Translations under genes and position numbers: made by a program
IMG/VR virus record: IMGVR_UViG_3300037541_000451
Span: 13,730-77,729 of that record
Direction: 5' to 3' (one strand)
From: a virus
Lineage: Duplodnaviria; Caudoviricetes
DNA length: 64,000 bases
The notes under the pieces: generated by a model
What the model was told of the DNA's origin: nothing
The model's input: only the letters and a program-made list of their open reading frames with translations
The model's database searches: none
Shown: one piece after another, positions 1 through 64,000 of the stretch
Position numbering within the stretch: position 1 is the stretch's first letter
Layout: every line of letters starts with the position of its first letter

Positions 1-3000
1 ATTTTTAAACCAGTATAGATACCGCCAATAGCAGTAGGTTCGAAAGCCTCTTGTAAAGCTTTTAGTATATTAGTCTTAAAGTAAGTAAAAACAGCATCTT
101 TAGTGCCTGTTCTTTTTTCAAATTCAGTCGATAAATTTTTTAAAGCAATATAAATACCTTCATTTAAAATATCTGTCCAAGCTTTTTTGACTTGTTCGTC
201 AAAAGTAATTGAAGTAACAACAGCTTGACCTTTTTTCGCAGCGTCGGCTGTAGTTTGACCGCCCATTTCGCTTGTCGTAGTAGGTCCACCGGGCCTGTTT
301 GGACGATTGAATCCAAAAAAGTCCATTTGTCGTATTCTTTCCTTCCAGGATTCTGGTAAAAGTTTAAATAACTCGAATCCAGAATACAACGCAGCAGCGA
401 GTAATACACCACCAGCTGCTATTGGACCTAAAAAAGCTGCTACTATACCAGCGCCTCTTATTGCAAGTCCGAGAGCACTAGATAATAATTTACCTATACC
501 AGATAATGCCGCAATAAATCCGAACCCAATTGCCGCGCCAATGCCTGAACCAACTGCTTGAGTAGCCATTGAACTAGCGATAACAACTCCGACACGTTGC
601 CATGCAGGGGCATCTGTCATACCTCTTGCAATTTCAACGCCAACTTGGAAGCCAGCAAAACCACCTATTGTTCCACCGATACCTGCTGAGGTACTAACAA
701 CACCCTGTCTAAAAACGGTCCCTTGCTGTGCAAGTCTATTTCTAAGCTCTGTGATACGACCCGTAGATTCTGTTATATTCTGTTGTAAATTGGTTATTGC
801 ATTTCGTGTATTCTGCCTAGCTTGTACATCTAATTGACGTCCAGCATTTATTTGTTTTAACAAATTAGCTGTTTGCTGTGTGCCAAAAGCTTGAGTATCA
901 CGTGTTCTAACAGCTAAAACAGCTCTTTGATAACCCACTAAATTACCATTTAAATCGCGCATTTGCGCTAGTGTTTGTATTCTATTTATTCTCTCTTGGT
1001 TTCTCAAATTTTGATCAGCACGAGCTCTAACATTAGTTTCTGCAATAGATCTATTTAAATTATTAACGCTTCTTTCAAGAATTCTAGCTTGTATTCCACT
1101 CACAGTAGTCTCAGCTATTGTTGTAGGAGCTGTTAAGGCGCCAGTCGCGACTCGGCCTAAGTATTCTCTACCCGCTTTAAACAATAGTGCAGTTTTTGCT
1201 AGTAAAGTGATAAGCCCAAAAGGATCATTTAAAACATTACCGGAAAATATTGCCGAAATACCTTTTTCAAGAACACTTAATACTTTGAATATACCGGACA
1301 AGAATGACTCTGTAATTAGTTTTGGATCAATCGATCTAGCCGCATAAATTGCTGCTGCACTAGTTGCCAAACTAAAAACAATAGTTTTTACTGTAGGGTT
1401 ATTAAATGCACTGGTAAGTGCAAATGTAAATAAGCCGGCGATAAGAGTAAATACAGGCACTCTTAAATTTTCTGGGAGAATATCAAGCACAGAATCCATA
1501 GTGCCATACTTAGGTACTTCTATTTTAGGTACTTGGGTTGCTTGAGTTTTCTGAACTCCAAATATAACTCGGATATTGTCTAATATTTTATTAAAATCTA
1601 AAAACTTTTTAGTATTTTCTGAAATCTTTTTCAGAATATCATTCGAATGTTTCGAAACAGTCTCACTAGCCTCAGATATTTTAGCATCTATATTTAATTT
1701 AGTAATGCCTTTTGAATCTGTAAAAGATAGAAGACCCAACACACCAGCTAACGTTCCAGCGATACCTAAAACACTTAATAAAACGCCTTTATATTTTAAC
1801 AAACCTGCTAATGCAATCGTAAACGGTAGTGTAGACTTTAAATTAGCAAATTGTAAATTAGCTTTAGTTACAAATTCTTTTATGATATCTAACGGCTTTT
1901 TCGTAAGTTGACTTAACCACGCGGTAGTTTGCTTTACTAAGTCTGGTATCCAAGAGTTTCCAATAACTTTATCATAAAGCCAATAAAACCATCTTTCAAC
2001 TTTAATTACCCAAGACTTTACCGTGTTTAAAGCAGATTCTAGACTTGGAAAAATATTATTTACATCAATTTTAGGAAGTTTTATATATAATTTTTCAAAA
2101 ATATTAATTAAATTATTCTTTACATTCGTAAAAATTGTATTGATAAAAACTATTGCAGCGCCTAATAAAGGCAACAAGTTTGAAAATAATTTTTCGAATG
2201 AATTTCCAACAATATCTTTCAGTTTCAAAAATTCATCTTGTAAATTATATAGCCCAATTAAAGTAGCCAATGCAAAAGACTTAAATTCTAACTTTAATTT
2301 TAAAAACAGAAAATCAATATTAGAACTTAATTCAAATATATTTACTGCAATATTATTTATAAATTTAGAAAATGAATTGCTTGAGCCTAATAAAGAAACT
2401 TTTATTTCATCAAACAGTATTGAAAAAGAAGTTTTGAGATTACCAATCGCAGAAGCAAATGTAATGTTAACTTTTCCAAATTGCTTTTCAATGTCTGCTT
2501 GTCTTTTAATAACAGCTTGAAAAACCTTAGATGCGGAAAGCTGGCCTTGCTCCCCTAATTCTCTAAGTTTTCCAATACTAACATTTAACCCTTTTGCAAT
2601 CTCATTTGCAAGCGGAGGTGCATTTTCTAATATAGATCTCAGTTCATCCCCAGCAAGTCTACCGGATGCAAGTGCTTGGCCTAGCTGCATTATTGCAGCG
2701 TTAGTTTCCTGAAGACTTCCACCAGAAGTCGCTACAGATTGTGAAACTAATCTCGTAAACTTAACTACATCTGCTTGACCTATACCTAACTCTTTGCTTG
2801 ATCTTGCAACTTTAGAATATAAGCTTGCTATACTACTAAGATCAGATCTAGTTGATATTGCAATTGATTTTACATCTTTTAGTGATTTATTAAATTCTTC
2901 TTGTGAATCAGTTACGAGTTGAATCTTAGTTCTAATATTGGTCAGTTCGTCAGAAAGCCTAATTAAACCGCCACCTGCACTTAATGCTGCAAACGTACCA

Positions 3001-3140
3001 GCAATTACTTTTGCAAAATTTGAAAATTTGCTTGTAGTATTTTCTATACTAGACTGTATACTTTCTACAGAATCTTTCAATTTCTTCAGATCAGCTTGCG
3101 CTTGCTTACTATCTGATCTGGTTTCAACTAACAACGCCAT
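1..3140 (-). CDS. Tail tape measure protein (3' end runs off the window)
   Basis: Absent from the ORF track because no stop lies in the window. Starts MALLVETRSDSK after GAGG; contains the tape-measure motif AAIMQLGQALASGRLAGDELRSILENAPPLA. Frame spot-checked open at 1861-1919 and 1-59. Confidence 0.92.
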   Translation of the reverse strand, partial: MALLVETRSDSKQAQADLKKLKDSVESIQSSIENTTSKFSNFAKVIAGTFAALSAGGGLIRLSDELTNIRTKIQLVTDSQEEFNKSLKDVKSIAISTRSDLSSIASLYSKVARSSKELGIGQADVVKFTRLVSQSVATSGGSLQETNAAIMQLGQALASGRLAGDELRSILENAPPLANEIAKGLNVSIGKLRELGEQGQLSASKVFQAVIKRQADIEKQFGKVNITFASAIGNLKTSFSILFDEIKVSLLGSSNSFSKFINNIAVNIFELSSNIDFLFLKLKLEFKSFALATLIGLYNLQDEFLKLKDIVGNSFEKLFSNLLPLLGAAIVFINTIFTNVKNNLINIFEKLYIKLPKIDVNNIFPSLESALNTVKSWVIKVERWFYWLYDKVIGNSWIPDLVKQTTAWLSQLTKKPLDIIKEFVTKANLQFANLKSTLPFTIALAGLLKYKGVLLSVLGIAGTLAGVLGLLSFTDSKGITKLNIDAKISEASETVSKHSNDILKKISENTKKFLDFNKILDNIRVIFGVQKTQATQVPKIEVPKYGTMDSVLDILPENLRVPVFTLIAGLFTFALTSAFNNPTVKTIVFSLATSAAAIYAARSIDPKLITESFLSGIFKVLSVLEKGISAIFSGNVLNDPFGLITLLAKTALLFKAGREYLGRVATGALTAPTTIAETTVSGIQARILERSVNNLNRSIAETNVRARADQNLRNQERINRIQTLAQMRDLNGNLVGYQRAVLAVRTRDTQAFGTQQTANLLKQINAGRQLDVQARQNTRNAITNLQQNITESTGRITELRNRLAQQGTVFRQGVVSTSAGIGGTIGGFAGFQVGVEIARGMTDAPAWQRVGVVIASSMATQAVGSGIGAAIGFGFIAALSGIGKLLSSALGLAIRGAGIVAAFLGPIAAGGVLLAAALYSGFELFKLLPESWKERIRQMDFFGFNRPNRPGGPTTTSEMGGQTTADAAKKGQAVVTSITFDEQVKKAWTDILNEGIYIALKNLSTEFEKRTGTKDAVFTYFKTNILKALQEAFEPTAIGGIYTGLK

Positions 3141-3159
3141 TGTTTACCTCAATAAAAAA

Positions 3160-3185
3160 CCCAGAGTCCTTATTAGGACTCTGGG
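3160..3185 (-). terminator. Intrinsic terminator/attenuator upstream of tape measure gene
   Basis: 11-bp perfect stem CCCAGAGTCCT/AGGACTCTGGG followed by T6 on the minus strand. Confidence 0.8.
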
Positions 3186-3192
3186 TATAACC

Positions 3193-3516
3193 TTACGGTT
3201 TCTCCTGAACAATTGTTCCGAGTGGTTTTCCATATTTTAATGCTGTAGTTTCGATGAATCTTGCAGGAGCTTGCGTAGAAGTTCCTTCATTTAAATAATT
3301 TATATAAGGAGCATCATTAACTATTTCAGATTTATCTTTAAAATGCTGAATACTCCAACTAGATCTTGCAAATCCAGTATCAATAGGGGTAACTTCAATT
3401 AAATCTGATTTTAATTTTTCGGATTCTTGTGCTCGGTTTTTTTCAATTAAATTTAAAGAATCTCTATTTAATTTATCAAACACTGAATTTGTATTTTTAA
3501 TAGAAATTTTTAACAT
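3193..3516 (-). CDS. Tail completion/neck protein (HK97 gp10-like)
   Basis: TPIDTGFARSSW ... NDAPYINYLNEGTS motif; position in tail operon. Confidence 0.75.
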   Translation of the reverse strand: MLKISIKNTNSVFDKLNRDSLNLIEKNRAQESEKLKSDLIEVTPIDTGFARSSWSIQHFKDKSEIVNDAPYINYLNEGTSTQAPARFIETTALKYGKPLGTIVQEKP

Positions 3517-3843
3517 TTAGAATTCCAAAAGTTTTCCACTTTTAGAAGACATTAATTTATTTAATAAAGCCGAACCTGCTAGATTTGCACCAACTGTTTC
3601 GTTTTTCTTACTAAATACAGCAGACAAGCTAGGAAAGATTTCAGTAGGCGATCTTTTATCACCAAAAGTTTTCATTACGTATGCCGTACGTAAATCAGAA
3701 CGCCATTCATAAGGTCTGTTCTCAAAATAGTTAACCCACTTTAAAAACTCGTCATACGGCATTTCTTGAGTGAGCTGATAGACAGGGATCCTCAACGAAA
3801 AAGCAATCTCATAAAGCAATTGCTCTTCCGTTGACAGAATTAC
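3517..3843 (-). CDS. Tail assembly chaperone, frameshifted C-terminal (T) segment
   Basis: The -1 frame from the GGGAAAG site reads VILSTEEQLLYEIAF..., continuous with ORF 3517..3819. Confidence 0.8.
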   Translation of the reverse strand, partial: VILSTEEQLLYEIAFSLRIPVYQLTQEMPYDEFLKWVNYFENRPYEWRSDLRTAYVMKTFGDKRSPTEIFPSLSAVFSKKNETVGANLAGSALLNKLMSSKSGKLLEF

Positions 3844-4145
3844 TTTCCCTGTTCAGCCACCATTCCTGAAAACTTCATTACTTCCTGCGAAAGCTTCGTC
3901 AATTCATCCATCGGAAATGTTGAGAAATCTTCATCAGAAAGCTCTGATGCACCTACAACAGACAGCCTGATAACTTTCTTAAGAATTTCAAAGCCAGAAT
4001 CATCATCCTCTTTTACATTCTTTGCGTCAGCTTGAATCTGCAAGACTTCCGAAACTGTTAGCTTACAGATCTTAATGTCTTGACCCATAAACTTTACAGA
4101 GCGATCTATACGACGCCCAACTAAGCTTTTAATGCCTTCAGCCAT
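3840..4145 (-). CDS. Tail assembly chaperone (G)
   Basis: 101 aa, ends CAG GGA AAG TAA; lies between major tail and tape measure genes. Confidence 0.8.
   Translation of the reverse strand: MAEGIKSLVGRRIDRSVKFMGQDIKICKLTVSEVLQIQADAKNVKEDDDSGFEILKKVIRLSVVGASELSDEDFSTFPMDELTKLSQEVMKFSGMVAEQGK
3843..3849 (-). promoter_or_regulatory. Programmed -1 ribosomal frameshift site GGGAAAG
   Basis: Same heptamer as lambda G/GT, directly before the stop; the -1 frame is open, giving a ~209 aa fusion. Confidence 0.85.
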
Positions 4146-4379
4146 TTAAATATCCTTAAACTCTTCTGAATTTTTAGCTTGAAAATCATCAAGCTGTTTA
4201 CGCATTGTGTGCAAAAATGCTAAGGTCTTGAAAACTTCCTGTGACTTTTCAGGATTACCTTCGAATTCTGCAACACGCTCAAATGTTTTTCTTATACTAA
4301 TATCTATGCTTTTTCGCATGTGTTTGGCAGTTGTCCTTAGGACATAGCCCATACTAAAAGGTTTTTCGATTGTTACCAT
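4146..4379 (-). CDS. Hypothetical protein in tail operon
   Basis: 77 aa, AAGGA SD, abuts next gene. Confidence 0.7.
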   Translation of the reverse strand: MVTIEKPFSMGYVLRTTAKHMRKSIDISIRKTFERVAEFEGNPEKSQEVFKTLAFLHTMRKQLDDFQAKNSEEFKDI

Positions 4380-4486
4380 ATGATCCTTTAATTAAGGGAC
4401 ATCTCCGCACGGCTATTTCAGTTACTACGTGCTGGTGGGAGATTATTTAAGTATTCTTCACCAAGGAATACTCCCTTATAAAGTTA

Positions 4487-5068
4487 TTAAGCTGGATCGC
4501 TCGTAAATGCCCCGTAAAAGTCAGTCTGAGTAGAAAGAGTTAAAGTAGCAGTAATAGCATCAGTCAACTGAGGATTAACTACGAGAGCTTCGATACGTCC
4601 AATCCAGAACCACTGAGAATTGGCAACAGCACCAAGGCCGGCGGCATTTGAGTTATATGTCGCAGGCTTGTCGTTTAAGAGAGTAAATCGGAAAGCATAC
4701 TGAGTATTCTTACCGACTAAGTTACCTAAGTAGTTAGCTGCATCTCGCCACTCTGAAGGGACGTAGTTTAATGTAATTTCAATCGTAGGCGCATCGGCCT
4801 GACCTTGCACTTGTACTGAGATGTCTTGACCATAAACAGGCACATTGACGATATTAGCAGGTGTACCCAGAGAAGGAAACTCTCGAACGTTTTTAATACG
4901 TCTGTATTCACCTGTTGCCGATGTTACAGCAGAGCCTAAAGCAAGCTCAGTGGTAAACAGAGCAGACCATGCTGTAAAATCCGCAGGAATGCTGGCAGAA
5001 CTAACGCTTTCAACCGAAAACGCTAAATCAGAATAAACGCCAGCACTAATTGCCGCTAAGTGTGTCAT
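4487..5068 (-). CDS. Major tail (tube) protein
   Basis: IKNVREFPSLGTPANIVNVPVYG...QGQADAPTIEITLNY tail-tube-like motifs; position. Confidence 0.85.
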   Translation of the reverse strand: MTHLAAISAGVYSDLAFSVESVSSASIPADFTAWSALFTTELALGSAVTSATGEYRRIKNVREFPSLGTPANIVNVPVYGQDISVQVQGQADAPTIEITLNYVPSEWRDAANYLGNLVGKNTQYAFRFTLLNDKPATYNSNAAGLGAVANSQWFWIGRIEALVVNPQLTDAITATLTLSTQTDFYGAFTSDPA

Positions 5069-5499
5069 TACATGACTCCATAGTAATTGAACGGTATACT
5101 GTAGACAGATCTGTATAATGCAGGATTTACAGCATCATTACCACGTGGCTGTAATGTACTGCTTAAAAACTGTGTTAAAGTACCTTCAACAGTTTTTATA
5201 CTTTTACCTACAAGATACTGATCCAATTTGTCTGCAATAAGTGCTGTTCGTGCTGAACCATCACCTGCAGATGTAAAAATATCTATGATTAATAATCCTG
5301 AAACTGATTGCAGATTTACGCTAGAATTTCCTGCAACCACTGAAATTCTTATAAACTCGTTTCCTTGATTTGTACTAGTAAAGTTAGCTGGAAAGGTCTT
5401 TATATTTTCAGCTTTCCATGCATTACTGCCAAATATCGAGTACACATCATCTTGTAAATTTTTAAATTTACCCATTTTAGGCCTCTGAGTATATTTCAA
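5068..5499 (-). CDS. Probable tail terminator protein
   Basis: Size and position before major tail; GLLIIDIFT..GDG motif. Confidence 0.6.
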   Translation of the reverse strand: MKYTQRPKMGKFKNLQDDVYSIFGSNAWKAENIKTFPANFTSTNQGNEFIRISVVAGNSSVNLQSVSGLLIIDIFTSAGDGSARTALIADKLDQYLVGKSIKTVEGTLTQFLSSTLQPRGNDAVNPALYRSVYSIPFNYYGVM

Positions 5500-5848
5500 G
5501 AATTAAAATAAAACCATCATTCTTTTGTATTTGAGATATATTCCAAGTCTTAGATTCTAAAAGTACAGTTGAATAGCTATTTAAATCTCCAACATCTTTA
5601 GACTTTACTAACATCTTTTTATTGATCGTATTACGATCTTTTGAATTCTTTTTAGTAGATACTACTACACATTTAGCAGAAACGTTTGCCGTGCTGCCAA
5701 AGCTTGTAGCACTAGTAGTAAAATTAAAATCAGGGTTAGTCTTTTTAACAAAAGTTACATCAACAGCTAAATCTTTTAGATTTGTAAAAGATTTAACTAA
5801 TACATTATCGATTAATGTTTTATAAGACATTAATTTGCTCTCCACCAA
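5477..5848 (-). CDS. Probable head closure/stopper protein
   Basis: Position and size; real start probably MSYK. Confidence 0.55.
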   Translation of the reverse strand: MVESKLMSYKTLIDNVLVKSFTNLKDLAVDVTFVKKTNPDFNFTTSATSFGSTANVSAKCVVVSTKKNSKDRNTINKKMLVKSKDVGDLNSYSTVLLESKTWNISQIQKNDGFILILEIYSEA

Positions 5849-6309
5849 AGATTAGCACCGCTATTTACTCTGAGAGGGGCAATTAAATCACGAATAAATG
5901 ATGGTATTTTATTAGCTGATAAGACGTTTGTTAGATTTACTTCGCCAATGGATATATTTTTTACAAGACCAGTGTCGTCTAGCAAGCCATCGTTATTTAA
6001 CAGATGATAAGCTAACTCATAAGTTGCTGTTGAAATACGGCTCGGAATTACTGCACTGTTAAGTTCAACAGTTCTCCCGAGCCGAGGGTCAAAGTAACTT
6101 CCCAGTCGCGGAAACGCGAGTGTTTGAGAATCACTTACAGCAACTCCAATCCAACTTAAATTATCTAGCATTGACGTGGCTGTGACAAGTGCTTGAGACT
6201 TTTGAGTGTCATTCGCAGAAGTCCACGCAGCTACGTCAATTCTGTCTAAAAAGTATGAATTAGCTTCTTTAAGAGTAACGTAGGAGTTGACTCCTTTGGT
6301 AAGTGCCAT
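5830..6309 (-). CDS. Head-tail adaptor (DnaT-like domain family)
   Basis: NSYVTLKEANSYF...ALVTAT..LD...W.G....Q.LAFPR motif; follows capsid gene. Confidence 0.75.
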   Translation of the reverse strand: MALTKGVNSYVTLKEANSYFLDRIDVAAWTSANDTQKSQALVTATSMLDNLSWIGVAVSDSQTLAFPRLGSYFDPRLGRTVELNSAVIPSRISTATYELAYHLLNNDGLLDDTGLVKNISIGEVNLTNVLSANKIPSFIRDLIAPLRVNSGANLWWRAN

Positions 6310-6326
6310 AAGTGATCTCCATTAGA

Positions 6327-7514
6327 TTAGGAATGGAATACCGGCAGGATACCTAAGGAAAGCGCCGATGTAGCCTTACGAGCCCAAGTGCCGGAAGTAG
6401 ATGCCAAGGTAGCTGATGCTACAGCGGTAAGAGCCTTTAAATCAGAACCTTCTTGGACCTTCAGATAGTCAGCGTCAGCAGGGAATGCATCTTGCGAACC
6501 AGACCAGTTGTAACCGGCGGGATGCAGCACATAGCCCCAACGATACCACACTGAAGTCGTACCACCACCCTTATAAGCAGCAGCCTTGCGCTCAATTTCG
6601 ACAGAATCAGGAACCATGAGAGGCTCCATTGCGAGCGAACCCGGAAGAACAATGAAAGAAGTCTTTGTACCAACAATATCAACACCAGCACCAGTATTCA
6701 GCTTTGTGAGCTCAGCTGTGCTAAAACCTTGTGAAGCTCTTGTTTGAATAAGTCTAAACTTACCCTGGAAGATGGTATTGAAAGTCACATTACCATCAAC
6801 AACAGTGGTGCTATCAACAAGATTGGCTGAACGAAGTGAAGCAACAGTTTCCGGCGAGCAGATCAGATAGGCAAACTCAGGCTCATAGTCCTTGTAGGCC
6901 ATGCCAAAGGCACGAAGGAAGCCTTCAGCTCGAGCAGCGCCTTGAACTGCAGCAGTAGCGTCGATAACAGGCTTGCTTGAGCCAAGATCCACATAGAAAC
7001 CGTGACGACGGCTTGTAGGATCATTCTCAAAGCTCTGACCGCCAAGACCAGTTTGACCTGAACCAGCAGCGCAACCATTTAAGGCTTCAGAGATAGCAAC
7101 ACCGCGAAGCACCGAAAGGATGGCATTGTGCTCGTCTTGCGCACGTGTTTCACCGAAATCACGGCCAATCTTAGCTAAACCATCGACCTGGGTAACAACT
7201 TGCTGCATGTTAACCTTTGTCGCACCATGCGTACGCACGGTCTTGACATAATTAACGTACTCAGACGAATAAGTCGTACCAGCACCATCACTTGCATCTG
7301 TGAGAGACGCAACGTTGATCGTGGGATTCAAAGGCTTGTACCAACGAACCTGACCAACGAAGGTTTCGGTAGAAGTGTCGATAAGAGGATTGCTACCAAC
7401 GATACCAGTGCCCGAAAGCTTCTTGGCAGTTGTGTAAGCTTCGTCAGAATAGGCGCTAATTGCTTCTTGTAAAACAAAATTGTCGGCACCTGCGACATTA
7501 GTACGAACTGTCAT
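6327..7514 (-). CDS. Major capsid protein
   Basis: 395 aa after scaffold and a phage promoter; higher GC (35/60 at 6901-6960) suggests codon adaptation. Confidence 0.85.
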   Translation of the reverse strand: MTVRTNVAGADNFVLQEAISAYSDEAYTTAKKLSGTGIVGSNPLIDTSTETFVGQVRWYKPLNPTINVASLTDASDGAGTTYSSEYVNYVKTVRTHGATKVNMQQVVTQVDGLAKIGRDFGETRAQDEHNAILSVLRGVAISEALNGCAAGSGQTGLGGQSFENDPTSRRHGFYVDLGSSKPVIDATAAVQGAARAEGFLRAFGMAYKDYEPEFAYLICSPETVASLRSANLVDSTTVVDGNVTFNTIFQGKFRLIQTRASQGFSTAELTKLNTGAGVDIVGTKTSFIVLPGSLAMEPLMVPDSVEIERKAAAYKGGGTTSVWYRWGYVLHPAGYNWSGSQDAFPADADYLKVQEGSDLKALTAVASATLASTSGTWARKATSALSLGILPVFHS

Positions 7515-7524
7515 TTATTTATTC

Positions 7525-8241
7525 CTAACGTTTGGCGAGTCTTCCTTCTCTCGCCATTTTTAAAACTTCGTCCTGTGGTAAAGAAAAGATAGATTTACCT
7601 TCTAGACCACTTGACACACTTTGATTAGGCTTAGCTGGGGAGCCACCAGAACCGCTTGAAATCTTTGGCTTTAAAAGAAATGCATTTTCTTCAGCTTCTG
7701 CAAACTGACGTACAAAATCTCTTAAAGACACGCCAGACTTGTGTCTCCAGATACCTTTGTCGTCTTGTGCGAGCTGTTCTACAATTTCACGATATGCCAT
7801 ATTAAAAGCATTATCATTTTTGAAGGTGTAGCTAGATAACGCACCACGAAGTTCCATGTCACGAGTCAGCTCAATAACACGTTTTTCGTATGCAGCCTTC
7901 TGTGCTCTTTCCTCAGCAAGCTGCATTTCTAAAGCTTCTTTGTGTTTACCTTCTTCCTGAAGGCGCTTTACCTCTTCTTGCTTCCGAAAAGATTCAATTT
8001 CAGCTAACTTTTTTAAAGCTTCGTCACGAGCACCGTAAGCTTTTTCAAGCTTTACCTTAATATCTTTTACAGCGTCTTTGACCTTTTCATCTACAAGCTT
8101 CTTAATCGGTTCTGCAGTTTCATCAGCATTTAAATTTAGATTAGTCTCATTTTCAACTTTGGTTTCGGCACTGCCACCTTCGTTGTTGTTACCATCCAAA
8201 TTTGAATTTTCGCCACTCATTTTTAAATCCTTTGAGTACAA
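7525..8241 (-). CDS. Capsid scaffolding protein
   Basis: Acidic N-terminus, long coiled coil, SSGSGGSP tail; directly upstream of capsid; likely start MSGEN at 8220. Confidence 0.8.
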   Translation of the reverse strand: MYSKDLKMSGENSNLDGNNNEGGSAETKVENETNLNLNADETAEPIKKLVDEKVKDAVKDIKVKLEKAYGARDEALKKLAEIESFRKQEEVKRLQEEGKHKEALEMQLAEERAQKAAYEKRVIELTRDMELRGALSSYTFKNDNAFNMAYREIVEQLAQDDKGIWRHKSGVSLRDFVRQFAEAEENAFLLKPKISSGSGGSPAKPNQSVSSGLEGKSIFSLPQDEVLKMAREGRLAKR

Positions 8242-8301
8242 CTCATTTAGTAGAAATACAATTTCTACCTAAAAAGGTTACACCAAGACGGTGTAGCACC
8301 T

Positions 8302-8320
8302 GGGTTAATTTAACGGGTTT
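8302..8320 (-). promoter_or_regulatory. Phage RNAP promoter candidate, copy 1 (AAACCCGTTAAATTAACCC)
   Basis: One of four near-identical intergenic 19-mers in the same orientation; upstream of scaffold/capsid. Confidence 0.8.
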
Positions 8321-8323
8321 GAG

Positions 8324-9707
8324 TTAGCCGACTCCATACCAGCTAAAATCATTTGAAAAACCATCTGGTATTTTCTTTAGGATATCATCTCTATTTAAAA
8401 TATCAGATTCCTTAAGTACCTTTCCACCTACACGTGACTTTCCTGGAATAGGTATTAACCCTAACTCAATTGCTTCATTTAAATATTTATCATACAGTTC
8501 TTTCGAGAGGCCTCTCGCGCGCATTTCTTCTAGAGTTAAAACAATTACATTATTTTTAAGCATTTCAGCATATAGCTGTCTCAAGCCTTTTCTGGCTTCA
8601 ACCATGTCAGATGCATTCGCGAAGAAAGCATCGTGAATAGTAGAAGTTGGAATTTTATTTTCTTTACCCCATAAATGAAATCTTTTTACAATCACAGCAT
8701 CATTAGAATGGTTTCCGTTAACGGCATAAGCTGTTCTAGCTTTACCTATATCAGCAATATCATTAATCTTTCCAGACTTATTTATAACTTGTTGCCACCA
8801 AGTTGCTTCTGTTTTCTGAGGTATTTGTAAGATATTTGTAGTCCAGTTTCCATATTTGTCCTTGTAAATTAGTTTTTCTTCGAATGTTTGTGTGAAGTTC
8901 TGCTCAATTGTTTTGCCATCAAAGTTTACCCAAGGTACATTAGTCCAACTCTTAGGTAGCTTGTTAGCATATAGCACTTCAAATTCTGTAATAGTCTTTA
9001 ATTCTAAAAACTCTGTTTTTAAATACTTAGCACCTACTCGTCTTGTTTCGGGAGTTTCTACACCATAAATGATTTCACTAAGAGTCCCATTAGGCTTCCA
9101 AAAACCAAACCTTTTTAATATCTTTTCACTAAGTGGCTCACCAGCTTTTAAGCCAAAAAGTTTGCTAACACTATCAGGTAAAACATAACCTTTCTTTTTG
9201 GTGCCTAAAAGCTTAATTTTGCTTATTGTTTTCCAATCAAAATCACTATTTGATGGTTTTGCATTGGCTAAATAATCTTGTGCTAATCTACCGAAGTATC
9301 TGGTAAAATCCTTTAAAATTGGAACTTGTTCACCAAGATACTCACTCATTATTTTTGCGATAGCTTTGAAGTCCTCTGGAGTAATTACTTTATCATAAGA
9401 TTTAGTCATTTTTTCAACAAAGTCACGAGTCTTAGGATCTAAGAAATAAAGTTGTTCTAAGATGTCATCTCCGGGGTCTAAACCTTTATTAAAGATATCT
9501 TTTACATTTTGTCTTAATTGCCGTAATTCTTCTGCTGTTTCTTCGTCAAACTTTTCGTATCTTGCTATTCTAGCAGATATTTCATTTAAAACTTGATCTC
9601 TTTCTGATGCTTTTACTACAAGAACATTTTCTTGTTTGTCAAGTATTTTTGCAAGTTTACCTTCAACATTTAATGCGCCTGTTCTTTCACCAGCGCCATA
9701 GAACGTC
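8324..9707 (-). CDS. MuF-RNA polymerase fusion, exon 2 (motif B end, motif C)
   Basis: Open frame G ACG TTC TAT GGC (TFYG...) runs into ORF 8324..9409; NHSNDA...STIHDAF matches T7 motif C; ends WYGVG. Confidence 0.92.
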
Positions 9708-10571
9708 CATTAAAGATAGGAGTAGCCTTGATCACCACGTTTAATACGTTTAGTGATAGTAGAATGATTAATGCCAAGCATTCTACCGGCTTCACGCGTT
9801 GATTCAAATATGCCAAACGGAGTGGAAACTGCTTTTCGTAAATGATGTGCGTTTCTTCCATCTGCCTCTTTACCTTGAATTACTTCATCTTTCCAGTAAT
9901 AACCTTTATGTAATATACTCTTGCTACCAGCTTTTCTAGAAATGACTGCTTTAACAACTTTATGTGCTTTTGCCGCAGCCGCAACAGTCGGGAATTCACC
10001 TAAAGGAGTAATTACAGCTCTTGCTAGTAATGAGTTATCACCACTAACAGCTTCTTTAGCTAATTGATACATTAATGGTGATAGTTTAACGCCATCTCTA
10101 GAGCACATTGTTGCATATGCTACTTTTAAACCTTTTACTTCTGGGAAAGCTTTCATTAATAACCAATGAGCAAGTAAGTGACATCTCGCGTTCAGATAAA
10201 TTAAGTTTGATGAATCGTCACCGCCATCCATACATTTTGGAATAATATGATGACGCTCATAATAACTTTTTAATGGCTTTAGTTGGAAGCCGTGTTTTTC
10301 AATTAAAGCCAAATAATGCTTTTCGTAATCCATTTTAACTCCTAATGTATATTACTATACAGATCAGACTATATCTTACGTCGTCACCTTTTCAGGATAG
10401 TACGTCACCGCGCTTCGGAATTAGCATAATTCCTACGAACTTCATCATCTGGTCTAGATGGTATGTTCTAGTCGTTGCACCTTCAAAGGTATCCCTACCT
10501 AAGCTTGGCTCAGGATTGCCCTTTAAGAAGGGTTTCCCTGAATTCACGGTGTTTATACATGGCAACATTCT
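9708..10571 (-). mobile_element. Group I self-splicing intron (864 nt) with HNH ORF in the P9 region
   Basis: P1 ACAUGGU/GCCAUGU with U.G at the 5' splice site; P10 AGAAUGUU/GACGUUCU; P3 CACCGUG/CGCGGUG; core elements AAUUCAGGGAA, AAUCCUGAGC, GUGCAACGACUA, AAGAUAUAGUC; P9 GUAUA-GUAA-UAUAC; terminal G at 9708. Confidence 0.93.
9710..10333 (-). CDS. Intron-encoded HNH homing endonuclease with two C-terminal NUMOD1/HTH-like repeats
   Basis: ERHHIIPKCMDG..SNLIYL..RCHLLAH; repeats TPLGEFPTVAAAAKAH and TPFGIFESTREAGRML. Confidence 0.9.
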   Translation of the reverse strand: MDYEKHYLALIEKHGFQLKPLKSYYERHHIIPKCMDGGDDSSNLIYLNARCHLLAHWLLMKAFPEVKGLKVAYATMCSRDGVKLSPLMYQLAKEAVSGDNSLLARAVITPLGEFPTVAAAAKAHKVVKAVISRKAGSKSILHKGYYWKDEVIQGKEADGRNAHHLRKAVSTPFGIFESTREAGRMLGINHSTITKRIKRGDQGYSYL

Positions 10572-13500
10572 ACCATGTTTTGAGCTTTAGCAGCTTTTCG
10601 TAAATCTTTTTCCGAAAGTCCTAATTTTTGATTCAAAAGTCTAAATCTAGGATCGTTGTAAGTTGCAGCTGCGATTTCGTCGTAAAGTCTTTTCTTTTGA
10701 TTGGTTGGAATGACATTTGACAGTTCCGCCAATTGTTTATTTCTAGTTGTTAAAGCAATAATCTGAGCACCAGATGAAGAAGCATCTTGCTCGAGTGCTA
10801 ATGAAATATCATAATCTTTAAGTCTAGCAAGAGAGTTTCTGCTATAAGAGCCTTCCAGGTAATTATCAATTTTGGCAGTTTCTAGAGCTAATCTTAAGAA
10901 TTTATTAAGATCTTCTCCATCGATTTTTTGAAAAATCTCTGATTCTAAAATAGCTCTAATGTCATTAGGCTTACTTTTAAGCATATGATTTCCAAGTTTT
11001 ATCATTTCTGGACGCCATTTTGCTGCAATTTTTTGTCTTCCAGTTAAAGTCAATGAGTTATAGTTACCTTCAAAGTAATCACTTAGTCCACCTAAAAAAG
11101 ATCCAATTTGATCTTGCAAATTATAAAAACCTTCTTCACTAAATTTACGTGAAATTTCAGTATTTAAAAATGGTCTAAAAGTTTCACCTGATTGAGGACC
11201 AATTAAACCACGATCATATATTCTAGCCCGATGGTCTATAAACGGATGGTTGCTAAAAGCTTTATTTTCGGCTGTAAGCCACTCCATAGCTTTAATCCGT
11301 TCATATGAGTCACCTCTAGAAGCCATATATTTACGATATTCATTTAAGTCATTATACTTCTTAGCCTGACCTTTATCGTCCTCAAAATATAAAATCTTTT
11401 TTACAAAATTAAGATAATCTTTATCAATCTTATATTTACTTTTAGCTGCCCAATTTAAAGCCTCCACAAAGTCTTTATCAATAAATTCTTCTGGAAAATC
11501 ACTGAAACTAGAAGTCGATGTTATTGGTATTCTAGTGTCTTCGTAACCTAAAATACCACGATCGATAAAATACGTTTTATAACCTTCTCTAAACACTAAT
11601 CTATTTTTGTCTTCAGTTACAGAAACACGTAATCCTAATTCAACTTTTCTTACTAATTTAGCGTATTCTTGTATTCTTGGATCTACAATTCGAATATTAT
11701 AAGATAATGTATCATAATATGGCCCAAAATAAGCACCACTCATCATACTTTTCATTCTTCTTTTTTGAACACCAAAAGTTTCAATTTCAAAGAACTTTTT
11801 AACGTTCTTAGCCTCTAAAAGACTCATCCCTAGCTCGTACCATTTACGTCTATTACCATTTATATTAGCAAGATTATATAAATCACGTCCTAAAGCAACA
11901 GCAAATTGATCGCGATCTGGGCTATCAGCAAGGCTTAGCCTGTGAGCAAACTTTAAATAAAATTGTTGTAGATCTCTGTCAGAGACTCTGTTTCGAATTA
12001 TTAAAGGAATTTTGTAATCGAAAACATTGCGTAATTCATTAGCAATTCCAGGGGCTATTTTGTCTTCCCATCTGTTTTTCTTTAAAATATTTTCAATAAA
12101 TTCGTCATGTAATTCTTGCAGTTGAGTGCTTCCCAAAACAGGATCTATGTAATTATCTTGTAAAAGCTTTTTAAGAAAATCAGAGTCTTTTCGCAGCTGT
12201 GTTTCTACGAAATCAGAAACGTTCATAACATCAAACTTGATTTGGCCTTGAACAACTGCTTTAAAGTTAGACCAAATTTGATTATTAGATCTGTATCTGC
12301 CAAAAATGATTCTTAAGTTATCAGCAACTACGGCACGTTCGTTTATACTCATACGATCTGCTAAAGATTCAACAATATCTTTAATAAAGGCTTTATCTCT
12401 ATCTAATAGTTTTTCACTTTCATCAATGAGTCTAATATTATTTGCTAAAACAGCTGGATTTGGTTGATACAAACGCACATCTTCGTATCTACCAGTTATA
12501 GGGTTAAATTTGAGTTGGTCCTCACGAGGAGGACTAGCTAGAACTCTATTTTTTACACCTCTTTTTACATTTAATAGAGTACCTCTATAGTTGGTCAAAG
12601 ACAATGTTCCATTAAGCTCACCAGATTGTAATAAATAATAATCTATTAAGCGTTTCTTTAATTCATCATTTCCAATAAAATCATCCGGTGTTGATGCACC
12701 TAGCTGTAATGCATCTAACTTTTCTTTAGCTAAAGCAAACTTTTTAGTGTCATTTGGTAAGGTGTATCCACTATCACTTAAAGCTCTGAGCTCCTTGATT
12801 CCAACAGATGCACCGTCTGGTGCTGTAAACCTATCTACAGTAAGCTCTCCGCTACGAAGGAGTTCAACCTTTTGATAATCACCAAGATGTTTTAATTGGA
12901 TCTCTTTGGATTGTCTGCTTAACCATGTATTATAAGACTCTCTTAAAGGTGTCTGACCGTCATAATATACAATCTGTTCTTTAGTCAAGTTTTCAATATT
13001 GCGTTTGCGGACTTGAGCTGCACCTTCTAATTTAGAGATATCATTCCAGTTCTTAAAAACAGGTATTGTTGTAGATCTACAATGAAAGTGCGCAGGTGGT
13101 AAGTGTTTTCTATCATCTATCGGATAAATATTTCCATCACGATGTGCACATAAAGGAGTGGTTCTAGAATCTAAAACAGCTACATATTGCCAGCCTTGTA
13201 AAGCTTTTTCGTTAGCTTTATAGACTTCTTGATCTGTTTGTGCAGTAACGGATGTAACTGCTGTTACAACTAAAGCTCTAGACTGAGATCTGGTAATGCT
13301 GTGAATATTATTCTTACGAACATCTAAAGCAATTTCATCAATTGTTTTATTATCTGCAATACCTTTTCTAATTACTGCTTCTAGTCTCTTTCTTTCACTT
13401 TCACCAACTCCACCCCAACCTTGTAACAAAGTTCTATCGTTAAAAAGCGGTCTTTCTAAAACAATTTCTTCAGCAACTCTTTTGGCAGGTCGTTCTGCTC

Positions 13501-13816
13501 TCCAAATCTTACCCATAGATGTTTCTATGGTTTGATAGGTATAAGAGAGCTGATCTGATACTAAGTCTAGTAAAGATCTTTTTGAAATGCTATAAGCTTC
13601 TCTATAAGTTTTTTGTAGTTCTTGATCAATAGCTTCACGAAGTTTTTCAAAGCCTTTTTGAGATAAACTTGCTTCTCTTATTAGCTTATCCACTCTTACT
13701 TCGTGGCCGTCAATTACAAGTGATACTTTGTTATTTAATCTTTTTTCGTACAAGCGGATCATTGCCGCTCGATCAATGGTTCTATCATATATGTCTGTAT
13801 TCGCATTGTTAGCCAT
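10572..13816 (-). CDS. MuF (SPP1 gp7-like minor head) domain fused to T7-family RNA polymerase, exon 1; spliced product 1542 aa
   Basis: MuF motif WQYVAVLDSRTTPLC..RDG...PPAHFHCRST; RNAP motifs DHRARIY, EQDASSSGAQ (A), RKAAKAQNMV|TFYG (B). Confidence 0.92.
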
Positions 13817-13938
13817 CCATTGCTCCGTACGTGCGCGGAAAGGTACCGGCTAGGTACTAGGTTGGACCAGAGTGTCACGATTTTCGTGAGGGTATACCCC
13901 AGGGTATATCTTGACCCTCGCGTGGCACCTGCGCCCGC
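13817..13938 (-). other. GC-rich multi-hairpin leader of the MuF-RNAP gene
   Basis: Stems GAGGGT/ACCCTC (with inner ATACCC/GGGTAT), CACGA/TCGTG, GTACC/GGTAC in an AT-rich context. Confidence 0.5.
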
Positions 13939-14091
13939 TTAACTTTGTTTATTTTCAGACGTTTTCTTTTTAACTCTTTTTGCAACATCTAAAGCAATAG
14001 CAACTGCTTGCTTTTGAGGTTTTCCTTCTTTCACAAGAGTGGATATGTTTTTAGATATTGATTTTTGAGTTTTCCCTTTAGATAAAGGCAT
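13939..14091 (-). CDS. Small basic head-region protein (50 aa, not in ORF track)
   Basis: [50 protein letters not shown], translated by hand; resembles a recurrent phage peptide family. Confidence 0.75.
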
Positions 14092-14105
14092 TAGCGCGCT
14101 TTCAA

Positions 14106-14795
14106 TTAATCGCCCCACATGCGTTTACGAATTTTTTCAGCCGTTTGTTTAACATCTGAACCACTTTGATTAATTAGATTTTTACTATAAGATCTAATAT
14201 CGCTGACTTTTTCATAGTCTCTAGCTTGCTTAACAATTGCATCTTCGTTAGCCTTAGCTTTTGTTGCAACATTAATCTTATTAGCGATAGAATCTTGTTT
14301 AATTGTTTTTTCGTAAATTCTAGAATCGATTTCTCTTCGCAAAGCACTGTTGGTACGCTCAGCTTCATTAATTTTTCTTTTACTGTTTTTGTTAAGAATT
14401 GCATCAGCAGCCAAAAAAGTCATTGCTGCACCAATTGCAGCAGGAGGCGATATTACTGACATGGGCGCTGTCATAATTACCCCATCTTTTACATAAGATT
14501 TTAATTCCTTATCTTTATAATTTGAAATTAAATCCTCATTTACAATATTTTTGATTTTTACTCTATTCAATTGATTAAGCTCATCACGAGTTTTATTAAG
14601 CTCTTTAGAATCAGATTCAATGTTTCGGTTATAAAGCGTAGAAAACGCCTTTGAAAAAGCAGCTTTCTGATTCAATTTTTGCTGTTTTTCTCTAGTTGCG
14701 AAATAACCACCAATACTATAACGGTATCCAGGCGAAGAACCATCTTTTGTGTATTGGTTTACACCTTCTGGATTATTTGTTTTTCCGGTTGCCAT
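14106..14795 (-). CDS. Candidate internal/ejected virion protein A
   Basis: N-terminal [16 protein letters not shown] shared with neighbour; one hydrophobic segment plus coiled coils. Confidence 0.6.
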
Positions 14796-14847
14796 TATTA
14801 CTCCTTAATTTGGTTATAATCTAGTAAGCGTAAATTAAACAATTTAT

Positions 14848-15414
14848 TTAAGTTTGCTTAAACTGCCTTTGATGGCCTGTCGCTTTTCTAACAGCTTCTT
14901 CCTCTCTGTCAATCTTGTAACCTAAATATCCACCAGTAACGGCACCGCCCACAGTATTTATGCCTATTTTGAGTGCAGGATTCATCTTAGCAACCATCTG
15001 AGCAGATTTGAATACAAGAGCTCCAATGCCGGCTCCCATCGCAGCTGTTGGAATACCTAAAGATGCAGCACCTATTGCTTTTCCCTTAGGAGTAGAACCA
15101 ATTGATGCGCCTGATGTACCGCCCGCAATTGCACCTGCAGCTCCATAGAGTTTTGCTGCATTCGAAGTATTTTTTACCTTATCTAGAAAAATTCGAGTAG
15201 TAGCATTGCCTATAACACCGCTTGCCGCGCCTATAGCTGCTCCGGCCGCAGCATATTTAACGGTTTTATCGACTGCTTCCCAATTTTCTTTAGTTCTTTC
15301 TTTTGCACTTGCAAATGCGCCTCCAACTCTTGTTTTAGCAGCTTCGAATGTAGATTTAGGCTTGCCAGTGTATTGATTTATACCTTCTGGGTTGTTAGTT
15401 TTACCAGTTGCCAT
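14848..15414 (-). CDS. Candidate internal/ejected virion protein B (glycine-zipper hydrophobic segments)
   Basis: N-terminal [16 protein letters not shown]; repeated AAAGAAIGA/GAIAGG/GAVTGG segments. Confidence 0.6.
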   Translation of the reverse strand: MATGKTNNPEGINQYTGKPKSTFEAAKTRVGGAFASAKERTKENWEAVDKTVKYAAAGAAIGAASGVIGNATTRIFLDKVKNTSNAAKLYGAAGAIAGGTSGASIGSTPKGKAIGAASLGIPTAAMGAGIGALVFKSAQMVAKMNPALKIGINTVGGAVTGGYLGYKIDREEEAVRKATGHQRQFKQT

Positions 15415-15423
15415 TATTACTCC

Positions 15424-17004
15424 TTAAGCTACTCCATCACCATTTGCAATACCTTCAAGAACCCGATTTGGTGCTTGAGCCTTCATTACAGCTTCCATAT
15501 CAGCTGTTATCTCCTGTTTACCAGCTTCATCGTCATAATCGGGCGGCATTAAGTCATTTTGTTTGAGTAACATAATCCAAATAGATCTAGGAATTAAGCC
15601 TTGTTGATACCATTCTGTGGCAAGTCTCAACCAATCAGCACCAAGAGGTACTGGATTAAAATCATCAGATAAACTAAACTTCACATCTGATGCTTTAATA
15701 CCAATCGAATAACGCCAGCTTATCATAAACGCAATCACTTGAGACATTATAGAGCTAATCTTGCTATTTAATGTACCAAGTCTGGCTGTTTGAGCAGCGT
15801 TTCTAATTTCTAATGCAATGCCTGATTGAGATGTTTCAGGGCTCAGCATTCTAATGCCAAGCTTTGCCATTTCTTCAATGCCGCTGGCAATAGCTTTTTC
15901 CATGTCAGATAGAGCATCTGTAGGAGTCTCTAGTACTTTTGCATCATCGCCTTGTCTAAGGCGTAACCAAGTGCCTAAACCGCTATTGACTAACTTATCA
16001 AAGTCATCATCAGACATGTCTGAAATGATGACCGGAGTATATGTTGAAGCACCATAAAGTAAATGATTTCTTCGGCTTATTTTATTATACAAGCTTAATT
16101 CTTTATCAATAATTTGAGAAAGCATTGGTTCTACTGGATCAATAGAACCATTAAGAGGCCATGCTGGAATAAATCTTAGACGTTCGCCTTCTAAAAGAAT
16201 ATTAGTCTTTGTCTCAACAAGATCAAAAATATCTTTATGTTCAGAAGGCCTTAAAACTTGTTGCCCTGCAACGACAGGCAGTTGAGTCGTATCAGCCTTC
16301 TTTTGAAAAATACGTATTTGATAGTAGCCATCTTTATCTAATTCATGAACCCATACTGTATCACGGTAAGTAGGATGAAATTCATATTGAGAATAGTCTT
16401 CTTTAAAACCACGAATAATTACCCTGTTAAGTATTGATTTACCGTATTCATTTTCACTAATTCTCCAATTTATAATTGATTCTGCTTTTTGTAGTATAGG
16501 GTAAGGTTTGTAATTTAGTTTATCATCTGCACTTAGATTATTTTCATCAGGAATATTAGGATAATCAACAAAGATCCATGCTCTGCTTGTTTGAACTTCT
16601 TCCCACAATGCTAAGTCAAGAAAAGCTGTCAAAGATGAGTCATCTTTTCCAAACTCATTCATGATCCAATTATAAGCGTCTGCAGGAACTGATGCGGGTA
16701 ATTCGAGTAAGGGCTTCTTTCTAAGAAGCCCACCTACAATCATTTTAGCAAATTCAGAGGTTATCCCAGGAAGTTCTGCTTCTGCCTTATAGAACTCATA
16801 CTGTTCCTGGGACATTTTGGGAGAGAATGGTATTAAGAAATTAGTAAAAGAAAGTCTATCAAGATAGTTATCATATGCTTTTACATACCGTTCACCGCTA
16901 CAAACCGCTCTGCTCCTGTTCCAGAGCGGTTTTAAGGACTCAAAAGAGGCATTTGGATCCGCTACGGTTTTTACAGGAGCTTGTGCTGCATTTATAATGG
17001 CCAC
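15424..17004 (-). CDS. Portal protein
   Basis: 526 aa, DUF4055-type portal features (YKAEAELP, RFIPAWPLN, SGIALEIR); position upstream of MuF. Confidence 0.85.
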   Translation of the reverse strand: MAIINAAQAPVKTVADPNASFESLKPLWNRSRAVCSGERYVKAYDNYLDRLSFTNFLIPFSPKMSQEQYEFYKAEAELPGITSEFAKMIVGGLLRKKPLLELPASVPADAYNWIMNEFGKDDSSLTAFLDLALWEEVQTSRAWIFVDYPNIPDENNLSADDKLNYKPYPILQKAESIINWRISENEYGKSILNRVIIRGFKEDYSQYEFHPTYRDTVWVHELDKDGYYQIRIFQKKADTTQLPVVAGQQVLRPSEHKDIFDLVETKTNILLEGERLRFIPAWPLNGSIDPVEPMLSQIIDKELSLYNKISRRNHLLYGASTYTPVIISDMSDDDFDKLVNSGLGTWLRLRQGDDAKVLETPTDALSDMEKAIASGIEEMAKLGIRMLSPETSQSGIALEIRNAAQTARLGTLNSKISSIMSQVIAFMISWRYSIGIKASDVKFSLSDDFNPVPLGADWLRLATEWYQQGLIPRSIWIMLLKQNDLMPPDYDDEAGKQEITADMEAVMKAQAPNRVLEGIANGDGVA

Positions 17005-17006
17005 AA

Positions 17007-17213
17007 TTAGCCTCGCAGTCTGAGATTGAACTCCTCAATTGTACCTGAAAAATGCTCACGAGAAGCATTGTTGTAAGCTGTGATACCATCGTCCGTAGGA
17101 TGAATTTGCCAATTTGAAGGTATCCTATTTTCAAAAGGAATTACCACCACTTTAGGCTGTTCTTGATCATCTACAGGCGGATCAACAATATTGTTAATTT
17201 TAATATCTACCAT
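17007..17213 (-). CDS. Small protein with PSNW domain (paralog of N-terminus of 29786..30679)
   Basis: IPSNWQIHPTDDGITAYNN..EHFSGTIEEFN. Confidence 0.65.
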   Translation of the reverse strand: MVDIKINNIVDPPVDDQEQPKVVVIPFENRIPSNWQIHPTDDGITAYNNASREHFSGTIEEFNLRLRG

Positions 17214-17214
17214 T

Positions 17215-17526
17215 TTAAACTAATCCTGATCTTTTTAAAACAAACATTACAATTAAGCCAAGTGCAGCCCAAGTAACTCTATCATACCATAGGGCAAGCT
17301 TCTTGGTTGTAGGAGCTTGTAATTCTAGCTTAGACAACCTCTCCTCAATTTTGGATATGCTATTAAATGCTTTTTCTATAGACAAAGTAATTTGAAGTTG
17401 TCTCTCTTCAATTAATGTTAATTTTGTAATAGCAACGGTAAGCTCCTTAATACTTTGTTTCATATCGCTAACAGCTTCATTTAAGCTATCAACTTTATGG
17501 TTTAACAATGGGATATCCTCCAACAT
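17215..17526 (-). CDS. Coiled-coil protein with C-terminal TM helix (holin/XhlA-like)
   Basis: Heptad coil then WAALGLIVMFVLKR. Confidence 0.55.
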   Translation of the reverse strand: MLEDIPLLNHKVDSLNEAVSDMKQSIKELTVAITKLTLIEERQLQITLSIEKAFNSISKIEERLSKLELQAPTTKKLALWYDRVTWAALGLIVMFVLKRSGLV

Positions 17527-17795
17527 TTAAAACTCCAAACTTGATCGACGAGCGTCTATTTCGTAAGGGTTGTTTTTGTAGCCATATCTTAAAGTATAGT
17601 ATAAATATTTTAAGTAAAACTTTATAACGCCTTCCTCTTTTATTTGCCTAGCGTGTGCAAGTTCATGTTTTACTAAAACTTTATTATTCAAATGTTCTTC
17701 AAGAATATAAATACCCCATGGCAAAGTTATTCCAACGAAACGTCTAGAAGTTTAAAAAAGAATTTTATTAAGCCTGTAGCTTTATTTATCTTCAA
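17527..17795 (-). pseudogene. HExxH metallopeptidase-like protein (DUF4157-like) with 1-nt frameshift
   Basis: LVKHELAHARQ...NNPYEIDAR; a TTG start at 17795 gives 269 nt; adding one T near 17750 yields KLSRRFVGITLPWG. Confidence 0.55.
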
Positions 17796-18014
17796 TTCTA
17801 TCAAGCTTTTTAAATATAGCTTCACTTAGCTTGTCAAAATCTTCTTTTTTGACATAAGTACCTGCAACTAATATTTCTATGCTTGATACTTCTCAGCAAG
17901 CTTAGTATCTGATTTTTGTAAATCTCGTAAAGCTATCCACATGATACGTAATATCCATCCAAACAAGATTAACACTAAGCTAATTAATGTGTCAATTAGC
18001 CTTACTTCATTCAT
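17782..18014 (-). pseudogene. Small membrane/coiled-coil lysis-region protein with 1-nt frameshift
   Basis: 233 nt; one base added near 17890 joins MNEVRL..LFGWILRIMW..KLAEK to VSSIEILVAGTYVKKEDFDKLSEAIFKKLDRIEDK. Confidence 0.6.
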
Positions 18015-18024
18015 TTTTTCATCT

Positions 18025-21000
18025 TTAATTGTAAAACATTAAAAAATTTCCAAAAGATGTGATAACTGATACAGGTGGAGTTTTAAATGTCCACCCTAAA
18101 GTGCCATTATTAGTTGAATTAGTGCCTGCATACCACTTATCTGTTGGAGGATATGCACGGATCCCAGTAATTGTTAAGAAATCTGAAGACACCGGACCTA
18201 AACCAGTAAGGATTAGTGTTGCTGGTGATGTTGCTGAGGTACCTGTGATTGTTAAAGCCCGGCTAGAATCAATACCCGTGGCAGTAAACGTACCGACTTT
18301 TTGTGTTGTATTCCCCAGTGAAAGGGCTTTGAGTCCACTTAAATTGCTACTGATCCTAGTGAATGTATTGTTACCAGTTAGATATATTACACCTCCACCA
18401 CCGCCATTATTAAGACCACCACCCTCAATAATTAATTCATTGAATATATTATTACCGGTTACTACAATGGGTCCTGTGTTACCAAATTTGAGATTAATAT
18501 TAGAATAATCTAGATTATTTCCAGCGAAAGTATTTGTTGTAAATGCAAAACTTGCTGTGCTAAGTTGAATGGTTCCACCATTTCCAATTACTGATACATT
18601 TGAACCTGTTATATTCCAACGTGTCCCACCAATTTGCGTAAATATTGAAAAGGTTCCTGATCCGATATTAATAGTTCTTGCAACGTCTCCTGTGGAAGTG
18701 AAATTTCCACTGGTGAATGAAACGTTGTAACCATTACAATTCAAAGTCCCTGCAGTTAGTGTAATACCGGAAGATCCGACAGTACCTATAGAAAGGGCAT
18801 CCTGCAATACAACTGATCCGCCAGGAGAATTAATAATAACACCAAACGTGCTAAAGGGAACGCCTGAAGTTCGAATGCTTTGCGTTGTTCTGCCAGCAAA
18901 AGTTACGTTTATACTTGAACTTGTATAAGATATTCTAGAACTTGTAATCCAATCGCCATGTATTGTGAATTGTGGAGCAATAGTCAAACTGCTATTTGTT
19001 CGTGCAGAAGCGTCAAAAGTTCCAATGTTATACGAAGTTCCTGAAGCTATTACCGCTTCACCTCCTGAATTATTATCAATAATTGCTGTATCTTGGGCAA
19101 GAGGAAAATTAACAAGATTTGCTGTTCCACCGCTCATAGTGGCCCAATAATTTCCATTCCAAGACACAAAATCGCTCGGTCCAACCCAATATACTGTCTT
19201 TGGTGCGGTAAATGTAATTCCAGAGTTGCCTTTGCAGTTCCCAATGCGCGTACCAGATGCAGGCGCAGCAGCACCAGCAATGGTGATGTCGCAGAAGTCA
19301 ACGTCGGTCATTGATACAGCAGCGGCTGTAATGGTACGGGTGGTGCCGATGGTGTCGCTGCGGCAAAAATGCCGCATAGTAGCGTCAGTTCCTGCGGAGA
19401 AAGTGAGCGTACCTGTGACAGTTTGGTTGGCGGCAAGGACTATGTTCTTAAAGACAGCAGAGGTGATGCCGGTGAAGGACAGATTGTTAAAGCTGTTGGT
19501 TCCGTTAAGAGTTACAGTGCCTGTAGAGGTGCTTGTGAAGGCAACGTTGTAAAAGGTTTGATTGTTGCCGAAGAAAGTGGGGCTTGCGTTAGAGCAATTG
19601 ATTTGAGCCGTGCCTGAAGCAAAAGTCAAATTTGCTCTAGAAATTTCACTTGTCCCAAAACTAAAAGCTGTTGCAAGTGACAACGTAATAGTCCCGGATC
19701 CGAAATTAACGTTCCTTGGATTTTCATTATCAGAACTAAAAGATCCAGCAGTGAGATTATATGTGTTGCAATTAAATGTCCCATTTGCGACGCTAACTGC
19801 GGCTGCGCTGTTATTCAATGCACTACCAAGTGTCCACTCACATCCTACTCCGTTGATTCCAAGTGATGATGATAAGGCAACACCATTCGTCGTTAGCGTC
19901 AACCCAGACGTAGATCCCGACAAAGTAATAGCGCCTGTGTACGTCCTTGTCAGCCCCGTCGCAGGCAGCGTCACGTTGCCGTAAATGCCGTCAATAGCAG
20001 TGCTGCCTGCCAATGTCACGTTGCCGCTCGCTGGTCCTGCAATGGTCAACGACTTCATCCTAATGCCACCAGTGACAGCATTCACCGTGGCTGTGTAGGC
20101 TGTGGTGTTGGACAAACTGTCAAAGACAACATCATCATGGCTGCGAGGTACAGAAGCGCCAGAAGCGCCACCAGACACAGTAGACCAACGAGCGGTGTCG
20201 CTCCAGTTGCCTGTGCCGCCAACCCAGTAGCGTGTGCTGTCGGCTGGCTTGGCTGTGCGGTAGACAGGCGCTGCCGCCGTGCCTGTGCTGTTGGCACCGG
20301 CATAGAACTCACCTAGGCTAGTGGCAGCGAATCCAATCGAGCCCATAGCAAGGTAGTCAATGCCGCTGGTACATGCTCCTGCGAGAACATGGCTGGTGCC
20401 TGTGCCAGTAAGAGTGACCACATTACCCACCGTCCCTGTGACAGTCCACTTGCCAAAAGTCTGGTTTGTAGTGCCTAACGCAATGGTATGCGCTACGGTC
20501 TTGGTGCTGGCGAGTTCGGTAAATTGATTGTTAGTGATGATTGTTGTTGTACTGGTGCCTGTAGTACCGCCGATGGTAAGTTTGTTGTAAGACTTAAATC
20601 CACCAATAAAAGTTCTTGAATCCGTAGTATTAGCTGATAAGAGTATATTTGCTGTACCTTTAATAAGTGTAAGACTCGTATTAACGTTCCATACGTTATT
20701 ACCTTGCGCTGCTGTAAGTGTCCATAACCCCGTCCCCATTTTTAAGGTTCTTGTCGCAGAAAAAGAACTAATGAAGACTCTTGTCGTGACATTGAATGTT
20801 ACAGCATCAAAAGTCCCCGATTCTAGTGCCAATTCTGTGTTACCACCATTCAGTGTTATTGCATCAGCAAGTAACACTGTACCATTGATGCTATCAATGT
20901 ATACATTGCAACTAAAAGCATTACCATTGCTAGTGATTGTCTGGCTGCCGCGCTTGGAAAACGTTATTTTGCTTGTCGTACTTGAGCTAATGTTTCCATG

Positions 21001-23256
21001 TTTCCAATCACCATGTATACGAGGTAAAACACCTCCAGTTACATTCAACGTCATCGCGCTGGTTCGCGCAGAAGCATCAAATGCGCCTATATTCCACGCC
21101 CGTTCTATTGTTACCGTCCCTGCACCACCCGTGTTGTCAAACACCGCCGTGTCCTGAGCCAGCGGGAAGTTGTTGATGTTAGGCGTGCCGCCAGAAGAAG
21201 GCGCCCATGCCGTAGCAGACCAGTTCTGCGTGCCGGCAAGATTCCAATAAACAGTCTTTGCCGCAGGAAACGTGATGCCGCTGTTACCGCCACAGTTGCC
21301 TGCACGGGCAAGAGAAGACCCGGCAGCAGCCCCTGTGATGGCAATGTCTCTGAAGTCGCAGTCTGTGGCACTGAGCGTGCCTACGCTGAGCGTGCGGGTG
21401 GTGCCAAGGGTGTTAGAGCAAACGAAGATGCGACGGACGGGAGAGGCTCCGGCAACGGTGAGGGTGCCGGTAATGGTTTGGTTTGCGCTAAGGGGCAACA
21501 CAGTCAGACCCGCAGAAGAAGGCGCAGTTACTGACAGATTGTTGAATATATTTGACCCTGTTATAGTTATAGAGTTGACGAAAGCACTGGTAAATGAAAG
21601 ATTGTAAAAAGTTTGATTAGCAAGATTGAGTTGTGGGGCATCAGCAGACGAAACAATTGTTGATGTGCCTGCATCAAATGTTAAATTTGTGCTGTCTAAT
21701 GAAATTGTAGGATTTGGAAAATTACCAAGTGTCAATGTCACCGTACTCGAACCAAGCTTAATAGTTCTAACGTTAGAATTATTAGACACCAGCCCCGCAG
21801 CCGTAACGTTGAAGTTCTTGGTATCGAAGGTGCCGTTGTTAATAAAAAGGCGAAAATTAGGAGGGGTAAATATCGAGAGCGCATCCGCAAGTTGAACAGT
21901 CCCTCCAAGGGTATCAATCACGATATTCCAAAACGTCTTTCCTGCGCTGGTGATGGTCTGAGTATTCCGTCCAGAGAACGTCAGCTCGGACGATCCGGAC
22001 AGTGCCGTACCGGAGCCGTTCTTCCAATCTCCGTAGATTGTGAATCCGTTAATAGTCAGGTTCATGGCAGTAGTCCGACTGGACATATCCACTGTACCTG
22101 TATAAGGCACAGCAGAGTTCATCACTACTTGGCTAACCTCTCCTGCGTTAGTGAACGTGGCTGTGTCTTGTGCCAGCGGGAAAAAGTCGGTGCTGGGCGT
22201 GCCTGTGCTAGTATCAGACCAGCCATTGGCACTCCAGTTATTAGACCCGGCAAGATTCCAATACACCGTCTTGGGCGTGCTGAAGGTGATGCCTCTGCAG
22301 CCTCTCAAGTCGCCAACACGCGTGCCGCTGATGGGCGCGGCTGTGCCAATAACGTAGATGTCTCGGAAGTCTGCGTCGGTCAGGCTTGGGGCGCTGTTGA
22401 TGGTGAGGGTTTGGGCTAGTCCGTAAGTTACACCACGGAACCAGACTCGGCGGTTACCTGCTGTGCCGGTGGTGGAGAGGGTGCCGTTGATGGTCTGGCG
22501 GGAGTCGAAGGTTATTTGACGGACTCCGGCAGAAGAAGGAGCGGTAATAGACAAATTATTGTAAGTAGCTAATCCACCTATTGAGTGAGTATTTGCGCCG
22601 GTTGATGTATACGAAACATTATAGAATGTTTGATTGCCACAAGAATTAAAGGCACTCGCGGCAGTAAATATAATTTGCGATGTTCCTGCATTAAATGTTA
22701 AATTAGTAGCGTTTGCAAAATCAATATTTAATGACAGTGTTACTGTGCTGCTGCCCAGATTTATTGTTCTAAGATTAACATTACTAGATTGAAAAGAAGC
22801 GGCCGTAACATTAAAATTTGCCGTAGTAAATGTTCCTTGAGTGACGGTTATCGCGCCTGAAGATGTCAAAGCATCACCAAGCGTCACAGTGATACCAGCC
22901 CCGTTGATCGTCAACGGTCCGATAGTTTTCCCTGCCGTGGTCAGCGTAGCCGTTGCATTCAACGTCAGCGTGCCGCTGTACGTCACCGTCATCCCCGCCA
23001 CAAGCGTGATACTACCAGACACGGTAATGGCTGAGCTACCCGCCAACGTTCCCGTAAATCCTGTGCAGTTGATGGACTTGGCACCAGTGTTGCCGGTAGA
23101 GATGGTGCAGGTGCCGGTGGACAGGTTCGTAAAGAACACATCATCAGCACTAGTAGGGACGCTTGCTCCTCCAGCGCCACCAGACGCAGTAGCCCACTTC
23201 GTCCCAGCAGTACCGTCCCAGTTTGCTGTGCCACCGACCCAATATCTATCTGCCAT
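18025..23256 (-). CDS. Large repetitive beta-helix adhesin/fibre protein (1743 aa, five modules)
   Basis: Five YW..G..NW...W...SGG...P...D..F module starts; Thr/Gly/Asn-rich. Confidence 0.7.
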   Translation of the reverse strand: MADRYWVGGTANWDGTAGTKWATASGGAGGASVPTSADDVFFTNLSTGTCTISTGNTGAKSINCTGFTGTLAGSSAITVSGSITLVAGMTVTYSGTLTLNATATLTTAGKTIGPLTINGAGITVTLGDALTSSGAITVTQGTFTTANFNVTAASFQSSNVNLRTINLGSSTVTLSLNIDFANATNLTFNAGTSQIIFTAASAFNSCGNQTFYNVSYTSTGANTHSIGGLATYNNLSITAPSSAGVRQITFDSRQTINGTLSTTGTAGNRRVWFRGVTYGLAQTLTINSAPSLTDADFRDIYVIGTAAPISGTRVGDLRGCRGITFSTPKTVYWNLAGSNNWSANGWSDTSTGTPSTDFFPLAQDTATFTNAGEVSQVVMNSAVPYTGTVDMSSRTTAMNLTINGFTIYGDWKNGSGTALSGSSELTFSGRNTQTITSAGKTFWNIVIDTLGGTVQLADALSIFTPPNFRLFINNGTFDTKNFNVTAAGLVSNNSNVRTIKLGSSTVTLTLGNFPNPTISLDSTNLTFDAGTSTIVSSADAPQLNLANQTFYNLSFTSAFVNSITITGSNIFNNLSVTAPSSAGLTVLPLSANQTITGTLTVAGASPVRRIFVCSNTLGTTRTLSVGTLSATDCDFRDIAITGAAAGSSLARAGNCGGNSGITFPAAKTVYWNLAGTQNWSATAWAPSSGGTPNINNFPLAQDTAVFDNTGGAGTVTIERAWNIGAFDASARTSAMTLNVTGGVLPRIHGDWKHGNISSSTTSKITFSKRGSQTITSNGNAFSCNVYIDSINGTVLLADAITLNGGNTELALESGTFDAVTFNVTTRVFISSFSATRTLKMGTGLWTLTAAQGNNVWNVNTSLTLIKGTANILLSANTTDSRTFIGGFKSYNKLTIGGTTGTSTTTIITNNQFTELASTKTVAHTIALGTTNQTFGKWTVTGTVGNVVTLTGTGTSHVLAGACTSGIDYLAMGSIGFAATSLGEFYAGANSTGTAAAPVYRTAKPADSTRYWVGGTGNWSDTARWSTVSGGASGASVPRSHDDVVFDSLSNTTAYTATVNAVTGGIRMKSLTIAGPASGNVTLAGSTAIDGIYGNVTLPATGLTRTYTGAITLSGSTSGLTLTTNGVALSSSLGINGVGCEWTLGSALNNSAAAVSVANGTFNCNTYNLTAGSFSSDNENPRNVNFGSGTITLSLATAFSFGTSEISRANLTFASGTAQINCSNASPTFFGNNQTFYNVAFTSTSTGTVTLNGTNSFNNLSFTGITSAVFKNIVLAANQTVTGTLTFSAGTDATMRHFCRSDTIGTTRTITAAAVSMTDVDFCDITIAGAAAPASGTRIGNCKGNSGITFTAPKTVYWVGPSDFVSWNGNYWATMSGGTANLVNFPLAQDTAIIDNNSGGEAVIASGTSYNIGTFDASARTNSSLTIAPQFTIHGDWITSSRISYTSSSINVTFAGRTTQSIRTSGVPFSTFGVIINSPGGSVVLQDALSIGTVGSSGITLTAGTLNCNGYNVSFTSGNFTSTGDVARTINIGSGTFSIFTQIGGTRWNITGSNVSVIGNGGTIQLSTASFAFTTNTFAGNNLDYSNINLKFGNTGPIVVTGNNIFNELIIEGGGLNNGGGGGVIYLTGNNTFTRISSNLSGLKALSLGNTTQKVGTFTATGIDSSRALTITGTSATSPATLILTGLGPVSSDFLTITGIRAYPPTDKWYAGTNSTNNGTLGWTFKTPPVSVITSFGNFLMFYN

Positions 23257-23549
23257 TATTGCACCTTAAAGTACCATGTACCGTTAACTTCTATTAATTT
23301 AGCTCCGGTTGGCGGAACACCTGTTAGTCTTTTATAAGCCTCGCCAGAAATTTCAATATCATCAGTAATTAAAGGAACTTCCGAGATTTGATTAATTGTT
23401 GGATTTTCTAAGACTGAAATCCAATTATCAAGTCTTTGCTGCTTCATTTGTTGGATTTCATCATTTGAAAAAGAATGATCATATGGTAAATATAATGCAT
23501 CTTTAAATACACCATATTTAGTTTGAAATTCGAACTCAATTTTATACAT
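23256..23549 (-). CDS. Hypothetical protein (fibre-associated)
   Basis: Coupled to the adhesin start. Confidence 0.65.
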   Translation of the reverse strand: MYKIEFEFQTKYGVFKDALYLPYDHSFSNDEIQQMKQQRLDNWISVLENPTINQISEVPLITDDIEISGEAYKRLTGVPPTGAKLIEVNGTWYFKVQ

Positions 23550-23556
23550 TATATCC

Positions 23557-24042
23557 TCATACTTCTGTTGTTACAGCAATAACATCCCATCTGACATCAT
23601 TTAAATTATAAATAACTCCGACATATAGAGTTTTATTTGGAGTTGTAGATGTTGGCAAAGTAACACCAATAGCTCTGAAAGATTTGCTAGAACCTGTTGT
23701 CCAAGTTAATGTCCTCGCAGTTCCATTATCTTTAAACCTAAATATAACCTTTTCGCCATTTGGAGGAGAACCACTATCAGCAGATATTGTAATATTTTCA
23801 GCTAAAGCTGTTAAAATATAAGTATCATAATTATCGCTATTCCACGAGAATGGTGAACTACTAGATGTAGCAGAGCTTACTAGACTTCTTTGAGTATTTA
23901 ATGTTTTTATAGTATTTACATTATCTTTATAATACAACAAACCATCAGTGTAGTTAAGGCCTAATTCACCATAAGCTAATTCACCAGCGGTAGGAGAGTC
24001 TCCAGCAGTAGCCGATCTTTTCAAAAGTATTGTATTTGGCAT
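23557..24042 (-). CDS. Fibre protein with Mtd-like N-terminal domain
   Basis: ILLKRSATAG..P..GELAYGELGLNYTDGLLYYKD. Confidence 0.65.
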   Translation of the reverse strand: MPNTILLKRSATAGDSPTAGELAYGELGLNYTDGLLYYKDNVNTIKTLNTQRSLVSSATSSSSPFSWNSDNYDTYILTALAENITISADSGSPPNGEKVIFRFKDNGTARTLTWTTGSSKSFRAIGVTLPTSTTPNKTLYVGVIYNLNDVRWDVIAVTTEV

Positions 24043-24071
24043 GATCCACCTTTATACAGGTGATCTTGAAA

Positions 24072-25580
24072 TTAGAATGTACCGCCATCGATAGTAATAC
24101 TATCGATAGTACCACCAGTAATTGAAACATTACTTGAAGCTTGAGTAGCCATTGTACCTAAGCCAAGAGTAGTTCTTGCAGCAGACGCATCAGCATCATC
24201 AATTAAAGACCGACCAAATGCAGAAAAATCTGTAGTAGATACAGCTGAAGAGCTTGAAAAATAAGGTAACTTATCTGCAGCTAACGTCACACCGCTAAAT
24301 GCTGCAATAGAAGCATTTAAAGCTAAAGTAGGATCCCCAGAAACACCATTACCATTAGTAACTGTAATTCCATTTCCAGTAACTGCAACTGATCTAGCTG
24401 AAACAGTTCCAGAACCTGTTCTTACAAAAATACCATTATCAGCTAAATTATGCAAAGCTAAAGCTTGACCTGTAAGACCGATACTATCTACACCAACGAT
24501 AATACCTGTACCTGCGCCGACATCAAACGTATTTCCAGTTTTTGTTAAGCCAGCACCGGCTTCAATCTGCCCTGCTCCACTGAATTGAACAAATGTAAGA
24601 CTTGTAGAACCTATAGATATAGTAGCATTGGTCGTGAGTACCCATCCACTATCAGCATTGACAGTCCCTTCTTCAACAAATGTAAATGCTCCAGGAGTCA
24701 CTTCAGCATCGCTATCGAAGTCATTGGCTCTAACCCATGAGCCTGCTTGTACTAAATAAATACCATTTTGAGAAGCTGTGCTTTGATTTTTAACAAGTAC
24801 GCGATCATCAGCTACAACAGCTATGTCGTCAATTGTTTGAGTGCCACTTAAAGTGATATTAGCTGTTGTTGCAGCTTTTACGCTTTGCTTAACATCAAGA
24901 CCTGATCTAGCAGAATCAACATAATTTTTAGTAGCTGCATCAGTAGCCGCTGTAGGTTCTGCAAGTCCTGTAATTTTTTGGTTATTAAGGCTAACGGAAG
25001 CTGTAGGTACCGCCATTTGATCAAGACGGTTAGTCCTGACTTGTGTATCAAAGTTAGTAATTTTTGCAGCAGTTAAAGAAGGAATATCAGTATCTGCTAA
25101 AGTCGTACCAGCCGTTGCAAGACCTTTTGAATTAACTGTAAATTTTGTATAAGTGCCCGCAGAAATTCCAGTATTAGCTAGGGTTAAGACGATCGCAGTA
25201 GAACCACTACCTGTAGCGTCACCAGAAATTGTAATGTTTTGATTTGCTGTTAAATAACCTTGATTTTTTACGAAAGCTGTAGTTGCAAGATTAGTACTAT
25301 TATCAGAGTTACTAACAGTTGTAGCAGTAGCAGTACCTAAAGTTGTACTACCTAAAAATATTTTATTACCAGAAACTGTTTGACTACCAGTCAATGCAAG
25401 AAAAGCACCATTACCAGCAATTGCTTCTACTGTTGTTGCAGTGCCACCAGCCCCGCCTGTGCCTTTACCATAATAAAGTACATTATCGACTTCATTAAAA
25501 GCTAATTCAGCATTTGCAAGTAAAGCCGGAGAGCCTGCTGCACCACTAGCTCTTCTTTTAATACGCAGAGTATTTGCCAT
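24072..25580 (-). CDS. Fibre protein with Mtd-like N-terminal domain
   Basis: LRIKRRASG..GSP..LANAELAFNEVDNVLYYG; DAATKNYVD; GDRVLVKNQ-type region. Confidence 0.75.
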   Translation of the reverse strand: MANTLRIKRRASGAAGSPALLANAELAFNEVDNVLYYGKGTGGAGGTATTVEAIAGNGAFLALTGSQTVSGNKIFLGSTTLGTATATTVSNSDNSTNLATTAFVKNQGYLTANQNITISGDATGSGSTAIVLTLANTGISAGTYTKFTVNSKGLATAGTTLADTDIPSLTAAKITNFDTQVRTNRLDQMAVPTASVSLNNQKITGLAEPTAATDAATKNYVDSARSGLDVKQSVKAATTANITLSGTQTIDDIAVVADDRVLVKNQSTASQNGIYLVQAGSWVRANDFDSDAEVTPGAFTFVEEGTVNADSGWVLTTNATISIGSTSLTFVQFSGAGQIEAGAGLTKTGNTFDVGAGTGIIVGVDSIGLTGQALALHNLADNGIFVRTGSGTVSARSVAVTGNGITVTNGNGVSGDPTLALNASIAAFSGVTLAADKLPYFSSSSAVSTTDFSAFGRSLIDDADASAARTTLGLGTMATQASSNVSITGGTIDSITIDGGTF

Positions 25581-25589
25581 TTTAACGCC

Positions 25590-25835
25590 TTAAAAATTTC
25601 CACCATCAGTTAAAAGCTCTTGAGCTCTATTTATCCATTTGTCTGTAGCAAAAACAAGTGTATCATTGTTTTGCAAAGTACTCAATTCAAAGGGATAACC
25701 ACCAATATTGCTTTCGCCAGGCTCCCCTTGTGGACCTTGTATTCCAGGAATTCCACTATGTACAATGCTAGTTATCTTGGAATTAGTTTGTATAATATTG
25801 TTTACTTTATCGCTAATAACGACTAATTGTGTCAT
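25590..25835 (-). CDS. Small collagen-repeat protein
   Basis: GIPGIQGPQGEPG. Confidence 0.65.
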   Translation of the reverse strand: MTQLVVISDKVNNIIQTNSKITSIVHSGIPGIQGPQGEPGESNIGGYPFELSTLQNNDTLVFATDKWINRAQELLTDGGNF

Positions 25836-26416
25836 CTTGTAACTTCTCTTTCTAATATAATATTACCATTTAATAAAGGGATGATATTATTATTAAGGAC
25901 AACTTCTAAACTGTAAACAGCATTTGTAAAAGTAAAATTTTGAGTAACAGAGCTAGAAATTAAAAGATCAATTGTTTTATTGATATTATCAACTGCAATG
26001 CCACCATTTTCAGTGGTCATGCTATGCAACACATTTGAATTATTAATAGTAGCTCTAATTTGCATTCTAGCAGTCATGCCTGACATATTAACAGGTTCAT
26101 AATACTGAAGTATACCGCCAGATATATATGTAGCAAATTCAGTAGCATTAACTGCATTTATATTAATTAAGTCAGCATTTGAGTTAATAGCCGTTTGCCA
26201 GCCTAGCTTATTAACTTCTTCCATTCCTTTTACACCAGAGATATTAATTCTCCAGCCTTCAGGAACACCATGACCAATTGCGGTAATACCAATCGGGGCT
26301 GTTTTGGCTATATTTGTAATAGTTTTGTAAATTAATTTATCGGATTCCCAACGAAGTGGATACTTAAAAGTAGATCCTTGATAAATTTTAAAATCAATTC
26401 TTGCAGGCTCTGACAT
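25832..26416 (-). CDS. Virion appendage/adaptor-like protein
   Basis: DFKIYQGSTF...ARMQIR...AVYSLEV motifs typical of phage adaptor beta-sandwich proteins. Confidence 0.55.
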   Translation of the reverse strand: MSEPARIDFKIYQGSTFKYPLRWESDKLIYKTITNIAKTAPIGITAIGHGVPEGWRINISGVKGMEEVNKLGWQTAINSNADLININAVNATEFATYISGGILQYYEPVNMSGMTARMQIRATINNSNVLHSMTTENGGIAVDNINKTIDLLISSSVTQNFTFTNAVYSLEVVLNNNIIPLLNGNIILEREVTR

Positions 26417-26490
26417 ATTATCTCCTAAATTTATAATAAATTTCCCAGAATTTATCTTTTAAATATTGAATTACTTTTTTCATTATTACC

Positions 26491-27084
26491 TCAAACATCA
26501 ATTACCAAGTCAGTTGGGCTGAAAAGAAGTTCAACCATGCCTCTTATAGGTTTCCATGTGCTTCTGAAGCTACTAGATACAGGCTCTGTGACTCGTAATT
26601 CAAAAAAGCCGTAGACAGCTTGTTCAACTGTTGGTTCTATTTCCCAAGTAGAACCTAAATTTGATAGGAATTGAATGTAAATAATATTTAATGCTGTTTC
26701 TACCCAAGTACTATCTAATGACGGCACAGTAGAATTAACTCTACTTGTACCATTTAATAAGAAATAGTAAGTATCAGCATACTTTACGATTTGATTCTTA
26801 CTATAAGCAGTTGCAGTATTCCAATTACCTACGAAATTAGGAGTCCTAACAGATAGTGTAGTTTGTGCACCACTAGGCTTAATACTTACAGGTCTATCAA
26901 GAACACCAGGCTTATTTAAAGCTTCAAGTATAACAGCTTCAAATATGTAGCCGCTAGTAGCATCCTTAAGGAAATCAAGTGTAATAGGAAACTCTAGCTG
27001 TTCTCCTTTTACAAAAGACCAGAGAACTGCACCTGAGTCTGTAATCAAGTCATCTGTTGTATCAACTAACCTTGACCTTGCCAT
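26491..27084 (-). CDS. Virion structural protein with short carbohydrate-binding-like insert
   Basis: GNWNTATAYSKNQIVKY insert; position in fibre block. Confidence 0.5.
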   Translation of the reverse strand: MARSRLVDTTDDLITDSGAVLWSFVKGEQLEFPITLDFLKDATSGYIFEAVILEALNKPGVLDRPVSIKPSGAQTTLSVRTPNFVGNWNTATAYSKNQIVKYADTYYFLLNGTSRVNSTVPSLDSTWVETALNIIYIQFLSNLGSTWEIEPTVEQAVYGFFELRVTEPVSSSFRSTWKPIRGMVELLFSPTDLVIDV

Positions 27085-27100
27085 ATTTTCTCCTAAAGTT

Positions 27101-27126
27101 GGCGGCCGACATTTCTATCGGCCGCC
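27101..27126. terminator. GC-rich intergenic hairpin
   Basis: 9-bp stem GGCGGCCGA/TCGGCCGCC; T-run follows on the plus strand, weak on the minus. Confidence 0.55.
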
Positions 27127-27151
27127 CTTTTGTTAAATCTGCGCTACCAAT

Positions 27152-27400
27152 TTAAGGAAACATTTCAGTTGCTGGCCACCAGCCCAGGTCCGCCTCGACG
27201 CCAACATCATCGGGGGATACAAACACCCATCGACCATCTGCGATCTCTTGCGGGATTGCCCAGCGCTCGGTGACTTGTGCGCTGGGGTCTGGCAAACCAG
27301 TGGCGGCGTTGGTGCCGATCTTTGAGTAGCCCATGTTGTTGGCGATCTGTGCTTCGGCCGTAAGGGCTTCTGCTTCGGTGTTGAATACTCTGTATTTCAT
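27152..27400 (-). CDS. Small fibre-associated hypothetical protein
   Basis: GAGG SD; VTERWAIP..IADGRW. Confidence 0.65.
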   Translation of the reverse strand: MKYRVFNTEAEALTAEAQIANNMGYSKIGTNAATGLPDPSAQVTERWAIPQEIADGRWVFVSPDDVGVEADLGWWPATEMFP

Positions 27401-27409
27401 GGTTGCTCC

Positions 27410-28213
27410 TCAAACCGTGGGCGGGGTTGACTTAAAGGGGTGATCGGCGGGCAGGTTGGCCTCAAGGCCCCACTTCCACGCTAGGTAGCCTTCGAGTTTC
27501 TGGCGGTCAGCGGTCTGAGTACTGGTAGTGGTGACAACCAATTCGCTGAGATCAAACGCGCCACTGTTACTAGGTTCGCCTACTCGATATGGGCCAATCT
27601 CTGTTGTAGATGCCGTGTTTGTTGGTGCTACCGCCCCAGTATTAGAATTTACAACGGCGCCATTCATGGAAATCGTGTGAATGTTATTGTCGGACTGCCC
27701 CGCCACTATTGACCAATTTGCTCCACTACCAGACGATAAAGCCGCGGGAGCTGACCCATAAGTATATTCGTAAGCGCGACTATCGTTTATATTAATAGCA
27801 ACAGCCTGATCAGTGCCAGCAAGTTTGCTAGTAATGATGCCTCCGTACCCACCGCTATTTTCTTTCGCTACCGCAATTATTATGCGGTTCGTGGAATCCA
27901 AGAACCTACTAGCGATTGACATAAGATCATTCACGCCATCAAATGTCAGTGCCGGCTTTCCTCCAAGGAGTGTGGCGTTATAAGCCGGCTGGTTGGCCGC
28001 GGTCGCTTGCGTAGCATTCCGAGAATTCCCAGACTTATCGTTCCACTGACTAACCGTGCTGCCGTTAAGAATGATGCTCGCGGTATCTTCAGCATCCAAC
28101 CACAGCGCCAGCGTCGAACCGAGTTGATCCGGACGCCACAAGCGCGGACCACCAAAGGGGCGACCGTCCCACCGATAGGGATGCGTGTAAGGAAGGTTGC
28201 GTAAAAGACTCAT
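27410..28213 (-). CDS. Lectin/LamG-like repeat-domain protein (one module)
   Basis: LALWLDA...VSQWNDKSGN...ATAANQP...DRQKLEGYLAWKWGL. Confidence 0.7.
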   Translation of the reverse strand: MSLLRNLPYTHPYRWDGRPFGGPRLWRPDQLGSTLALWLDAEDTASIILNGSTVSQWNDKSGNSRNATQATAANQPAYNATLLGGKPALTFDGVNDLMSIASRFLDSTNRIIIAVAKENSGGYGGIITSKLAGTDQAVAININDSRAYEYTYGSAPAALSSGSGANWSIVAGQSDNNIHTISMNGAVVNSNTGAVAPTNTASTTEIGPYRVGEPSNSGAFDLSELVVTTTSTQTADRQKLEGYLAWKWGLEANLPADHPFKSTPPTV

Positions 28214-29781
28214 AACAAATTACTCCATTTCCAGGCGAGATAGCCTTCGAGTTTCTGGCGGTCGTTATCCGTTATTGCTGAATACAGCACAACAACTTCC
28301 TTGACAGCAATGTGCGAACAAAATTGACCTACTAATGACCCCCTAAGCGACCCCACGCTGAAACCATCAGCGGTGCTCCCCAGGCTGCCAGTTGTGCTAT
28401 ATGCTATTGGAGTTGCGCCATCGCGTGACAACCTAACATTGTTAGGTCCAGCCAACTGCGTGTTCCAGCCTGCGAAAATATGATAGCCACCACCTATGTC
28501 ATAACTGATATCTGACGTACTGACATCGGTCGCCCACCCCGCAAAACCAACAGTGGTTCCACTAGCTTGTCGATAAAAACTACGAATAGTACCAGTGGTA
28601 CCAGTTTCACCTACGCCCATTGGAAGGTCTTGGCTTACACTACCAGTAACCATCCTCATCACGGTGAGCATAGAAACTGAGGTAGATCCCCCTGCCCCTG
28701 TAGTATTGTTGAACAAATAATCATCAGAACCATCAAAGGTAATAGTTCTATTGACTGCATCATAAGCAGGTTGTTGGGCTGCTACTGCTTGACTGATATT
28801 TCGTCCTTGCCCGCTTTTATCCGACCACTGCGAGACGTTTGAGCCGTTCAGCGCGATCGTGCTAGCGTCGTTTGCGTCTAGCCACAGGGCCAGCGAAGAA
28901 CCCAAGCTAGATGGCGACCAGAACGCTGTGCCAAAACCAAAAGCACGACCGTCCCAGCGGTATGGGTGATCGGAGGGCAGATTGGCTTCAAGGCCCCACT
29001 TCCACGCTAGGTAGCCTTCGAGTTTCTGGCGATCAGTGGTTGATAGTGCGGTATTGGTATAGACGACTTCACCAACAAAGCCGAGCATCTGGTTGGCGTT
29101 TAGCGTTACACCGTCATCGGTGGAAGTGCCTCCAATAACAAGCGTGCCGCTGTCGGTATCCGAATTGTTACCAGAAGAGGGGAAAGAACCTGTTGCACCA
29201 GCAGCGCCGTTAATGAACTGGTCAAGTGCCCCTGCAGAGTATCTTGCAACGCCCACCTGAATTACGTTTGTGCCGTTTGTATATATAGGCGGGGTAGATA
29301 CTAACATTGCCCCCTCTGCATCTAACCTTCTTGCTGCAATGCTTAACGTTCCTGCGGCTAGTAATATTGTTGCAAGCCTAACGCCTGTACCAGTGTTATT
29401 CATAGCTGCAATGGGAATGCGCTGGCTTGTGAAGTTTGTGTAGTTCAGCACTGCCGCCACAGTTGCACCCGGAACATTCCGCAACAGCGCACCGGGGTTG
29501 GCGTTGAACAGCCAGTCCGCGCCGTCAAACGTCACCACAGGCTTTCCGTTCAAACCAAACGCAGTCAACGTCGGTTGGTTCGCGGCTGTCGCCTGTGAGA
29601 CGTGCCGAGCATTGCCACTCTTGTCTCTCCACTGGCTGACGGTCGATCCGTTGAGCGTGATCGTGCTTGCGTCGGCGGCATCCAGCCACAGGGCCAGCGG
29701 AGAACCTAATTGTGCGGGAGTCCAAAAACTTTTTTTATAAACACCAGAAATTGCATTTAATCTTGTGGCTCTAAGTCTCAT
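28210..29781 (-). CDS. Lectin/LamG-like repeat-domain protein (two modules)
   Basis: Same module twice; DNA repeat near 28992-29030 matches one near 27467-27503. Confidence 0.7.
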   Translation of the reverse strand: MRLRATRLNAISGVYKKSFWTPAQLGSPLALWLDAADASTITLNGSTVSQWRDKSGNARHVSQATAANQPTLTAFGLNGKPVVTFDGADWLFNANPGALLRNVPGATVAAVLNYTNFTSQRIPIAAMNNTGTGVRLATILLAAGTLSIAARRLDAEGAMLVSTPPIYTNGTNVIQVGVARYSAGALDQFINGAAGATGSFPSSGNNSDTDSGTLVIGGTSTDDGVTLNANQMLGFVGEVVYTNTALSTTDRQKLEGYLAWKWGLEANLPSDHPYRWDGRAFGFGTAFWSPSSLGSSLALWLDANDASTIALNGSNVSQWSDKSGQGRNISQAVAAQQPAYDAVNRTITFDGSDDYLFNNTTGAGGSTSVSMLTVMRMVTGSVSQDLPMGVGETGTTGTIRSFYRQASGTTVGFAGWATDVSTSDISYDIGGGYHIFAGWNTQLAGPNNVRLSRDGATPIAYSTTGSLGSTADGFSVGSLRGSLVGQFCSHIAVKEVVVLYSAITDNDRQKLEGYLAWKWSNLL

Positions 29782-29785
29782 AATA

Positions 29786-30679
29786 TTACGCGATTAAGAG
29801 TTCGGATAATTCCAGTACTCCGTCTGTAGTACCGGCGCGAATTACAGCAATTTGGGTGTTTGCGGCAACATCAATGTCAAGTCTCTCACTCTGCCCAATA
29901 AAGTGCGAAGTTGCGCTTGCGGTTTGTGCCACGGTGCCAATAGCATACCGAATGTCAGCATTGCGAGCGTGAATGCTGATACGGCGGCAAGTAGTGGTAA
30001 GTGCGGTGTTGGCAGTAGCCGCTCCCGCTGCAAGTTGTCTAGCAACACCAACAGCAGCCAAAGTATCTACTGGCAAAAGCCCAGTAATTGTTGCTGTAGG
30101 TATCTTGTTATCAATGCTTGACAAACTGGTGTTACTGGTTGTTTGATTAGCGCTAGTAGCTGCTCCACTAGGAAGTGGTAAAGAAGCCGCACTAACAGGA
30201 ACTGCTGTAGCTCTTAATTGAGCATCTGTTAATGCAGTACTACCAACTAATTCTAGATTAGTTGCGCTAGGTACAGAAGCTAGATCAGTAGCGGTAGTTT
30301 GATTACGCCAAATCGTAGTAACAGTCGACGGCGTTACACCTGAAACATCAATAACTTGTGTAGCAGTTATTGTATTTCCTACACTTGCTCCTGTAAAAGC
30401 TGTTTTTACAGTATATGTAGTAACAACAAATTCATGATCAGCATCGCCACCACTAGCAGCATAAGGCGCGCCTGTAGCGGGATCAACAAGAACTACAGGA
30501 CTTGCATCGGCAACATCAAATGTAGGCCTTGCTTGTTTTAGCAAATTGTTAAAACCAGAAAGAGTACCATTATAGGTCTCTTTCGTAACTGTATTAATTG
30601 CAACGACCGTTGTCCCATCATTCGTTTGAATGATCCAGTTACTGGGAGTAGTACGGTCTGCGCTATCTGTAAAAGCCAT
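29786..30679 (-). CDS. Virion decoration-like protein with N-terminal PSNW domain
   Basis: TPSNWIIQTNDG...ETYNGTLSGFN; Thr/Ala-rich body. Confidence 0.6.
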   Translation of the reverse strand: MAFTDSADRTTPSNWIIQTNDGTTVVAINTVTKETYNGTLSGFNNLLKQARPTFDVADASPVVLVDPATGAPYAASGGDADHEFVVTTYTVKTAFTGASVGNTITATQVIDVSGVTPSTVTTIWRNQTTATDLASVPSATNLELVGSTALTDAQLRATAVPVSAASLPLPSGAATSANQTTSNTSLSSIDNKIPTATITGLLPVDTLAAVGVARQLAAGAATANTALTTTCRRISIHARNADIRYAIGTVAQTASATSHFIGQSERLDIDVAANTQIAVIRAGTTDGVLELSELLIA

Positions 30680-30735
30680 TTTGTTTCCTTAATACTAAGA
30701 GAAGGCATTTCCCACAATGTGTGGGGATTTTAACT

Positions 30736-31305
30736 CTAAACTACATGCCAATTTCCGCCTCTATAAATTATTGTGAGGCTTTCATACGGCTGTTGAAGTA
30801 CTTTGGTTGTGACACCATCAATCTTTTGAGAATTAGTAGCTTTAATAGTAACCTTTCGATTACCTATGGGCGCACCAATCTCGAGCTTTACTATTAGCTC
30901 AAACCCATCTATAACTGTATCTATCAATGAAACGATAACAGGCTTTTCGGAGTTAACTCCAATATACCAGTCATTTGTTTCAATAGTATAGTTTTTATCA
31001 ATTAACAAAGTCTTTTTATCACACTTGCAACATTTTACAGATAATATACCATCTTCAGTGATTGATAAGCATTCACCAACTTTGATAGCACCTAATGTAG
31101 TTTCTGTTGCAGGTTTAATTGTAGGCGCAAATCCTGGAGATCCTTGCGGGCCTTGTGGACCTGGAGGTCCAGGAGGACCAACACTTCCAGCAGGATTTAT
31201 TGTAGTGTTTTTGATAAACACATCATTATCTTCTGCTGTAGTAAACATTACTGGCGGCGGAGGACACATCATAAATGAGCTCCACCCAAATGGGTTATTT
31301 ATCAT
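30736..31305 (-). CDS. Collagen-repeat fibre protein
   Basis: GPPGPPGPQGPQG; ATETTLGAIKVG. Confidence 0.7.
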   Translation of the reverse strand: MINNPFGWSSFMMCPPPPVMFTTAEDNDVFIKNTTINPAGSVGPPGPPGPQGPQGSPGFAPTIKPATETTLGAIKVGECLSITEDGILSVKCCKCDKKTLLIDKNYTIETNDWYIGVNSEKPVIVSLIDTVIDGFELIVKLEIGAPIGNRKVTIKATNSQKIDGVTTKVLQQPYESLTIIYRGGNWHVV

Positions 31306-31322
31306 CAGATTTCCTTTAAAAG

Positions 31323-31347
31323 CCCCACAACTGTTTAGGTTGTGGGG
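31323..31347 (-). terminator. Intrinsic terminator
   Basis: CCCCACAAC/GTTGTGGGG stem followed by CTTTT on the minus strand. Confidence 0.7.
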
Positions 31348-31357
31348 TACTTTAGAA

Positions 31358-32332
31358 TTACCTGATATTGGTATTCGTATTCGCAGGATTAGCGGTCAAT
31401 GTACCGCTACCAACGTTGATTGCTTCGTTTGTAGAACGAATGCTTTGGGACAGACCCCAAAGAACATTATAGAGTTGCCCCCATTGCTGCTGTTGCTGTT
31501 GTTGTTGCTGCATTTGATTGATGTTATTGGTTGTAGTAACCTCAACACCACGGGTAACTGCTCCAGTATCTAACTTAGCTTGTAAGGCGATTACAGCTGC
31601 GTTAGCGTCAGAGAGCTGACGATTAAGAGTGGCTTCGTATTGGGACACAATGAGCGCACGAGTCTTTTCACCATCATTCGAGACATCCTTAGACAGCTCA
31701 TAACGGTTTTGAAGAACTTGTGTAGACAGACCATTCAGCTGCTGAGCAAGCACCATTGTGCCAGCATTTACAGCTTCTTTAGTGCCATCGATGCGAGCAG
31801 CCAAAGAGGAAGTAACGTTATTCAGTTGGTTAGTGATACCGATAGTTTGGTTGGCTTGAGAAGCCTCCATGGCAGCTGTAGAGACTGCAACAGATTTATC
31901 AACAGCACCAACAGCTTGCATCAAGTCCATATTGGCTTGATTTTGCTCAGGAGGGTTGCGGAGGACAGCTCCACCAACAACACCAGCACCATCATTACCA
32001 CCAAGCAAATTGCCGTTATTACGCAGCAGACTGCCAAGGATCAGGCCACCAATAAGGCCACCACCACCAGCACCGCCACCAAACAGACCATCACCGCCGC
32101 CTCTTCCAGCAAGAGCAGCCATCATCATTGCCGCATTGTCCGTACCGCCTACATTGATCGTTTCGTTAGCCATTTTATCCTCTTTTTCTTCGTGTTTTCG
32201 GATTTTTTCAACAGCTTTCCATAGAGCATCTGTAGATGCTTCTACTTCACCAAACTTAGATGCATTTTCCATTGCATGCTTAAGTAAGGCATCCTTAAGA
32301 CCCGGTAATGTTTCCGGGATATTCATATCCAT
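31358..32332 (-). CDS. Gly-rich/coiled-coil protein with polyQ; two candidate in-frame starts (32332, 32173)
   Basis: SD AAGGA before MDMNI and GAGG before MANET; GGLIGGLILGSLL; EKTRALI; Q9. Confidence 0.7.
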   Translation of the reverse strand: MDMNIPETLPGLKDALLKHAMENASKFGEVEASTDALWKAVEKIRKHEEKEDKMANETINVGGTDNAAMMMAALAGRGGGDGLFGGGAGGGGLIGGLILGSLLRNNGNLLGGNDGAGVVGGAVLRNPPEQNQANMDLMQAVGAVDKSVAVSTAAMEASQANQTIGITNQLNNVTSSLAARIDGTKEAVNAGTMVLAQQLNGLSTQVLQNRYELSKDVSNDGEKTRALIVSQYEATLNRQLSDANAAVIALQAKLDTGAVTRGVEVTTTNNINQMQQQQQQQQQWGQLYNVLWGLSQSIRSTNEAINVGSGTLTANPANTNTNIR

Positions 32333-32381
32333 ACCAATTCCTTTATTATTGATTACGGATCTACGTCCGCTTAATCTATGA

Positions 32382-33728
32382 TTAGAACATAAAGCCTCTA
32401 GAGACACGCTTTGAACCTTGATTCACAGGGAACAAGTACTCAATACCATATCTAAGACCATCCGAGAAGTGTTCTATGCTTTCTGACTTGTCAATCGCAG
32501 CAACATCAGGGTTTTTGTCAGCCCAAATAGTCCTTTCTAAAGATGTGATAACACCTTTACAACGAGGGTGGATGTACATGTCAACCACGCCTGCTGCATT
32601 AAGAAGTTTTCTATTAACAGCGTTTACAGAATCAATTATAGGAGGTGCTTTCGGATGTGAGAGACACGTTATGCCGTGAGATTCTAATATGCTAAAATCT
32701 GTTCTACCCACTGGTGCAGATGTTTTCCTAGCCTTTCCTGAAGGATCAGGATAAGCATAGATCTTATGACCTTTATACTTTTGAGATATGACTTTTGCTA
32801 AAGTCTCAGTATCAGGATGTCCTTTAAACTCATCTAATACATGGATTTGTTTACCACGGATTGCCATTGCTGAGGAACACTGAAGACCTACGTTAAAGTC
32901 TATATTAACATGAACGTCTTCACCTTTTTCATCATCCCTAGGCGGTTCGAAGTAAGGTAAGTCGTTCTTAACATGGAGATCTCTACTAAAGCAATAAAAG
33001 ACTGTGTTACCAGACTCCTTAAAGCTTGCCAGATACTCCGAAGCAAATGTTATAGGATCTAATCTTTGCTTAAGCTTTTCAATTTCTTCAGGGTCTAAGA
33101 ATGGAGAACTCTTATAATCAAAGTGATAAGACTTCCAATCATTATCTGAAGATTGATTTGTATACAACTCATGAAAGTAGTTGTAGCCTTTGGGTGTGCT
33201 AATTATTAAAGCACGACCTGGTGATCTTGCTTTAAAGAACGCTGCACGTTGTTTAGACCATCTAGTGATGATGGCTGGCTGAATAACACCTTCCCAAGCT
33301 TCCTTTGGTGCAATTCCTTTATGGCACGATGAAACTTCGTCCCACACTACAAGATAGGCGCCTTTACCACGAATTCTTTCAACTGATTCGTAAGATAAAA
33401 GCCTTAGCTCTACCTTGTTAGGAAAAACAAATCTGCCAAGATCACGTGAAGACTTAATGGCAAAATGCTCCAAGCCAATATCGTAATTGAGAAGAGGGTA
33501 ATAAATATCAGTGACTTGATCATGTGTAGGTGCAATTATATAAACAACCTTATTGGGAACTGATTCGGGTAGTTCCATCAATTCAAACACAGCACTAGCT
33601 CCAGCAGTAGCGGCAGTAAAAGACTTACCCCAGCCACGAGAGCAGCACACTACACTGAATCTGCAAGCTTTGTCTACAAAAAGATCTCTGAATACCTTAG
33701 ATTGACCTTCATGAAGATTTATTGGCAT
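32382..33728 (-). CDS. terL: Terminase large subunit
   Basis: Walker A RGWGKS, Walker B LVVWDE, IDFN nuclease Asp, HFSDGLRY. Confidence 0.95.
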   Translation of the reverse strand: MPINLHEGQSKVFRDLFVDKACRFSVVCCSRGWGKSFTAATAGASAVFELMELPESVPNKVVYIIAPTHDQVTDIYYPLLNYDIGLEHFAIKSSRDLGRFVFPNKVELRLLSYESVERIRGKGAYLVVWDEVSSCHKGIAPKEAWEGVIQPAIITRWSKQRAAFFKARSPGRALIISTPKGYNYFHELYTNQSSDNDWKSYHFDYKSSPFLDPEEIEKLKQRLDPITFASEYLASFKESGNTVFYCFSRDLHVKNDLPYFEPPRDDEKGEDVHVNIDFNVGLQCSSAMAIRGKQIHVLDEFKGHPDTETLAKVISQKYKGHKIYAYPDPSGKARKTSAPVGRTDFSILESHGITCLSHPKAPPIIDSVNAVNRKLLNAAGVVDMYIHPRCKGVITSLERTIWADKNPDVAAIDKSESIEHFSDGLRYGIEYLFPVNQGSKRVSRGFMF

Positions 33729-33881
33729 TCAAGGGAACCTCTTTAGACGGTATCTCTTCAACATTAAAGGACACAATCCTGAATCCAGTATTGTTTTGAG
33801 GATTATTTCCAAACATTTTGAAGAGATATTGAAAAAGTTGCAAGTTATTCTGTGGTGTGCACACAGCAAAAGTCTTTTCCA

Positions 33882-34046
33882 CTATCCTTCCTTTCTAGAA
33901 GGGTAGTATACACATTCAACTTTGATTAAATCTTCAACTTTATAATGCAACTTAAACTCAATTACATTATCAGGAAGATTTAACTTATCTTTGATATACT
34001 CGAATAATTCAATAGCATCTTTGCTATTAGAATGTATCGGTGTCAT
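33882..34046 (-). CDS. Hypothetical protein
   Basis: Likely start MTPIH at 34046, overlapping the terS end. Confidence 0.5.
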   Translation of the reverse strand: MTPIHSNSKDAIELFEYIKDKLNLPDNVIEFKLHYKVEDLIKVECVYYPSRKEG

Positions 34047-34473
34047 CGTCTTGATCGACATTTGGGATACGCTCCGGTTCATTAACCACGTATGTTTCAC
34101 CATCTTTTGTGAGATTCACAATTAATGCTGGAAGCTTTTCTTTAACACCATCATCTAATTCAGGTACGCGACCGTACTTATACCTTAACAGCTTCTCTGC
34201 AATTTGAATTTGCTTATCATAAACTGTCATCATGATCTCAGGATTGAATGAACGAGGTTTTCCAGAGGCACCTAGTTCCACAATCTCTCTAGATCTGATC
34301 TTACGCTGTCTTACGAGTTCATTTTCAAGCTCATTATATTTCTTAACAAGCTCTCCAATAGGGTCGTAATTTAGATTTCTTAATCTAGCTACACTCCTAT
34401 TGCTACCGGCATTGTACTTAGGTATCCCTGCAGTACTTCTAGGAGTATTGTAAGCATTTACAATTGATGTCAT
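34027..34473 (-). CDS. Probable terminase small subunit
   Basis: Upstream of terL; DPIGELV..., LLRYKYGRVP, acidic tail. Confidence 0.55.
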   Translation of the reverse strand: MTSIVNAYNTPRSTAGIPKYNAGSNRSVARLRNLNYDPIGELVKKYNELENELVRQRKIRSREIVELGASGKPRSFNPEIMMTVYDKQIQIAEKLLRYKYGRVPELDDGVKEKLPALIVNLTKDGETYVVNEPERIPNVDQDDDTDTF

Positions 34474-34784
34474 TCTTGATCCTTTGATCTTAGCTCATTG
34501 ATTTTACCGATACCTAAGAAACAAGATACCTTACCATTTGTTGCAATTATGAGCCAATCTTCATTTTTCTTTCTATATAATACAAAAGCTAGCTTATTAG
34601 ATTCTATTAGGCCAATCCATTGTGCGTTTAATTTGTTTTTAACAGCAAAGTCTTCTACATCGACTGCACTTTCACAGAGGATAGGTAAGGATTGCTGACT
34701 GGGTTGTGCTATTACACCACGAGAGAGGGTGAGTATAGCGGACACTACGAGAAACTTTACACAAAAGCGAGTAAATGACTTCAT
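34470..34784 (-). CDS. Secreted/periplasmic hypothetical protein
   Basis: Signal-peptide-like N-terminus; two Cys. Confidence 0.6.
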   Translation of the reverse strand: MKSFTRFCVKFLVVSAILTLSRGVIAQPSQQSLPILCESAVDVEDFAVKNKLNAQWIGLIESNKLAFVLYRKKNEDWLIIATNGKVSCFLGIGKINELRSKDQE

Positions 34785-34885
34785 GATTCACCGTCCCTTT
34801 CCTGGTTTTTCGGATCCGTTAGACTAACCACAGAAAAATCATCATCTTACTGAAATTCCCGCCTAAGACGTCTTTATGATGTCAT

Positions 34886-35086
34886 TAAGAATATATAAGA
34901 CAGAATATCATATTTAAAATTTATAAGAACGTTTAAGACAGAATCATCAGATAAAACATCTTGTTAGTTAGTTTATTTTTAATAAATTATAAATCAACTA
35001 CAAACTAAATAAGTTATTTAAATTAATGAAAACTAACAACAAAACATATAATGTCTTTAAGAACGTTTAAGACAGAACTTTCAGAT
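34886..35086. repeat. Three direct repeats TAAGAA(CGTT/TATA)TAAGACAGAA around an AT-rich core
   Basis: Copies at 34886-34905, 34924-34952, 35058-35086; 9/60 GC at 34981-35040. Confidence 0.8.
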
Positions 35087-35119
35087 TATTTTCCTGTTAC
35101 CCTAACAGGGTACATCTTT

Positions 35120-35138
35120 GGGTTAATTTAACGGGTTT
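35120..35138 (-). promoter_or_regulatory. Phage RNAP promoter candidate, copy 2
   Basis: Identical to copy 1; upstream of terminase/structural block. Confidence 0.8.
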
Positions 35139-35161
35139 CTCTAAACGTTTATATATAATAT

Positions 35162-35466
<305 letters not shown>

Positions 35467-35473
35467 TTTAATT

Positions 35474-35791
35474 TTATTTTTTCGATAAGAAAGAGAAGAG
35501 ATTAGCCAAGCTTAATTTAACTTTAGGCTGATCTGGTGCATCAGAAACAGAACATTCCTGATAATAGTAAGCAATGTTTCCAAAATCTGGACAGTTCAAA
35601 AACTGCTCATTTATCTTATCAATATATTTCTTAGCTTCTTTTTCGCTTAAGAAACAAACTCCAAGAGGATGTCCTTGATAATAAGGATCTGCACAAGGTT
35701 TACAAGCTACATACACTTTCATCAGAATCTCCTTCGTCTTCTGGATGACGTGTTGAAGGACCGTTGTAAAATGGATTCTTAATCCATACAT
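35474..35791 (-). CDS. Hypothetical protein
   Basis: Real start probably MKVYV, overlapping the upstream stop. Confidence 0.55.
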   Translation of the reverse strand: MYGLRIHFTTVLQHVIQKTKEILMKVYVACKPCADPYYQGHPLGVCFLSEKEAKKYIDKINEQFLNCPDFGNIAYYYQECSVSDAPDQPKVKLSLANLFSFLSKK

Positions 35792-35888
35792 CCCGTGGAT
35801 CTAGAATCCAAGCACGATCTGGATTTTCTCTACCGACATTCCTTGCATACTCATACATCGCATCACTGTCTGTGGCTAGCATAATCAC
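35700..35888 (-). CDS. Hypothetical protein
   Basis: RAWIL..RDVWIKNPFY.GP motif. Confidence 0.65.
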   Translation of the reverse strand: MIMLATDSDAMYEYARNVGRENPDRAWILDPRDVWIKNPFYNGPSTRHPEDEGDSDESVCSL

Positions 35889-36517
35889 CTTTTTGACACT
35901 TGAATATGATCCTTAAGAGAATCCCATTCTTTGTGTTTATATGACTTGTCAAACTTTACAGCTGTCTCGTGTGTAAGACTAGCTCTTGCTTTAGTCATAT
36001 AGAACTGCAAGATAGGGTATGGATTAAATTTAATCCTTTTGAAATCACCGTTTATATTGAGTTTGAAAATCAACCTACAACTAGCGTCTACCGGTAATGC
36101 AAATTTTTCTTCATTTGGTGAGAATGAAGCTGTTTGAAGAAACACTGAATTCGTAGAGCTATAATGCATATTAGCATATAGTAGCGAGCCCTGGAATGCA
36201 GCTTGAATTGCTGAATTATGCTCAAACCACTCTGGCAATTCACCTTCAAACCATTTATGTTCGATAAAAGTAAATCGAGTACCTACTTTTCTTACTTCAT
36301 CGAAGCTATAATAAAATTTGCCGTATGGACGGCAAAATACGTCCTGCATTTCTACATACCTAGATTTAGTATGTAGTGCTGCGAACTCATTACCTTTAAT
36401 CTGATTTTCTGTTCCAGAACCTTTATTAAAGGTTTTACGTTTAACTGCTTGAGCTCTCAAATATTTAATTTGAGTAGCACTACGCTTAACTAATTCGGAT
36501 GCGCTAAAAGTAATCAT
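35885..36517 (-). CDS. Possible PD-(D/E)XK nuclease-like protein
   Basis: FSASEL...YSFDEV...FIEHK pattern. Confidence 0.4.
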   Translation of the reverse strand: MITFSASELVKRSATQIKYLRAQAVKRKTFNKGSGTENQIKGNEFAALHTKSRYVEMQDVFCRPYGKFYYSFDEVRKVGTRFTFIEHKWFEGELPEWFEHNSAIQAAFQGSLLYANMHYSSTNSVFLQTASFSPNEEKFALPVDASCRLIFKLNINGDFKRIKFNPYPILQFYMTKARASLTHETAVKFDKSYKHKEWDSLKDHIQVSKR

Positions 36518-36744
36518 TTACTTCTAAGAATGTGAATTAAAGTATAATTAATTTCGCAAAGAGCATCTGAAACATTTTTATTAGATTTTGATGCTTCTCT
36601 TAAACAGTCTTCAACTACTGAAAAATGACTAATGGCTGCATCTGTTTGTTGTTGATAAGCAGGTTTCTTATTACGTGCTCTATACTTCATTGTATAAAGT
36701 TTCTGAAGGGCTACTTCTTTAGAAAGATGGGTTTTCATATTCAT
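36514..36744 (-). CDS. Hypothetical protein
   Basis: Packed, same strand. Confidence 0.5.
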   Translation of the reverse strand: MNMKTHLSKEVALQKLYTMKYRARNKKPAYQQQTDAAISHFSVVEDCLREASKSNKNVSDALCEINYTLIHILRSK

Positions 36745-37228
36745 AAAATGAAAGCTTATCGACGCCTAAACCACAAGTTGTCTCAATCTCATTTGCAATC
36801 AAAACTGCCTTTTCAGCATCAGCGCCCATTGCCATAGCACCATATGCAATATCTCGACCACTTCCAATTGCAAACTTAACTGCTTCAGTCAGTTTAGATG
36901 GAACAGGGCCACCTTCAAAGAGATAAATCTCTTCGCTTTTATGTGGAAATTCTCCTTCAACAATGACTAAAAGAAGAGGGTCTGCTTTGTTTTCACGTGC
37001 TTTTTCAGGGAAGGTGCTTGGAGTAGAATCTTCATTTAACCATTTTACTAATTCTAAAGCAAGTGGAAGAGTGCCTGCATATCCATAAAAATATTTCCTA
37101 CTTCGAAAAATATGATTAGATTTATCAGAATATCCTATTCCAATTTTAGTTACTGGGGCCTTAATGCCGTTATTTACACAAAGTTTATCTGCTGCTAGTG
37201 TTTTACCATCCCAGACAATAACAGTCAT
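36719..37228 (-). CDS. Ntn-hydrolase (HslV/proteasome beta-like) protein
   Basis: N-terminal M-T-VIVWDGKTLAADK; AIGSGR..AYGAM. Confidence 0.75.
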   Translation of the reverse strand: MTVIVWDGKTLAADKLCVNNGIKAPVTKIGIGYSDKSNHIFRSRKYFYGYAGTLPLALELVKWLNEDSTPSTFPEKARENKADPLLLVIVEGEFPHKSEEIYLFEGGPVPSKLTEAVKFAIGSGRDIAYGAMAMGADAEKAVLIANEIETTCGLGVDKLSFYEYENPSF

Positions 37229-37428
37229 TGGCCTGATCCCTTTTCCACTTTATTGAGTTCAAATATTTCCGTGCTAATTTCCGGCAACTCGTACCACTTC
37301 TTAGAACCATAGAACTCATTAATATGCATATTCCTTGCTAACTGTCTTGCTATTGCAACATTATTAGCCTCGACAGTGTATTCACCACATTTTTTGTGAG
37401 CATCAAAAGTTTCGACGAGATACCTCAT
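37225..37428 (-). CDS. Hypothetical protein
   Basis: Overlapping stop/start. Confidence 0.6.
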   Translation of the reverse strand: MRYLVETFDAHKKCGEYTVEANNVAIARQLARNMHINEFYGSKKWYELPEISTEIFELNKVEKGSGQ

Positions 37429-37700
37429 TTTATCTCCTCAATAAATTCTACATCACCAGACGCAATCCAATGAATGTCTAAAATTACAGATTTTATAGAA
37501 TTAGTAGAAATTAAAGCCCATTCACCTGGATATGGATCTTCTTCACTCATAAGCCATGATGGTACTACTTCTAGCACTGTTCCATCAAGTTCTTTTACGC
37601 CGGGTTTTAGAATTTTATACTCAAGCTTAAGTCTTGGTTTAAACCTTACTCTAACTTTTTTGAGATGATATTGATACCAATCCATTGTTAGCCTTTCCAA
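37425..37700 (-). CDS. Hypothetical protein
   Basis: EDPYPGEWAL...WIASGD. Confidence 0.6.
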   Translation of the reverse strand: MERLTMDWYQYHLKKVRVRFKPRLKLEYKILKPGVKELDGTVLEVVPSWLMSEEDPYPGEWALISTNSIKSVILDIHWIASGDVEFIEEIK

Positions 37701-37785
37701 AATATATTAGGATTAAAAATAACAGCAATAAATGCGATTACTAGGATTGTAAAAAGACCTGCTAGATACGACAAAACAATGCAAG

Positions 37786-38610
37786 TCATCGAATTACCTC
37801 AATATTGGAGTAACTTCTAGGCTTAATGCCATGATATTTATAGCTACCCGACTCTGCTCCATAACGTTGAAAAGTTTCTACAGGATTCTCTTGATACTTA
37901 AGCGGAATACTATGTCCTAATATACCACCTTTCCAAGAACCTTTTTCGTATCCTGTTTCCTTGTCGTAGTCAACATATAAACGACAAATTCTAATAGGTT
38001 TGGTAAAGTACTTTAACCACCTGCACCAACTGACACCACGATGATACTTAGTCATCGTGATATAGCAAGTTGCAATTATTTTTTCACTATCGAAATCATC
38101 AAATTTAATATGAAACTTTGGTACATATTTTCGTATTAGCTCCATAGAGTCAAAATCTAAAGCTCCTTTTTGATTTAGAGGCTCTACAGTCCAATATTCG
38201 AACCATTCTGGTGTGAAATATGTTTCACCCATGAAAGTGTTATTAGACCATGGTATATAAAATACTTTAGTATGATCGGAATTCTTTTTATCCTTAGAAC
38301 TCCATGAACCCGGTTGGATACCGTAATGAAGATGTAAGTGACCTTCACTGACAGTAAATCCATACTCACGAGCGATATAATCCCAATATCCACCTTTGGG
38401 ATTTGTAGACCATACTTCTTTACTCGTATCAACCCATTTCTTTACTGGTTTAATAATCGGTGGAATTTGCCACCACCAAGAACGTTTTCCAAATTGGATA
38501 TTCAATAAACAATAGTTGGTTCTTGAGTCTTCATCTTCCCATGGAGTCCTTACGTTAAAAGCGTAAGTCTTATATGATTTTTCTTTATGATATTCTCTAA
38601 GCTTGAACAT
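37786..38610 (-). CDS. Hypothetical protein (Trp/Tyr-rich)
   Basis: 274 aa open frame. Confidence 0.7.
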   Translation of the reverse strand: MFKLREYHKEKSYKTYAFNVRTPWEDEDSRTNYCLLNIQFGKRSWWWQIPPIIKPVKKWVDTSKEVWSTNPKGGYWDYIAREYGFTVSEGHLHLHYGIQPGSWSSKDKKNSDHTKVFYIPWSNNTFMGETYFTPEWFEYWTVEPLNQKGALDFDSMELIRKYVPKFHIKFDDFDSEKIIATCYITMTKYHRGVSWCRWLKYFTKPIRICRLYVDYDKETGYEKGSWKGGILGHSIPLKYQENPVETFQRYGAESGSYKYHGIKPRSYSNIEVIR

Positions 38611-38959
38611 CTAGTAGCTCCGCAATTTGAATATTCCAAATACATATGTTTAAATAGTCTCTATAGTCTCTGAAGATATCTTTGTTTTCCATATAATATT
38701 TGTCTCGAAGAATTTCTAGCTCTGACCTAGCTGTAGCTGCATCAGTTGTAACTACTTTCTTAATTACGTCATTTAAGCAAATAACATATGCTTGTGGTTT
38801 TGGTCTTTGTAATTCTTTTAGAATTCGCCTGCATTCAATAACGGCTTTGATTTGAGCGTCATAGACAGCTTCAGGCGAACCGTGTCTGGTTGCAGTCGCT
38901 GTTAATACATCTTCCATTTGCTTAGCAAATTTTTCAACGAATTCAGCGTCAATATTCAT
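38597..38959 (-). CDS. Hypothetical protein (C-terminal domain paralogous to 41160..41504)
   Basis: YVICLNDVIKKVVT...W.I. Confidence 0.65.
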   Translation of the reverse strand: MNIDAEFVEKFAKQMEDVLTATATRHGSPEAVYDAQIKAVIECRRILKELQRPKPQAYVICLNDVIKKVVTTDAATARSELEILRDKYYMENKDIFRDYRDYLNICIWNIQIAELLDVQA

Positions 38960-38961
38960 GA

Positions 38962-39273
38962 TTAACCTTTAACTTTTGAGTTTAGCAATAAACCTTTATA
39001 ATGATCTCTTTCTTCAGATAAAGATACCACTTCTTGTTTAAGTTGTTCAAGTTCGTCTTCTTTTGATTCTACATTCTCAAATTTGAGAATATGATCTGCA
39101 ATATCTGCTGCACTTGTATACATTCCTTTGCGTTCAGATACAACAGCGAGAGCTGCCGCACTGATTAAAAGCTCTCGAATTGACACGGAGTGCGTCAATG
39201 CTTGTTTGAGATTTTTGATAAGATTAGGATGTACTACGAATGTTTTCATATTATGTGAACATTTGTTTTTCAA
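38962..39273 (-). CDS. Hypothetical protein
   Basis: C-terminal coiled coil. Confidence 0.55.
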   Translation of the reverse strand: MKNKCSHNMKTFVVHPNLIKNLKQALTHSVSIRELLISAAALAVVSERKGMYTSAADIADHILKFENVESKEDELEQLKQEVVSLSEERDHYKGLLLNSKVKG

Positions 39274-39598
39274 GTTCTTCTAGCAAATCGCTAGCCTTTT
39301 TAAAATCTCGTTGATAAATCGCTTCCCAGAGTTTATGTATAATAGGTCTGAATTCACCAAATACTTCGTAAATTATACTTTGCCTTAACTTTTCAGTAGC
39401 ATGTTCTAATTGTTCTGGATTTTCTTCTGTCGCAATAAATGAATTTTGAATTTTAAGACCTAAAAGATACCTGATAGCACTTGGTTGAAAACTTTTAGTA
39501 ACCTCAGTTGCTTCTAAGCTTGTAACAATACAAGAGTCATTTTCACAAAAACGTTCATTGATTTCAACTCTCCGCAAATTTCGACTTATTTTAGACAT
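39251..39598 (-). CDS. Hypothetical protein
   Basis: Packed, same strand. Confidence 0.6.
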   Translation of the reverse strand: MSKISRNLRRVEINERFCENDSCIVTSLEATEVTKSFQPSAIRYLLGLKIQNSFIATEENPEQLEHATEKLRQSIIYEVFGEFRPIIHKLWEAIYQRDFKKASDLLEELEKQMFT

Positions 39599-39842
39599 TT
39601 GTATTTTCCTTTAAACTATTTTCCTTTGGACTATTTTCTTCTAGACTATTTTCCTTTAAGCTATTTTCAAACCATTCACGTAAATTAGAATTCAATGTAG
39701 CAATGTTATCTTCAGAGAATTCTTGTTTACAATTGTCATAAATCATTTTATACAAATTAGTAATTCGTTTAGGATGGTCAAACCCTTGACGAACCTCGCG
39801 TTGTATAATCTTGTTTAGAAACCACTTTTCAAACTTATTCAT
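39591..39842 (-). CDS. Hypothetical protein with ENS(L/P)(K/E) repeat tail
   Basis: C-terminus encoded by a 15-bp tandem repeat. Confidence 0.6.
   Translation of the reverse strand: MNKFEKWFLNKIIQREVRQGFDHPKRITNLYKMIYDNCKQEFSEDNIATLNSNLREWFENSLKENSLEENSPKENSLKENTNV
39601..39669. repeat. 15-bp tandem repeat, ~4.6 copies (CTATTTTCCTTTAAA consensus)
   Basis: Units start at 39601, 39616, 39631, 39646, 39661. Confidence 0.85.
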
Positions 39843-40308
39843 TGGTTATTCCGAAATGCTTTTTAATTAATTCTCTTGCTTGATTAAGTCCGCCAAGATT
39901 AGAGGTAACTCCTTCACTAAATTGTAGTTCACAATCAGCATCGATAACTTTAATAGCATCTTCTATGATTAATTTAGCAAACGTGTTTGCAAATCTTTTG
40001 CTGACAAAATTAAGACCACTTCTATAAACACCACTATGCATCATTGAATTTTTAAGAGCTTCTTCAGCAAGCTCTTTAATTCGATCCGATTGTTCATCAA
40101 GGACCTCCACTCGATCTAACATATAATGTCGTTGCCTGCTGATATTACCATTATTCCACTCAATGTGAACAAAATAACCATCAATATCATCTTCTATATA
40201 GCGGGTGTCTCTATATGCTTCAGTCACTATGCCTTTGGCACCTGTACTACAGCTAATTACCTGCAAGCCTATTACCTTATCGTGCGGAACATCTGAAAGT
40301 TTGGTCAT
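39835..40308 (-). CDS. Hypothetical protein, RIKELA...FA.LI...KHFG family copy 3 (fused)
   Basis: DRIKELAEEA...FAKLIIED...KKHFGITNE. Confidence 0.65.
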   Translation of the reverse strand: MTKLSDVPHDKVIGLQVISCSTGAKGIVTEAYRDTRYIEDDIDGYFVHIEWNNGNISRQRHYMLDRVEVLDEQSDRIKELAEEALKNSMMHSGVYRSGLNFVSKRFANTFAKLIIEDAIKVIDADCELQFSEGVTSNLGGLNQARELIKKHFGITNE

Positions 40309-40602
40309 TCTTCAACTCCAAAATGTGTCTTAATCTGTTTAGCACATGCATCAATCGCACTATTGTGTGCGCTGGCATGAGTGCCCACCATACCTATAAT
40401 GTTTAGGTAACACATTAGCACATTCCCTCACAACCAGTTCCACAAGCTTTGCCTGAAAAATTTCATCGTGAACCCATGTATGCCAATCTTTTTCGGAAAC
40501 TTCTTTATCAGCCTCTTCCCAAGCCTTGCCAACAAGTTCTGCCATTCGTTCGTTCATTTCAGACTCCGAAATGTTTTTCAATATGCTCTGCCACTCTGTC
40601 AA
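40305..40602 (-). pseudogene. Same family, copy 2, frameshifted near 40410
   Basis: Restoring TG in GTG(TG)TTAC gives ELVVRECANVCYL...KQIKTHFGVEE with a stop overlapping the next ATG. Confidence 0.6.
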
Positions 40603-40786
40603 GATAATATCCCTTACCTTTCAAGTCACCAACATCGGCATCATGAATTTCATTGATACATTCCTTGACAATCAACTCTGCGAACTTTGCTGATTGTCTA
40701 GTGGGCATATCACATCCACAACCGCACATTTCTAATCCAGCCTCTACGGCAAGTTGTTTAATTCGTTTTGCTAGTTTGTTATTCAT
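40559..40786 (-). CDS. Same family, copy 1
   Basis: KRIKQLAVEAG...KFAELIVKECI...EKHFGV. Confidence 0.65.
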   Translation of the reverse strand: MNNKLAKRIKQLAVEAGLEMCGCGCDMPTRQSAKFAELIVKECINEIHDADVGDLKGKGYYLDRVAEHIEKHFGV

Positions 40787-40805
40787 CTTAAAAACCTTTT
40801 AAAGA

Positions 40806-40882
40806 TGGTCTGCCCAAAGGGACTCGAACCCCTAACCTACTCCTTAGAAGGGAGTTGCTCTATCCAATTGAGCTATGGGCAG
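40806..40882 (-). tRNA. tRNA-Arg(UCU)
   Basis: Acceptor CTGCCCA/TGGGCAG, anticodon loop CT-TCT-AA, GTTCGA, encoded CCA. Confidence 0.95.
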
Positions 40883-40897
40883 ATATATTAATTTTTA

Positions 40898-41167
40898 TTA
40901 AATTTCACGAGTATCTTTAGTTCTTGCTTTAATAAATTTTAAAATATCACCTCGATGTACTTTTCCTAAATACTGAAACTTTTTTCTACTAGGCCAGTAA
41001 TCAAGACGTCTTTCATTAAGCATTCGCGACCAATGATACTCGGTATGTTTTGTCCATTTACCATCATCGTCTTGAATAGCTTGTTCTAAGAATTTCTTTC
41101 TATCGGCATCGAACTTTTCCTTGGAGTGTTCTTTCAAGATATCCCAAATAGGATCTTTATCATTCAT
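40898..41167 (-). CDS. Hypothetical protein
   Basis: HWSR..RLDYWPSRKKFQY motif. Confidence 0.65.
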   Translation of the reverse strand: MNDKDPIWDILKEHSKEKFDADRKKFLEQAIQDDDGKWTKHTEYHWSRMLNERRLDYWPSRKKFQYLGKVHRGDILKFIKARTKDTREI

Positions 41168-41504
41168 GTACAGAAACCTCTCGAATATGCCAATTAATTA
41201 TACTCCAGTAGGATTCTAAAGATTGATACATTCCACTATATTGCTTACAATGTTCTTGGCTTAATGTTATCAAAATTTCCTGAGCATCTTCTTTACTTGT
41301 AAGAACAGCTGTCTTGACAAGATCATTAGTACAAATTAAGTATACTGTTTTAGTTTTATTCTGAGATGAAAAATTTTCAACCTTTCTTTCTAGATTGCGA
41401 ACGCGATGTTCAAGCTTGTTAAAAACAGATAAAGGAACTTTTTGTTCCATAGACTGCACATGCTCAATATATTCTTTAGTAGGAACTAAGCGAGTCATTA
41501 CCAT
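41160..41504 (-). CDS. Hypothetical protein (paralog domain of 38597..38959)
   Basis: YLICTNDLVKTAVLT...W.I. Confidence 0.65.
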   Translation of the reverse strand: MVMTRLVPTKEYIEHVQSMEQKVPLSVFNKLEHRVRNLERKVENFSSQNKTKTVYLICTNDLVKTAVLTSKEDAQEILITLSQEHCKQYSGMYQSLESYWSIINWHIREVSVHE

Positions 41505-41773
41505 TTCACCTTATCAGCCCAATATGCTGCACTCATTTTGCCCTTAGCAATGTTCTCAGCGTGGCGAGCTTTAAAAGATTCTCTACGAGCTTTGTAAGCT
41601 TCTGATTCACCTTCTTTAGGCGGTGAGCCTTTCACACCTTGAGCACCAAATCTGATAAGCTTTACTGCTTCACCTTCCTTGGCTAATACAGCATGGCTTT
41701 TTGTTGGATGATCTGGAGTTCTTTTAGGATCGTTATAACCCTCAAAAGTTTCTCCTCGATATGTGATACTCAT
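41498..41773 (-). CDS. DUF6321-like basic protein
   Basis: KLIRFGAQG...RRESFKARH...SAAYWADKVKW. Confidence 0.7.
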   Translation of the reverse strand: MSITYRGETFEGYNDPKRTPDHPTKSHAVLAKEGEAVKLIRFGAQGVKGSPPKEGESEAYKARRESFKARHAENIAKGKMSAAYWADKVKW

Positions 41774-42075
41774 AAAAACTCCTCACACTCAATTACTTTA
41801 ATACCTGCTTCTTTGATTGCTAACAAACAAATACTGCAAGGTTTCATCAACTTTAATTCAGTACGATTTTGTTTTTCAATTCTAATCTTATGAATAGGTT
41901 TACCTTTTGCACGAATTATCGCCAATATCTCTGCATGAAGATATATACGATAGTCTTGGTCTGTTTTAGACGCATGCCTTGCTTGAATAGGATGCGTTTT
42001 AGTGTATGAATTCTTAGCAATAGAAATCACTCTACCACGCTTATCGTAAGTAGTAGCTCTTATATCAGACTTCAT
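41770..42075 (-). CDS. Zn-dependent deaminase-fold protein (CDA/dCMP deaminase-like)
   Basis: LHAE...KPCSIC motif. Confidence 0.75.
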   Translation of the reverse strand: MKSDIRATTYDKRGRVISIAKNSYTKTHPIQARHASKTDQDYRIYLHAEILAIIRAKGKPIHKIRIEKQNRTELKLMKPCSICLLAIKEAGIKVIECEEFL

Positions 42076-42583
42076 TGGCTTGGTCTTTAGCGAGCTTATA
42101 AAGTTTGTTAAATCGATTTGACAGGACTCTGATATTAGTCAAAGCAACCTTTGAATTTTCTGTATCATAAAAAGCCCAACGACCTGTTTCTAATTCGAAT
42201 TCAACAGGAATTGCATTTGGTGATTTGTAATAAAAGAATTTAATTCGAAAGGTTTTGGCAAGTGTGTGATCTACAGAAATAGGGATAGAATTTACAATAT
42301 CTTGAAATTCCAAAACTGTTATCAGCTTAGAATTCCATACCACTTCATTCTTTGAATCTAGAATTTCGAAACAAACACGCAGTCTATCTTTAAAAAGTTC
42401 TTGAACTGTAGATTCTTCCGGCTTCCGTAAATTTACAATAGTCAGTTCACCCGTATTCATATCTACAGCGAACGATCGGCCAGATGTAATTACATCGTGA
42501 ACCATATCACTTTGAAATAGTTTCTTTACGGGCTTTACAATCATGAAAACACGATTGTTAATAGTCACAAACTTTCGTTCCAT
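42065..42583 (-). CDS. Hypothetical protein
   Basis: 172 aa open frame. Confidence 0.65.
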   Translation of the reverse strand: MERKFVTINNRVFMIVKPVKKLFQSDMVHDVITSGRSFAVDMNTGELTIVNLRKPEESTVQELFKDRLRVCFEILDSKNEVVWNSKLITVLEFQDIVNSIPISVDHTLAKTFRIKFFYYKSPNAIPVEFELETGRWAFYDTENSKVALTNIRVLSNRFNKLYKLAKDQANEV

Positions 42584-42618
42584 TTTAAGCTTTCTAAGAT
42601 AAAATTATTTGCGTTTAA

Positions 42619-42744
42619 AACCGTACATATAAGTCAGCTGCCTTGTACTGTTTTGATAAGTCTTGTTGGCCAGACGACTTATCCTCAATCACGACTTGGT
42701 CCTTCGTCGCGAGCTTACAAAGCAGCTGAATTATATGTACGGTT
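42619..42744 (-). ncRNA. Unassigned structured RNA candidate (126 nt)
   Basis: 23-bp closing stem with one mismatch (42619-42641/42722-42744) enclosing two internal hairpins; begins 7 nt after the tRNA-Leu CCA. Confidence 0.6.
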
Positions 42745-42751
42745 AAATAAA

Positions 42752-42840
42752 TGGTGCCCGGAGCGGGGATCGAACCCGCACGACGTTTTATTGCCGACGG
42801 ATTTTAAGTCCGTTGTGTCTACCGATTTCACCATCCGGGC
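42752..42840 (-). tRNA. tRNA-Leu(UAA)
   Basis: GCCCGGA/TCCGGGC, long variable arm, loop CT-TAA-AA, CCA. Confidence 0.95.
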
Positions 42841-42848
42841 TAAGTTAA

Positions 42849-43220
42849 TTAATCGTTAATGATATATTCTTGAAATTCTTCTGGAATTATTACATTTGAA
42901 GGTGATCCTGCAAACATCGGACCAATTTGATCCGGAGTAAAACCAGCTAAACCACAGCCAATGGGAGTTAGTTTAAATTTGAGATGACTTCTTGACTTAG
43001 CAAATTCTTTGAATTTTTCAACATGTTGCGCAATTTCGTCTAACGTTAAACTTTTATACGGCGTTGATTTCGTAGGAATAGCATAAGAAGCACCTTGAAG
43101 TCCTTCTCCAACGCCTAACTTAGCTCCATATCTTTCCAAAGCTGTTTTAGCTGATCCAGCTCCGTGAATACCTTGACGATTACTTCCAAATACAAAAATC
43201 GTATCGGTAAGTTTTTTCAT
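42849..43220 (-). CDS. Conserved phage protein (A1S_2505-like)
   Basis: IFVFGSN..GIHGAG.A...G.GEGLQG.SYAIPTK...TPIGCGLAG. Confidence 0.7.
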   Translation of the reverse strand: MKKLTDTIFVFGSNRQGIHGAGSAKTALERYGAKLGVGEGLQGASYAIPTKSTPYKSLTLDEIAQHVEKFKEFAKSRSHLKFKLTPIGCGLAGFTPDQIGPMFAGSPSNVIIPEEFQEYIIND

Positions 43221-43458
43221 TTAGGTTGTAGCTAGCTCCAACTCGAGTTTGTCAAGTGTTTCCTTAAGCTCTTCTCGCGATTTTAAGAAAAGGTCGTAAT
43301 TATGCCCCTTGAAATCAGTTGCAGCGACAGCCATTGCATCAGCTAATTCTAGGATATGTTGTTTTTCTTGTTTTAGTTGACCTGAATCCATATTATCTTC
43401 CTTTATAGCTGAGATATATCAGCCACGCGTGCTACCCATTCAGCTTATAAAGGTAAAT

Positions 43459-43650
43459 TCAGTAGTCTACTTGAAAATCATCCATATCATCTTTTAGACA
43501 ACTGTTACAAATACTATACTTATTTGTAATAGGGAGTTTAGCACCACAGACACAAATCATATTTAATTGTCTGCCGGTCTCTGAATCGTAGTCTGGGCAA
43601 CAGCCCAACTCGTGTCCGCAACAAGGAAAATCTTCACATCTAGCGGCCAT
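43459..43650 (-). CDS. Small Cys-rich hypothetical protein
   Basis: CEDFPCCGH...C.CG...C..C. Confidence 0.6.
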   Translation of the reverse strand: MAARCEDFPCCGHELGCCPDYDSETGRQLNMICVCGAKLPITNKYSICNSCLKDDMDDFQVDY

Positions 43651-43687
43651 AAGTGTCCTTAAATAAATTGTTTAAAAATCTATCATA

Positions 43688-43763
43688 TGGCTCCACGACC
43701 TGGATTCGAACCAGGGACCAACAAATTAACAGTCTGCTGCTCTACCGACTGAGCTATCGTGGA
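43688..43763 (-). tRNA. tRNA-Asn(GUU)
   Basis: TCCACGA/TCGTGGA, loop CT-GTT-AA, CCA. Confidence 0.95.
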
Positions 43764-43939
43764 ACAGTTTCTAATAGTGCGCCTACAATTGTTCTTTCAA
43801 TCTCAGCAAAAATTTTATGTTTGTTTACATTATCCTTAAGATTGTTTTCAAGTCTGAGACAAATGCATTCTGAATACATTATAGCTTTTCGATATAATAT
43901 ATAGTCTAATGTCTTAAGTTGTGAATGTAGATCTTGCAT
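43754..43939 (-). CDS. Hypothetical protein between tRNAs
   Basis: Fills the spacer; last codons overlap the tRNA-Asn 5' end. Confidence 0.4.
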   Translation of the reverse strand: MQDLHSQLKTLDYILYRKAIMYSECICLRLENNLKDNVNKHKIFAEIERTIVGALLETVPR

Positions 43940-43945
43940 AGTTAA

Positions 43946-44021
43946 TGGTGCCGCTTATCTGACTCGAACAGATGACCTACCGATTACAAATCGGTTGCTC
44001 TACCAACTGAGCTAAAGCGGC
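43946..44021 (-). tRNA. tRNA-Thr(UGU)
   Basis: GCCGCTT/AAGCGGC, loop TT-TGT-AA, CCA. Confidence 0.95.
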
Positions 44022-44228
44022 TTAATTTGTTCTCTCAATCTTCCAAAAAGTTGTATTTATAGATTCGTTAACTTCTAATGCAAGAACATAATTTTTCCAA
44101 AACCACCGATTATCCATCGTAGAACCTCTAACGGTATCTTTACAAGTCAACCAGTCCGGTGCATTAATTTCATTAAATTCCAAGATTTTGTTAGAGAAGT
44201 ATAGATGGGTTGCTTTAAATTCTTTCAT
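44022..44228 (-). CDS. Hypothetical protein
   Basis: Stop abuts the tRNA-Thr 5' end. Confidence 0.6.
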   Translation of the reverse strand: MKEFKATHLYFSNKILEFNEINAPDWLTCKDTVRGSTMDNRWFWKNYVLALEVNESINTTFWKIERTN

Positions 44229-44232
44229 ACTT

Positions 44233-44586
44233 TTAAGTCAACGAAATCCGAAGCTTCCGTTGAATTGCAGAAAGCCTTTTATAAGCATTTTGTAGCTTGT
44301 CACGCTTTGAAAAGAATCGATTTTTCTTAGTATTCGAATAGAACTTAATTGCTTCAGATCTTTCTGAATTATATTCTTCAAGATCAAGTGTCATTAAATT
44401 TAATTGTCCACGAAGCACAGTACGTAGATATTGTGCTTCTTGCTGAGTTAAACTTATTAGAACTTCTGATGATAGTTTTGACTCATTCGTTTCAGGTGAA
44501 TTACGAAAGTTGTTAGCATCAGTAAAAGTCATTTTTTCAATCCATTTATTAAACCAATCGTTTAAAGTATTCATATTAACTCCCAT
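44233..44586 (-). CDS. Hypothetical protein
   Basis: Packed, same strand. Confidence 0.55.
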   Translation of the reverse strand: MGVNMNTLNDWFNKWIEKMTFTDANNFRNSPETNESKLSSEVLISLTQQEAQYLRTVLRGQLNLMTLDLEEYNSERSEAIKFYSNTKKNRFFSKRDKLQNAYKRLSAIQRKLRISLT

Positions 44587-44776
44587 TATAAACTCTATCA
44601 GAAATATCTACACCATGAAAATCGGTATAAAACTCTTCATATCTACCTTCGCTACTGCATGAACGCCTATGTGGACAATCTACATGAGAGCATTCCCATT
44701 GAGCAGTAGTTTCAATGTTACTTTTATGGTGAGTCTTTTTCTGACATATAACACAAATAGATTTTTCAGGCTTCAT
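44576..44776 (-). CDS. Small Zn-finger-like protein
   Basis: C..C...C..VDC..R..C. Confidence 0.55.
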   Translation of the reverse strand: MKPEKSICVICQKKTHHKSNIETTAQWECSHVDCPHRRSCSSEGRYEEFYTDFHGVDISDRVYNGS

Positions 44777-44796
44777 TAAAGACTCCTGTAAAAGAA

Positions 44797-45069
44797 TTAT
44801 TTGTTAAAGCCATTTCTAAGAATTTTTCGAATGCTTTTTTGAATTTTTTCTTTTCTTTTTATTTCTTCTGTTAAATCACGCTCATATTGTCTATAGTAAT
44901 TTAGTAACTTAAAAGAATTTTGAACAGAGCTGTCATCTTTGTTTATATAGTCACATTTATGATAATAGTATTTTGCCTTATCTCTGGCGCGCTCCTTTTC
45001 AATATGGAGCTCATTTAATTGATCTTTTAAGATAGACTCGAAAAATTGCAAAGAGGAATTGTCTAGCAT
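44797..45069 (-). CDS. Hypothetical coiled-coil protein
   Basis: AGGAG SD. Confidence 0.6.
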   Translation of the reverse strand: MLDNSSLQFFESILKDQLNELHIEKERARDKAKYYYHKCDYINKDDSSVQNSFKLLNYYRQYERDLTEEIKRKEKIQKSIRKILRNGFNK

Positions 45070-45081
45070 TTTCGCTCCTAA

Positions 45082-45119
45082 TGGTAGGCCGGGTCGGATT
45101 CGAACCGACGGCTAAACGA
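45082..45119 (-). pseudogene. 3' half of a disrupted tRNA
   Basis: TCGTT-TAGCC-GTCGG TTCGAAT CCGAC-CCGGCCT-A-CCA. Confidence 0.85.
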
Positions 45120-45196
45120 TGGTGAGACCGATGGGACTCGAACCCATAACCCGCATCTTATGAGGATGACGCTCTAACCGATTGAGCTACAGTCTC
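45120..45196 (-). tRNA. tRNA with CAU anticodon (Met elongator-like; Ile2 not excluded)
   Basis: GAGACTG/CGGTCTC, loop CT-CAT-AA, CCA. Confidence 0.9.
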
Positions 45197-45202
45197 TGTC
45201 AC

Positions 45203-45679
45203 TTAACTTGAAAAATCTCTATGGATATTTCTTACAAATTCATTTCTAACCGCGACAGCTTCGTTTACAGTTTTAAATTTAGGAGTTCTATATTGCTTAC
45301 CATTCAATCCGCATTCAACATAATACAAACCGGACTTCGTTTTATAAATATTTTTGATACCAGATGATGAATTTGAAGATACCTTTCTATTTAAGTTGTT
45401 CTCAATATTTGAACACTTTCTTAAATTAGAGATCTTGTTGTTGACTCGATTTCTGTCGATATGATCAATAAGATCAAAATCGTTCAAAAATCCATATACA
45501 TAAATCCAGATTAATCGATGAGCTTGATAAAATTTATTATCAATTCTGATATGGCGGTATCCTCTTGAATTCACAGTACCTGCAATAGTACCGATTTTAG
45601 CAATACCTCTGTTTTCTTTCCATATCAAATTTTCACCATCGTAATCAAATAATTGTTTTAAATACTTTTGTGTTATCAT
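45203..45679 (-). CDS. Free-standing HNH homing endonuclease with AP2-like C-terminus
   Basis: AHRLIW...IDHIDRNRVNNKISNLR...SGIKNIY. Confidence 0.9.
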   Translation of the reverse strand: MITQKYLKQLFDYDGENLIWKENRGIAKIGTIAGTVNSRGYRHIRIDNKFYQAHRLIWIYVYGFLNDFDLIDHIDRNRVNNKISNLRKCSNIENNLNRKVSSNSSSGIKNIYKTKSGLYYVECGLNGKQYRTPKFKTVNEAVAVRNEFVRNIHRDFSS

Positions 45680-45702
45680 TTTTACTTTAAAGTAAATAGA
45701 TA

Positions 45703-45729
45703 TTACTCTAACCGCTGAGTTACCGGCCC
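45703..45729 (-). pseudogene. 5' half of the disrupted tRNA
   Basis: GGGCCGG-TA-ACTC-AGCGGTTA-GAGT; GGGCCGG pairs with CCGGCCT of the 45082-45119 fragment. Confidence 0.8.
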
Positions 45730-46092
45730 TGTGTTTTAGAAACCTATATTCTCAATATAGGCAAGTTCTATTCTGATTTTTGAATTTGCTGGAATATAAT
45801 GTTGAACAATTAATACGCTAACCAGTTGTTCTGCCTGAGACTCGCTCTTTAATATGGCAAACAACCGATTGTTTATAAATAATCTAAAACAGTTTCCCAT
45901 ATAATTACTGACCTCTATAAACTGACACTTATTTTAAGAACAGTAGCAATTGCTATAATCAAAACCATAAGAGAAAGTGTTCCTACGAGATATAAAAAAG
46001 AATCTTCAAGTGAGCCTGTAATATGATAAAAACAAAAGAAGGTGGCAACTAAAATCAATGTTACTACAATAAATTCCATTTCAATCCCTTTA

Positions 46093-46189
<97 letters not shown>

Positions 46190-46330
46190 ATAAAACTCTT
46201 AAAAAGCAGGGAGACAGGCTGCTGATTAAAAGTTTTTAAAGACAGTTTCCAGACGTGTCTAGGTCATGAGACTGACTGCAGACTGAAACAGAGGGGCATC
46301 TGCAACTTACTGCAGCAATGTCTCTATTTC

Positions 46331-46909
46331 TCACGCAGGCGTAATTTCCGTTGAAGCGGTCTTGGCAGCCTTTTCAGCAGCCATCTTCGCACGGTAAGCA
46401 GCAAGACCTTCAGCGGCCTTAGGATTAAGTTCACGCTTGACTTCTCCAGCGCTATAAGCTGACATGACTTCATCCTTGTTCGCGATGATCCAGTCAGAAA
46501 GATCAGTGTTATTCTCGCTAGCAGCCATCAGAGTGTTACGAGCAGCCGTCTTCTTCTCATCATCATTCATACGCTTGACGCTAGGCCAGCGGAATGAATC
46601 AAGGATTGCAGCGGCGTTCTCTTGCAGGAACACCAGATCCTTGTCGTTGATGGTCTTAAGATGATCAAGAGCCTTATTAAGCTTCTTGTACTCAACCTTC
46701 GTAACACGGCGGATTTGACCGACCTCGAAAGCCATTTCAACTGTCTCTTGGTTTTCGATCAGCCAATTTACAAGATCTTTATTGTTCTTAGTAAGACGCA
46801 GCAGCGCCTCTTCAATCTTAGGACGGCGAAGATAATCCAGAGCCTCCTTCTTGGTTTCGAACATCTTACCATCGGGAGTCGTGAATACTTGCTTCAATTC
46901 CATTATCAT
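46331..46909 (-). CDS. Probably highly expressed hypothetical protein with internal duplication
   Basis: Own promoter copy upstream; GC 31/60 at 46381-46440; repeats NNKDLVNWLIENQETV / NNTDLSDWIIANKDEV. Confidence 0.8.
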   Translation of the reverse strand: MIMELKQVFTTPDGKMFETKKEALDYLRRPKIEEALLRLTKNNKDLVNWLIENQETVEMAFEVGQIRRVTKVEYKKLNKALDHLKTINDKDLVFLQENAAAILDSFRWPSVKRMNDDEKKTAARNTLMAASENNTDLSDWIIANKDEVMSAYSAGEVKRELNPKAAEGLAAYRAKMAAEKAAKTASTEITPA

Positions 46910-47001
46910 TCCTTTAGCGCACAGCGCTATTGTTTAAGAAATCGTAGCACATGCTACATATAAGATACCGCATTTTTCGTACGGCTACTTATTCAGAATA
47001 A

Positions 47002-47020
47002 GGGTTAAGTTAACGGGCTT
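47002..47020 (-). promoter_or_regulatory. Phage RNAP promoter candidate, copy 3 (AAGCCCGTTAACTTAACCC)
   Basis: 17/19 match to copies 1 and 2, intergenic. Confidence 0.75.
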
Positions 47021-47029
47021 ATCGTCAGT

Positions 47030-47158
47030 TTCGTCGCATGGTGTCTCCGTGCAGTTGAGAGCGCCCCACCTTGGGGCAGAATGGTACCGCCTTGCACCAG
47101 TCGCTGCGCGGCAGTACCTCGGTGATGTCGGAGCCGGTCGTTGCACCTGCGGCCCCTT
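47030..47158 (-). ncRNA. GC-rich multibranched non-coding element
   Basis: 40/60 GC at 47101-47160; stems GTGCA/TGCAC, GGTACTGCC/GGCGGTACC, GCCCCA/TGGGGC. Confidence 0.4.
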
Positions 47159-47198
47159 TAAAGTATTTATTTTCAGTAGTTTCTAAACTATTAGTTTT

Positions 47199-47690
47199 CT
47201 AGGTTTCGATTAGTTCTTTAGTGATAGAATCTCGGTACTCGATCTTAGGCGTATACGGAAATGTTACAGGAACCCTACTTTCATAACTTGTAAAAGCTGA
47301 TCTAGTTTTCTTCTTGGTCTCTGGGTCTATAAACCATTCCATCCATACAATACCTTGAATGTCGTAGGCACCAGTGTTATCTTTAAACACATGACCGCAA
47401 CGTTTATTTTGATAAAGAGGACCACTATCTCGTCCACCGAATTCACTTACATTGCTCCACTCCCAATCTTCACCTGTTAAAGGCACAATCGGTTCATATT
47501 TTGCAAGTGTTGAGAATAAGTTTATTGTATACAGTGCTGTAGTTCCTGAATGTCCTTCATCAGAAAATACTTTCAAAAGCTTTAAAATATGCTTACAAAT
47601 AGCTTCCTGCATTTCGTCTTTGAACTTGTTGTTCTCATCACACCAACCTGCAGCACGAAACTCTGTCCAAGCATGAAATTCTAAACTCAT
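47199..47690 (-). CDS. Conserved phage hypothetical protein
   Basis: VFSDEGHSG...PIVPLTGEDWEW...YQNKRC.HVFKD. Confidence 0.75.
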   Translation of the reverse strand: MSLEFHAWTEFRAAGWCDENNKFKDEMQEAICKHILKLLKVFSDEGHSGTTALYTINLFSTLAKYEPIVPLTGEDWEWSNVSEFGGRDSGPLYQNKRCGHVFKDNTGAYDIQGIVWMEWFIDPETKKKTRSAFTSYESRVPVTFPYTPKIEYRDSITKELIET

Positions 47691-47698
47691 TTTAACTC

Positions 47699-48628
47699 CT
47701 ATGACTTTGCTAACAGGTGATCACGCGGAACTTTAAAACCTGAAGCATTAGTGTGTCCACCACCGCCATAATATTCAGCAATCTTAGAAACGTCTAAACC
47801 GATACCAACGGTTGATCTGAGACTGAACGCACGATGTTCCTTTGTATCGTAATAAGTAGCAGCAAATGGATGATCTTTGGCCATAATCTCTCCAGCATCG
47901 CTGGCCATTGTATATGGCAAAGATGCTGTTGGAACTTCCACTCCAGCAATAACCATTGGTCGTACACAAGAACTAAGAAGTTCTTTAATATCTTTTTGAT
48001 GTTTACGATGAATTGCTTGGCCTTCAACAATAAGATTTACGTAAGCTTGGGCATCCTTAGAAACATCGATAGACATCAACTTGTCCCAGTTTTCAAATGT
48101 GTATTCAAATGAAAACACAGAAGATTGAATCTCTCGAGTGTTGGGAAGTTTAAACTGCCACAAATCTCTGTCTTGAATATGCCCCAACAAAAGCGGGCGT
48201 GTATCTTTAGAATGAAACCAATCCCAAGCAATTACAGCACCACTACGCTCTAAATCTAAATCCATTGATAGATTTTTATGGTATAAGCCCTCTAAATCAT
48301 TTTTTGCTGAGATATGGTGATCTAAAATAATCACATAAAAAGCTTTTTCTAAGATCTTTTCGATAATACCGCGTTTGTAACTAAAATCAATTAAATATAC
48401 AAAACCACTATCTGAAATATCAGGCGGAGGTTTTCCATACACTCCTGGATGGAAAGTCAATTTACCATTATAGCTATTTTCAGTTAAACTATATTGAATA
48501 CTTCCAGTCGTCTCATTTACTATTACTTCCTTTCGAAAGTCAATGAAAGGTTTAAAGTGTGTATAAGCACACCATGCTCCTGTAAACCCATCAGCGCAAT
48601 TGCCATGATAAATTATATCGATGTTCAT
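47699..48628 (-). CDS. DHH/DHHA1 family phosphoesterase
   Basis: IYHGNCADG, IDFS, ILDHH, GGGGH. Confidence 0.9.
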   Translation of the reverse strand: MNIDIIYHGNCADGFTGAWCAYTHFKPFIDFRKEVIVNETTGSIQYSLTENSYNGKLTFHPGVYGKPPPDISDSGFVYLIDFSYKRGIIEKILEKAFYVIILDHHISAKNDLEGLYHKNLSMDLDLERSGAVIAWDWFHSKDTRPLLLGHIQDRDLWQFKLPNTREIQSSVFSFEYTFENWDKLMSIDVSKDAQAYVNLIVEGQAIHRKHQKDIKELLSSCVRPMVIAGVEVPTASLPYTMASDAGEIMAKDHPFAATYYDTKEHRAFSLRSTVGIGLDVSKIAEYYGGGGHTNASGFKVPRDHLLAKS

Positions 48629-48852
48629 TTGTATTTCTTTTGAAGTTTTTCATGAACCTCTGTGGCTACTGCACGCCATAGTTTTGGACTAATAAGCTGA
48701 TTATCTTCAACTGATGTAGGATTAGATTTGGCGACTTGCTCAGAATAATACCGAATTGCTTCGATAATAAACACTTGAGCAAGGCCGCCGTACTTGGAAT
48801 ACTCCATCAACTCAGTGATGAATTCCGTATTAGTTTGCGGCCTTTCTGTCAT
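48625..48852 (-). CDS. Hypothetical protein
   Basis: Coupled stop/start. Confidence 0.6.
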   Translation of the reverse strand: MTERPQTNTEFITELMEYSKYGGLAQVFIIEAIRYYSEQVAKSNPTSVEDNQLISPKLWRAVATEVHEKLQKKYK

Positions 48853-49040
48853 ACGTATTCCGTTAAATCATTTTCATGGAAAAATTCTTTGTTAACGAAA
48901 AAGCCTTCCTTTGTGAATTTGAGCATTCTTGATTTTTCATCAAGAGCTACAATTGGGTACTCTGAGCCTTGATTTACGAAAAGAACAGTGAAAAACTTGC
49001 CTGATCGACTCTTCCAAAGCTGCCCTACTTTGAATTGCAT
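48849..49040 (-). CDS. Hypothetical protein
   Basis: FKVGQLWKSRSG SH3-like start. Confidence 0.6.
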   Translation of the reverse strand: MQFKVGQLWKSRSGKFFTVLFVNQGSEYPIVALDEKSRMLKFTKEGFFVNKEFFHENDLTEYV

Positions 49041-49065
49041 TTTTATTCCTTATCTGGAAATTCCA

Positions 49066-50067
49066 TTATTCAAAAATCTCATCAACCAGCTTAGCAATAT
49101 AAGCTGAATCGATTTTACCATCTTTTGATTTAAGTGCTTCGAGCAGCTGATACATATAAGCTTGATCGACACCAATCAGTTGCTCTCTCAAAACACCTGG
49201 CTTATTAAAATCAATCTCTGTAATTTGCCAAATAATCTTCAGCAGCTGACCTGCTGTAATTCGCCAGCCTCTTTCGATAAATTTACGAATGCGAAAGATT
49301 GATGCAATAGGGTACAAACTACCCTTATAAACTAGTGCTTTACTCAATAATGATTCTAGTGCGACCGGCTCTAAATGCAATTCATTCTTTGCGTAATCAT
49401 AATAATTCATTGTATGAGCAAAGTCGTAGTTATTCAGAATCTTATCAGGCTCTCCGTAGAACCTAATAATAAGCTGAATCTTATCCGACATTGTAATTGC
49501 ATTATCAGAAAGAAATACAGGCCTGTACTTAGGCTTTGTTTTGTCCTTCAGATCTGTTACAAGAACTTCAACAGTTCCGATAGGATCGTTATCCGGAATT
49601 TCGACTGATGAGATCAATTCAGTATTTGATAGACTATCAAAGAAATCTTCAGTATCTTGTTCTGGATGCCCTTCGAAATATTTATATTCACCTTGAGTTT
49701 CGGAAGCAACACCTGCACTCTTAATTCTAATAACAACTCGACGTTCAGTCTCGCCTTTGATATTTTGAATGTCTTCTTCCATTACAGTTGGAAGACTTCC
49801 ATTCATTGTGATTTTTTTGTCTTTATTTAGAGTATTAAATACGCTCACGTAATACTCAGCTACGGCTTTGGTAGTACTGAGTGTTCTGAAGTAGATATCG
49901 TAATCGTTAATTGTTTCACCGAGCAACATAGAAGCAATTGCACCACCTGATACAATAGCATCTTTTTTGATATCGGCTACGAGTGTCTCATCGGTAATTG
50001 TTTTGAGCCAATCATCAATTCGGTTACGCAAAACTGTTTTGATTGTAGATGCTTTCATACCAGACAT
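49066..50067 (-). CDS. Pol-beta-fold nucleotidyltransferase-like protein
   Basis: VSGGAIAS...NDYDIYF (GG..DxD); YDFAH; FRIRKFIERGW. Confidence 0.65.
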   Translation of the reverse strand: MSGMKASTIKTVLRNRIDDWLKTITDETLVADIKKDAIVSGGAIASMLLGETINDYDIYFRTLSTTKAVAEYYVSVFNTLNKDKKITMNGSLPTVMEEDIQNIKGETERRVVIRIKSAGVASETQGEYKYFEGHPEQDTEDFFDSLSNTELISSVEIPDNDPIGTVEVLVTDLKDKTKPKYRPVFLSDNAITMSDKIQLIIRFYGEPDKILNNYDFAHTMNYYDYAKNELHLEPVALESLLSKALVYKGSLYPIASIFRIRKFIERGWRITAGQLLKIIWQITEIDFNKPGVLREQLIGVDQAYMYQLLEALKSKDGKIDSAYIAKLVDEIFE

Positions 50068-50231
50068 TTTTAATCTTCCTTTACTTTAAGATAGAGTTGA
50101 AAAGTTTTATTGTTTATCTTTACTTGACAATGACCTGTTTCAAATAATTCTGTAATTTCAGAAGAATAATCTGAAACAAAATCTTCTATTGCCGCGTAAG
50201 ATAAATTTAGTTCATCAAGTAATATTTCCAT

Positions 50232-51137
50232 TTAAATATCAATCACTGAACGAAAACCTACTGCTCTTCCAAACCTAGGTTTATTTTTAATGCCATATAA
50301 GAAGTATCTAAATTTAATTAGTTTACCTCTATACTGATCAATATTAGACAAAAGTTTTCTTCGTTGATCGTGAGTGAAACTTCCTGAAGAAATTTCAATT
50401 TCATCACCTTCAAACTCTATAATCAACGTTCCTGCAATTTCACTTTCTACTAGATTTTCTTTTCGAGAGGATCTCTTAGCATATCCCAATTCATCGCGTT
50501 CTAACGGATTATGATTGGTCATTGCTGGCAAGACATCAATTAAAACGCCTTCAGCTTCTTTAAATCGTTTTAGTTTATAAATTATGTTTTGATTGAAAGT
50601 AGCTCTACCCATTTTATATGGAGATAGCGGGTTTCGAAGCATTACGCCTTCGTAACCTTGAGCCAATACTTCCATTTCATAAGCAATTAACTCATTATAA
50701 TTATTTACTTCATGATGCTCTAGAAATATATATTCAGATGATAAACTTTGAATTGCTGTTACTAATCTTTTAGCTTCAAATAATCTTTCATAGAAAGGTC
50801 TGTTAATCCAATCAGGATGAGTGTAATCAAATGCATAATATTTAAGATTACCAGGTTTGTCTTCTGACATTACATGGCTTTGTGTCCTATTATATACATT
50901 TGGATCTGTAGCTTCACCTTCAATTAGTTCACCGTCCAAGTGCTCAATATATGTAAAATCAGACTGAACTTGATAAGATGGTAATTGTAAAAAACTACGC
51001 GACATTGCCTTTTTATACTTTACAATACATCTAATGCCGTCAAGTTTTGGAGAACACAAATAAGGGTATTGAAGTCTTTTAAAATAATCTGGAAAAGAAA
51101 GAGGGTCTTCTCCAGATGCTAGAAGCGGCTTAAACAT
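50232..51137 (-). CDS. ATP-dependent DNA ligase
   Basis: SPKLDGIRC, LDGELI, YAFD, YEGVMLR, KLK. Confidence 0.95.
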   Translation of the reverse strand: MFKPLLASGEDPLSFPDYFKRLQYPYLCSPKLDGIRCIVKYKKAMSRSFLQLPSYQVQSDFTYIEHLDGELIEGEATDPNVYNRTQSHVMSEDKPGNLKYYAFDYTHPDWINRPFYERLFEAKRLVTAIQSLSSEYIFLEHHEVNNYNELIAYEMEVLAQGYEGVMLRNPLSPYKMGRATFNQNIIYKLKRFKEAEGVLIDVLPAMTNHNPLERDELGYAKRSSRKENLVESEIAGTLIIEFEGDEIEISSGSFTHDQRRKLLSNIDQYRGKLIKFRYFLYGIKNKPRFGRAVGFRSVIDI

Positions 51138-51139
51138 AA

Positions 51140-51430
51140 TTAATTAGTACCTCCGTAACTTTCATCAGTGCCCCATCCTACAGATGTCAGTGCAGACTCA
51201 TGATCACCATCCATTGAATCCATAGCTTGTTCCGTTACATAACGATTCTCGACGAATGCTTCTAATGCCTCTTTCCAGTCAAGTAGAGGCATCTGTAAAT
51301 GATTATCATCTATACAATGGAAGTCTAAGAATTTTTTGAATTTTTCTTCATCTGCTGTCAAGGTTTCGAACTCGTCGAGAAGTGTTCGCATGTATGAAAG
51401 AAATTCATTTCGATCCATTTTTAACCCCAA
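51140..51430 (-). CDS. Hypothetical acidic protein
   Basis: DGDHESALTSVGWGTDESYG. Confidence 0.6.
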   Translation of the reverse strand: MGLKMDRNEFLSYMRTLLDEFETLTADEEKFKKFLDFHCIDDNHLQMPLLDWKEALEAFVENRYVTEQAMDSMDGDHESALTSVGWGTDESYGGTN

Positions 51431-51777
51431 ACAATGTCGTCACCAAGTGCAATCGCAATCCTAACCAATGTATCAAAGTCCTTTAGCCTTTCTAAAACAT
51501 AACTGTTGAGTTGATGAATTTTTTCAAGATCTTTGATTTTTTTCAAAAGATTTTCAAATTCTTTCGATGAAATTTCACCACTATAAACTGCTTTGAATCC
51601 TAACACTTCGAGCATGCGAAGTGCGTTTACATTACTCAGATTGATTTCAAAAAAGATTGGCTTTGGATATGTTTTTGGATTAAAGAAATCATCGTTTGGT
51701 TTACTCGGATCATAATAATTGTTTCTTGCCTGATAAGAAACGTGTCCGTGTTTTTTAAGAAAGAATGTAATAGACAT
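51421..51777 (-). CDS. Hypothetical protein
   Basis: Packed, same strand. Confidence 0.6.
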   Translation of the reverse strand: MSITFFLKKHGHVSYQARNNYYDPSKPNDDFFNPKTYPKPIFFEINLSNVNALRMLEVLGFKAVYSGEISSKEFENLLKKIKDLEKIHQLNSYVLERLKDFDTLVRIAIALGDDIVWG

Positions 51778-51779
51778 TT

Positions 51780-51998
51780 TTAACCTCCAAGAATGATTTT
51801 AGATTCTTCTTTCTTCTGAGTCTGTTGTTTGTCAAGCTCGTTTAAGATGTAAACTAAAGTTTGTATAATTAAATTACTGCGCTCAAGAAGGACTGGCATA
51901 GTGGCCGCTGCTGGATTGCCTAATAGCGGGTTGTTGTACTTATTTACAATTTCTTGATCTTTTTGAATTAATAGCTGTTTTATTTCAAATGGTGACAT
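51780..51998 (-). CDS. Hypothetical protein
   Basis: Packed, same strand. Confidence 0.55.
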   Translation of the reverse strand: MSPFEIKQLLIQKDQEIVNKYNNPLLGNPAAATMPVLLERSNLIIQTLVYILNELDKQQTQKKEESKIILGG

Positions 51999-52232
51999 TT
52001 TATTTTCCCGTTTAATAAATAAAACGCTTCGTTGGCTCTGGAACCTCGCATATGAAATACTCTGAAGATTTTAAAATATAAACTTTCTGATCTAGATATA
52101 CTTTACTAAGCAATACAGCTTGTTTAGAAGCTTCCTCATAATTGCTATATTTTTTCCCAGGAAATACACCTTTCACAATAAACTATGTAAAAAGAATCTT
52201 CTGACTTTTTCATATTAACCTTTCAATTTTAA

Positions 52233-52254
52233 AGGGCACCATCAAGGGCGCCCT
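52233..52254 (-). terminator. Intrinsic terminator
   Basis: AGGGCGCC/GGTGCCCT stem then TT-AAAATT on the minus strand. Confidence 0.6.
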
Positions 52255-52258
52255 AAAT

Positions 52259-52576
52259 TTATTTACTAATATAATGCATGATCTTCATAAAATCATGTAC
52301 TTCCATATTCAGCATTTCTTCGATCGTAGGTGACTTTTCATCAATCCTTGTAACTAGCGTTGCTAGTTTCAAACTTTGAGCTAAATCATCAGGATCTCTG
52401 GCTGCTAACAAATGAAACACTTTGACTTTATAAACACTTACAAATCGACCGTCTGAAAGTACAAGTTCACCTTTCTTATCGGATTGGACAGGCTCCGCTA
52501 GCACATTCGTCTGCGCTTTCGAATTCTGCGTTGCCGATTGAGTTGATGACACAAGTTTTTGCAACCAATTCATCAT
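52259..52576 (-). CDS. Hypothetical protein, start uncertain (overlaps RNR end)
   Basis: C-terminal ~70 aa fill the gap to the terminator. Confidence 0.4.
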   Translation of the reverse strand: MMNWLQKLVSSTQSATQNSKAQTNVLAEPVQSDKKGELVLSDGRFVSVYKVKVFHLLAARDPDDLAQSLKLATLVTRIDEKSPTIEEMLNMEVHDFMKIMHYISK

Positions 52577-54380
52577 ACCTTTCCTTCGTTATTTCTTCAT
52601 AAGGAGCTTGCGCAAAACCGTGCTCAGAATGGAGTAAAAATGAAAGACTTTTATGGTTATCTTTGTAATGGTCTTTCAAATAAGCCTTTATTTCAGGTAT
52701 TTCTTCTTTGCGATAGTAAATAGTACAAGACACACTATTGTCAGACCAATCACGTTGAAGTCTTCTAATTTCATTTAATTGATCCATCGCAGTCATGTCT
52801 TTTGCAAGACGCGTACCTTCAGGATAACTAAATGGAAATGTTACAACAACCGTGTTATAATCTTCTGAGCCATCAAAGTTTTTAACGTACTCAACAGGAT
52901 AGCCAGCATTTCGACACGTATCAACTAGCTCATGATTAGCTGCGATTCGAATTCTGCGATACATATACTGAGCGTATGCAGGATGAATGCCAGGAGTTAC
53001 TCCAGGGAGTAACGACAGAGTACCTGAAGGCTTTACTGTTGTTAACTTAATACTAGGTTGAAAATCCTTGAGTTCTGAATAACGATCGTCAAAATCTCTC
53101 AGATACAAATAGCCTTCATCCAACCATGAATTCTGTTCCTCTGTGGCTTGCTGAATACCTGTTACGCTAATACCCATTCGCATGTTCTTATGAACAATAC
53201 GCTCAGTTTCTGGATGATGTGAAGGTAATGTTAATGAGTGTTTGTTAATGCGATACAAAAGTTCGCTAATATCTAAAAATTCTTCTTTACTTTTGACATT
53301 TGGCAAAAAGATTTCAGCAAGACAGCATGTCTCATATGGCGCTAAAGATTGCTCTGCGCAAGGATTATAACCAATAACATCAGGATCAGGGTATTCAGTT
53401 TCCCCTAAACGACCTACTTTACGAGAAAGCGGTAAATTAATTAGACCGTACGGCTCACCTTTACCTTCGTAGCCATCCCAGAAATATTCATGGAGATCTT
53501 CAATATTATCACAAGCTACGCTGTTGTTTGACATTGCACGCCAAGAAGGGATATTACCCATGTCCCAGCGCTTAGCAAGCAAGTACTCTACATCATCCGG
53601 ATCGCCAATTGCAATTTGAGCTGATCTACGAACATTACCGGCTACAATAATGTAACCAATAATATTCATAATGTCAAGCGCATCAATTGGCCTTATTTTC
53701 TTACCGCGTCGCTTTTCTAAGATCTCTGAAATCTTGCCAATACCCCAACACAATTCTTCAGGGCCACTTGCTACTCCACCAAAACCTTTTATAGGAGTTC
53801 CTTTACCTCGAATAACTTGAGTGGAGTAGGTGAATGTTCCCTTTTCCTTAATTTCGCTTAAGAATGCAGCTTTTAGTGTTTTGCCAAGAAATTTTACCCA
53901 GCCTTCTCTTGAATCAGGAATAATAAAATCGGCGCCGCCATTATCAACTCGTGTTGGAGCTTTAAACCAGTCACGCACTACTGGAAGCTTATCAACGTAC
54001 TTCTTTTGAATATTATAGCCTACACCTGCTCCTAAGGCGAGCATATCCATCGTCCAACAGAAAGGTCTGACGGGGCTGTCTACTACTGTGAATGCACAGT
54101 TCTGTAAGGAAGCTAGACCAAACCTATCGACTGTTTTTGTACCGAGTTGCCATAAAAATCTTCCAGCAACAGAGCACTTAAGGTTTAGGAAGTAATACCT
54201 AAGACGCGCCTCCTCGTCCTTAGTAAAACCGACATTTAATTGTTTATCACACGCTTCAATAATACGCTCGATCGTCTCCGGGAATTCTTCAGTCCTGTTT
54301 GTGTTTTCAACAGGCCTTGCATATGTTCTTTTGTAGGTAAGATAACCAACAGTTGACCACGGGATTACAGTTTCGCTCAT
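52476..54380 (-). CDS. nrdJ: Class II (B12-dependent) ribonucleotide reductase, monomeric RTPR type
   Basis: SLQNCA, GNVRRSA, GYNPCAEQ, ETCCLAE, TTVKPSGT, C-terminal CASGACPIR. Confidence 0.92.
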   Translation of the reverse strand: MSETVIPWSTVGYLTYKRTYARPVENTNRTEEFPETIERIIEACDKQLNVGFTKDEEARLRYYFLNLKCSVAGRFLWQLGTKTVDRFGLASLQNCAFTVVDSPVRPFCWTMDMLALGAGVGYNIQKKYVDKLPVVRDWFKAPTRVDNGGADFIIPDSREGWVKFLGKTLKAAFLSEIKEKGTFTYSTQVIRGKGTPIKGFGGVASGPEELCWGIGKISEILEKRRGKKIRPIDALDIMNIIGYIIVAGNVRRSAQIAIGDPDDVEYLLAKRWDMGNIPSWRAMSNNSVACDNIEDLHEYFWDGYEGKGEPYGLINLPLSRKVGRLGETEYPDPDVIGYNPCAEQSLAPYETCCLAEIFLPNVKSKEEFLDISELLYRINKHSLTLPSHHPETERIVHKNMRMGISVTGIQQATEEQNSWLDEGYLYLRDFDDRYSELKDFQPSIKLTTVKPSGTLSLLPGVTPGIHPAYAQYMYRRIRIAANHELVDTCRNAGYPVEYVKNFDGSEDYNTVVVTFPFSYPEGTRLAKDMTAMDQLNEIRRLQRDWSDNSVSCTIYYRKEEIPEIKAYLKDHYKDNHKSLSFLLHSEHGFAQAPYEEITKERYDELVAKTCVINSIGNAEFESADECASGACPIR

Positions 54381-54396
54381 TTAATATCCGTCAGTG

Positions 54397-56049
54397 TTAA
54401 ATTGTTACGAATTCTTCAACATCTGCGGTTGAACCGATTAATCTACCAGTATCATAGATGTAGTGTGCACCCTTAACATTACCAGTTAAACCAGTATGTC
54501 TGCACTTTAAAATTCTCATTTTAATCGTGTTTCTTTCAGCTTCACTATCAGCAATCAAGTTTCTAGCGAATGATATAATATCAAAAGATACTTGTTTGAT
54601 TGAACCAGAACCTCGGATGTCATCTAGGGATGGTAGTACACCTTCTTCAAAGGCTTTCTTTGTGTTCGGAGTCTTACGCAAATGCGAAACTAAACCAATC
54701 CAAGGTGTATGTCTTTTTGCAATTCTTAAAAGATCATTCATGATTTTGTCTTGAGCTTCATTGCCTGTTAAGTTTTCAACACCTTCTGAGACAAGAATCG
54801 TAATGTGATCAATGAATAAGTACTTGCAGCCTACCAGACACATATATTCTAGCTTGTCTATAATACTACTATCATTGATAGAACCTTGATGGTCTAGCAA
54901 CACGACGCGATCGTTATTAAATACCTTATCAAAACCTTCTCTAAGCTCTTCTAAAGGGATCTCATCCTTTGCAGGATTTCGAAGCAGCGCCATACCAGCC
55001 AACTTACGTGCGGTTTCTGCAGGAGATTCTTCTAAACTGACTACTCCGATTTTATCTTCAGTAGTCATTAAAATATGTAACATTATTTCTCTAAGGACAG
55101 TGCTTTTACCACTACCTGTTCCAGAAATAAATAATGCGATTTCGCCAAATCTCATTCCTTTTAGTTTCGAATTTACACCATCAAGACAAGGCGGATAAGG
55201 TACAGACTGAATTTTATTATAATTTTCTAGAGCATTCCAAAGATCTTCTTTAGTAATAATACCACTAGGAATATACGGAGCTGCATCAAAAATACATTGT
55301 AAAAGTTTATTTCCGTCAGCTTTTAAAAGAACTTCATTTGCATCTTTGAATGGAAGCTTTGTAATTTTTGCTTTATCAATTCCGATAATCTTGATAGCTT
55401 CAGCACAAGCTTCCTTACCAGCATTATCTTCATCAAGGCACAGCACGACTTCACTAAATGATCTAATCCAATCTCTATTTTCCAATAGAGACTTAGTCAT
55501 TGAAGCAGATGAAAGAGCTGCTACTGGATATATTTTATTATACTTTTCCATAGACGCTTGAGCAACACTTAAAGCATCTATTTCGCCTTCAGTAATTATA
55601 AGTCTTTTGCCGGCACCGTTAAATTTTTCTTTGCCAAATAGATTAAGTGAATTATTAATCCAGCTAAACTTTTTTGGAAGTTCTCTTTTCTTATAAGCTT
55701 TACCGCCGTCATACGGATAATAGTGTGCTTCTATTTCACCGTTTTCATTATAAGAACATTTTACATCAAAAAATTCTGCGACTTGTTTTGTAATACCCCT
55801 GTCTTTAAAACCTCTGACAGGAAGCTCTTTAATTTCATCTATAGAAAGCGATTTGCGGACTTTCGTAAATGTCTCTGTCACTTTTATCTCTTTCTGCTCT
55901 TCAACTTCAGTTTCGTCTCGAGCATCTGCTGGAAAAAATTTCTGACATGAAAAACAAAAAGAAGTACCATCATCATAAAGACGTCTAGCATCACTAGATC
56001 CGCATTCCTTACTTAAGCATCTGAGTCTTGCCTTAGTGAGTTTACCCAT
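54397..56049 (-). CDS. Primase-helicase (T7 gp4-like)
   Basis: Zn finger C..C...CFSC, ITEGEIDA TOPRIM, GTGSGKS, FIDHI, VSHLRK, DIRGSGSIKQ. Confidence 0.95.
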   Translation of the reverse strand: MGKLTKARLRCLSKECGSSDARRLYDDGTSFCFSCQKFFPADARDETEVEEQKEIKVTETFTKVRKSLSIDEIKELPVRGFKDRGITKQVAEFFDVKCSYNENGEIEAHYYPYDGGKAYKKRELPKKFSWINNSLNLFGKEKFNGAGKRLIITEGEIDALSVAQASMEKYNKIYPVAALSSASMTKSLLENRDWIRSFSEVVLCLDEDNAGKEACAEAIKIIGIDKAKITKLPFKDANEVLLKADGNKLLQCIFDAAPYIPSGIITKEDLWNALENYNKIQSVPYPPCLDGVNSKLKGMRFGEIALFISGTGSGKSTVLREIMLHILMTTEDKIGVVSLEESPAETARKLAGMALLRNPAKDEIPLEELREGFDKVFNNDRVVLLDHQGSINDSSIIDKLEYMCLVGCKYLFIDHITILVSEGVENLTGNEAQDKIMNDLLRIAKRHTPWIGLVSHLRKTPNTKKAFEEGVLPSLDDIRGSGSIKQVSFDIISFARNLIADSEAERNTIKMRILKCRHTGLTGNVKGAHYIYDTGRLIGSTADVEEFVTI

Positions 56050-56219
56050 TGAATTAAGACTCCTGAAATTACTGTTAATAAAACGATTAAAAGAGTATAG
56101 TCTTGTGATTCAAACTTAGCTTCAATATTTACCAAATGAACTACACTATAACCTAATGAAAACAACAAAACAATTATAGTTATAAAATTTAGTAAATGCA
56201 CTAAAGTTGTTAATTTCAT
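56013..56219 (-). CDS. Small two-TM membrane protein
   Basis: Two hydrophobic stretches. Confidence 0.5.
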   Translation of the reverse strand: MKLTTLVHLLNFITIIVLLFSLGYSVVHLVNIEAKFESQDYTLLIVLLTVISGVLIQWVNSLRQDSDA

Positions 56220-56220
56220 A

Positions 56221-56700
56221 TTACTCCCTAAATTCAGCCCAAGATCTCACTAATTCTAAACGTTTTTTATGTCTATCTGTTATTGGTTCCTTAACTGGCC
56301 ATGACACTTTTTCAATCAGAGTGTTGTACCAGTTCTTGTCGGTAGGTGCTTCTACCATACACAAAGACCAAGTTTCAGAGTAAGACAACGTTCCTTTTGT
56401 TTTGTATTGTTCTATGCAAATAAAGTCGAATTCTTCTTTAGGTCTTACTTTAAACATTTCATTTAAGACTTTCGAAGAAGACGTATATTTCTTCCAATTT
56501 GACTCTTTACCTTTATTTAAAGCACCTGTTCCATAGTACAGTTTCTTACCTAAATAAAAGCGTTCAAGAATTCTATCTCTAATGACGTATATAAAACCAA
56601 CGCCATCACCCATTTTATCTGGAAATTTCCAGTGACCGTTTAAAGAATTGTTGTATATGATTGGTTTTTCTATTTTAGGTACAGTTCCTGTAAATTTCAT
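56221..56700 (-). CDS. GIY-YIG-like endonuclease
   Basis: GFIYVI...FYLGKK...WKKYTSSS. Confidence 0.65.
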   Translation of the reverse strand: MKFTGTVPKIEKPIIYNNSLNGHWKFPDKMGDGVGFIYVIRDRILERFYLGKKLYYGTGALNKGKESNWKKYTSSSKVLNEMFKVRPKEEFDFICIEQYKTKGTLSYSETWSLCMVEAPTDKNWYNTLIEKVSWPVKEPITDRHKKRLELVRSWAEFRE

Positions 56701-56720
56701 TAAACATCCTTATACGTCTC

Positions 56721-57542
56721 CTATGAAATCAATTCCTGAACTACTGGCCAATCTTTGCATGTGAAAAAGTCACTTTCATTTTTAGACAGATAGATCATTT
56801 TGCCATTCGACATTAAGTAGCTAAACCACTCATCACCGTAGGCTTGAATATATTGATCTACAACTTGTTCCTGGAATTCTTGTTCGGTACTAAATGGCTT
56901 TAAAATTCTTTCAGCTTTAACCTCACCAACGCGTGGCACTCCAGGTATATTGTCTGTCGGATCACCTTTCAAAAGCTGTTCATAATAGTGTCTGATTGCC
57001 TGCTCTTCAGATATTGTTATAAGCTCTTTCTTATGCATTAGATAGTGCTTACCTGGAATGCATTTCAAATCTTTATCGATTGAGCATATAACATAATCAT
57101 CGCCAGCTTCAATAGCCTGTGTAGCCCATATTCGCATCAAATCATCAGCTTCAAAGTTTGTAGCTTCTACAGCTAAATCCTCAGCTGCAGCTAACCTTCT
57201 AAGTACCGGTACAAATGCATTTTGTTTATTAGGATCAGCATGCCGATTTAATTTGTATTCTGGATATAACTTATTTCTAAAGTTATTAGAACCCTTTACA
57301 GCCATTAAATATTTGTCGCAATAGATTAAATCTAACAAAAATCTTAAATCTGATTTTAAATTTTCCCAAGATTCTTCTAAATATTGTTGATCTTCTTCTT
57401 TAGTCCATTCTAAAGGTATTCTTTTGCCCTCGTCGTCGAGACTTATAAAAGACATTCCATTAGTCACTCTAGCCTTCTTTTCCCAACGAGGCTTACATGC
57501 TTGATAGCACAAAACGTCTCCATCGATAATTGCAATTGTCAA
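56721..57542 (-). CDS. 5'-3' exonuclease (T7 gp6/RNase H-like)
   Basis: IIDGD, EADD, SIDKDL, GDPTDNIPG.P.VG. Confidence 0.93.
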   Translation of the reverse strand: MTIAIIDGDVLCYQACKPRWEKKARVTNGMSFISLDDEGKRIPLEWTKEEDQQYLEESWENLKSDLRFLLDLIYCDKYLMAVKGSNNFRNKLYPEYKLNRHADPNKQNAFVPVLRRLAAAEDLAVEATNFEADDLMRIWATQAIEAGDDYVICSIDKDLKCIPGKHYLMHKKELITISEEQAIRHYYEQLLKGDPTDNIPGVPRVGEVKAERILKPFSTEQEFQEQVVDQYIQAYGDEWFSYLMSNGKMIYLSKNESDFFTCKDWPVVQELIS

Positions 57543-57624
57543 ATGTACCTCCTTTGATTACAATATAAACATTTTACGAAATACTTATTTGTGTATTTCT
57601 TACATACAATACATTTGAAAGCAG

Positions 57625-58029
57625 TCATGACTTAGGACCTACAAAAATTGAATCAGGTAATGGAAATTCATATCCCACCTTCCTCCACAGATGCAAACAA
57701 AATGGATGATGATTTACATATTCACTCTGAGGTGGATGAAATTGAATAACGCAATCTTGCTTTCCCCAAAACAAATCTTTAACAAAACACATCTCTCCCC
57801 ATGTAGGGCATCTTTGAGTTCCTACAGTAACGCTGACGTGTTCCCAACCATGCCCATCAGATGCGATTACGAATAAATCTGTCTTAGTGTCTGTATAATA
57901 TATTTTAAAAGCACCATTATTTTTGTATGACCAATCCGACGCTAATGGTCCTTGGGTCAATCGATATTGTTCTGGAACTTTGAACATTTGGCCACCAATC
58001 AGGTTTATTTCGTTTAGTCCAATTAGCAA
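57625..58029 (-). CDS. Conserved phage hypothetical protein
   Basis: GWEHVSV...RCPTWGEMCFVKDLFW...HPFCLHLWR; likely start MFKV near 57990. Confidence 0.7.
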   Translation of the reverse strand: MLIGLNEINLIGGQMFKVPEQYRLTQGPLASDWSYKNNGAFKIYYTDTKTDLFVIASDGHGWEHVSVTVGTQRCPTWGEMCFVKDLFWGKQDCVIQFHPPQSEYVNHHPFCLHLWRKVGYEFPLPDSIFVGPKS

Positions 58030-58444
58030 AGCTTGCTTTACTTTTGTAGTACTCCCTATAAGACTCTACTGTCTTATAAGTACCATCTAAGTATTTAAGC
58101 TTATACTGCTCAGGCATGCATAAAACCCAAGGTGTACAACCTTGAGGAATACACACTAGAGGTTCATGTAAGCTCTCTATAACATCTTGACATTTATGTC
58201 TTTTGTTAAATCTATAAGTATATTCTTCACAGATAGCTATGCCATGCTTTACTAACCATTTATAATTTTCAAGAGCCTCTGCTGCCCATAGAACACATGG
58301 ATGATTCTGATGAGTAGGCTTGTAAGGGCCTCCGTTAATAGTTGAAAGAATTTGAGCTGTTTCGAGTGCCATTTTAACAATATGCTTATCGAATTGCATT
58401 CTAGCAGCTTCTTGCGGATTAACACTTAAAACGAATATGTTCAT
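57917..58444 (-). CDS. Pyrimidine-dimer DNA glycosylase (DenV)-like family protein
   Basis: MNIFVL...DKHIVKMALETAQILST...YKPTHQNHPCVLW. Confidence 0.7.
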   Translation of the reverse strand: MNIFVLSVNPQEAARMQFDKHIVKMALETAQILSTINGGPYKPTHQNHPCVLWAAEALENYKWLVKHGIAICEEYTYRFNKRHKCQDVIESLHEPLVCIPQGCTPWVLCMPEQYKLKYLDGTYKTVESYREYYKSKASFANWTKRNKPDWWPNVQSSRTISIDPRTISVGLVIQK

Positions 58445-58734
58445 TACAAATTTAAAACTTTAATTATTTTCTTGTATTTAAATCCATCTATAAAAGAGTG
58501 ATTTTTCACACTTTTAATTACTTTTCCAAAACTATAGAAGTTATTAGCAGGTACAATTACTATTGTATCTTTCTCTAGTTCATTTTCGGATAAATAAGCA
58601 TAACCTTTAGACCAAATCCCTCTTTCGTTAAATGTTACGAAGACAGCGTAACCATTTTTCTTGAGAAAGTCACAAGAGCCTTCTTCAGTTATTGCACACG
58701 ATTCTTTTTTATGACATAAAGAGGAACAATTCAT
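58444..58734 (-). CDS. Hypothetical protein
   Basis: Coupled. Confidence 0.55.
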   Translation of the reverse strand: MNCSSLCHKKESCAITEEGSCDFLKKNGYAVFVTFNERGIWSKGYAYLSENELEKDTIVIVPANNFYSFGKVIKSVKNHSFIDGFKYKKIIKVLNL

Positions 58735-59108
58735 TTTGGATCTCCGAATGCGATGTAGTATTGAGGGCCTTTATTTAAATCTTGTTTAAAGTACATTTGC
58801 TCTAATTCAAGTTTTGCACAAATACTCTTAATTGTACAAAATAACGGAAAATCACCATTTTTAGTGCTACTTTCGTAGTAATGATCTGTTACATGGATCC
58901 AAACATATGGTTTTGAAATAGCCATGCTAATGGTAGAAAGAGCAATTGCCAGACTTTTACCTTCTTGTCTGCCTTTCATTGAGAGCGGATAACTTCTCGC
59001 TAAATGCAATGGATTTCTTTTGCTTCTTGGTGGATCTGTAGGAGTCAGATCAGATTTAGTTTTGTCAATGGACATCATACCATGAGTTTCCAATTTTAGC
59101 ACCTCCAT
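58731..59108 (-). CDS. Hypothetical protein
   Basis: Overlaps the polymerase end; start uncertain. Confidence 0.45.
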   Translation of the reverse strand: MEVLKLETHGMMSIDKTKSDLTPTDPPRSKRNPLHLARSYPLSMKGRQEGKSLAIALSTISMAISKPYVWIHVTDHYYESSTKNGDFPLFCTIKSICAKLELEQMYFKQDLNKGPQYYIAFGDPK

Positions 59109-60930
59109 CCATAATTGTTACACCAAACAACTTAGGACCATCTATAAATGCTTGTTTACCAATCTTTGCGGCTTCCTCTGCATGCTGCTCTGGAACCATA
59201 AAATCTATTTCATCGTGGTAAAAAATGCAAGGTACAAACGGAATGTTTGCTTTGTTTAACCGTTCAACTGTTAGCATCAAGGCTGATGCACAAGTAATTT
59301 TCTCTAGAGACTGTAAAAGATACACAAGAAGTTTATGGAAGGAATCTACATATATTCGATTGCCAGCTAACGAAGGAATGTAGCCATCTCCATTTTGAGA
59401 AGTTTTACCGTAAATATTTTCTAATTTATCGATTAGTTCTTTAAATCCAGGAACTGCTTTAAGAAAGCCATTTTTTAACTTATTGCCTTTTTCAGCGTTT
59501 AATGTACCAAATATGTAACTCCACAATTTCTTGCCAGAGGCCCCAAATAGAAATGCATATAAAATACGTTTTGCCTGAGACCTCGCGACTGTATGCTGAA
59601 CACCCATTGACTTCAATACAGCTGTTAATACATCTGCATTGTACTGATGAATATCGCCGTTGAGCAAAGTATCAATGAACTTAGGATCACCAAGATAATG
59701 CGCCAACCCTCTTGCTTGATTACCCGATGAGTCACATCCAATAAGCTTCCATCCCGGAAGACACGTGAATAAAGAACGCATTTCTTTACCCCATGGACTA
59801 TCTGCGGAAGGTACGTTAACAATGATACTATGGCGAGCACGCATGCTGGGAGTGCCAATAGTAATACAAGAACCATGGAGCATTCCGTTTTCATCTGTAT
59901 TCTCAATCCAAGTCTTTAAAATGCCAAATCGAGACCTTGCAGTTAGAAATTCTAAGTATAATTTACCATCACCTCCAAGAAACTCTAAACTGTCTTCGGT
60001 TATTTTTGGAGAACTTTGAACTTTCTTACCGGTAATTTCATCAACTTTGTAATTATATTCAGTAGGCTCCCATCCATTTCTATATAGAAACAATTTTACA
60101 TCGGTGACTGAATCAAGACTTAAGAATTCAAATTCAACTCTACAATATGGCCCTGCAACCATCCTTTCTTCACCTTCATAGCCAGACCAAGGATCTATAT
60201 TAAACCATTTTGCAGTATGAATATCATAACAACCTTTTTGTGTCCACTTTGGTCTTTTTTCTTCAACGATACCTTTTTTACGATCTACAGCAACACATTT
60301 CATTCCAAGCTTACTATTTAAGGTGTTGTAAGCCCTATTCATTTCATCTTCTAGTTTAATATAAAGTTCTTTCGCCTTAGGCATATCAAAAGGCCACCCA
60401 TGATACTGCGCATCTGCCGACCATTTAGCTGCAGCATGTTCCGCTCTTAGATAATACTTAATATTCGGTTGTTTAGAGTAAAGATCTTTATATTCAGCAT
60501 CAAGAATTTCAAAGACTTTTACATTGAGATCAACGTCTGATACGTTTCGAATTCTCATTTCCTCTGAGAATTTAGACCAATCCTCGTGTTGTACTTTTGG
60601 TTTTCCTAAGAAGTTGCCCCAGGCTTCTAAGCTATGGCCTTCATTTCCGAATCGTTTATAGTTTAATACTCTGGATAAAATTAGAGTATCTGTAACTATT
60701 ACATTACTTGGCAATTCGTAATTAAATAATTTTTTGAATAAAGTAAAATCATAATCTACAATATTATGTCCAATTACATGAGTAGCTTTTTTAAATTCAT
60801 TAATCCAGCTTAAATCACCTTCTAAATAACTTTTCGTAGTGTTTGTATTAAAATTGTAGATTGTTAATATCCACATCCGAGTTGCAGTTTCTATTAAGCC
60901 ATCTGCCTCGGCATCGAATAAAATCTTCAT
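59065..60930 (-). CDS. DNA polymerase, family A (T7 gp5-like)
   Basis: Exo FDAE, GHNIVDYD; GCDSSGNQAR (A), RSQAKRILYAFLFGA (B), YHDE (C). Confidence 0.96.
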   Translation of the reverse strand: MKILFDAEADGLIETATRMWILTIYNFNTNTTKSYLEGDLSWINEFKKATHVIGHNIVDYDFTLFKKLFNYELPSNVIVTDTLILSRVLNYKRFGNEGHSLEAWGNFLGKPKVQHEDWSKFSEEMRIRNVSDVDLNVKVFEILDAEYKDLYSKQPNIKYYLRAEHAAAKWSADAQYHGWPFDMPKAKELYIKLEDEMNRAYNTLNSKLGMKCVAVDRKKGIVEEKRPKWTQKGCYDIHTAKWFNIDPWSGYEGEERMVAGPYCRVEFEFLSLDSVTDVKLFLYRNGWEPTEYNYKVDEITGKKVQSSPKITEDSLEFLGGDGKLYLEFLTARSRFGILKTWIENTDENGMLHGSCITIGTPSMRARHSIIVNVPSADSPWGKEMRSLFTCLPGWKLIGCDSSGNQARGLAHYLGDPKFIDTLLNGDIHQYNADVLTAVLKSMGVQHTVARSQAKRILYAFLFGASGKKLWSYIFGTLNAEKGNKLKNGFLKAVPGFKELIDKLENIYGKTSQNGDGYIPSLAGNRIYVDSFHKLLVYLLQSLEKITCASALMLTVERLNKANIPFVPCIFYHDEIDFMVPEQHAEEAAKIGKQAFIDGPKLFGVTIMDGGAKIGNSWYDVH

Positions 60931-61505
60931 TTTACACTTGGATAAACACTGTTGATTTGATCCATAATTTCATGCGCATATTTTGCATGAATCGGTTTCT
61001 TATTGTTTTTAATATATAACATCATATAGATATAATAAAATAGACCCTTTGAAAGTTCTTGTGTTTCGGAATCTTTACGACCATTCCTATCTAAGTATTT
61101 TCGAATCTGCAATTCAACAGCTGCGATAAACAGTTCTGGATTCTGATAACGCGAGATACGAGACATCGCGTCAATCCATTGATATTCATCAATAAAGTTT
61201 TGGTAGTGGTTGAGTTGAATTGCATCAGTTTTAACAAAAGATGCATTCAATTCAGTATTGACGCTAGTCGGCTTTTCAATCATATTTGGAGCCCAAGCGA
61301 ATTCTCTTTCGAGTCTTTCTCGCCACATTACAAGGTCTTCGATACTTTTTAAAGTAACATCAGGTGTATCTTTTGCTAGGTTACTAACAATAACAGAAAA
61401 TGGGAAAGTTACATCGGCATCGTCAATACTGTGAAAACTAGTTGCTGTATCAAATTTAACTAGTGAGCCTTCTCGAGTTTCACAGAAAGTATAAAGATAT
61501 TGCAT
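60927..61505 (-). CDS. DUF3310-like protein
   Basis: NHY...IDAM...KYLDRNGRKD...ELSKGLFY. Confidence 0.55.
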   Translation of the reverse strand: MQYLYTFCETREGSLVKFDTATSFHSIDDADVTFPFSVIVSNLAKDTPDVTLKSIEDLVMWRERLEREFAWAPNMIEKPTSVNTELNASFVKTDAIQLNHYQNFIDEYQWIDAMSRISRYQNPELFIAAVELQIRKYLDRNGRKDSETQELSKGLFYYIYMMLYIKNNKKPIHAKYAHEIMDQINSVYPSVK

Positions 61506-61523
61506 TTTTATTTCAATTTAAAA

Positions 61524-61547
61524 GGGGCTACCCTTTCGAGTAGCCCC
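61524..61547 (-). terminator. Intrinsic terminator after SSB
   Basis: GGGGCTAC/GTAGCCCC stem then T-run on the minus strand. Confidence 0.75.
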
Positions 61548-61558
61548 ATTAGTTTGGC

Positions 61559-62062
61559 TTAATAAGTATCGTCTTCGTCGCCGTTTTCTTTGGTGTTATC
61601 GATTACTTCCGTTTCGGCTTCATCGAACTCATCACCACGAGGTTTCGGCTTGTAGACAATATGCTTTGTCACTTGAATACCCATAAGGACGCTGGCAATA
61701 CCTTTACCGCCATCCTTACGAGGATATTCGTATTGGAAAATACGAACATTGCCAATCGAGCCGTTTCCGATACTATTCGGATCAATTTCTCTTAGCTTAC
61801 CATCAATAACAGTGATAGGAGACGCTTTTTCACCATCTTCTTTGATTGACTTCTTTCGAAGGTTCACACGGAAATAAGGAGCACCTTCATCAGGTACCAC
61901 GGCTTTCACAGGAAGACCGATTTCTTCCCACAACTTCTTTACAGCCTTATCCGTAGTACGAATTTGAGCTTCCCAGGTAGGATTTTGCTTATTAAACTTT
62001 GCGCTTGGACGCTTAGGGTCGAGCTTGCAAAACCACAGTTCACAGTCTTTAACGATTGGCAT
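61559..62062 (-). CDS. Single-stranded DNA-binding protein (T7 gp2.5-like)
   Basis: OB-like body, IGNGS.GNV, acidic tail ending in aromatic Y. Confidence 0.75.
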   Translation of the reverse strand: MPIVKDCELWFCKLDPKRPSAKFNKQNPTWEAQIRTTDKAVKKLWEEIGLPVKAVVPDEGAPYFRVNLRKKSIKEDGEKASPITVIDGKLREIDPNSIGNGSIGNVRIFQYEYPRKDGGKGIASVLMGIQVTKHIVYKPKPRGDEFDEAETEVIDNTKENGDEDDTY

Positions 62063-62095
62063 AGTTTTCCTTAGAAATAGTTGACCCTCATTTGA

Positions 62096-62114
62096 GGGTT
62101 AATCTAACGGGTTT
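62096..62114 (-). promoter_or_regulatory. Phage RNAP promoter candidate, copy 4 (AAACCCGTTAGATTAACCC)
   Basis: 18/19 match; upstream of the replication module. Confidence 0.8.
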
Positions 62115-62137
62115 CCCTAACAACTAAATACACAAAT

Positions 62138-62335
62138 TTACTCTAAGAACAGTTTATCCCACTGCTCAGGAGTAATACCACTCAAAATGAATTCACGCTG
62201 GTCAGGTGTCAACTGCGGGAAAAAGTTTTGTATAGGCGTATTTCCTCTATAGAATTCTTCTAATTGACTTTCAGTTATAGGTATTTCCATACCATACACT
62301 TTCGAGTCAATTGGACTTACTTTTTGTAAATACAT
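62138..62335 (-). CDS. Conserved phage hypothetical protein
   Basis: IQNFFPQLTPDQREFILSGITPEQWD. Confidence 0.7.
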   Translation of the reverse strand: MYLQKVSPIDSKVYGMEIPITESQLEEFYRGNTPIQNFFPQLTPDQREFILSGITPEQWDKLFLE

Positions 62336-62338
62336 AAT

Positions 62339-62782
62339 TCACCAAGAAGGATTTAGGTTTATTTCTTGAGATTCATGCTGTTTAGTAATTTCAAAAGACT
62401 TTTTAATTAAAGGATATTTTTCCTCAAATTGCTTTGGAATTAAATAGATATTTCCGCCGCCATTGTGAGTAATTAAAGAGACTTGATAATATCCATCTTT
62501 AAGATCTTCAAAGATGTCAAATTGAGTTTCTTTCTCATCAATTGTAAAATATCTTTTATTTTGGTTATCGTACGCAACTGTTTGGATTTGCTTAAGATCT
62601 ACTTCTGTTTCCACTAAATATATTTTACCGCCTAAATCTAATTCGAAGTTTTCGCCAAAGTTATCTTCATTACTGCCGAAAGTATTTCGCATATTTTCGA
62701 TGTAATTTTCAATAACTTTAACTAGCTCTTTAGATGGCGAATTTTCACGAAGAGCTTCAATATTATTTCCAAGATCTTTCAT
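62339..62782 (-). CDS. Hypothetical protein
   Basis: GAGG SD directly after the RNAP stop. Confidence 0.65.
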   Translation of the reverse strand: MKDLGNNIEALRENSPSKELVKVIENYIENMRNTFGSNEDNFGENFELDLGGKIYLVETEVDLKQIQTVAYDNQNKRYFTIDEKETQFDIFEDLKDGYYQVSLITHNGGGNIYLIPKQFEEKYPLIKKSFEITKQHESQEINLNPSW

Positions 62783-62788
62783 AGCACC

Positions 62789-63468
62789 TCAACAAAAGCA
62801 ATATTCACTTTCTAAGATTAATTTTATATCTAGATTTCCTAATTTTACATTTGTAAAGTCACCTCCAATGTCTTTCATAATCGATTGTAGTGGATCTGAT
62901 TCGTATAATTTAAGAAAAGTTGTTCGAAGTAATACAAACAATTTTGACATATCTGCCAATAAACATCCGAAAGAATCGTGTATAGTAGTTACTGGAAAAT
63001 CAGCTTCAGAAACTACCATCGATAAATGTGCGGCATCTAAGCTATGAATTATATTTGGGCTTGCACCTTGCGATTGTTTACCTTTAGATGGAACTGGTTC
63101 CTCAATAAAGCATATTGCTAACTGCAAAGTGTTTTCATAATAGCCAGTATTATTTCTTTCACCCTTTGGTGGTCCGTATTGAACCCATATCTTTTTTACA
63201 GTACCTTCTGTGTAGTTTTGAACAACTGGAAAATTCGTGACAGGGACAGTCCACGAAAGAAACCTATCATCTTTTTCAGCCTTTTTACCAGCATCTTCAA
63301 AGACTTTGAGAAGCTGCATTGGACGTTCTAAAGAGATACGACAATTGTTAAATGTCTCTCTACCTAAATAAGCACCCCATTTGTGTTCCATAAACATCAA
63401 CAAGTCTATATTATGCTTACGGGCATCGTCAATAACTTGCTGACCTAAACCATATGCAGTTCCGCCAT
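62789..63468 (-). CDS. T7-family RNA polymerase (second enzyme), 3' exon
   Basis: (T)AT GGC GGA ACT = YGGT in frame with ORF 62789..63403; SPNIIHSLDAAHL...TIHDSFG, terminal YCFC. Confidence 0.92.
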
Positions 63469-64000
63469 CGTTTTGTTCAGTAAAGTTCGCTACGCTTTAC
63501 CCGTATTGAGTTAACTCCTAAGAACTGCAAATTCGCCGTACAGTTCTTTTCGTTTCTGTTCTACACAATTAAATGCTTCTTTAGGTGTATTAAACAATCC
63601 TAAATAAAGCTTTTTACCATCAATAGTAAGTCTAGCTTGATATTTTCCACTAGGCGTTTTAATTATGCCTCTGTACCCTGTTGTATTGTTTTTAGACAGT
63701 TTCGAGTTTTGTCTATTTTGAACTTGATTACAGAGCCTAAGATTTTCAATTTTATTATTTAAAGGATTGCCGTCGATATGATCAATTTGCATTCCTAAAG
63801 GAATCGTTTCATTATGTATTTCATAGATAATCCTATGAAGCATAAAATTCTTTCCGAATACTTCGACTTGATAATATCCAGAACTGTTAATCCAGCCTAC
63901 TTTAGAGTGTTGATTGTTAGAATAAATTCTAGTTAGAGAGCCATTGCTATTATATTTAAATATTTCTTTCCAATTCATTGTATACTTAACTCAATACAGC
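63469..64000 (-). mobile_element. 3' part of a group I intron with looped-out HNH ORF
   Basis: Terminal G at 63469; inverted repeat 63501-63514/63986-63999 (13/14) brackets the ORF; GTAAAG/CTTTAC hairpin before the 3' splice site; core predicted beyond 64000. Confidence 0.78.
63511..63978 (-). CDS. Intron-encoded HNH homing endonuclease with AP2 domain
   Basis: LHRIIY...IDHIDGNPLNNKIENLR...TGYRGI...YQARL..YLGLF.T..EA. Confidence 0.92.
   Translation of the reverse strand: MNWKEIFKYNSNGSLTRIYSNNQHSKVGWINSSGYYQVEVFGKNFMLHRIIYEIHNETIPLGMQIDHIDGNPLNNKIENLRLCNQVQNRQNSKLSKNNTTGYRGIIKTPSGKYQARLTIDGKKLYLGLFNTPKEAFNCVEQKRKELYGEFAVLRS

Follow-up and report, generated by a model that had tools for sequence, protein, structure and literature searches.

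The window, that is, the whole 64,000-nt stretch of phage DNA analysed here, carries a minus-strand gene (13816..8324) that is split by a group I intron and gives a 1542-aa spliced product, with a MuF domain at the N terminus and a T7-family single-subunit RNA polymerase (RNAP) module at the C terminus (about aa 556-1542; Table 1). The two exons together form a reading frame of 4629 nt, which encodes 1542 aa and ends in a stop codon, and the spliced product aligns to an uninterrupted 1542-aa orthologue (P0006) with 78.5% identity and zero gaps, which confirms the single frame that the original prediction had read once the intron was removed. The intron guide sequence (intron nt 3-14, contiguous) forms both P1, where exon CAUGGU pairs with GCCAUG and a U·G stands at the 5' splice site, and P10, where exon-2 GACGUU pairs with AAUGUU; these pairings fix the exact splice junction. 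P1 with its U·G, P10, the score of the catalytic core and the terminal G are those of a group I intron, and self-splicing is predicted from these features. Homing introns usually target the most constrained sequence. In 34 of the 120 closest clusters such introns are present, motif B having been invaded at three positions and the NGNH motif at one.

The gene lies within a head module, as originally proposed for a position between portal and scaffold, although on the portal side two small ORFs intervene. L003 and L004 display the same order, with the portal gene, two tiny ORFs and then the MuF-RNAP gene.

Table 1. Features of the MuF-RNAP locus and of the second RNAP gene (window coordinates)
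Feature	Coordinates	Strand	Evidence and remarks
Exon 1 of MuF-RNAP gene	10572..13816	-	aa 1-1081 plus 2 nt of codon 1082; ORF list, translation, splice check
Exon 2 of MuF-RNAP gene	8324..9707	-	aa 1082-1542 plus stop; Pfam RNA_pol, phrog_414 E 1e-7, T7 alignment
Group I intron, 864 nt	9708..10571	-	Rfam RF00028 75.8 bits (gathering score cut-off 50); catalytic core 10571..10345; terminal G at 9708
Intron-encoded homing endonuclease ORF, 207 aa	9710..10333	-	Pfam HNH 1.7e-5, NUMOD1 1.3e-5
MuF / SPP1-gp7-type minor head domain, aa 1-348	12773..13816	-	PF04233, phrog_241, AlphaFold domain break aa 349-356
Conserved helical domain between MuF and polymerase, aa 357-545	12182..12748	-	Confident model, low-pLDDT breaks 349-356 and 546-555
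RNAP module N-terminal part, aa 556-1081	10574..12151	-	Profile vs T7 RNAP, structure match, phrog_414 E 2e-7
Motif A, QDASSSG, aa 1010	10789..10769	-	
Motif B, RKAAKAQNMV joined to TFYG, aa 1073	10600..10572 + 9707..9695	-	Exact fit to T7 R-x3-K-x7-YG
Motif C, IHDAF, aa 1439	8638..8624	-	
DNA motif 1, AAACCCGTTAAATTAACCC	8302..8320	-	4 nt past MuF-RNAP stop; candidate phage-RNAP promoter or terminator before scaffold and major head genes
Portal protein gene, upstream neighbour	15424..17004	-	phrog_145 E 6e-57; Pfam DUF4055
Small ORF between portal and MuF-RNAP	15414..14848	-	
Small ORF between portal and MuF-RNAP	14795..14106	-	
Head scaffolding protein gene, downstream neighbour	7525..8241	-	phrog_206 E 4e-6
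Major head protein gene, after scaffold	7514..6327	-	phrog_247 E 8e-17
Second free-standing T7-like RNAP, C-terminal exon	62789..63466	-	Pfam RNA_pol E 2.4e-22; phrog_414 E 4e-36
HNH_3 endonuclease ORF interrupting second RNAP gene	63511..63978	-	Pfam HNH_3 E 1.8e-14

The N-terminal domain is matched by Pfam Phage_Mu_F (PF04233) over aa 145-251 (E 7e-14, 53 bits against a cut-off of 29.6) and by the phrog_241 'head morphogenesis' family over aa 1-347 (E 3e-64), in agreement with the MuF domain first read there; a family-model score above the cut-off coincides with a gene placed by the portal in a head module. The residues of the MuF core, LDSRT...C...PPxHxxCRS, are invariant in 21 diverse relatives. 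MuF was present in more than half of the siphoviruses of one survey (Jamet 2017, PMC5576092), and gp7 of SPP1, which attaches to the portal, occurs at 1-2 copies in each capsid (PMC5576092). Three relatives (98-100% complete), phage DSS3_VP1 and the partial record of EBPR siphovirus 1 have no MuF domain besides the fused one, and therefore any MuF role in the head falls to the fused protein. The MuF domain is followed by the helical domain, which has conserved positions throughout the MuF-RNAP family and for which searches of PHROGs, of the ESM Atlas and of PDB folds gave no match. The stretch lacking an assignment, initially put at about 400 aa, is shorter and covers about 200-250 aa (357 to about 555-600).

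The polymerase module carries motifs A, B and C at the places first proposed, together with IDHRARIY (T7 DxRGR) in the N-terminal part, which ends with the first half of motif B. Exon 2 supplies the second half of motif B, the fingers, the specificity-loop region, NGNH (T7 H784) and motif C. D1011, R1073/K1077/Y1085/G1086, H1440-D1441 and NGNH are all present, and they are invariant or at least 90% conserved in the 21 relatives: the equivalents of T7 D537, K631, Y639, G640 and D812 are invariant down to 21% identity, and the counterparts of H784 and H811 are almost invariant. The profile of the MuF-RNAP family matches T7 RNAP in three collinear blocks (E 3.5e-22) and mitochondrial RNAPs (1e-16), while the N4 virion RNAP (vRNAP) was not detected by sequence with this profile, and single-sequence PDB searches returned no match. 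Pfam RNA_pol (PF00940) scores 24.4 bits on exon 2 alone (cut-off 22) and 48.5 bits (E 7.5e-13) on the uninterrupted orthologue. In an AlphaFold model of orthologue residues 600-1542 (pLDDT 85.5), the full palm, fingers and thumb are confidently modelled, and the model superimposes on T7 RNAP with Z 29.4 and an rmsd of 3.4 Å over 535 residues (T7 260-883) at 18% identity, some structure alignments extending to T7 residue 82. Family model, catalytic residues and a right-hand fold, in which thumb, palm, fingers and the specificity-loop region are all present, agree with a T7-like RNAP, and the module is a structurally complete, apparently active T7-family enzyme. Altogether, these data confirm that the MuF-RNAP fusion is real.

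The window also holds part of a second T7-like RNAP. The original prediction of such an enzyme at 62789-63468 holds for its family, although only the C-terminal exon lies within the window; it corresponds to residues 537-761 of the enzyme of relatives, which is 761 aa long (80% identity to L085 RNAP2 residues 537-760), and the remainder falls beyond the window end. The exon begins at GGTAYG of motif B, and this gene is thus also interrupted in motif B. A separate T7-like RNAP of 735-775 aa is encoded once on the same contigs in each of three near-complete relatives and in roseophage DSS3_VP1, and an ordinary T7-like second RNAP co-occurs with MuF-RNAP out to the Naomviridae. The fused and the second RNAPs are only distantly related (hhalign E 1e-11, 19% identity).

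Two conserved DNA motifs are candidate promoters for these enzymes. Motif 1 occurs in 4 copies in the window against 0.02 expected, and all of the 109 copies counted over the loci and the window are on the coding strand; its class, CCCGTTAAATTAACCC, is found five times per complete genome, heading gene blocks and on the coding strand only. Motif 2, TGCGGAAAA-N4-GGTATCTTATATGA, is clustered within 3 kb upstream of the second RNAP, on the coding strand only, and its copies precede small ORFs with ribosome-binding sites, which suggests that productive mRNAs are made from them. A simple division would give motif 2 to the virion RNAP and motif 1 to the second RNAP; this division is not clean, because motif 1 precedes the early block and late blocks alike, and its function might be that of a terminator or operator rather than a promoter.

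The MuF-RNAP design is widespread. The family comprises 442 clusters at 90% identity and 110 representatives at the 50% level; among diverse members that were sampled, MuF is kept in 21/21 and RNA_pol in 19/21 at E<0.001, and no split forms of the fusion were seen except those interrupted by introns. A search of 185,579 species genomes gave a single match, which proved to be an entire 74-kb phage contig assigned to a MAG. Cultured members are DSS3_VP1, in which the fused protein is gp108 (YP_010105321.1), and DSS3_PM1, both growing on Ruegeria pomeroyi DSS-3; we looked for virion proteomics of DSS3_VP1 in Rihtman 2021 and found none. In keeping with the original statement that no characterisation of this arrangement was known, our literature searches found no published description of MuF fused to RNAP: virion RNAPs and MuF-cargo fusions are already known, and it is the combination of MuF with a T7-type RNAP for which no description was found.

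Since the sole portal-associated MuF is joined to a complete RNAP, the phage probably brings along an RNAP of its own within the capsid. By analogy with the known behaviour of the MuF family, we infer how the protein may be packaged, ejected and timed. Upon self-splicing of the intron, a single 1542-aa protein would be made, whose MuF domain would dock it on the procapsid portal, so that a few copies would be enclosed with the DNA. At infection MuF-RNAP would exit via portal and tail along with the DNA, and its C-terminal 990 residues, acting as a promoter-specific T7-type RNAP, would transcribe the early region, including the second T7-like RNAP gene, independently of host RNAP; the second enzyme would then assume middle and late transcription. 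We consider this sequence of packaging, ejection, host-independent early transcription and handover somewhat favoured as an account of the fusion. As a counterpoint to ejection, a folded 175-kDa polymerase must unfold to traverse the tail channel.

Alternatively, the fusion might act in the infected cell only, with MuF as a head-assembly factor that perhaps tethers the enzyme to procapsids, the RNAP working late or being cleaved off, and nothing functional delivered to the next host. The gene does sit within the late head operon, and with motif 1 right behind its stop codon, upstream of the genes for scaffold and major head protein, a polymerase dedicated to late transcription can be envisaged. 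However, a free T7-like RNAP is already available for middle and late genes, an enzyme made late cannot start its own operon, and the fusion is intact in all 21 diverse relatives, being split only by introns. Characterised MuF proteins are moreover portal-bound components inside the capsid (PMC5576092), and altogether we judge an exclusively intracellular role unlikely.

The enzyme might also be packaged and ejected, and yet have a chiefly mechanical function, the genome being pulled in by transcription from its leading end, or prime replication. T7 RNAP and N4 vRNAP do pull the genome into the cell by transcription, and T7 and mitochondrial RNAPs, to which the fold is closest, also prime replication; the catalytic site is intact, and MuF at the portal would adjoin the DNA end that leaves first. 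On the other hand, the motif-2 copies before small ORFs with ribosome-binding sites suggest productive mRNAs, and such functions are compatible with early gene expression and hence non-exclusive; as the chief role we hold them to be quite improbable. That the polymerase module is a relic without catalytic activity that now serves for DNA binding or as a pilot protein, as great divergence from T7, empty single-sequence PDB searches and marginal Pfam scores (24-48 bits) could indicate, is hardly credible, given catalytic and NTP-selecting residues that are invariant or nearly so in a family diverged to 21% identity, and palm, fingers and thumb complete in a high-confidence model.

Virion RNAPs are known from few and very different phage groups, each a surprise discovery, and the same end has seemingly been reached here by simple domain fusion to a common head protein. 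If MuF-RNAP is packaged and active, MuF would act as a general tag by which large enzymes are loaded into capsids and delivered, and a large, globally distributed phage group, including the dU-DNA Naomviridae that are missed by standard metagenomics, would be explained as independent of host RNAP; in the Naomviridae, the enzyme may allow dU-DNA to be transcribed as soon as infection begins. A compact (about 990 aa), highly divergent T7-type polymerase with candidate cognate promoters would likewise be a possible orthogonal transcription tool. Experiments are straightforward, since DSS3_VP1 and DSS3_PM1 are in culture on their Ruegeria host.

The strategy had been likened to that of N4, and this stands as a functional analogy: as proposed here, a capsid-borne single-subunit RNAP begins early transcription before another phage RNAP takes its turn, the T7 superfamily includes both polymerase domains, and few early promoter copies (candidates here) are clustered near one region. 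It does not extend to the enzyme, which is nearer to T7 and mitochondrial RNAPs (Z 27-30) than to N4 mini-vRNAP (Z 21, 10-12% identity), so that N4 vRNAP was rejected as the closest relative; phrog_2166 'N4-like RNA polymerase' is matched only at E 0.00098, with no stretch passing alone. Nor is the architecture that of N4 gp50 (Schitoviridae), which has about 3500 aa, its own N- and C-terminal injection/encapsidation regions and a zincin-like metallopeptidase domain (PMC5512222), and no MuF domain; an N4-like vRNAP identity was rejected for a protein of 1542 aa with MuF and RNA_pol as its only Pfam domains in a siphovirus head module neighbourhood, as opposed to the N4-like late-gene neighbourhood of gp50 (PMC5512222). 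N4 is a podovirus, and its second polymerase is the two-subunit RNAPII, in place of which a full T7-like enzyme of 761 aa is found here. MuF toxins and effector fusions (PMC5576092, PMC5512222) share the N-terminal MuF by the portal gene and an enzyme at the C terminus as cargo, whose delivery together with the DNA has been proposed. In contrast, what is carried here is not a toxin but a polymerase that belongs to the phage's own programme, with no immunity gene after it, and MuF-RNAP phages appear lytic, not temperate; a MuF polymorphic toxin, marked by a C-terminal toxin domain with an immunity gene behind it and mostly by temperate phages as carriers, was rejected because the C-terminal module is a polymerase and the next gene encodes the scaffold, and RNAP cargo is absent from the lists in Jamet 2017 (PMC5576092) and Iyer 2017 (PMC5512222). 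Thermus phage P23-45 (PMC10770324) is a siphovirus with a virion RNAP fused to a structural protein that leaves the particle, and this RNAP transcribes pre-early genes including a second, non-virion RNAP; its carrier is the tape measure protein instead of MuF, and its enzyme is homologous to cellular RNAPs, unlike the T7-type single-subunit enzyme here. T7 RNAP itself (Autographiviridae gene 1) shares the fold, all catalytic motifs and a promoter-like conserved motif of ~17 nt repeated along one strand, but it stands alone, is produced early by host RNAP and stays out of the virion, whereas MuF-RNAP is longer by 555 residues at the N terminus and has, ahead of the specificity-loop region, an insertion of about 100 aa specific to its clade. 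Following N4 and the crAss-type giants, and the multisubunit or tape-measure-fused enzymes, MuF-RNAP may with roughly even chances represent a third independent phage route to a carried RNAP, compact, T7-type and portal-tagged, which would read few early motif-2 promoters and launch a host-RNAP-independent two-polymerase programme common to hundreds of uncultured siphoviruses and the uracil-DNA Naomviridae.

Every gene of the window is read from the minus strand, and the gene that joins a MuF minor head domain to a T7-type RNA polymerase (MuF-RNAP) lies between the portal and scaffold genes, as had been predicted, with the major head gene following the scaffold. The coding sequence is interrupted by a group I intron, detected with Rfam well over the cut-off. 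By inspection of the sequence, exon 1 ends in CAUGGU at 10572; intron nucleotides 9-14 (GCCAUG) pair with this hexamer to form P1, which places the canonical U·G pair where cleavage occurs, and P10 is formed by the adjoining nucleotides 3-8 (AAUGUU) with the hexamer that opens exon 2 (GACGUU). The last intron base is a G (9708), and the catalytic core occupies the 5' part of the intron while the endonuclease ORF occupies the 3' part, its stop 2 nt short of the splice site. Joining the exons gives a frame that aligns to P0006, an uninterrupted metagenomic orthologue also of 1542 aa, with 78.5% identity and 0 gaps, which bears out the original prediction of one frame carrying both MuF and RNAP. 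The join restores motif B as RKAAKAQNMV/TFYG (slash, splice junction), matching exactly the T7 spacing R-x3-K-x7-YG. Inserted between this gene and the portal gene, we observed two paralogous ORFs with nearly identical N-termini and upstream DNA (60-nt repeat, 88% identity) and weak glycine-zipper matches; in the relatives L003 and L004 this place is taken by just two tiny ORFs.

Positions of features in the window, and of motif 2 in two relatives
Feature	Position	Strand	Evidence or content
Portal gene	17004..15424	minus	phrog_145, E 6e-57
Paralogous ORF, 188 aa	14848-15414	minus
Paralogous ORF, 229 aa	14106-14795	minus
ORF, 1087 aa (5' part of MuF-RNAP)	13816..10553	minus	Phage_Mu_F at aa 145-251, Pfam E 7e-14
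Group I intron	10621..10345		Rfam, 75.8 bits (cut-off 50)
ORF, 207 aa	10333..9710	minus	HNH + NUMOD1 (Pfam)
ORF, 361 aa	9409..8324	minus	RNA_pol, marginal Pfam match
MuF-RNAP exons, joined	13816..10572 + 9707..8324	minus	single 1542-aa frame
Scaffold gene	8241..7525	minus
Major head gene	7514..6327	minus
Motif 1 copies	8302-8320, 35120-35138, 47002-47020, 62096-62114	minus
Motif 2 copy	about 46985..46956	minus
Motif 2, relative L085	1921 and 2921
Motif 2, relative G001	34552, 35552, 54331
RNAP2 frame	63496..62792	minus	Pfam RNA_pol, E 2.4e-22
HNH_3 ORF beside RNAP2	63978..63511	minus
Runs of ~32 T	35388-35420, 46093-46127		coding strand (poly-A on plus), intergenic
Acb3 homologue	37786-38610	minus	Pfam E 1.6e-38
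Tad3 homologue	47199-47690	minus	E 3.4e-31
GC-richer regions	18025-23256, about 26000-31000	minus	GC 42-51% vs about 35% elsewhere
Five tRNA genes	40.8-45.2 kb
Free HNH_3 ORF	45203-45679
Replication module	50232-61505	minus

Insertion sites were compared across the 120 closest protein clusters at 90% identity. The fused polymerase is uninterrupted in 86 of them, while 29 end within motif B at three separate points (after KA, NMV and TF) and 5 end at AVNG/NH, the motif of T7 H784. These cut points indicate that mobile introns have homed several times over into the two coding stretches under the strongest constraint. A few of the clusters (P0014, P0072, P0085 and P0114) are longer by 140-230 aa, suggesting in-frame insertions.

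The polymerase module is highly divergent. A Megablast search with the locus found nothing among 50,697 phage records, phmmer searches of the PDB with each exon singly gave no meaningful match, and the full orthologue retrieved from the PDB just a weak match to N4 RNAPII (E 0.16). Since single sequences are thus too divergent to reach T7 RNAP, a family profile was built from 21 members sharing 21-72% identity; it matched T7 RNAP with an E-value of 3.5e-22 in three collinear blocks (T7 404-488, 527-579 and 681-861), mitochondrial RNAPs with 1e-16 and the two N4 RNAPII subunits with about 1e-5. An AlphaFold model of residues 600-1542 of the orthologue (mean pLDDT 85.5, pTM 0.84) superposed on the T7 RNAP elongation complex (T7 260-883) with a Z-score of 29.4 (3.4 Å over 535 residues, 18% identity), on mitochondrial RNAPs with Z 27-30 (14-17% identity) and on N4 mini-vRNAP with Z about 21 (6 Å over 512 residues, 10-12% identity). 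The equivalents of T7 D537, K631, Y639, G640 and D812 are invariant across the 21 relatives, and those of H784, H811 and the DxRGR arginines are at least 90% conserved. The complete T7-family enzyme with its catalytic motifs that had been read from the DNA is therefore real and, judged by sequence and model, looks active.

Concerning the N-terminal half, the AlphaFold model of residues 1-720 of the window protein (pLDDT 85.9) resolves into confidently predicted domains, with disordered breaks between them at 349-356 and 546-555. Residues 1-348 form the MuF module (phrog_241 'head morphogenesis', E 3e-64 over 1-347), and residues 357-545 form a helical domain that is conserved family-wide; searches of PHROGs, the ESM Atlas and the PDB gave no match for it, residues 350-560 having been searched singly in the first two. 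Its assignment to long MuF proteins, raised by a phrog_115 envelope reaching residue 549, was rejected because residues 350-560 alone have no PHROGs match. With all 720 residues, Foldseek returned nothing at E <= 0.001, and a wide VIA-align search gave generic helical bundles alone (Z <= 11), spanning residues 4-193, so that these fold searches assigned neither the MuF fold nor the helical domain. Homology of the fused polymerase to RNAP2, the separate T7-like polymerase of these phages, starts near residue 640 (RNAP2 residue 62), which together with the domain breaks puts the start of the polymerase module at about residue 556-580. The unassigned stretch between MuF and RNAP, originally put at ~400 aa, thereby shrinks to about 200-250 aa.

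The second T7-family RNAP, placed at 62789-63468 in the original prediction, is recognised as a polymerase by its Pfam match, but the window holds just the last 225 codons of an interrupted gene, whose 5' part is past the window end. The encoded protein ends in ...ILESEYCFC, resembling ...FAFA of T7, and, from GGTAYG inside motif B onwards, is 80% identical in alignment to a relative's 761-aa RNAP2 (residues 537-760). This alignment start and the HNH_3 ORF directly upstream, carried by the interrupting element, indicate that the RNAP2 gene is interrupted too; Rfam found no intron core for it in 63300-64000, and the core probably lies past the window end. By hhalign the fused polymerase and the free one are distant homologues (probability 97.4%, E 1e-11, 19% identity), so the fusion is not a recent duplicate.

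Two conserved DNA motifs accompany these polymerases. Motif 1 (AAACCCGTTAAATTAACCC), 19 nt long with a palindromic core GTTAA-N-TTAAC, has four copies in the window where 0.02 would be expected, all of them on the coding strand; they head the scaffold/head, packaging, unknown and replication gene blocks, and one begins 4 nt past the MuF-RNAP stop. Across the fetched loci and the window the core occurs 109 times on this strand and 0 times on the opposite one. Complete relative genomes carry five copies each, heading large gene blocks; the motif is absent from the roseophage DSS3_VP1. It may serve as a phage-RNAP promoter, a terminator or an operator. Motif 2 (TGCGGAAAA-N4-GGTATCTTATATGA) is bipartite, conserved and again confined to the coding strand. 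In relatives, one to three copies lie within 3-4 kb upstream of RNAP2, often right behind a terminator (hairpin plus T run) and in front of small ORFs; the corresponding region is past the window end, and the single copy in the window lies just downstream of a motif 1 copy. We consider motif 2 a candidate early promoter class. A host sigma-70 promoter was set aside, as the -35-like TTG is not conserved and the 'spacer' is. Two phage polymerases and two long strand-specific motif classes are consistent with a polymerase relay, although motif 1 stands before the early block too and terminator-like hairpins come after some of its copies.

Several other features of the window were recorded. The two T runs may represent terminator tails, tracts prone to slippage or artefacts of assembly. 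Two genes are anti-defence homologues, of the CBASS inhibitor Acb3 and the Thoeris inhibitor Tad3. The GC-richer regions, which have no Pfam match, contain a 1743-aa ORF with internal repeats spaced 1-2 kb and a set of ORFs with common 39-77-nt repeats (27438/28964 and others). They probably encode tail fibres or receptor-binding proteins and derive from a different source. The replication module of this siphovirus is T7-like (family A DNA polymerase, primase-helicase, 5'-3' exonuclease and ATP-dependent ligase); a class II ribonucleotide reductase and a DenV-like pyrimidine-dimer glycosylase are encoded with it.

The MuF-RNAP architecture is common. At 90% identity and E <= 1e-3, the search returned 442 clusters. 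Of these, the best 120 share at least 68% identity, on contigs of up to about 90 kb; at the 50% level there are 110 representatives, and IMG/VR holds at least 169 loci. Among 21 diverse members sampled, MuF was recovered in all and RNA_pol in 19. EBPR siphovirus 1 (59.6% identity) has the same intron-plus-HNH layout. DSS3_VP1 and DSS3_PM1, two cultured roseophages (Naomviridae, dU-DNA; 28.8% identity), encode an uninterrupted version, gp108, of 1463 aa, annotated solely as 'head morphogenesis'. Uracil-DNA is not proposed for the window phage: the contigs come from ordinary metagenomes, and among the ORFs scanned none was recognised as belonging to a dU-DNA pathway. The one match in 185,579 species genomes is a whole phage contig binned in a MAG, so these phages are not prophages.

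In DSS3_VP1 and three relatives (CheckV 98-100% complete), the fused MuF domain is the only one in the genome, as it is in the partial record of EBPR siphovirus 1, and each of the four encodes two RNAPs, the fusion and a free T7-like enzyme of 735-775 aa. Delivery with DNA has been proposed for MuF-cargo fusions in PMC5576092 and PMC5512222. With the sole MuF domain fused and the polymerase intact, the most economical reading, which we hold to be moderately likely, is that MuF-RNAP would be loaded into the capsid, ejected upon infection and then start host-independent early transcription, including that of the RNAP2 gene. A role inside the cell only we consider unlikely. A role chiefly in DNA pulling or in priming seems quite improbable. 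That the polymerase is a dead relic is hardly credible given its invariant residues.

The original prediction knew of no experimental characterisation of this arrangement, and our full-text literature search likewise found no description of the fusion; nor did targeted reading in the papers on Naomiviridae, marine single-particle genomics and dU enzymes and in two MuF/polyvalent-protein surveys bring one to light. MuF-RNAP shares the MuF-cargo architecture with MuF toxins, although what it carries is no toxin and its gene is not followed by an immunity gene. Among siphoviruses, the closest precedent in concept is Thermus phage P23-45, whose virion RNAP is fused to the tape measure protein (PMC10770324); both carrier and polymerase fold are unlike those of MuF-RNAP. 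Finally, MuF-RNAP is proposed to be functionally like N4 gp50, yet it is no member of the gp50 family, from which it is set apart by its size, its domain make-up, its gene neighbourhood and its closest structural relatives.

Follow-up and report, generated by a model that had tools for sequence, protein, structure and literature searches.

Group I introns with HNH endonuclease genes are well known in phages, where they interrupt td, nrd, DNA polymerase, terminase and lysin genes. In the sunY (nrdD) intron of phage T4, a long-range pairing reportedly returns the 3′ splice site to the core, and translation of I-TevI from the T4 td intron is said to be held down by sequestration of its ribosome-binding site. 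Group I introns are also carried by the multisubunit RNA polymerase genes of jumbo phages, in phiKZ gp55 and gp56, in PhiPA3 gp210 (bioRxiv 10.1101/2023.09.30.560319), and in AR9 and PBS1 (PMC12350094). For PhiPA3 gp210, use of the endonuclease against the polymerase gene of co-infecting relatives has been shown (bioRxiv 10.1101/2023.09.30.560319).

The intron described here is located in the window, the whole stretch of 64,000 nucleotides that was analyzed (positions 13,730 to 77,729 of IMG/VR record IMGVR_UViG_3300037541_000451). Sequence comparisons support the identification of positions 10571..9708 (minus strand, 864 nt) as a group I intron with exact splice sites in motif B of a single-subunit RNA polymerase. 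It is very likely a functional mobile element, predicted to splice and to home, that interrupts, at this motif, the sole in-frame copy in the window of the gene for a MuF-fused, T7-family RNA polymerase.

The DNA polymerase introns of the Bacillus phages SPO1 and Bastille (I-HmuI type) belong to the same ribozyme family, and a blastn search with the core of the window intron finds those of Bastille, CAM003 and Hoody T, with 73% identity over 115 nt. They resemble the present intron in having an HNH endonuclease with a NUMOD-type DNA-binding tail, in having their insertion site in a catalytic motif of a polymerase with a family-A-like fold, and in their patchy distribution. However, the host here is an RNA polymerase, and the open reading frame (ORF) is placed 3′ of P9, ending only 2 nt short of the splice site. 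An IA2-type core with P7.1 and P7.2, which the T4 sunY, td and nrdB introns reportedly have, is found here too. As is also said of sunY, the ORF is downstream of the core and the 3′ splice site is remote. The T4 introns differ in the host gene and the endonuclease, and here the partner of the ribosome-binding site is the last part of the endonuclease frame itself.

The likeness to the jumbo-phage RNA polymerase introns lies in the presence of an HNH group I intron in a catalytic motif of a phage-encoded RNA polymerase that is associated (here probably) with the virion, and in clustered insertion sites that vary in number. In contrast, the jumbo-phage enzymes have the two-barrel β/β′ fold, unrelated to the T7-family enzyme, and the phages here are not jumbo phages but have siphovirus-like genomes of about 55–80 kb. 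A literature search, with most subscription journals outside its coverage, returned no paper in which an intron interrupts an RNA polymerase gene of the single-subunit, T7-like or virion type. The element is of an ordinary kind, in a type of host gene for which we found no published intron, which is weak negative evidence.

Two described phages provide direct comparisons. EBPR siphovirus 1 (JF412302) has an orthologous intron at the identical site, in gp47/gp48/gp49. The exons are 60–65% identical to those of the window (exon 1 59.6% to gp47, exon 2 64.8% to gp49), the HNH endonuclease 71.5% (gp48), and the core 79%. In DSS3_VP1 of the Naomviridae, the same MuF-polymerase gene (gp108, 1463 aa) is uninterrupted and is annotated as 'head morphogenesis'. 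Both records are without an annotated intron or RNA polymerase, and RNA polymerase is nowhere mentioned in the DSS3_VP1 paper (PMC8323127). In a survey of virion-delivered proteins, N4-like polymerases occur in N4-like phages alone (PMC5512222).

Identification of the intron and its splice sites

The insertion matches Rfam family RF00028 with 75.8 bits (gathering score 50; E = 1.8e-17). The match spans positions 10621..10345 of the minus strand and covers model positions 1–253 of 253, and no other intron family is assigned to the insertion by Rfam. The earlier note had claimed a complete group I intron at 9708–10571 and had suggested such an Infernal search; the claim is borne out by this match, by covariation over 15 introns, and by intron-free homologues. 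The locations of the exons, the intron and its structural elements are summarized in Table 1.

Table 1. Features of the interrupted polymerase gene and its intron, in window coordinates
Feature	Positions	Strand	Description
Exon 1	10572..13816	minus	1081 codons + GU of Val codon
Exon 2	8324..9707	minus	Third base of Val codon + 460 codons + stop
Intron	9708..10571	minus	Ribozyme core 10571..~10346; HNH gene 3′ of P9; terminal G at 9708
P1	10578..10572 with 10563..10557	minus	Exon ACAUGGU + internal guide GCCAUGU, 7 bp
P10	9707..9700 with 10571..10564	minus	Exon 2 GACGUUCU + intron AGAAUGUU, 8 bp
Catalytic core	10367..10551	minus	P3–P8, including P7.1, P7.1a and P7.2
P3	10551..10545 with 10412..10406	minus	CACCGUG + CGCGGUG
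P4, P5, P6, P6a	10541..10479	minus	
P7	10473..10469 with 10371..10367	minus	GACUA + UAGUC
P7.1, P7.1a, P7.2	10468..10417	minus	
P8	10405..10402 with 10381..10378	minus	
P9 hairpin	10346..10361	minus	UGUAUA-GUAA-UAUACA, GNRA loop
Shine-Dalgarno (SD) sequence of HNH gene, 5′ strand of helix	10338..10344	minus	UAGGAGU
SD helix, 3′ strand	9717..9723	minus	ACUCCUA, in the terminal Tyr-Ser-Tyr codons of the HNH gene; 9 nt before terminal G
HNH-NUMOD1 homing endonuclease gene	9710..10333	minus	207 aa + stop; ends 2 nt before the 3′ splice site

Exon 1 ends in ...AACAUGGU at position 10572. The intron begins with AGAAUGUUGCCAUGU and ends in ...UUUAAUG at 9708, and exon 2 begins with GACGUUCUAUGGC. At the predicted spliced junction, ...GCUCAAAACAUGGU is joined to GACGUUCUAUGGC. 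Joining 13816..10572 to 9707..8324 produces a single frame of 1542 amino acids, ...KAQNMV/TFYGAG (...RKAAKAQNMVTFYGAG...), with the spliced codons ...AAC AUG GU/G ACG UUC UAU GGC (the slash indicating the junction), and the prediction that splicing restores ATG GTG ACG TTC TAT GGC holds for this in-frame product. Without splicing, the host frame enters the intron for six codons and terminates at a UAA at 10555..10553. This stop codon is conserved, directly past P1 and upstream of the remainder of the core.

As a series of unspliced minus-strand ORFs, the gene is seen as 1087 aa (13816..10553), 207 aa (10333..9710) and 361 aa (9409..8324). Automated annotation had been expected to split it in this manner, and it does so in EBPR siphovirus 1, where the three parts are recorded as 'head protein', 'HNH endonuclease' and 'hypothetical protein'. 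Exon 2 opens with 99 codons that are conserved, the invariant YG among them, and that include no ATG, GTG or TTG. Therefore, this segment can be translated only after splicing.

The junction is fixed by three independent comparisons. The intron-free gene of DSS3_VP1 aligns over it without gaps, KGAKAANMVTFYGAG. Among 48 IMG/VR loci that encode relatives, about 30 are uninterrupted at the junction, and an intron-free relative (L004, 80–86% identical) is exactly 1542 amino acids long. In addition, 15 distinct introns from IMG/VR and EBPR siphovirus 1 are located at the identical site. All 15 are preceded by AACAUGGU and have a terminal G, after which the exon resumes with N-ACN-UUY-UAY-GG.

The host gene encodes a MuF-fused T7-family RNA polymerase

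The N-terminal region of the host protein contains a Phage_Mu_F domain (PF04233) at residues 145–251 (Pfam, E = 7e-14) and matches PHROG 241 (E = 2.9e-64). Further downstream, positions 341–553 of the PHROG 414 profile ('RNA polymerase') match residues 815–1053 in exon 1, and profile positions 654–789 match exon 2. A single RNA polymerase profile is thus matched in consecutive parts by the two exons. A Pfam RNA_pol match is also found in exon 2, which contains the YG of motif B, an NGNHSND motif, and motif C (IHDAF).

In a comparison of the profile of the relatives with the Protein Data Bank (PDB), T7 RNA polymerase is the top match, in four colinear stretches. The hhalign alignment with T7 RNA polymerase has a probability of 98.8% (E = 1e-16). 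It equates Arg1073, Lys1077, Met1081, Val1082, Tyr1085 and Gly1086 with Arg627, Lys631, Met635, Thr636, Tyr639 and Gly640 of the T7 enzyme, placing the K-x7-YG motif on T7 K631-Y639-G640, and it also aligns the LAFDGSCSG (motif A) and IHDSF (motif C) segments. The features of the T7 family are thus all found, including DxRGR, the Asp of motif A, R..K..YG of motif B and HD of motif C. A structure model was produced for the C-terminal 903 residues of the intron-free homologue L004 (pLDDT 82.4, pTM 0.83). With this model, Foldseek finds T7 and mitochondrial RNA polymerases over the whole length (E = 1.9e-16). Based on the alignment and the model, the intron splits the codon equivalent to Thr636 of T7 RNA polymerase, in the O-helix (motif B) between Lys631 and Tyr639, which agrees with the earlier assignment of the insertion to motif B of a single-subunit enzyme.

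The host protein joins a MuF head domain to a T7-family RNA polymerase. Its gene has the portal gene on one side and the scaffold and major head genes on the other. Such a place within the head module suits a capsid-borne polymerase, and the enzyme is probably virion-borne. A megablast search of the whole gene against known phages gave no match; protein-level and 'distant' searches did.

Secondary structure of the intron RNA

The P1 helix with its U·G pair, P10, P3, P7 and the GNRA loop of P9, all of which had been read from the letters before, are present in the window sequence. The U·G pair at the 5′ splice site is formed by U10572 and G10563. All seven positions of P1 are paired in 12 of the 15 introns, and the other three have one U-U mismatch. 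In P10, intron position 5 covaries with the wobble base of the Thr codon, where changes are synonymous; position 5 is U opposite A or G in nine introns and A opposite U in five. The exception is the intron of L054, in which position 5 and the next position are mismatched.

The 15 cores were aligned, and the structure that was counted consisted of P1, P3–P9, P7.1, P7.1a and P7.2, including the P3/P7 pseudoknot. Standard pairs are found in 96.3% of the cells of this alignment, and 40 of the 63 pairs have compensatory (two-sided) changes. None of 500 shuffles matches the observed pairing and covariation, and in a control with the partners slid by 1–3 columns the pairing is only 30–44%. Compensatory changes are present in 10 of the 12 helices, the two without them being P1, which varies only by mismatch, and P7, which is invariant; covariation gives no evidence for either. 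All six pairs of P9 have compensatory changes, as do 4 of 4 in P7.1, 4 of 5 in P7.1a and 6 of 6 in P7.2. Most of the same helices were recovered independently by RNAalifold.

The P7.1 and P7.2 elements characterize subgroup IA2, to which the T4 introns belong. Judged solely by their presence, the architecture appears IA2-like. The orthologous intron of EBPR siphovirus 1 scores 40.5 bits with Rfam, which is below the gathering score, and is seen only when an E-value threshold is used.

The endonuclease and the distribution of the intron

The endonuclease has an HNH domain at residues 24–55 and a NUMOD1 domain at residues 174–195 (Pfam), both intact, and it matches PHROG 655 ('homing endonuclease', E = 6.5e-29). 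Its nearest named relatives are free-standing HNH proteins of the MobE type from T-even phages, with which the nuclease half shares 40–47% identity. A phmmer search of PDB sequences returned only generic HNH motif matches, and I-HmuI was not among them. After the stop codon, UAA at 9712..9710, come U9709 and then the terminal G9708, so that the distance of 2 nt from the stop to this G is as the earlier note had it.

A full-length ORF is present in 11 introns, with 70–79% identity to the window copy. The identity between the endonucleases is generally higher than that between the host polymerases in the same pairs (59–72%). The closest relatives of the host gene (76–86% identical) are intron-free. 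The polymerase of L065, on the other hand, is only about 30% identical, yet an 864-nt intron with an HNH gene is located at the same site. There are also introns without an ORF at this site, of 223, 261 and 342 nt. The overall distribution is patchy, with 15 distinct intron-plus alleles and about 30 intron-minus loci. These observations point to horizontal spread of the intron by homing, with cleavage presumably carried out by the HNH enzyme.

The first base of exon 2 is a purine in 15 of 15 intron-plus and in 6 of 21 intron-minus sequences (Fisher p = 1.4e-5, with kinship ignored). This base pairs in P10, and it completes the stop codon of the endonuclease in most relatives.

Other introns in the polymerase gene

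The relatives carry introns at no fewer than five further points of the polymerase gene, for at least six sites when that of the window is included. Two of the sites are only 9 nt apart, the neighbor being referred to as site B. Two introns at site B end in A instead of G. Shifted pairs of splice sites were considered for them and rejected, as each breaks the frame or deletes conserved residues. A metagenome scan with the site-B pattern gave 42 matches, mostly by chance in unrelated genes, and one new informative 3′ end (L192).

A helix between the SD sequence and the 3′ end of the intron

The earlier note had suggested that the SD region of the HNH gene pairs with the intron 3′ end, as CAUUAGG with UUUAAUG, and that this could couple endonuclease translation to folding. 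The pairing can be drawn in the window, with 7 bp. However, it is not conserved, and it was rejected as a conserved interaction: the relatives have 3–7 bp at scattered places, and the terminal G would be taken up in it as well. The suggested coupling between the SD sequence and the 3′ end had thus been placed on the wrong helix, and what stands of it is transferred to a conserved, covarying helix, UAGGAGU with ACUCCUA, which uses the core of the SD sequence.

This helix has 6–10 contiguous base pairs, located 6–10 nt before the terminal G, in 11 of the 11 introns with this type of HNH gene, and it is contiguous in all of them despite differences in the flanking sequence. GGAG pairs with CUCC in seven introns and GGAA with UUCC in the other four, one change falling in a Tyr codon at the synonymous wobble position and the other at base four of the SD sequence; a single evolutionary event may be enough to account for this covariation. 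In the intron of L026, which has another HNH lineage, and in the ORF-less introns, the helix is replaced by a local hairpin and a short tail.

As a structure, the helix loops out the 600-nt gene, and in function it would return the 3′ splice site to the core. By analogy with the T4 td and sunY introns, it may also hide the ribosome-binding site in the folded RNA, and the helix would be opened by a ribosome arriving at the last codons of the gene. Since the helix that delivers the 3′ splice site contains the SD sequence, translation of the endonuclease on the one hand and completed folding and splicing on the other would be mutually exclusive. It is conceivable, if rather doubtful, that a given RNA is either translated for the endonuclease or spliced, never both, and that, with at least six intron sites in catalytic motifs of this polymerase gene, the phage group uses the endonucleases of its introns against the polymerase genes of co-infecting relatives.

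The stop codon of the endonuclease is UG/A across the splice site in 8 of the 11 relatives, and it is UAA in the window, two bases earlier. In the UG/A relatives, the excised intron has no stop codon for the endonuclease. Both the UG/A stop and the UAA of the host frame just past P1 fit the idea of coupling.

Discussion

The chemistry of the group I family suggests how this locus would function. After transcription, the core would fold, and P1 would offer the U·G pair at ...AACAUGGU/A to attack by guanosine. P10 and the terminal G9708 would then align exon 2, and ligation would yield ...KAQNMVTFYGAG... and the 1542-residue polymerase. The SD helix would bring the 3′ splice site to the core and may couple translation of the endonuclease to splicing. 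The HNH-NUMOD1 enzyme would cut or nick intron-free motif-B alleles in co-infecting relatives, and repair of the cut allele would copy the intron in (homing).

Three separate ORFs are shown at this locus by automated annotation and in the GenBank record of EBPR siphovirus 1, and some related introns at the neighboring site appear without the terminal G, as would be expected if the insertion were a decayed intron or a free-standing endonuclease gene that does not splice. The polymerase would then be dead, or would consist of two polypeptides that assemble. This is highly improbable, as the core helices are all intact and are kept by compensatory changes over 15 introns, and the terminal G, the U·G pair and P10 are present. 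Moreover, the 99 start-less codons of exon 2, conserved and with the invariant YG, would be untranslatable. There is even less room for an intein or a group II intron. Two relatives (L018 and L039) do have in-frame insertions elsewhere in the gene that could be inteins. At the motif-B site, however, the host frame stops six codons into the insertion, RF00028 is the only intron family assigned, and the group I pairings covary; the in-frame stop and the RF00028 match rule this reading out.

With the insertion taken as a group I intron that splices, the role of the SD helix has to be considered separately. There is some chance, clearly the smaller one, that the helix is a by-product of coding with no role in folding or translation. 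The AGGAG of the SD sequence is complementary to UCC (Ser) and UAY (Tyr) codons, so that both strands are otherwise constrained, the sole covarying position changes in 4 of 11 introns that may be close relatives, and L026 and the ORF-less introns use a local hairpin and a short tail. Against this, pairing over 6–10 contiguous base pairs is retained in every one of the 11 introns while the flanks differ, and the double change at the synonymous Tyr wobble base and the fourth SD base keeps the pairing. In addition, an ORF placed 3′ of P9 needs a long-range pairing to return the 3′ splice site. A role for the helix in delivering the 3′ splice site is the reading that we prefer.

The insertion falls in the helix that is best conserved in the enzyme, which is what homing theory would predict, and the single-subunit RNA polymerase joins the short list of phage genes favored by group I introns. 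The ORF-less and ORF-bearing versions, the two sites 9 nt apart and the further sites in the gene provide material for studying the movement of introns between sites, and the helix between the SD sequence and the 3′ end would be a simple, testable case of coupling between translation and splicing. Because of the intron, gene callers miss a complete T7-type RNA polymerase, probably virion-borne. Recognition of the intron is needed to see that a widespread group of uncultured siphophages, together with the Naomviridae, has a polymerase of its own.

The 3′ end of the motif B intron

The intron at the window's site splits a Val codon of the RNA polymerase. At the third base of this codon (window position 9707), every one of the 15 intron-plus alleles has a purine, as compared to 6 of the 21 intron-minus alleles. 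Over these 36 alleles, Fisher's test gives p = 1.4e-5, with no correction for relatedness. This bias may be due to P10 pairing, the stop codon of the endonuclease, co-conversion or target immunity. In most relatives, the UGA stop codon of the endonuclease spans the 3′ splice site (UG/A, with the slash at the site), and therefore the excised intron would hold an open reading frame with no stop codon. The window differs from most relatives here, as its endonuclease ends with UAA at 9712..9710.

A second intron position is found in motif B, 9 nt upstream of the window's site and after AAG GCU (to be referred to as site B). The ribozyme at site B is homologous to that at the window's site, with its guide sequence altered to GGGNCUU and Rfam scores of 89 and 68.5 bits. 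The terminal intron base is G in L150, L175 and L192. In L010/L011 and L030, an A precedes exon 2 (CAA AAY AUG), and no G-terminated, in-frame alternative 3′ end was found for these introns.

Positions of features in the window and in loci of its relatives (L numbers)
Feature	Position	Strand	Remarks
UGA across 3′ splice site	L001:8034-8036; 3′ ends of L022, L033, L051, L052, L055, L057, L061, L066
Site B introns	L010:1761-2619; L011; L030:1355-1625; L150; L175; L192
Site B point in window	10581/10580		equivalent position
MuF-fused T7-family RNA polymerase, DSS3_VP1	L002:2992-7383		gp108
MuF-fused T7-family RNA polymerase, EBPR siphovirus 1	L001:4046-9419		gp47-gp49
Further polymerase-gene interruptions	L029, L018, L033/L034, L039, L054, L177		about aa 988-991, 1045, 1107, 1414-1421 of the window's spliced protein
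Five clustered tRNA genes	40809-45196	minus	Rfam, 60-74 bits
Two ORFs, 229 and 188 aa	14106-15414	minus	between portal and MuF-polymerase genes

The polymerase gene and its further interruptions

In the public records, this polymerase is listed as 'head morphogenesis' for DSS3_VP1 and its pieces as 'head protein' and 'hypothetical protein' for EBPR siphovirus 1, and a phage RNA polymerase is absent from the text of the paper describing the Naomviridae (PMC8323127). Upstream of the polymerase gene in the window, neither of the two ORFs that follow the portal gene has a PHROG match.

In L029, the same gene is interrupted by a group I intron following aa 1045 (Rfam, 68 bits), with a further insertion close to aa 990. 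A second intron is seen in L054, close to the NGNHSND motif (62 bits), and L033 has an insertion of 694 nt after aa 1107. The insertions in L018 (about 145 aa) and L039 (about 214 aa) are in frame and may be inteins. Because relatives carry these additional interruptions, the MuF-fused RNA polymerase gene is a hot spot for insertions.

Follow-up and report, generated by a model that had tools for sequence, protein, structure and literature searches.

What is a tRNA gene doing in two pieces, with a homing-type nuclease gene and a second, intact tRNA gene between them? The arrangement occurs in the window, the whole 64,000-nt stretch of phage DNA that we analyzed, in which the phage genes all lie on the minus strand. 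The phage appears to be a virulent one of lake water and has no close relative in culture. An earlier note, made from the sequence alone, had described, in transcription order, a tRNA 5′ half, an HNH ORF, an intact tRNA(CAU), and a tRNA 3′ half starting directly after the CCA, and had read the whole as an intron-less homing unit. We found every one of these elements at its place on the minus strand. The locus probably represents a mobile cassette of ~583 nt (leader, I-HmuI-type HNH gene, and linked tRNA(CAU)), inserted in the anticodon arm of a resident Ile2-type tRNA(CAU), that would spread by homing and carry immunity to its own nuclease.

A cassette inserted in a resident tRNA gene

The features of the locus are as follows.

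45729–45704, minus strand: 5′ remnant of the resident tRNA(CAU), positions 1–26 (read directly)
45703–45680, minus strand: leader of 24 nt, beginning with ATATCTATT
45695–45703, minus strand: left-end motif of the insert, ATATCTATT (from the upstream sequences of nine nuclease homologues)
45696–45681, minus strand: perfect 16-nt palindrome, TTTACTTTAAAGTAAA, forming a hairpin with a 6-bp stem and a 4-nt loop
45203–45679, minus strand: ORF of 158 aa, HNH_3 (I-HmuI-type) homing endonuclease (Pfam PF13392, phrog_99)
45196–45120, minus strand: linked intact tRNA(CAU), CCA encoded (ARAGORN; Rfam tRNA, 66.1 bits)
45119–45082, minus strand: 3′ remnant of the resident tRNA, positions 39–76, directly 3′ of the linked-tRNA CCA (read directly)

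The 5′ remnant (G1–A26) comprises the acceptor strand GGGCCGG, U8 and A9, the D arm, and A26, and the 3′ remnant comprises TCGTT, the variable loop TAGCC, the T arm, the acceptor strand CCGGCCT, A73, and CCA. The A at 45120 is ambiguous, being either the final CCA base or A38. The two acceptor strands form 7/7 pairs, including G1·U72, the single G·U pair that the earlier note had counted. That note also had the anticodon loop missing; the loop is indeed gone, but the loss is larger, with resident positions 27–37, anticodon included, replaced and absent from the window. No joining of the remnants could therefore give a decoding tRNA, and the two are an insertion scar, unable to yield a working tRNA. 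A motif scan of all 64 kb returned no other convincing orphan tRNA D-arm or T-arm fragments.

The remnants are not chance resemblances, because their 25-nt cores match exactly, 24 nt apart, in the same single IMG/VR contig (L001), where they belong to one 76-nt tRNA (L001:118–193, minus strand; 68.4 bits, Rfam tRNA). This intact resident-type tRNA is identical to both remnants over 64/64 nt, which are joined there by 11 nt, GACGACTCATA. The supposition that an intact allele unites the two halves is thereby borne out; it carries a CAT anticodon in an Ile2-like arm, GACGA-CTCATAA-TCGTT, in keeping with what had been suggested from TCGTT. The L001 locus is syntenic with the window, having small ORFs, the start of a Cys/His-containing ORF downstream, and a 192-aa protein upstream, which at 68% identity places this sole intact copy in a fairly distant phage, of another population than the window phage. 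Comparison with this allele shows that ~583 nt replaced resident tRNA positions 27–37 in the window. That the remnants are unchanged over 64 nt relative to the working tRNA of a distant phage points to a recent insertion.

Elsewhere around the locus, a 90-aa ORF without a family match (44797–45069, minus strand) lies between the 3′ remnant and a 66-aa Cys/His ORF; it is absent in L001, where the Cys/His ORF directly follows the tRNA. A long homopolymer-like A/T run at 46083–46137, one frame of which reads as a lysine run, lies between two small ORFs and is a repeat where contigs break.

The broken tRNA, read from its intact copy in L001, combines a CAU anticodon with G3–C70, C4–G69, and C5–G68, the acceptor-stem discriminators of Ile2 (PMC1635315). 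According to Silva et al. 2006 (PMC1635315), who covered 234 bacterial genomes, G3/C70 excludes Met and fMet, and tRNA-Ile(CAT) often has C4–G69 and C5–G68. In E. coli, the broken tRNA is matched best by tRNAs that PGAP annotates as tRNA-Ile with a CAT anticodon, and they share with it the 5′ anticodon-stem strand and loop, GACGA-CTCATAA, as well as G1·U72. AUA is used in the phage at 13.5 per 1000 codons, and other tRNAs of the phage read the A-ending codons AGA, UUA, and ACA (ARAGORN). With these discriminators, matches, codon usage, and companion tRNAs, an AUA-reading Ile2 fits both the sequence of the broken tRNA and the likely need of the phage. GenBank labels of the two CAU tRNA types in phages are mixed (Met, Ile, Arg, or none), too inconsistent to name either of them.

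The nuclease gene within the cassette matches Pfam HNH_3 (PF13392; E 8.8e-10; 38.5 bits, with the curated cut-off at 24.8) and phrog_99 (E 1.8e-52). Residues D72, H73, N81, N85, N94, and N97, forming a D-H...N...N motif, are invariant among 11 homologues and align to the I-HmuI core, and the family profile matches I-HmuI (PDB 1U3E) with an E of 3.5e-9. Among cultured phages, its best matches come from T5-like phages (HNH genes, 42% identity); the best of these that we inspected lies between the SSB and SbcD genes, away from tRNAs. A candidate second nuclease near tRNA-Leu (172-aa ORF, 42065–42583) was rejected, as neither Pfam nor PHROG gave a match and it shows no relation to the HNH_3 gene of L005 that also encodes 172 aa.

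Recurrence in different host tRNAs and movement between backbones

Homologues of the nuclease, at 50–79% identity, occur in six other phage lineages represented by metagenomic contigs. In every readable case a 5′ tRNA remnant precedes the nuclease and an intact CAU tRNA directly follows it, and in four other loci (L005, L006, L017, and L019) a 3′ remnant is present as well.

L005: nuclease 78% identical; the window's junctions and a linked tRNA matching at 77/77 nt, in a different host tRNA (GGGCTGT...ACAGCCT)
L006 and L017: nuclease 67% and 66% identical; unit nested in a third host tRNA, with both remnants
L019: nuclease 50% identical; fourth host tRNA, the 3′ remnant retaining (A)TAA of the anticodon loop
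L007, L011, L013, and L018: nuclease 49–53% identical; 5′ remnant, nuclease, and CAU tRNA, with no 3′ remnant

The five split host tRNAs (those of the window, L005, L006, L017, and L019) show 6–7/7 acceptor, 4/4 D, and 5/5 T pairs, and the other hosts differ from that of the window by 4–7 compensatory double changes. Two separated halves would have no reason to co-evolve, so each host diverged while still functional, before the insertion. Nuclease and backbone are discordant: in the backbone protein p192, the window and L005 share 65% identity against 86% for L005 and L007, but in the nuclease the window and L005 are the closer pair (78%, against 55%). L005 and L007 carry different nuclease lineages and linked tRNAs despite having one and the same host 5′ remnant. 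The locus thus presents two marks of a homing element, an empty site (L001) alongside occupied ones (the window, L005, L006, L017, and L019) and nuclease/backbone discordance. Together, the recurrence before a CAU tRNA, the compensatory host differences, and the discordance indicate that the cassette moved between phages. The intron-less homing unit of the earlier note gains support from the same discordance and from the units nested in L005, L006, L017, and L019.

The positions of the junctions locate the event in the anticodon arm. On the left, the junction falls at tRNA position 23 in L007, at 26–28 in the window, L005, L017, and L019, and at ~12 in L013; on the right, it falls between positions 35 and 39. 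When the upstream sequences of nine homologues were compared, the motif ATATCTATT was found at the same place in other lineages as (A)TATCTA(T/G)T.

Purifying selection acts on the nuclease, to judge from the window and L005, whose genes are 78% identical with a dN/dS of 0.09 and a dS of 1.43. The adjacent linked tRNAs of this pair are identical (77/77), and those of all lineages score 62–74 bits against the Rfam tRNA model, which, with the low dN/dS, argues that selection maintains both cargo genes.

Two of the related loci differ in the tRNA that they carry or in gene order. The cargo tRNA of L007 (3450–3525) has the same first 26 nt as the window's broken tRNA (45704–45729) and a different anticodon stem (GCTCC/GGTGT, with a U29·U41 mismatch); judged by this shared half, the same tRNA lineage is the victim in the window phage and the spare in L007. 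In L020 (1380–2050), a nuclease homologue of 46% identity stands in another order, with a 5′ remnant (...TAACTTAGTGGTTAAAGTA) fused to an intact tRNA(CAU), then the HNH gene, then a tRNA-Arg(UCU).

Other searches extended the survey. None of 119 IMG/VR loci sharing the common CAU-tRNA 5′ half contained a nuclease homologue. When viral and genome contigs were scanned for TATCTATT and ATGATAAC separated by 8–30 nt, the matches listed were chance occurrences without a related nuclease (tblastn). The related-locus search of IMG/VR gave no confirmed relative of the neighboring 192-aa protein. The viral record G001 ends inside the nuclease gene, and no tRNA was called in it. Lake-water metagenomes carry the window stretch as short identical contig pieces, none of which bridges the cassette or has an empty site.

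The palindrome that the earlier note had placed before the HNH start (45681–45696) is exact over its 16 nt, and its hairpin ends 1 nt ahead of the A preceding the nuclease ATG. The window hairpin is weak (−2.3 kcal/mol, z −1.7), as are its counterparts individually (−1.3 to −4.3 kcal/mol). A small hairpin (−2.1 to −4.3 kcal/mol) nevertheless lies just 5′ of the start codon in 7/8 lineages, with differing stem sequences (TTCATT/AATGAA, TTAAG/CTTAA, TTAAC/GTTAA, and TATCC/GGATA, at the same position in L005, L007, L006, L017, L019, and L013). This recurrence backs the palindrome as a conserved feature, even though each hairpin is weak. Placed at the ribosome-binding region, the hairpin probably keeps nuclease expression low. 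In six lineages, U8-A9-R10 of the linked tRNA doubles as the nuclease stop codon, and cleavage by RNase P would therefore trim the mRNA; in the window, the stop codon lies 6 nt 5′ of the tRNA. Overlap of ORF and tRNA has been discussed for T4 segB and tRNA-Arg as a means of keeping nuclease levels low (PMC2330249). Sigma-70 promoters and intrinsic terminators showed no excess over shuffled sequence around the cassette.

The linked tRNA and competing explanations

The linked tRNA follows the nuclease ORF after a spacer of 6 nt, and an exact search of IMG/VR found no copy of it outside the cassette. It retains G3–C70 and C5–G68, but it has A4–U69 and A29–U41 where the split tRNA has C4–G69 and C29–G41. 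The latter pairs are E. coli IleRS determinants, and C4–G69 is also a TilS determinant. The element could thus be mobile while its linked tRNA is no replacement at all: an elongator Met tRNA, or a habitual neighbor dragged along by co-conversion, would leave the phage deprived of its AUA-reading tRNA, with the broken gene as collateral damage. Besides these two pairs, such an account can draw on the overall identity of the linked tRNA, higher with E. coli metT (78%) than with an Ile2-type tRNA of that species (70%), and on SegB homing, which carries flanking tRNA genes (PMC2330249). It has to contend with G3–C70, present in 7/8 linked tRNAs and reported to exclude Met and fMet (PMC1635315), with the Ile2-type acceptor stems of the linked tRNAs of L007 and L018, and with the AUA usage and A-ending codons noted above. 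The very tight linkage, with the ORF stop inside the tRNA in six lineages, likewise speaks against this account. We consider it unlikely that the linked tRNA is a mere passenger and lean toward its being an Ile2.

The linked tRNA also differs from the cassette's putative targets in the anticodon arm, which reads UCAUC-CUCAUAA-GAUGC. Of the intact phage CAU tRNAs whose 5′ half is the common one found in L019's host, 66 are distinct; purines at 30–31 with pyrimidines at 39–40 occur in 91% of these (59% as GA...TC), and one is reversed. Among the eight distinct linked tRNAs, six show the reversed state, with pyrimidines at 30–31, and none (0/8) has GA...TC or GG...CC. Pairing is kept while the DNA beside the loop is re-coded, as expected of a copy that escapes its own nuclease, and the rebuilt lower anticodon stems would fit immunity to cutting. 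The unusual bases at 30–31 could instead mirror tRNA class, if the linked tRNA were an elongator Met; L007 and L018, however, have altered lower stems despite Ile2-type acceptor stems.

The arrangement might also be a fossil, an old insertion whose nuclease no longer homes or has been reused and whose layout is inherited vertically. The whole arrangement is identical in several lake metagenomes, and an empty site was unseen in the same population, though the pieces are short and none bridges the cassette. We regard a fossil as improbable, given remnants that match at 64/64 nt the working tRNA of a phage with a 68% identical neighboring protein, a cassette residing in host tRNAs that differ by compensatory changes, the discordance of nuclease and backbone similarity, and a nuclease dN/dS of 0.09. 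Less probable still is that the insert is removed at the RNA level, as an intron or by tRNA processing and a ligase, or that the paired remnants still function. The remnants do pair perfectly, RNase P and 3′ processing would excise the linked tRNA, and the passages on Lak megaphages describe tRNA "introns" that may encode a tRNA (PMC6784885). Such rescue conflicts with the absence of positions 27–37 and the anticodon from the window, and with the complete loss of the 3′ remnant in three to four lineages. No ribozyme or intron family was matched at 40000–47000 (E up to 10) or, at gathering score, in ten related loci. A group I intron was rejected specifically, as no ribozyme core was matched and the flanks do not join into a complete tRNA, 27–37 being missing.

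A proposed homing route and its known counterparts

For the mobile cassette with a replacement tRNA, we propose the following route. In a co-infecting phage whose CAU tRNA gene is intact, the enzyme would nick or cut the DNA of the anticodon arm. The cassette-bearing genome would then serve as repair template, aligned through the conserved D arm and T arm and through the flanks, and repair would copy the cassette in, amounting to homing without an intron. The linked tRNA, which has the same anticodon and a purine/pyrimidine swap at pairs 30–40 and 31–39, is proposed to be immune to cutting on account of these swapped pairs, and it would keep a CAU tRNA available to the phage.

Several known systems resemble parts of this layout. 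I-HmuI of Bacillus phage SPO1 (PDB 1U3E), which nicks one strand, has the HNH core and catalytic motif of the cassette nuclease, but its gene sits within a DNA polymerase gene, inside a group I intron, whereas the cassette nuclease is intron-less and lies in a tRNA gene. For the F-Tfl enzymes of phage T5, we know of no report of tRNA gene splitting or of carriage of a substitute. These site-specific endonucleases are of the HNH family and lie inside a phage tRNA gene cluster, as does the cassette nuclease by family and setting, according to a 2004 description as cited in PMC2330249.

SegB of T4 and T6, a free-standing GIY-YIG homing endonuclease in a tRNA gene cluster (PMC2330249, PMC13096335), is like the cassette in being a phage nuclease among tRNA genes that lacks an intron and spreads with neighboring tRNA genes. 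Its recognition site lies inside tRNA gene sequence, at a T-arm motif, where the cassette's target would be the anticodon arm, and its ORF abuts the next tRNA so that processing clips the mRNA, comparable to the stop codon inside the linked tRNA in six cassette lineages. The two differ in that SegB is GIY-YIG and lies between intact tRNA genes, whereas the cassette is HNH and lies inside a broken one; a same-anticodon spare tRNA is not described for SegB, and the cassette brings one. More generally, elements of the SegB/SegG/MobE type place the nuclease beside an intact, resistant target. In the cassette, the nuclease lies inside the broken target, and the resistant copy, if such it is, is a second gene.

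Mobile elements are also found in the anticodon region of tRNA genes as group I introns, the cyanobacterial tRNA-fMet intron with I-Ssp6803I and the Azoarcus tRNA-Ile(CAU) intron being examples. Such introns occupy bacterial tRNA anticodon loops (PMC3984707), and the cassette is like them in lying in the anticodon region of a CAU tRNA gene. They restore the tRNA by self-splicing, whereas the cassette has 11 nt of its host deleted and no ribozyme detected, and tRNA function would be covered, if at all, by the second tRNA gene. In Lak megaphages, "enigmatic" tRNA introns, one of which may encode a tRNA (PMC6784885), resemble the cassette as described there in having a tRNA-like gene nested in a phage tRNA gene and in varying in presence between genomes. 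The passages concerned describe the inserts as introns and, unlike the present case, give no nuclease gene or homing model; these tRNA-encoding "introns" may be a glimpse of the same thing. Set against these systems, the window cassette would be an intron-less homing element whose nuclease lies inside its broken target together with a same-anticodon tRNA. We found no literature description of this layout of split tRNA, nuclease, and spare tRNA.

Other phage CAU tRNAs are interrupted as well. In L357 (4830–5390, minus strand), a phage CAU tRNA with the common 5′ half has a ~470-nt insert after A37, its 3′ part resuming from A38. The insert consists almost entirely of a 136-aa PD-(D/E)XK ORF (Pfam PDDEXK_5, E 1e-22), of the family that includes I-Ssp6803I. 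With E values up to 1 allowed, neither a group I intron nor any other ribozyme family was matched; the non-ORF sequence looks too short for a ribozyme, and the leader also contains ATATCTAT. In L312 (556–1420), a phage tRNA cluster includes a CAU tRNA broken exactly after A26 by a 227-aa ORF with a weak Phage_endo_I match (E 0.004); 3′ of that ORF, the tRNA resumes with its anticodon arm, CAAC-CTCATAA-GTTG, and runs on to its end. In L323 (minus strand; 5′ half from reverse-complement position 6954), a CAU-type tRNA has a ~150-nt insert without an ORF between its anticodon stem strands (GCTGG ... CCAGA), a length that seems short for a group I intron.

In the usual view, homing endonucleases persist in essential or useful genes only when hidden in self-splicing introns or inteins, or when placed beside the gene. 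The cassette and its relatives suggest a third route, in which the gene is broken and a differently built copy is brought along, so that a conserved RNA gene becomes open to a selfish element that has no intron to splice itself out. With moderate confidence, we suggest that splitting and replacing is a general, hitherto undescribed way for homing endonucleases to colonize conserved phage tRNA genes, the nuclease traveling together with a spare tRNA of the same anticodon whose anticodon stem is re-coded by purine/pyrimidine swaps, still paired but uncuttable. If true, such an element could destroy its target without a self-splicing intron and would drive the diversification of phage tRNA anticodon stems. 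The loci would also supply natural pairs of putative target and immune sequences for an HNH enzyme reading the tRNA anticodon arm, and they may account in part for the orphan tRNA halves and "tRNA introns" that are annotated in phages. Beside codon usage and anti-defense needs, selfish nucleases may thus shape the tRNA sets of phages and the build of their stems.
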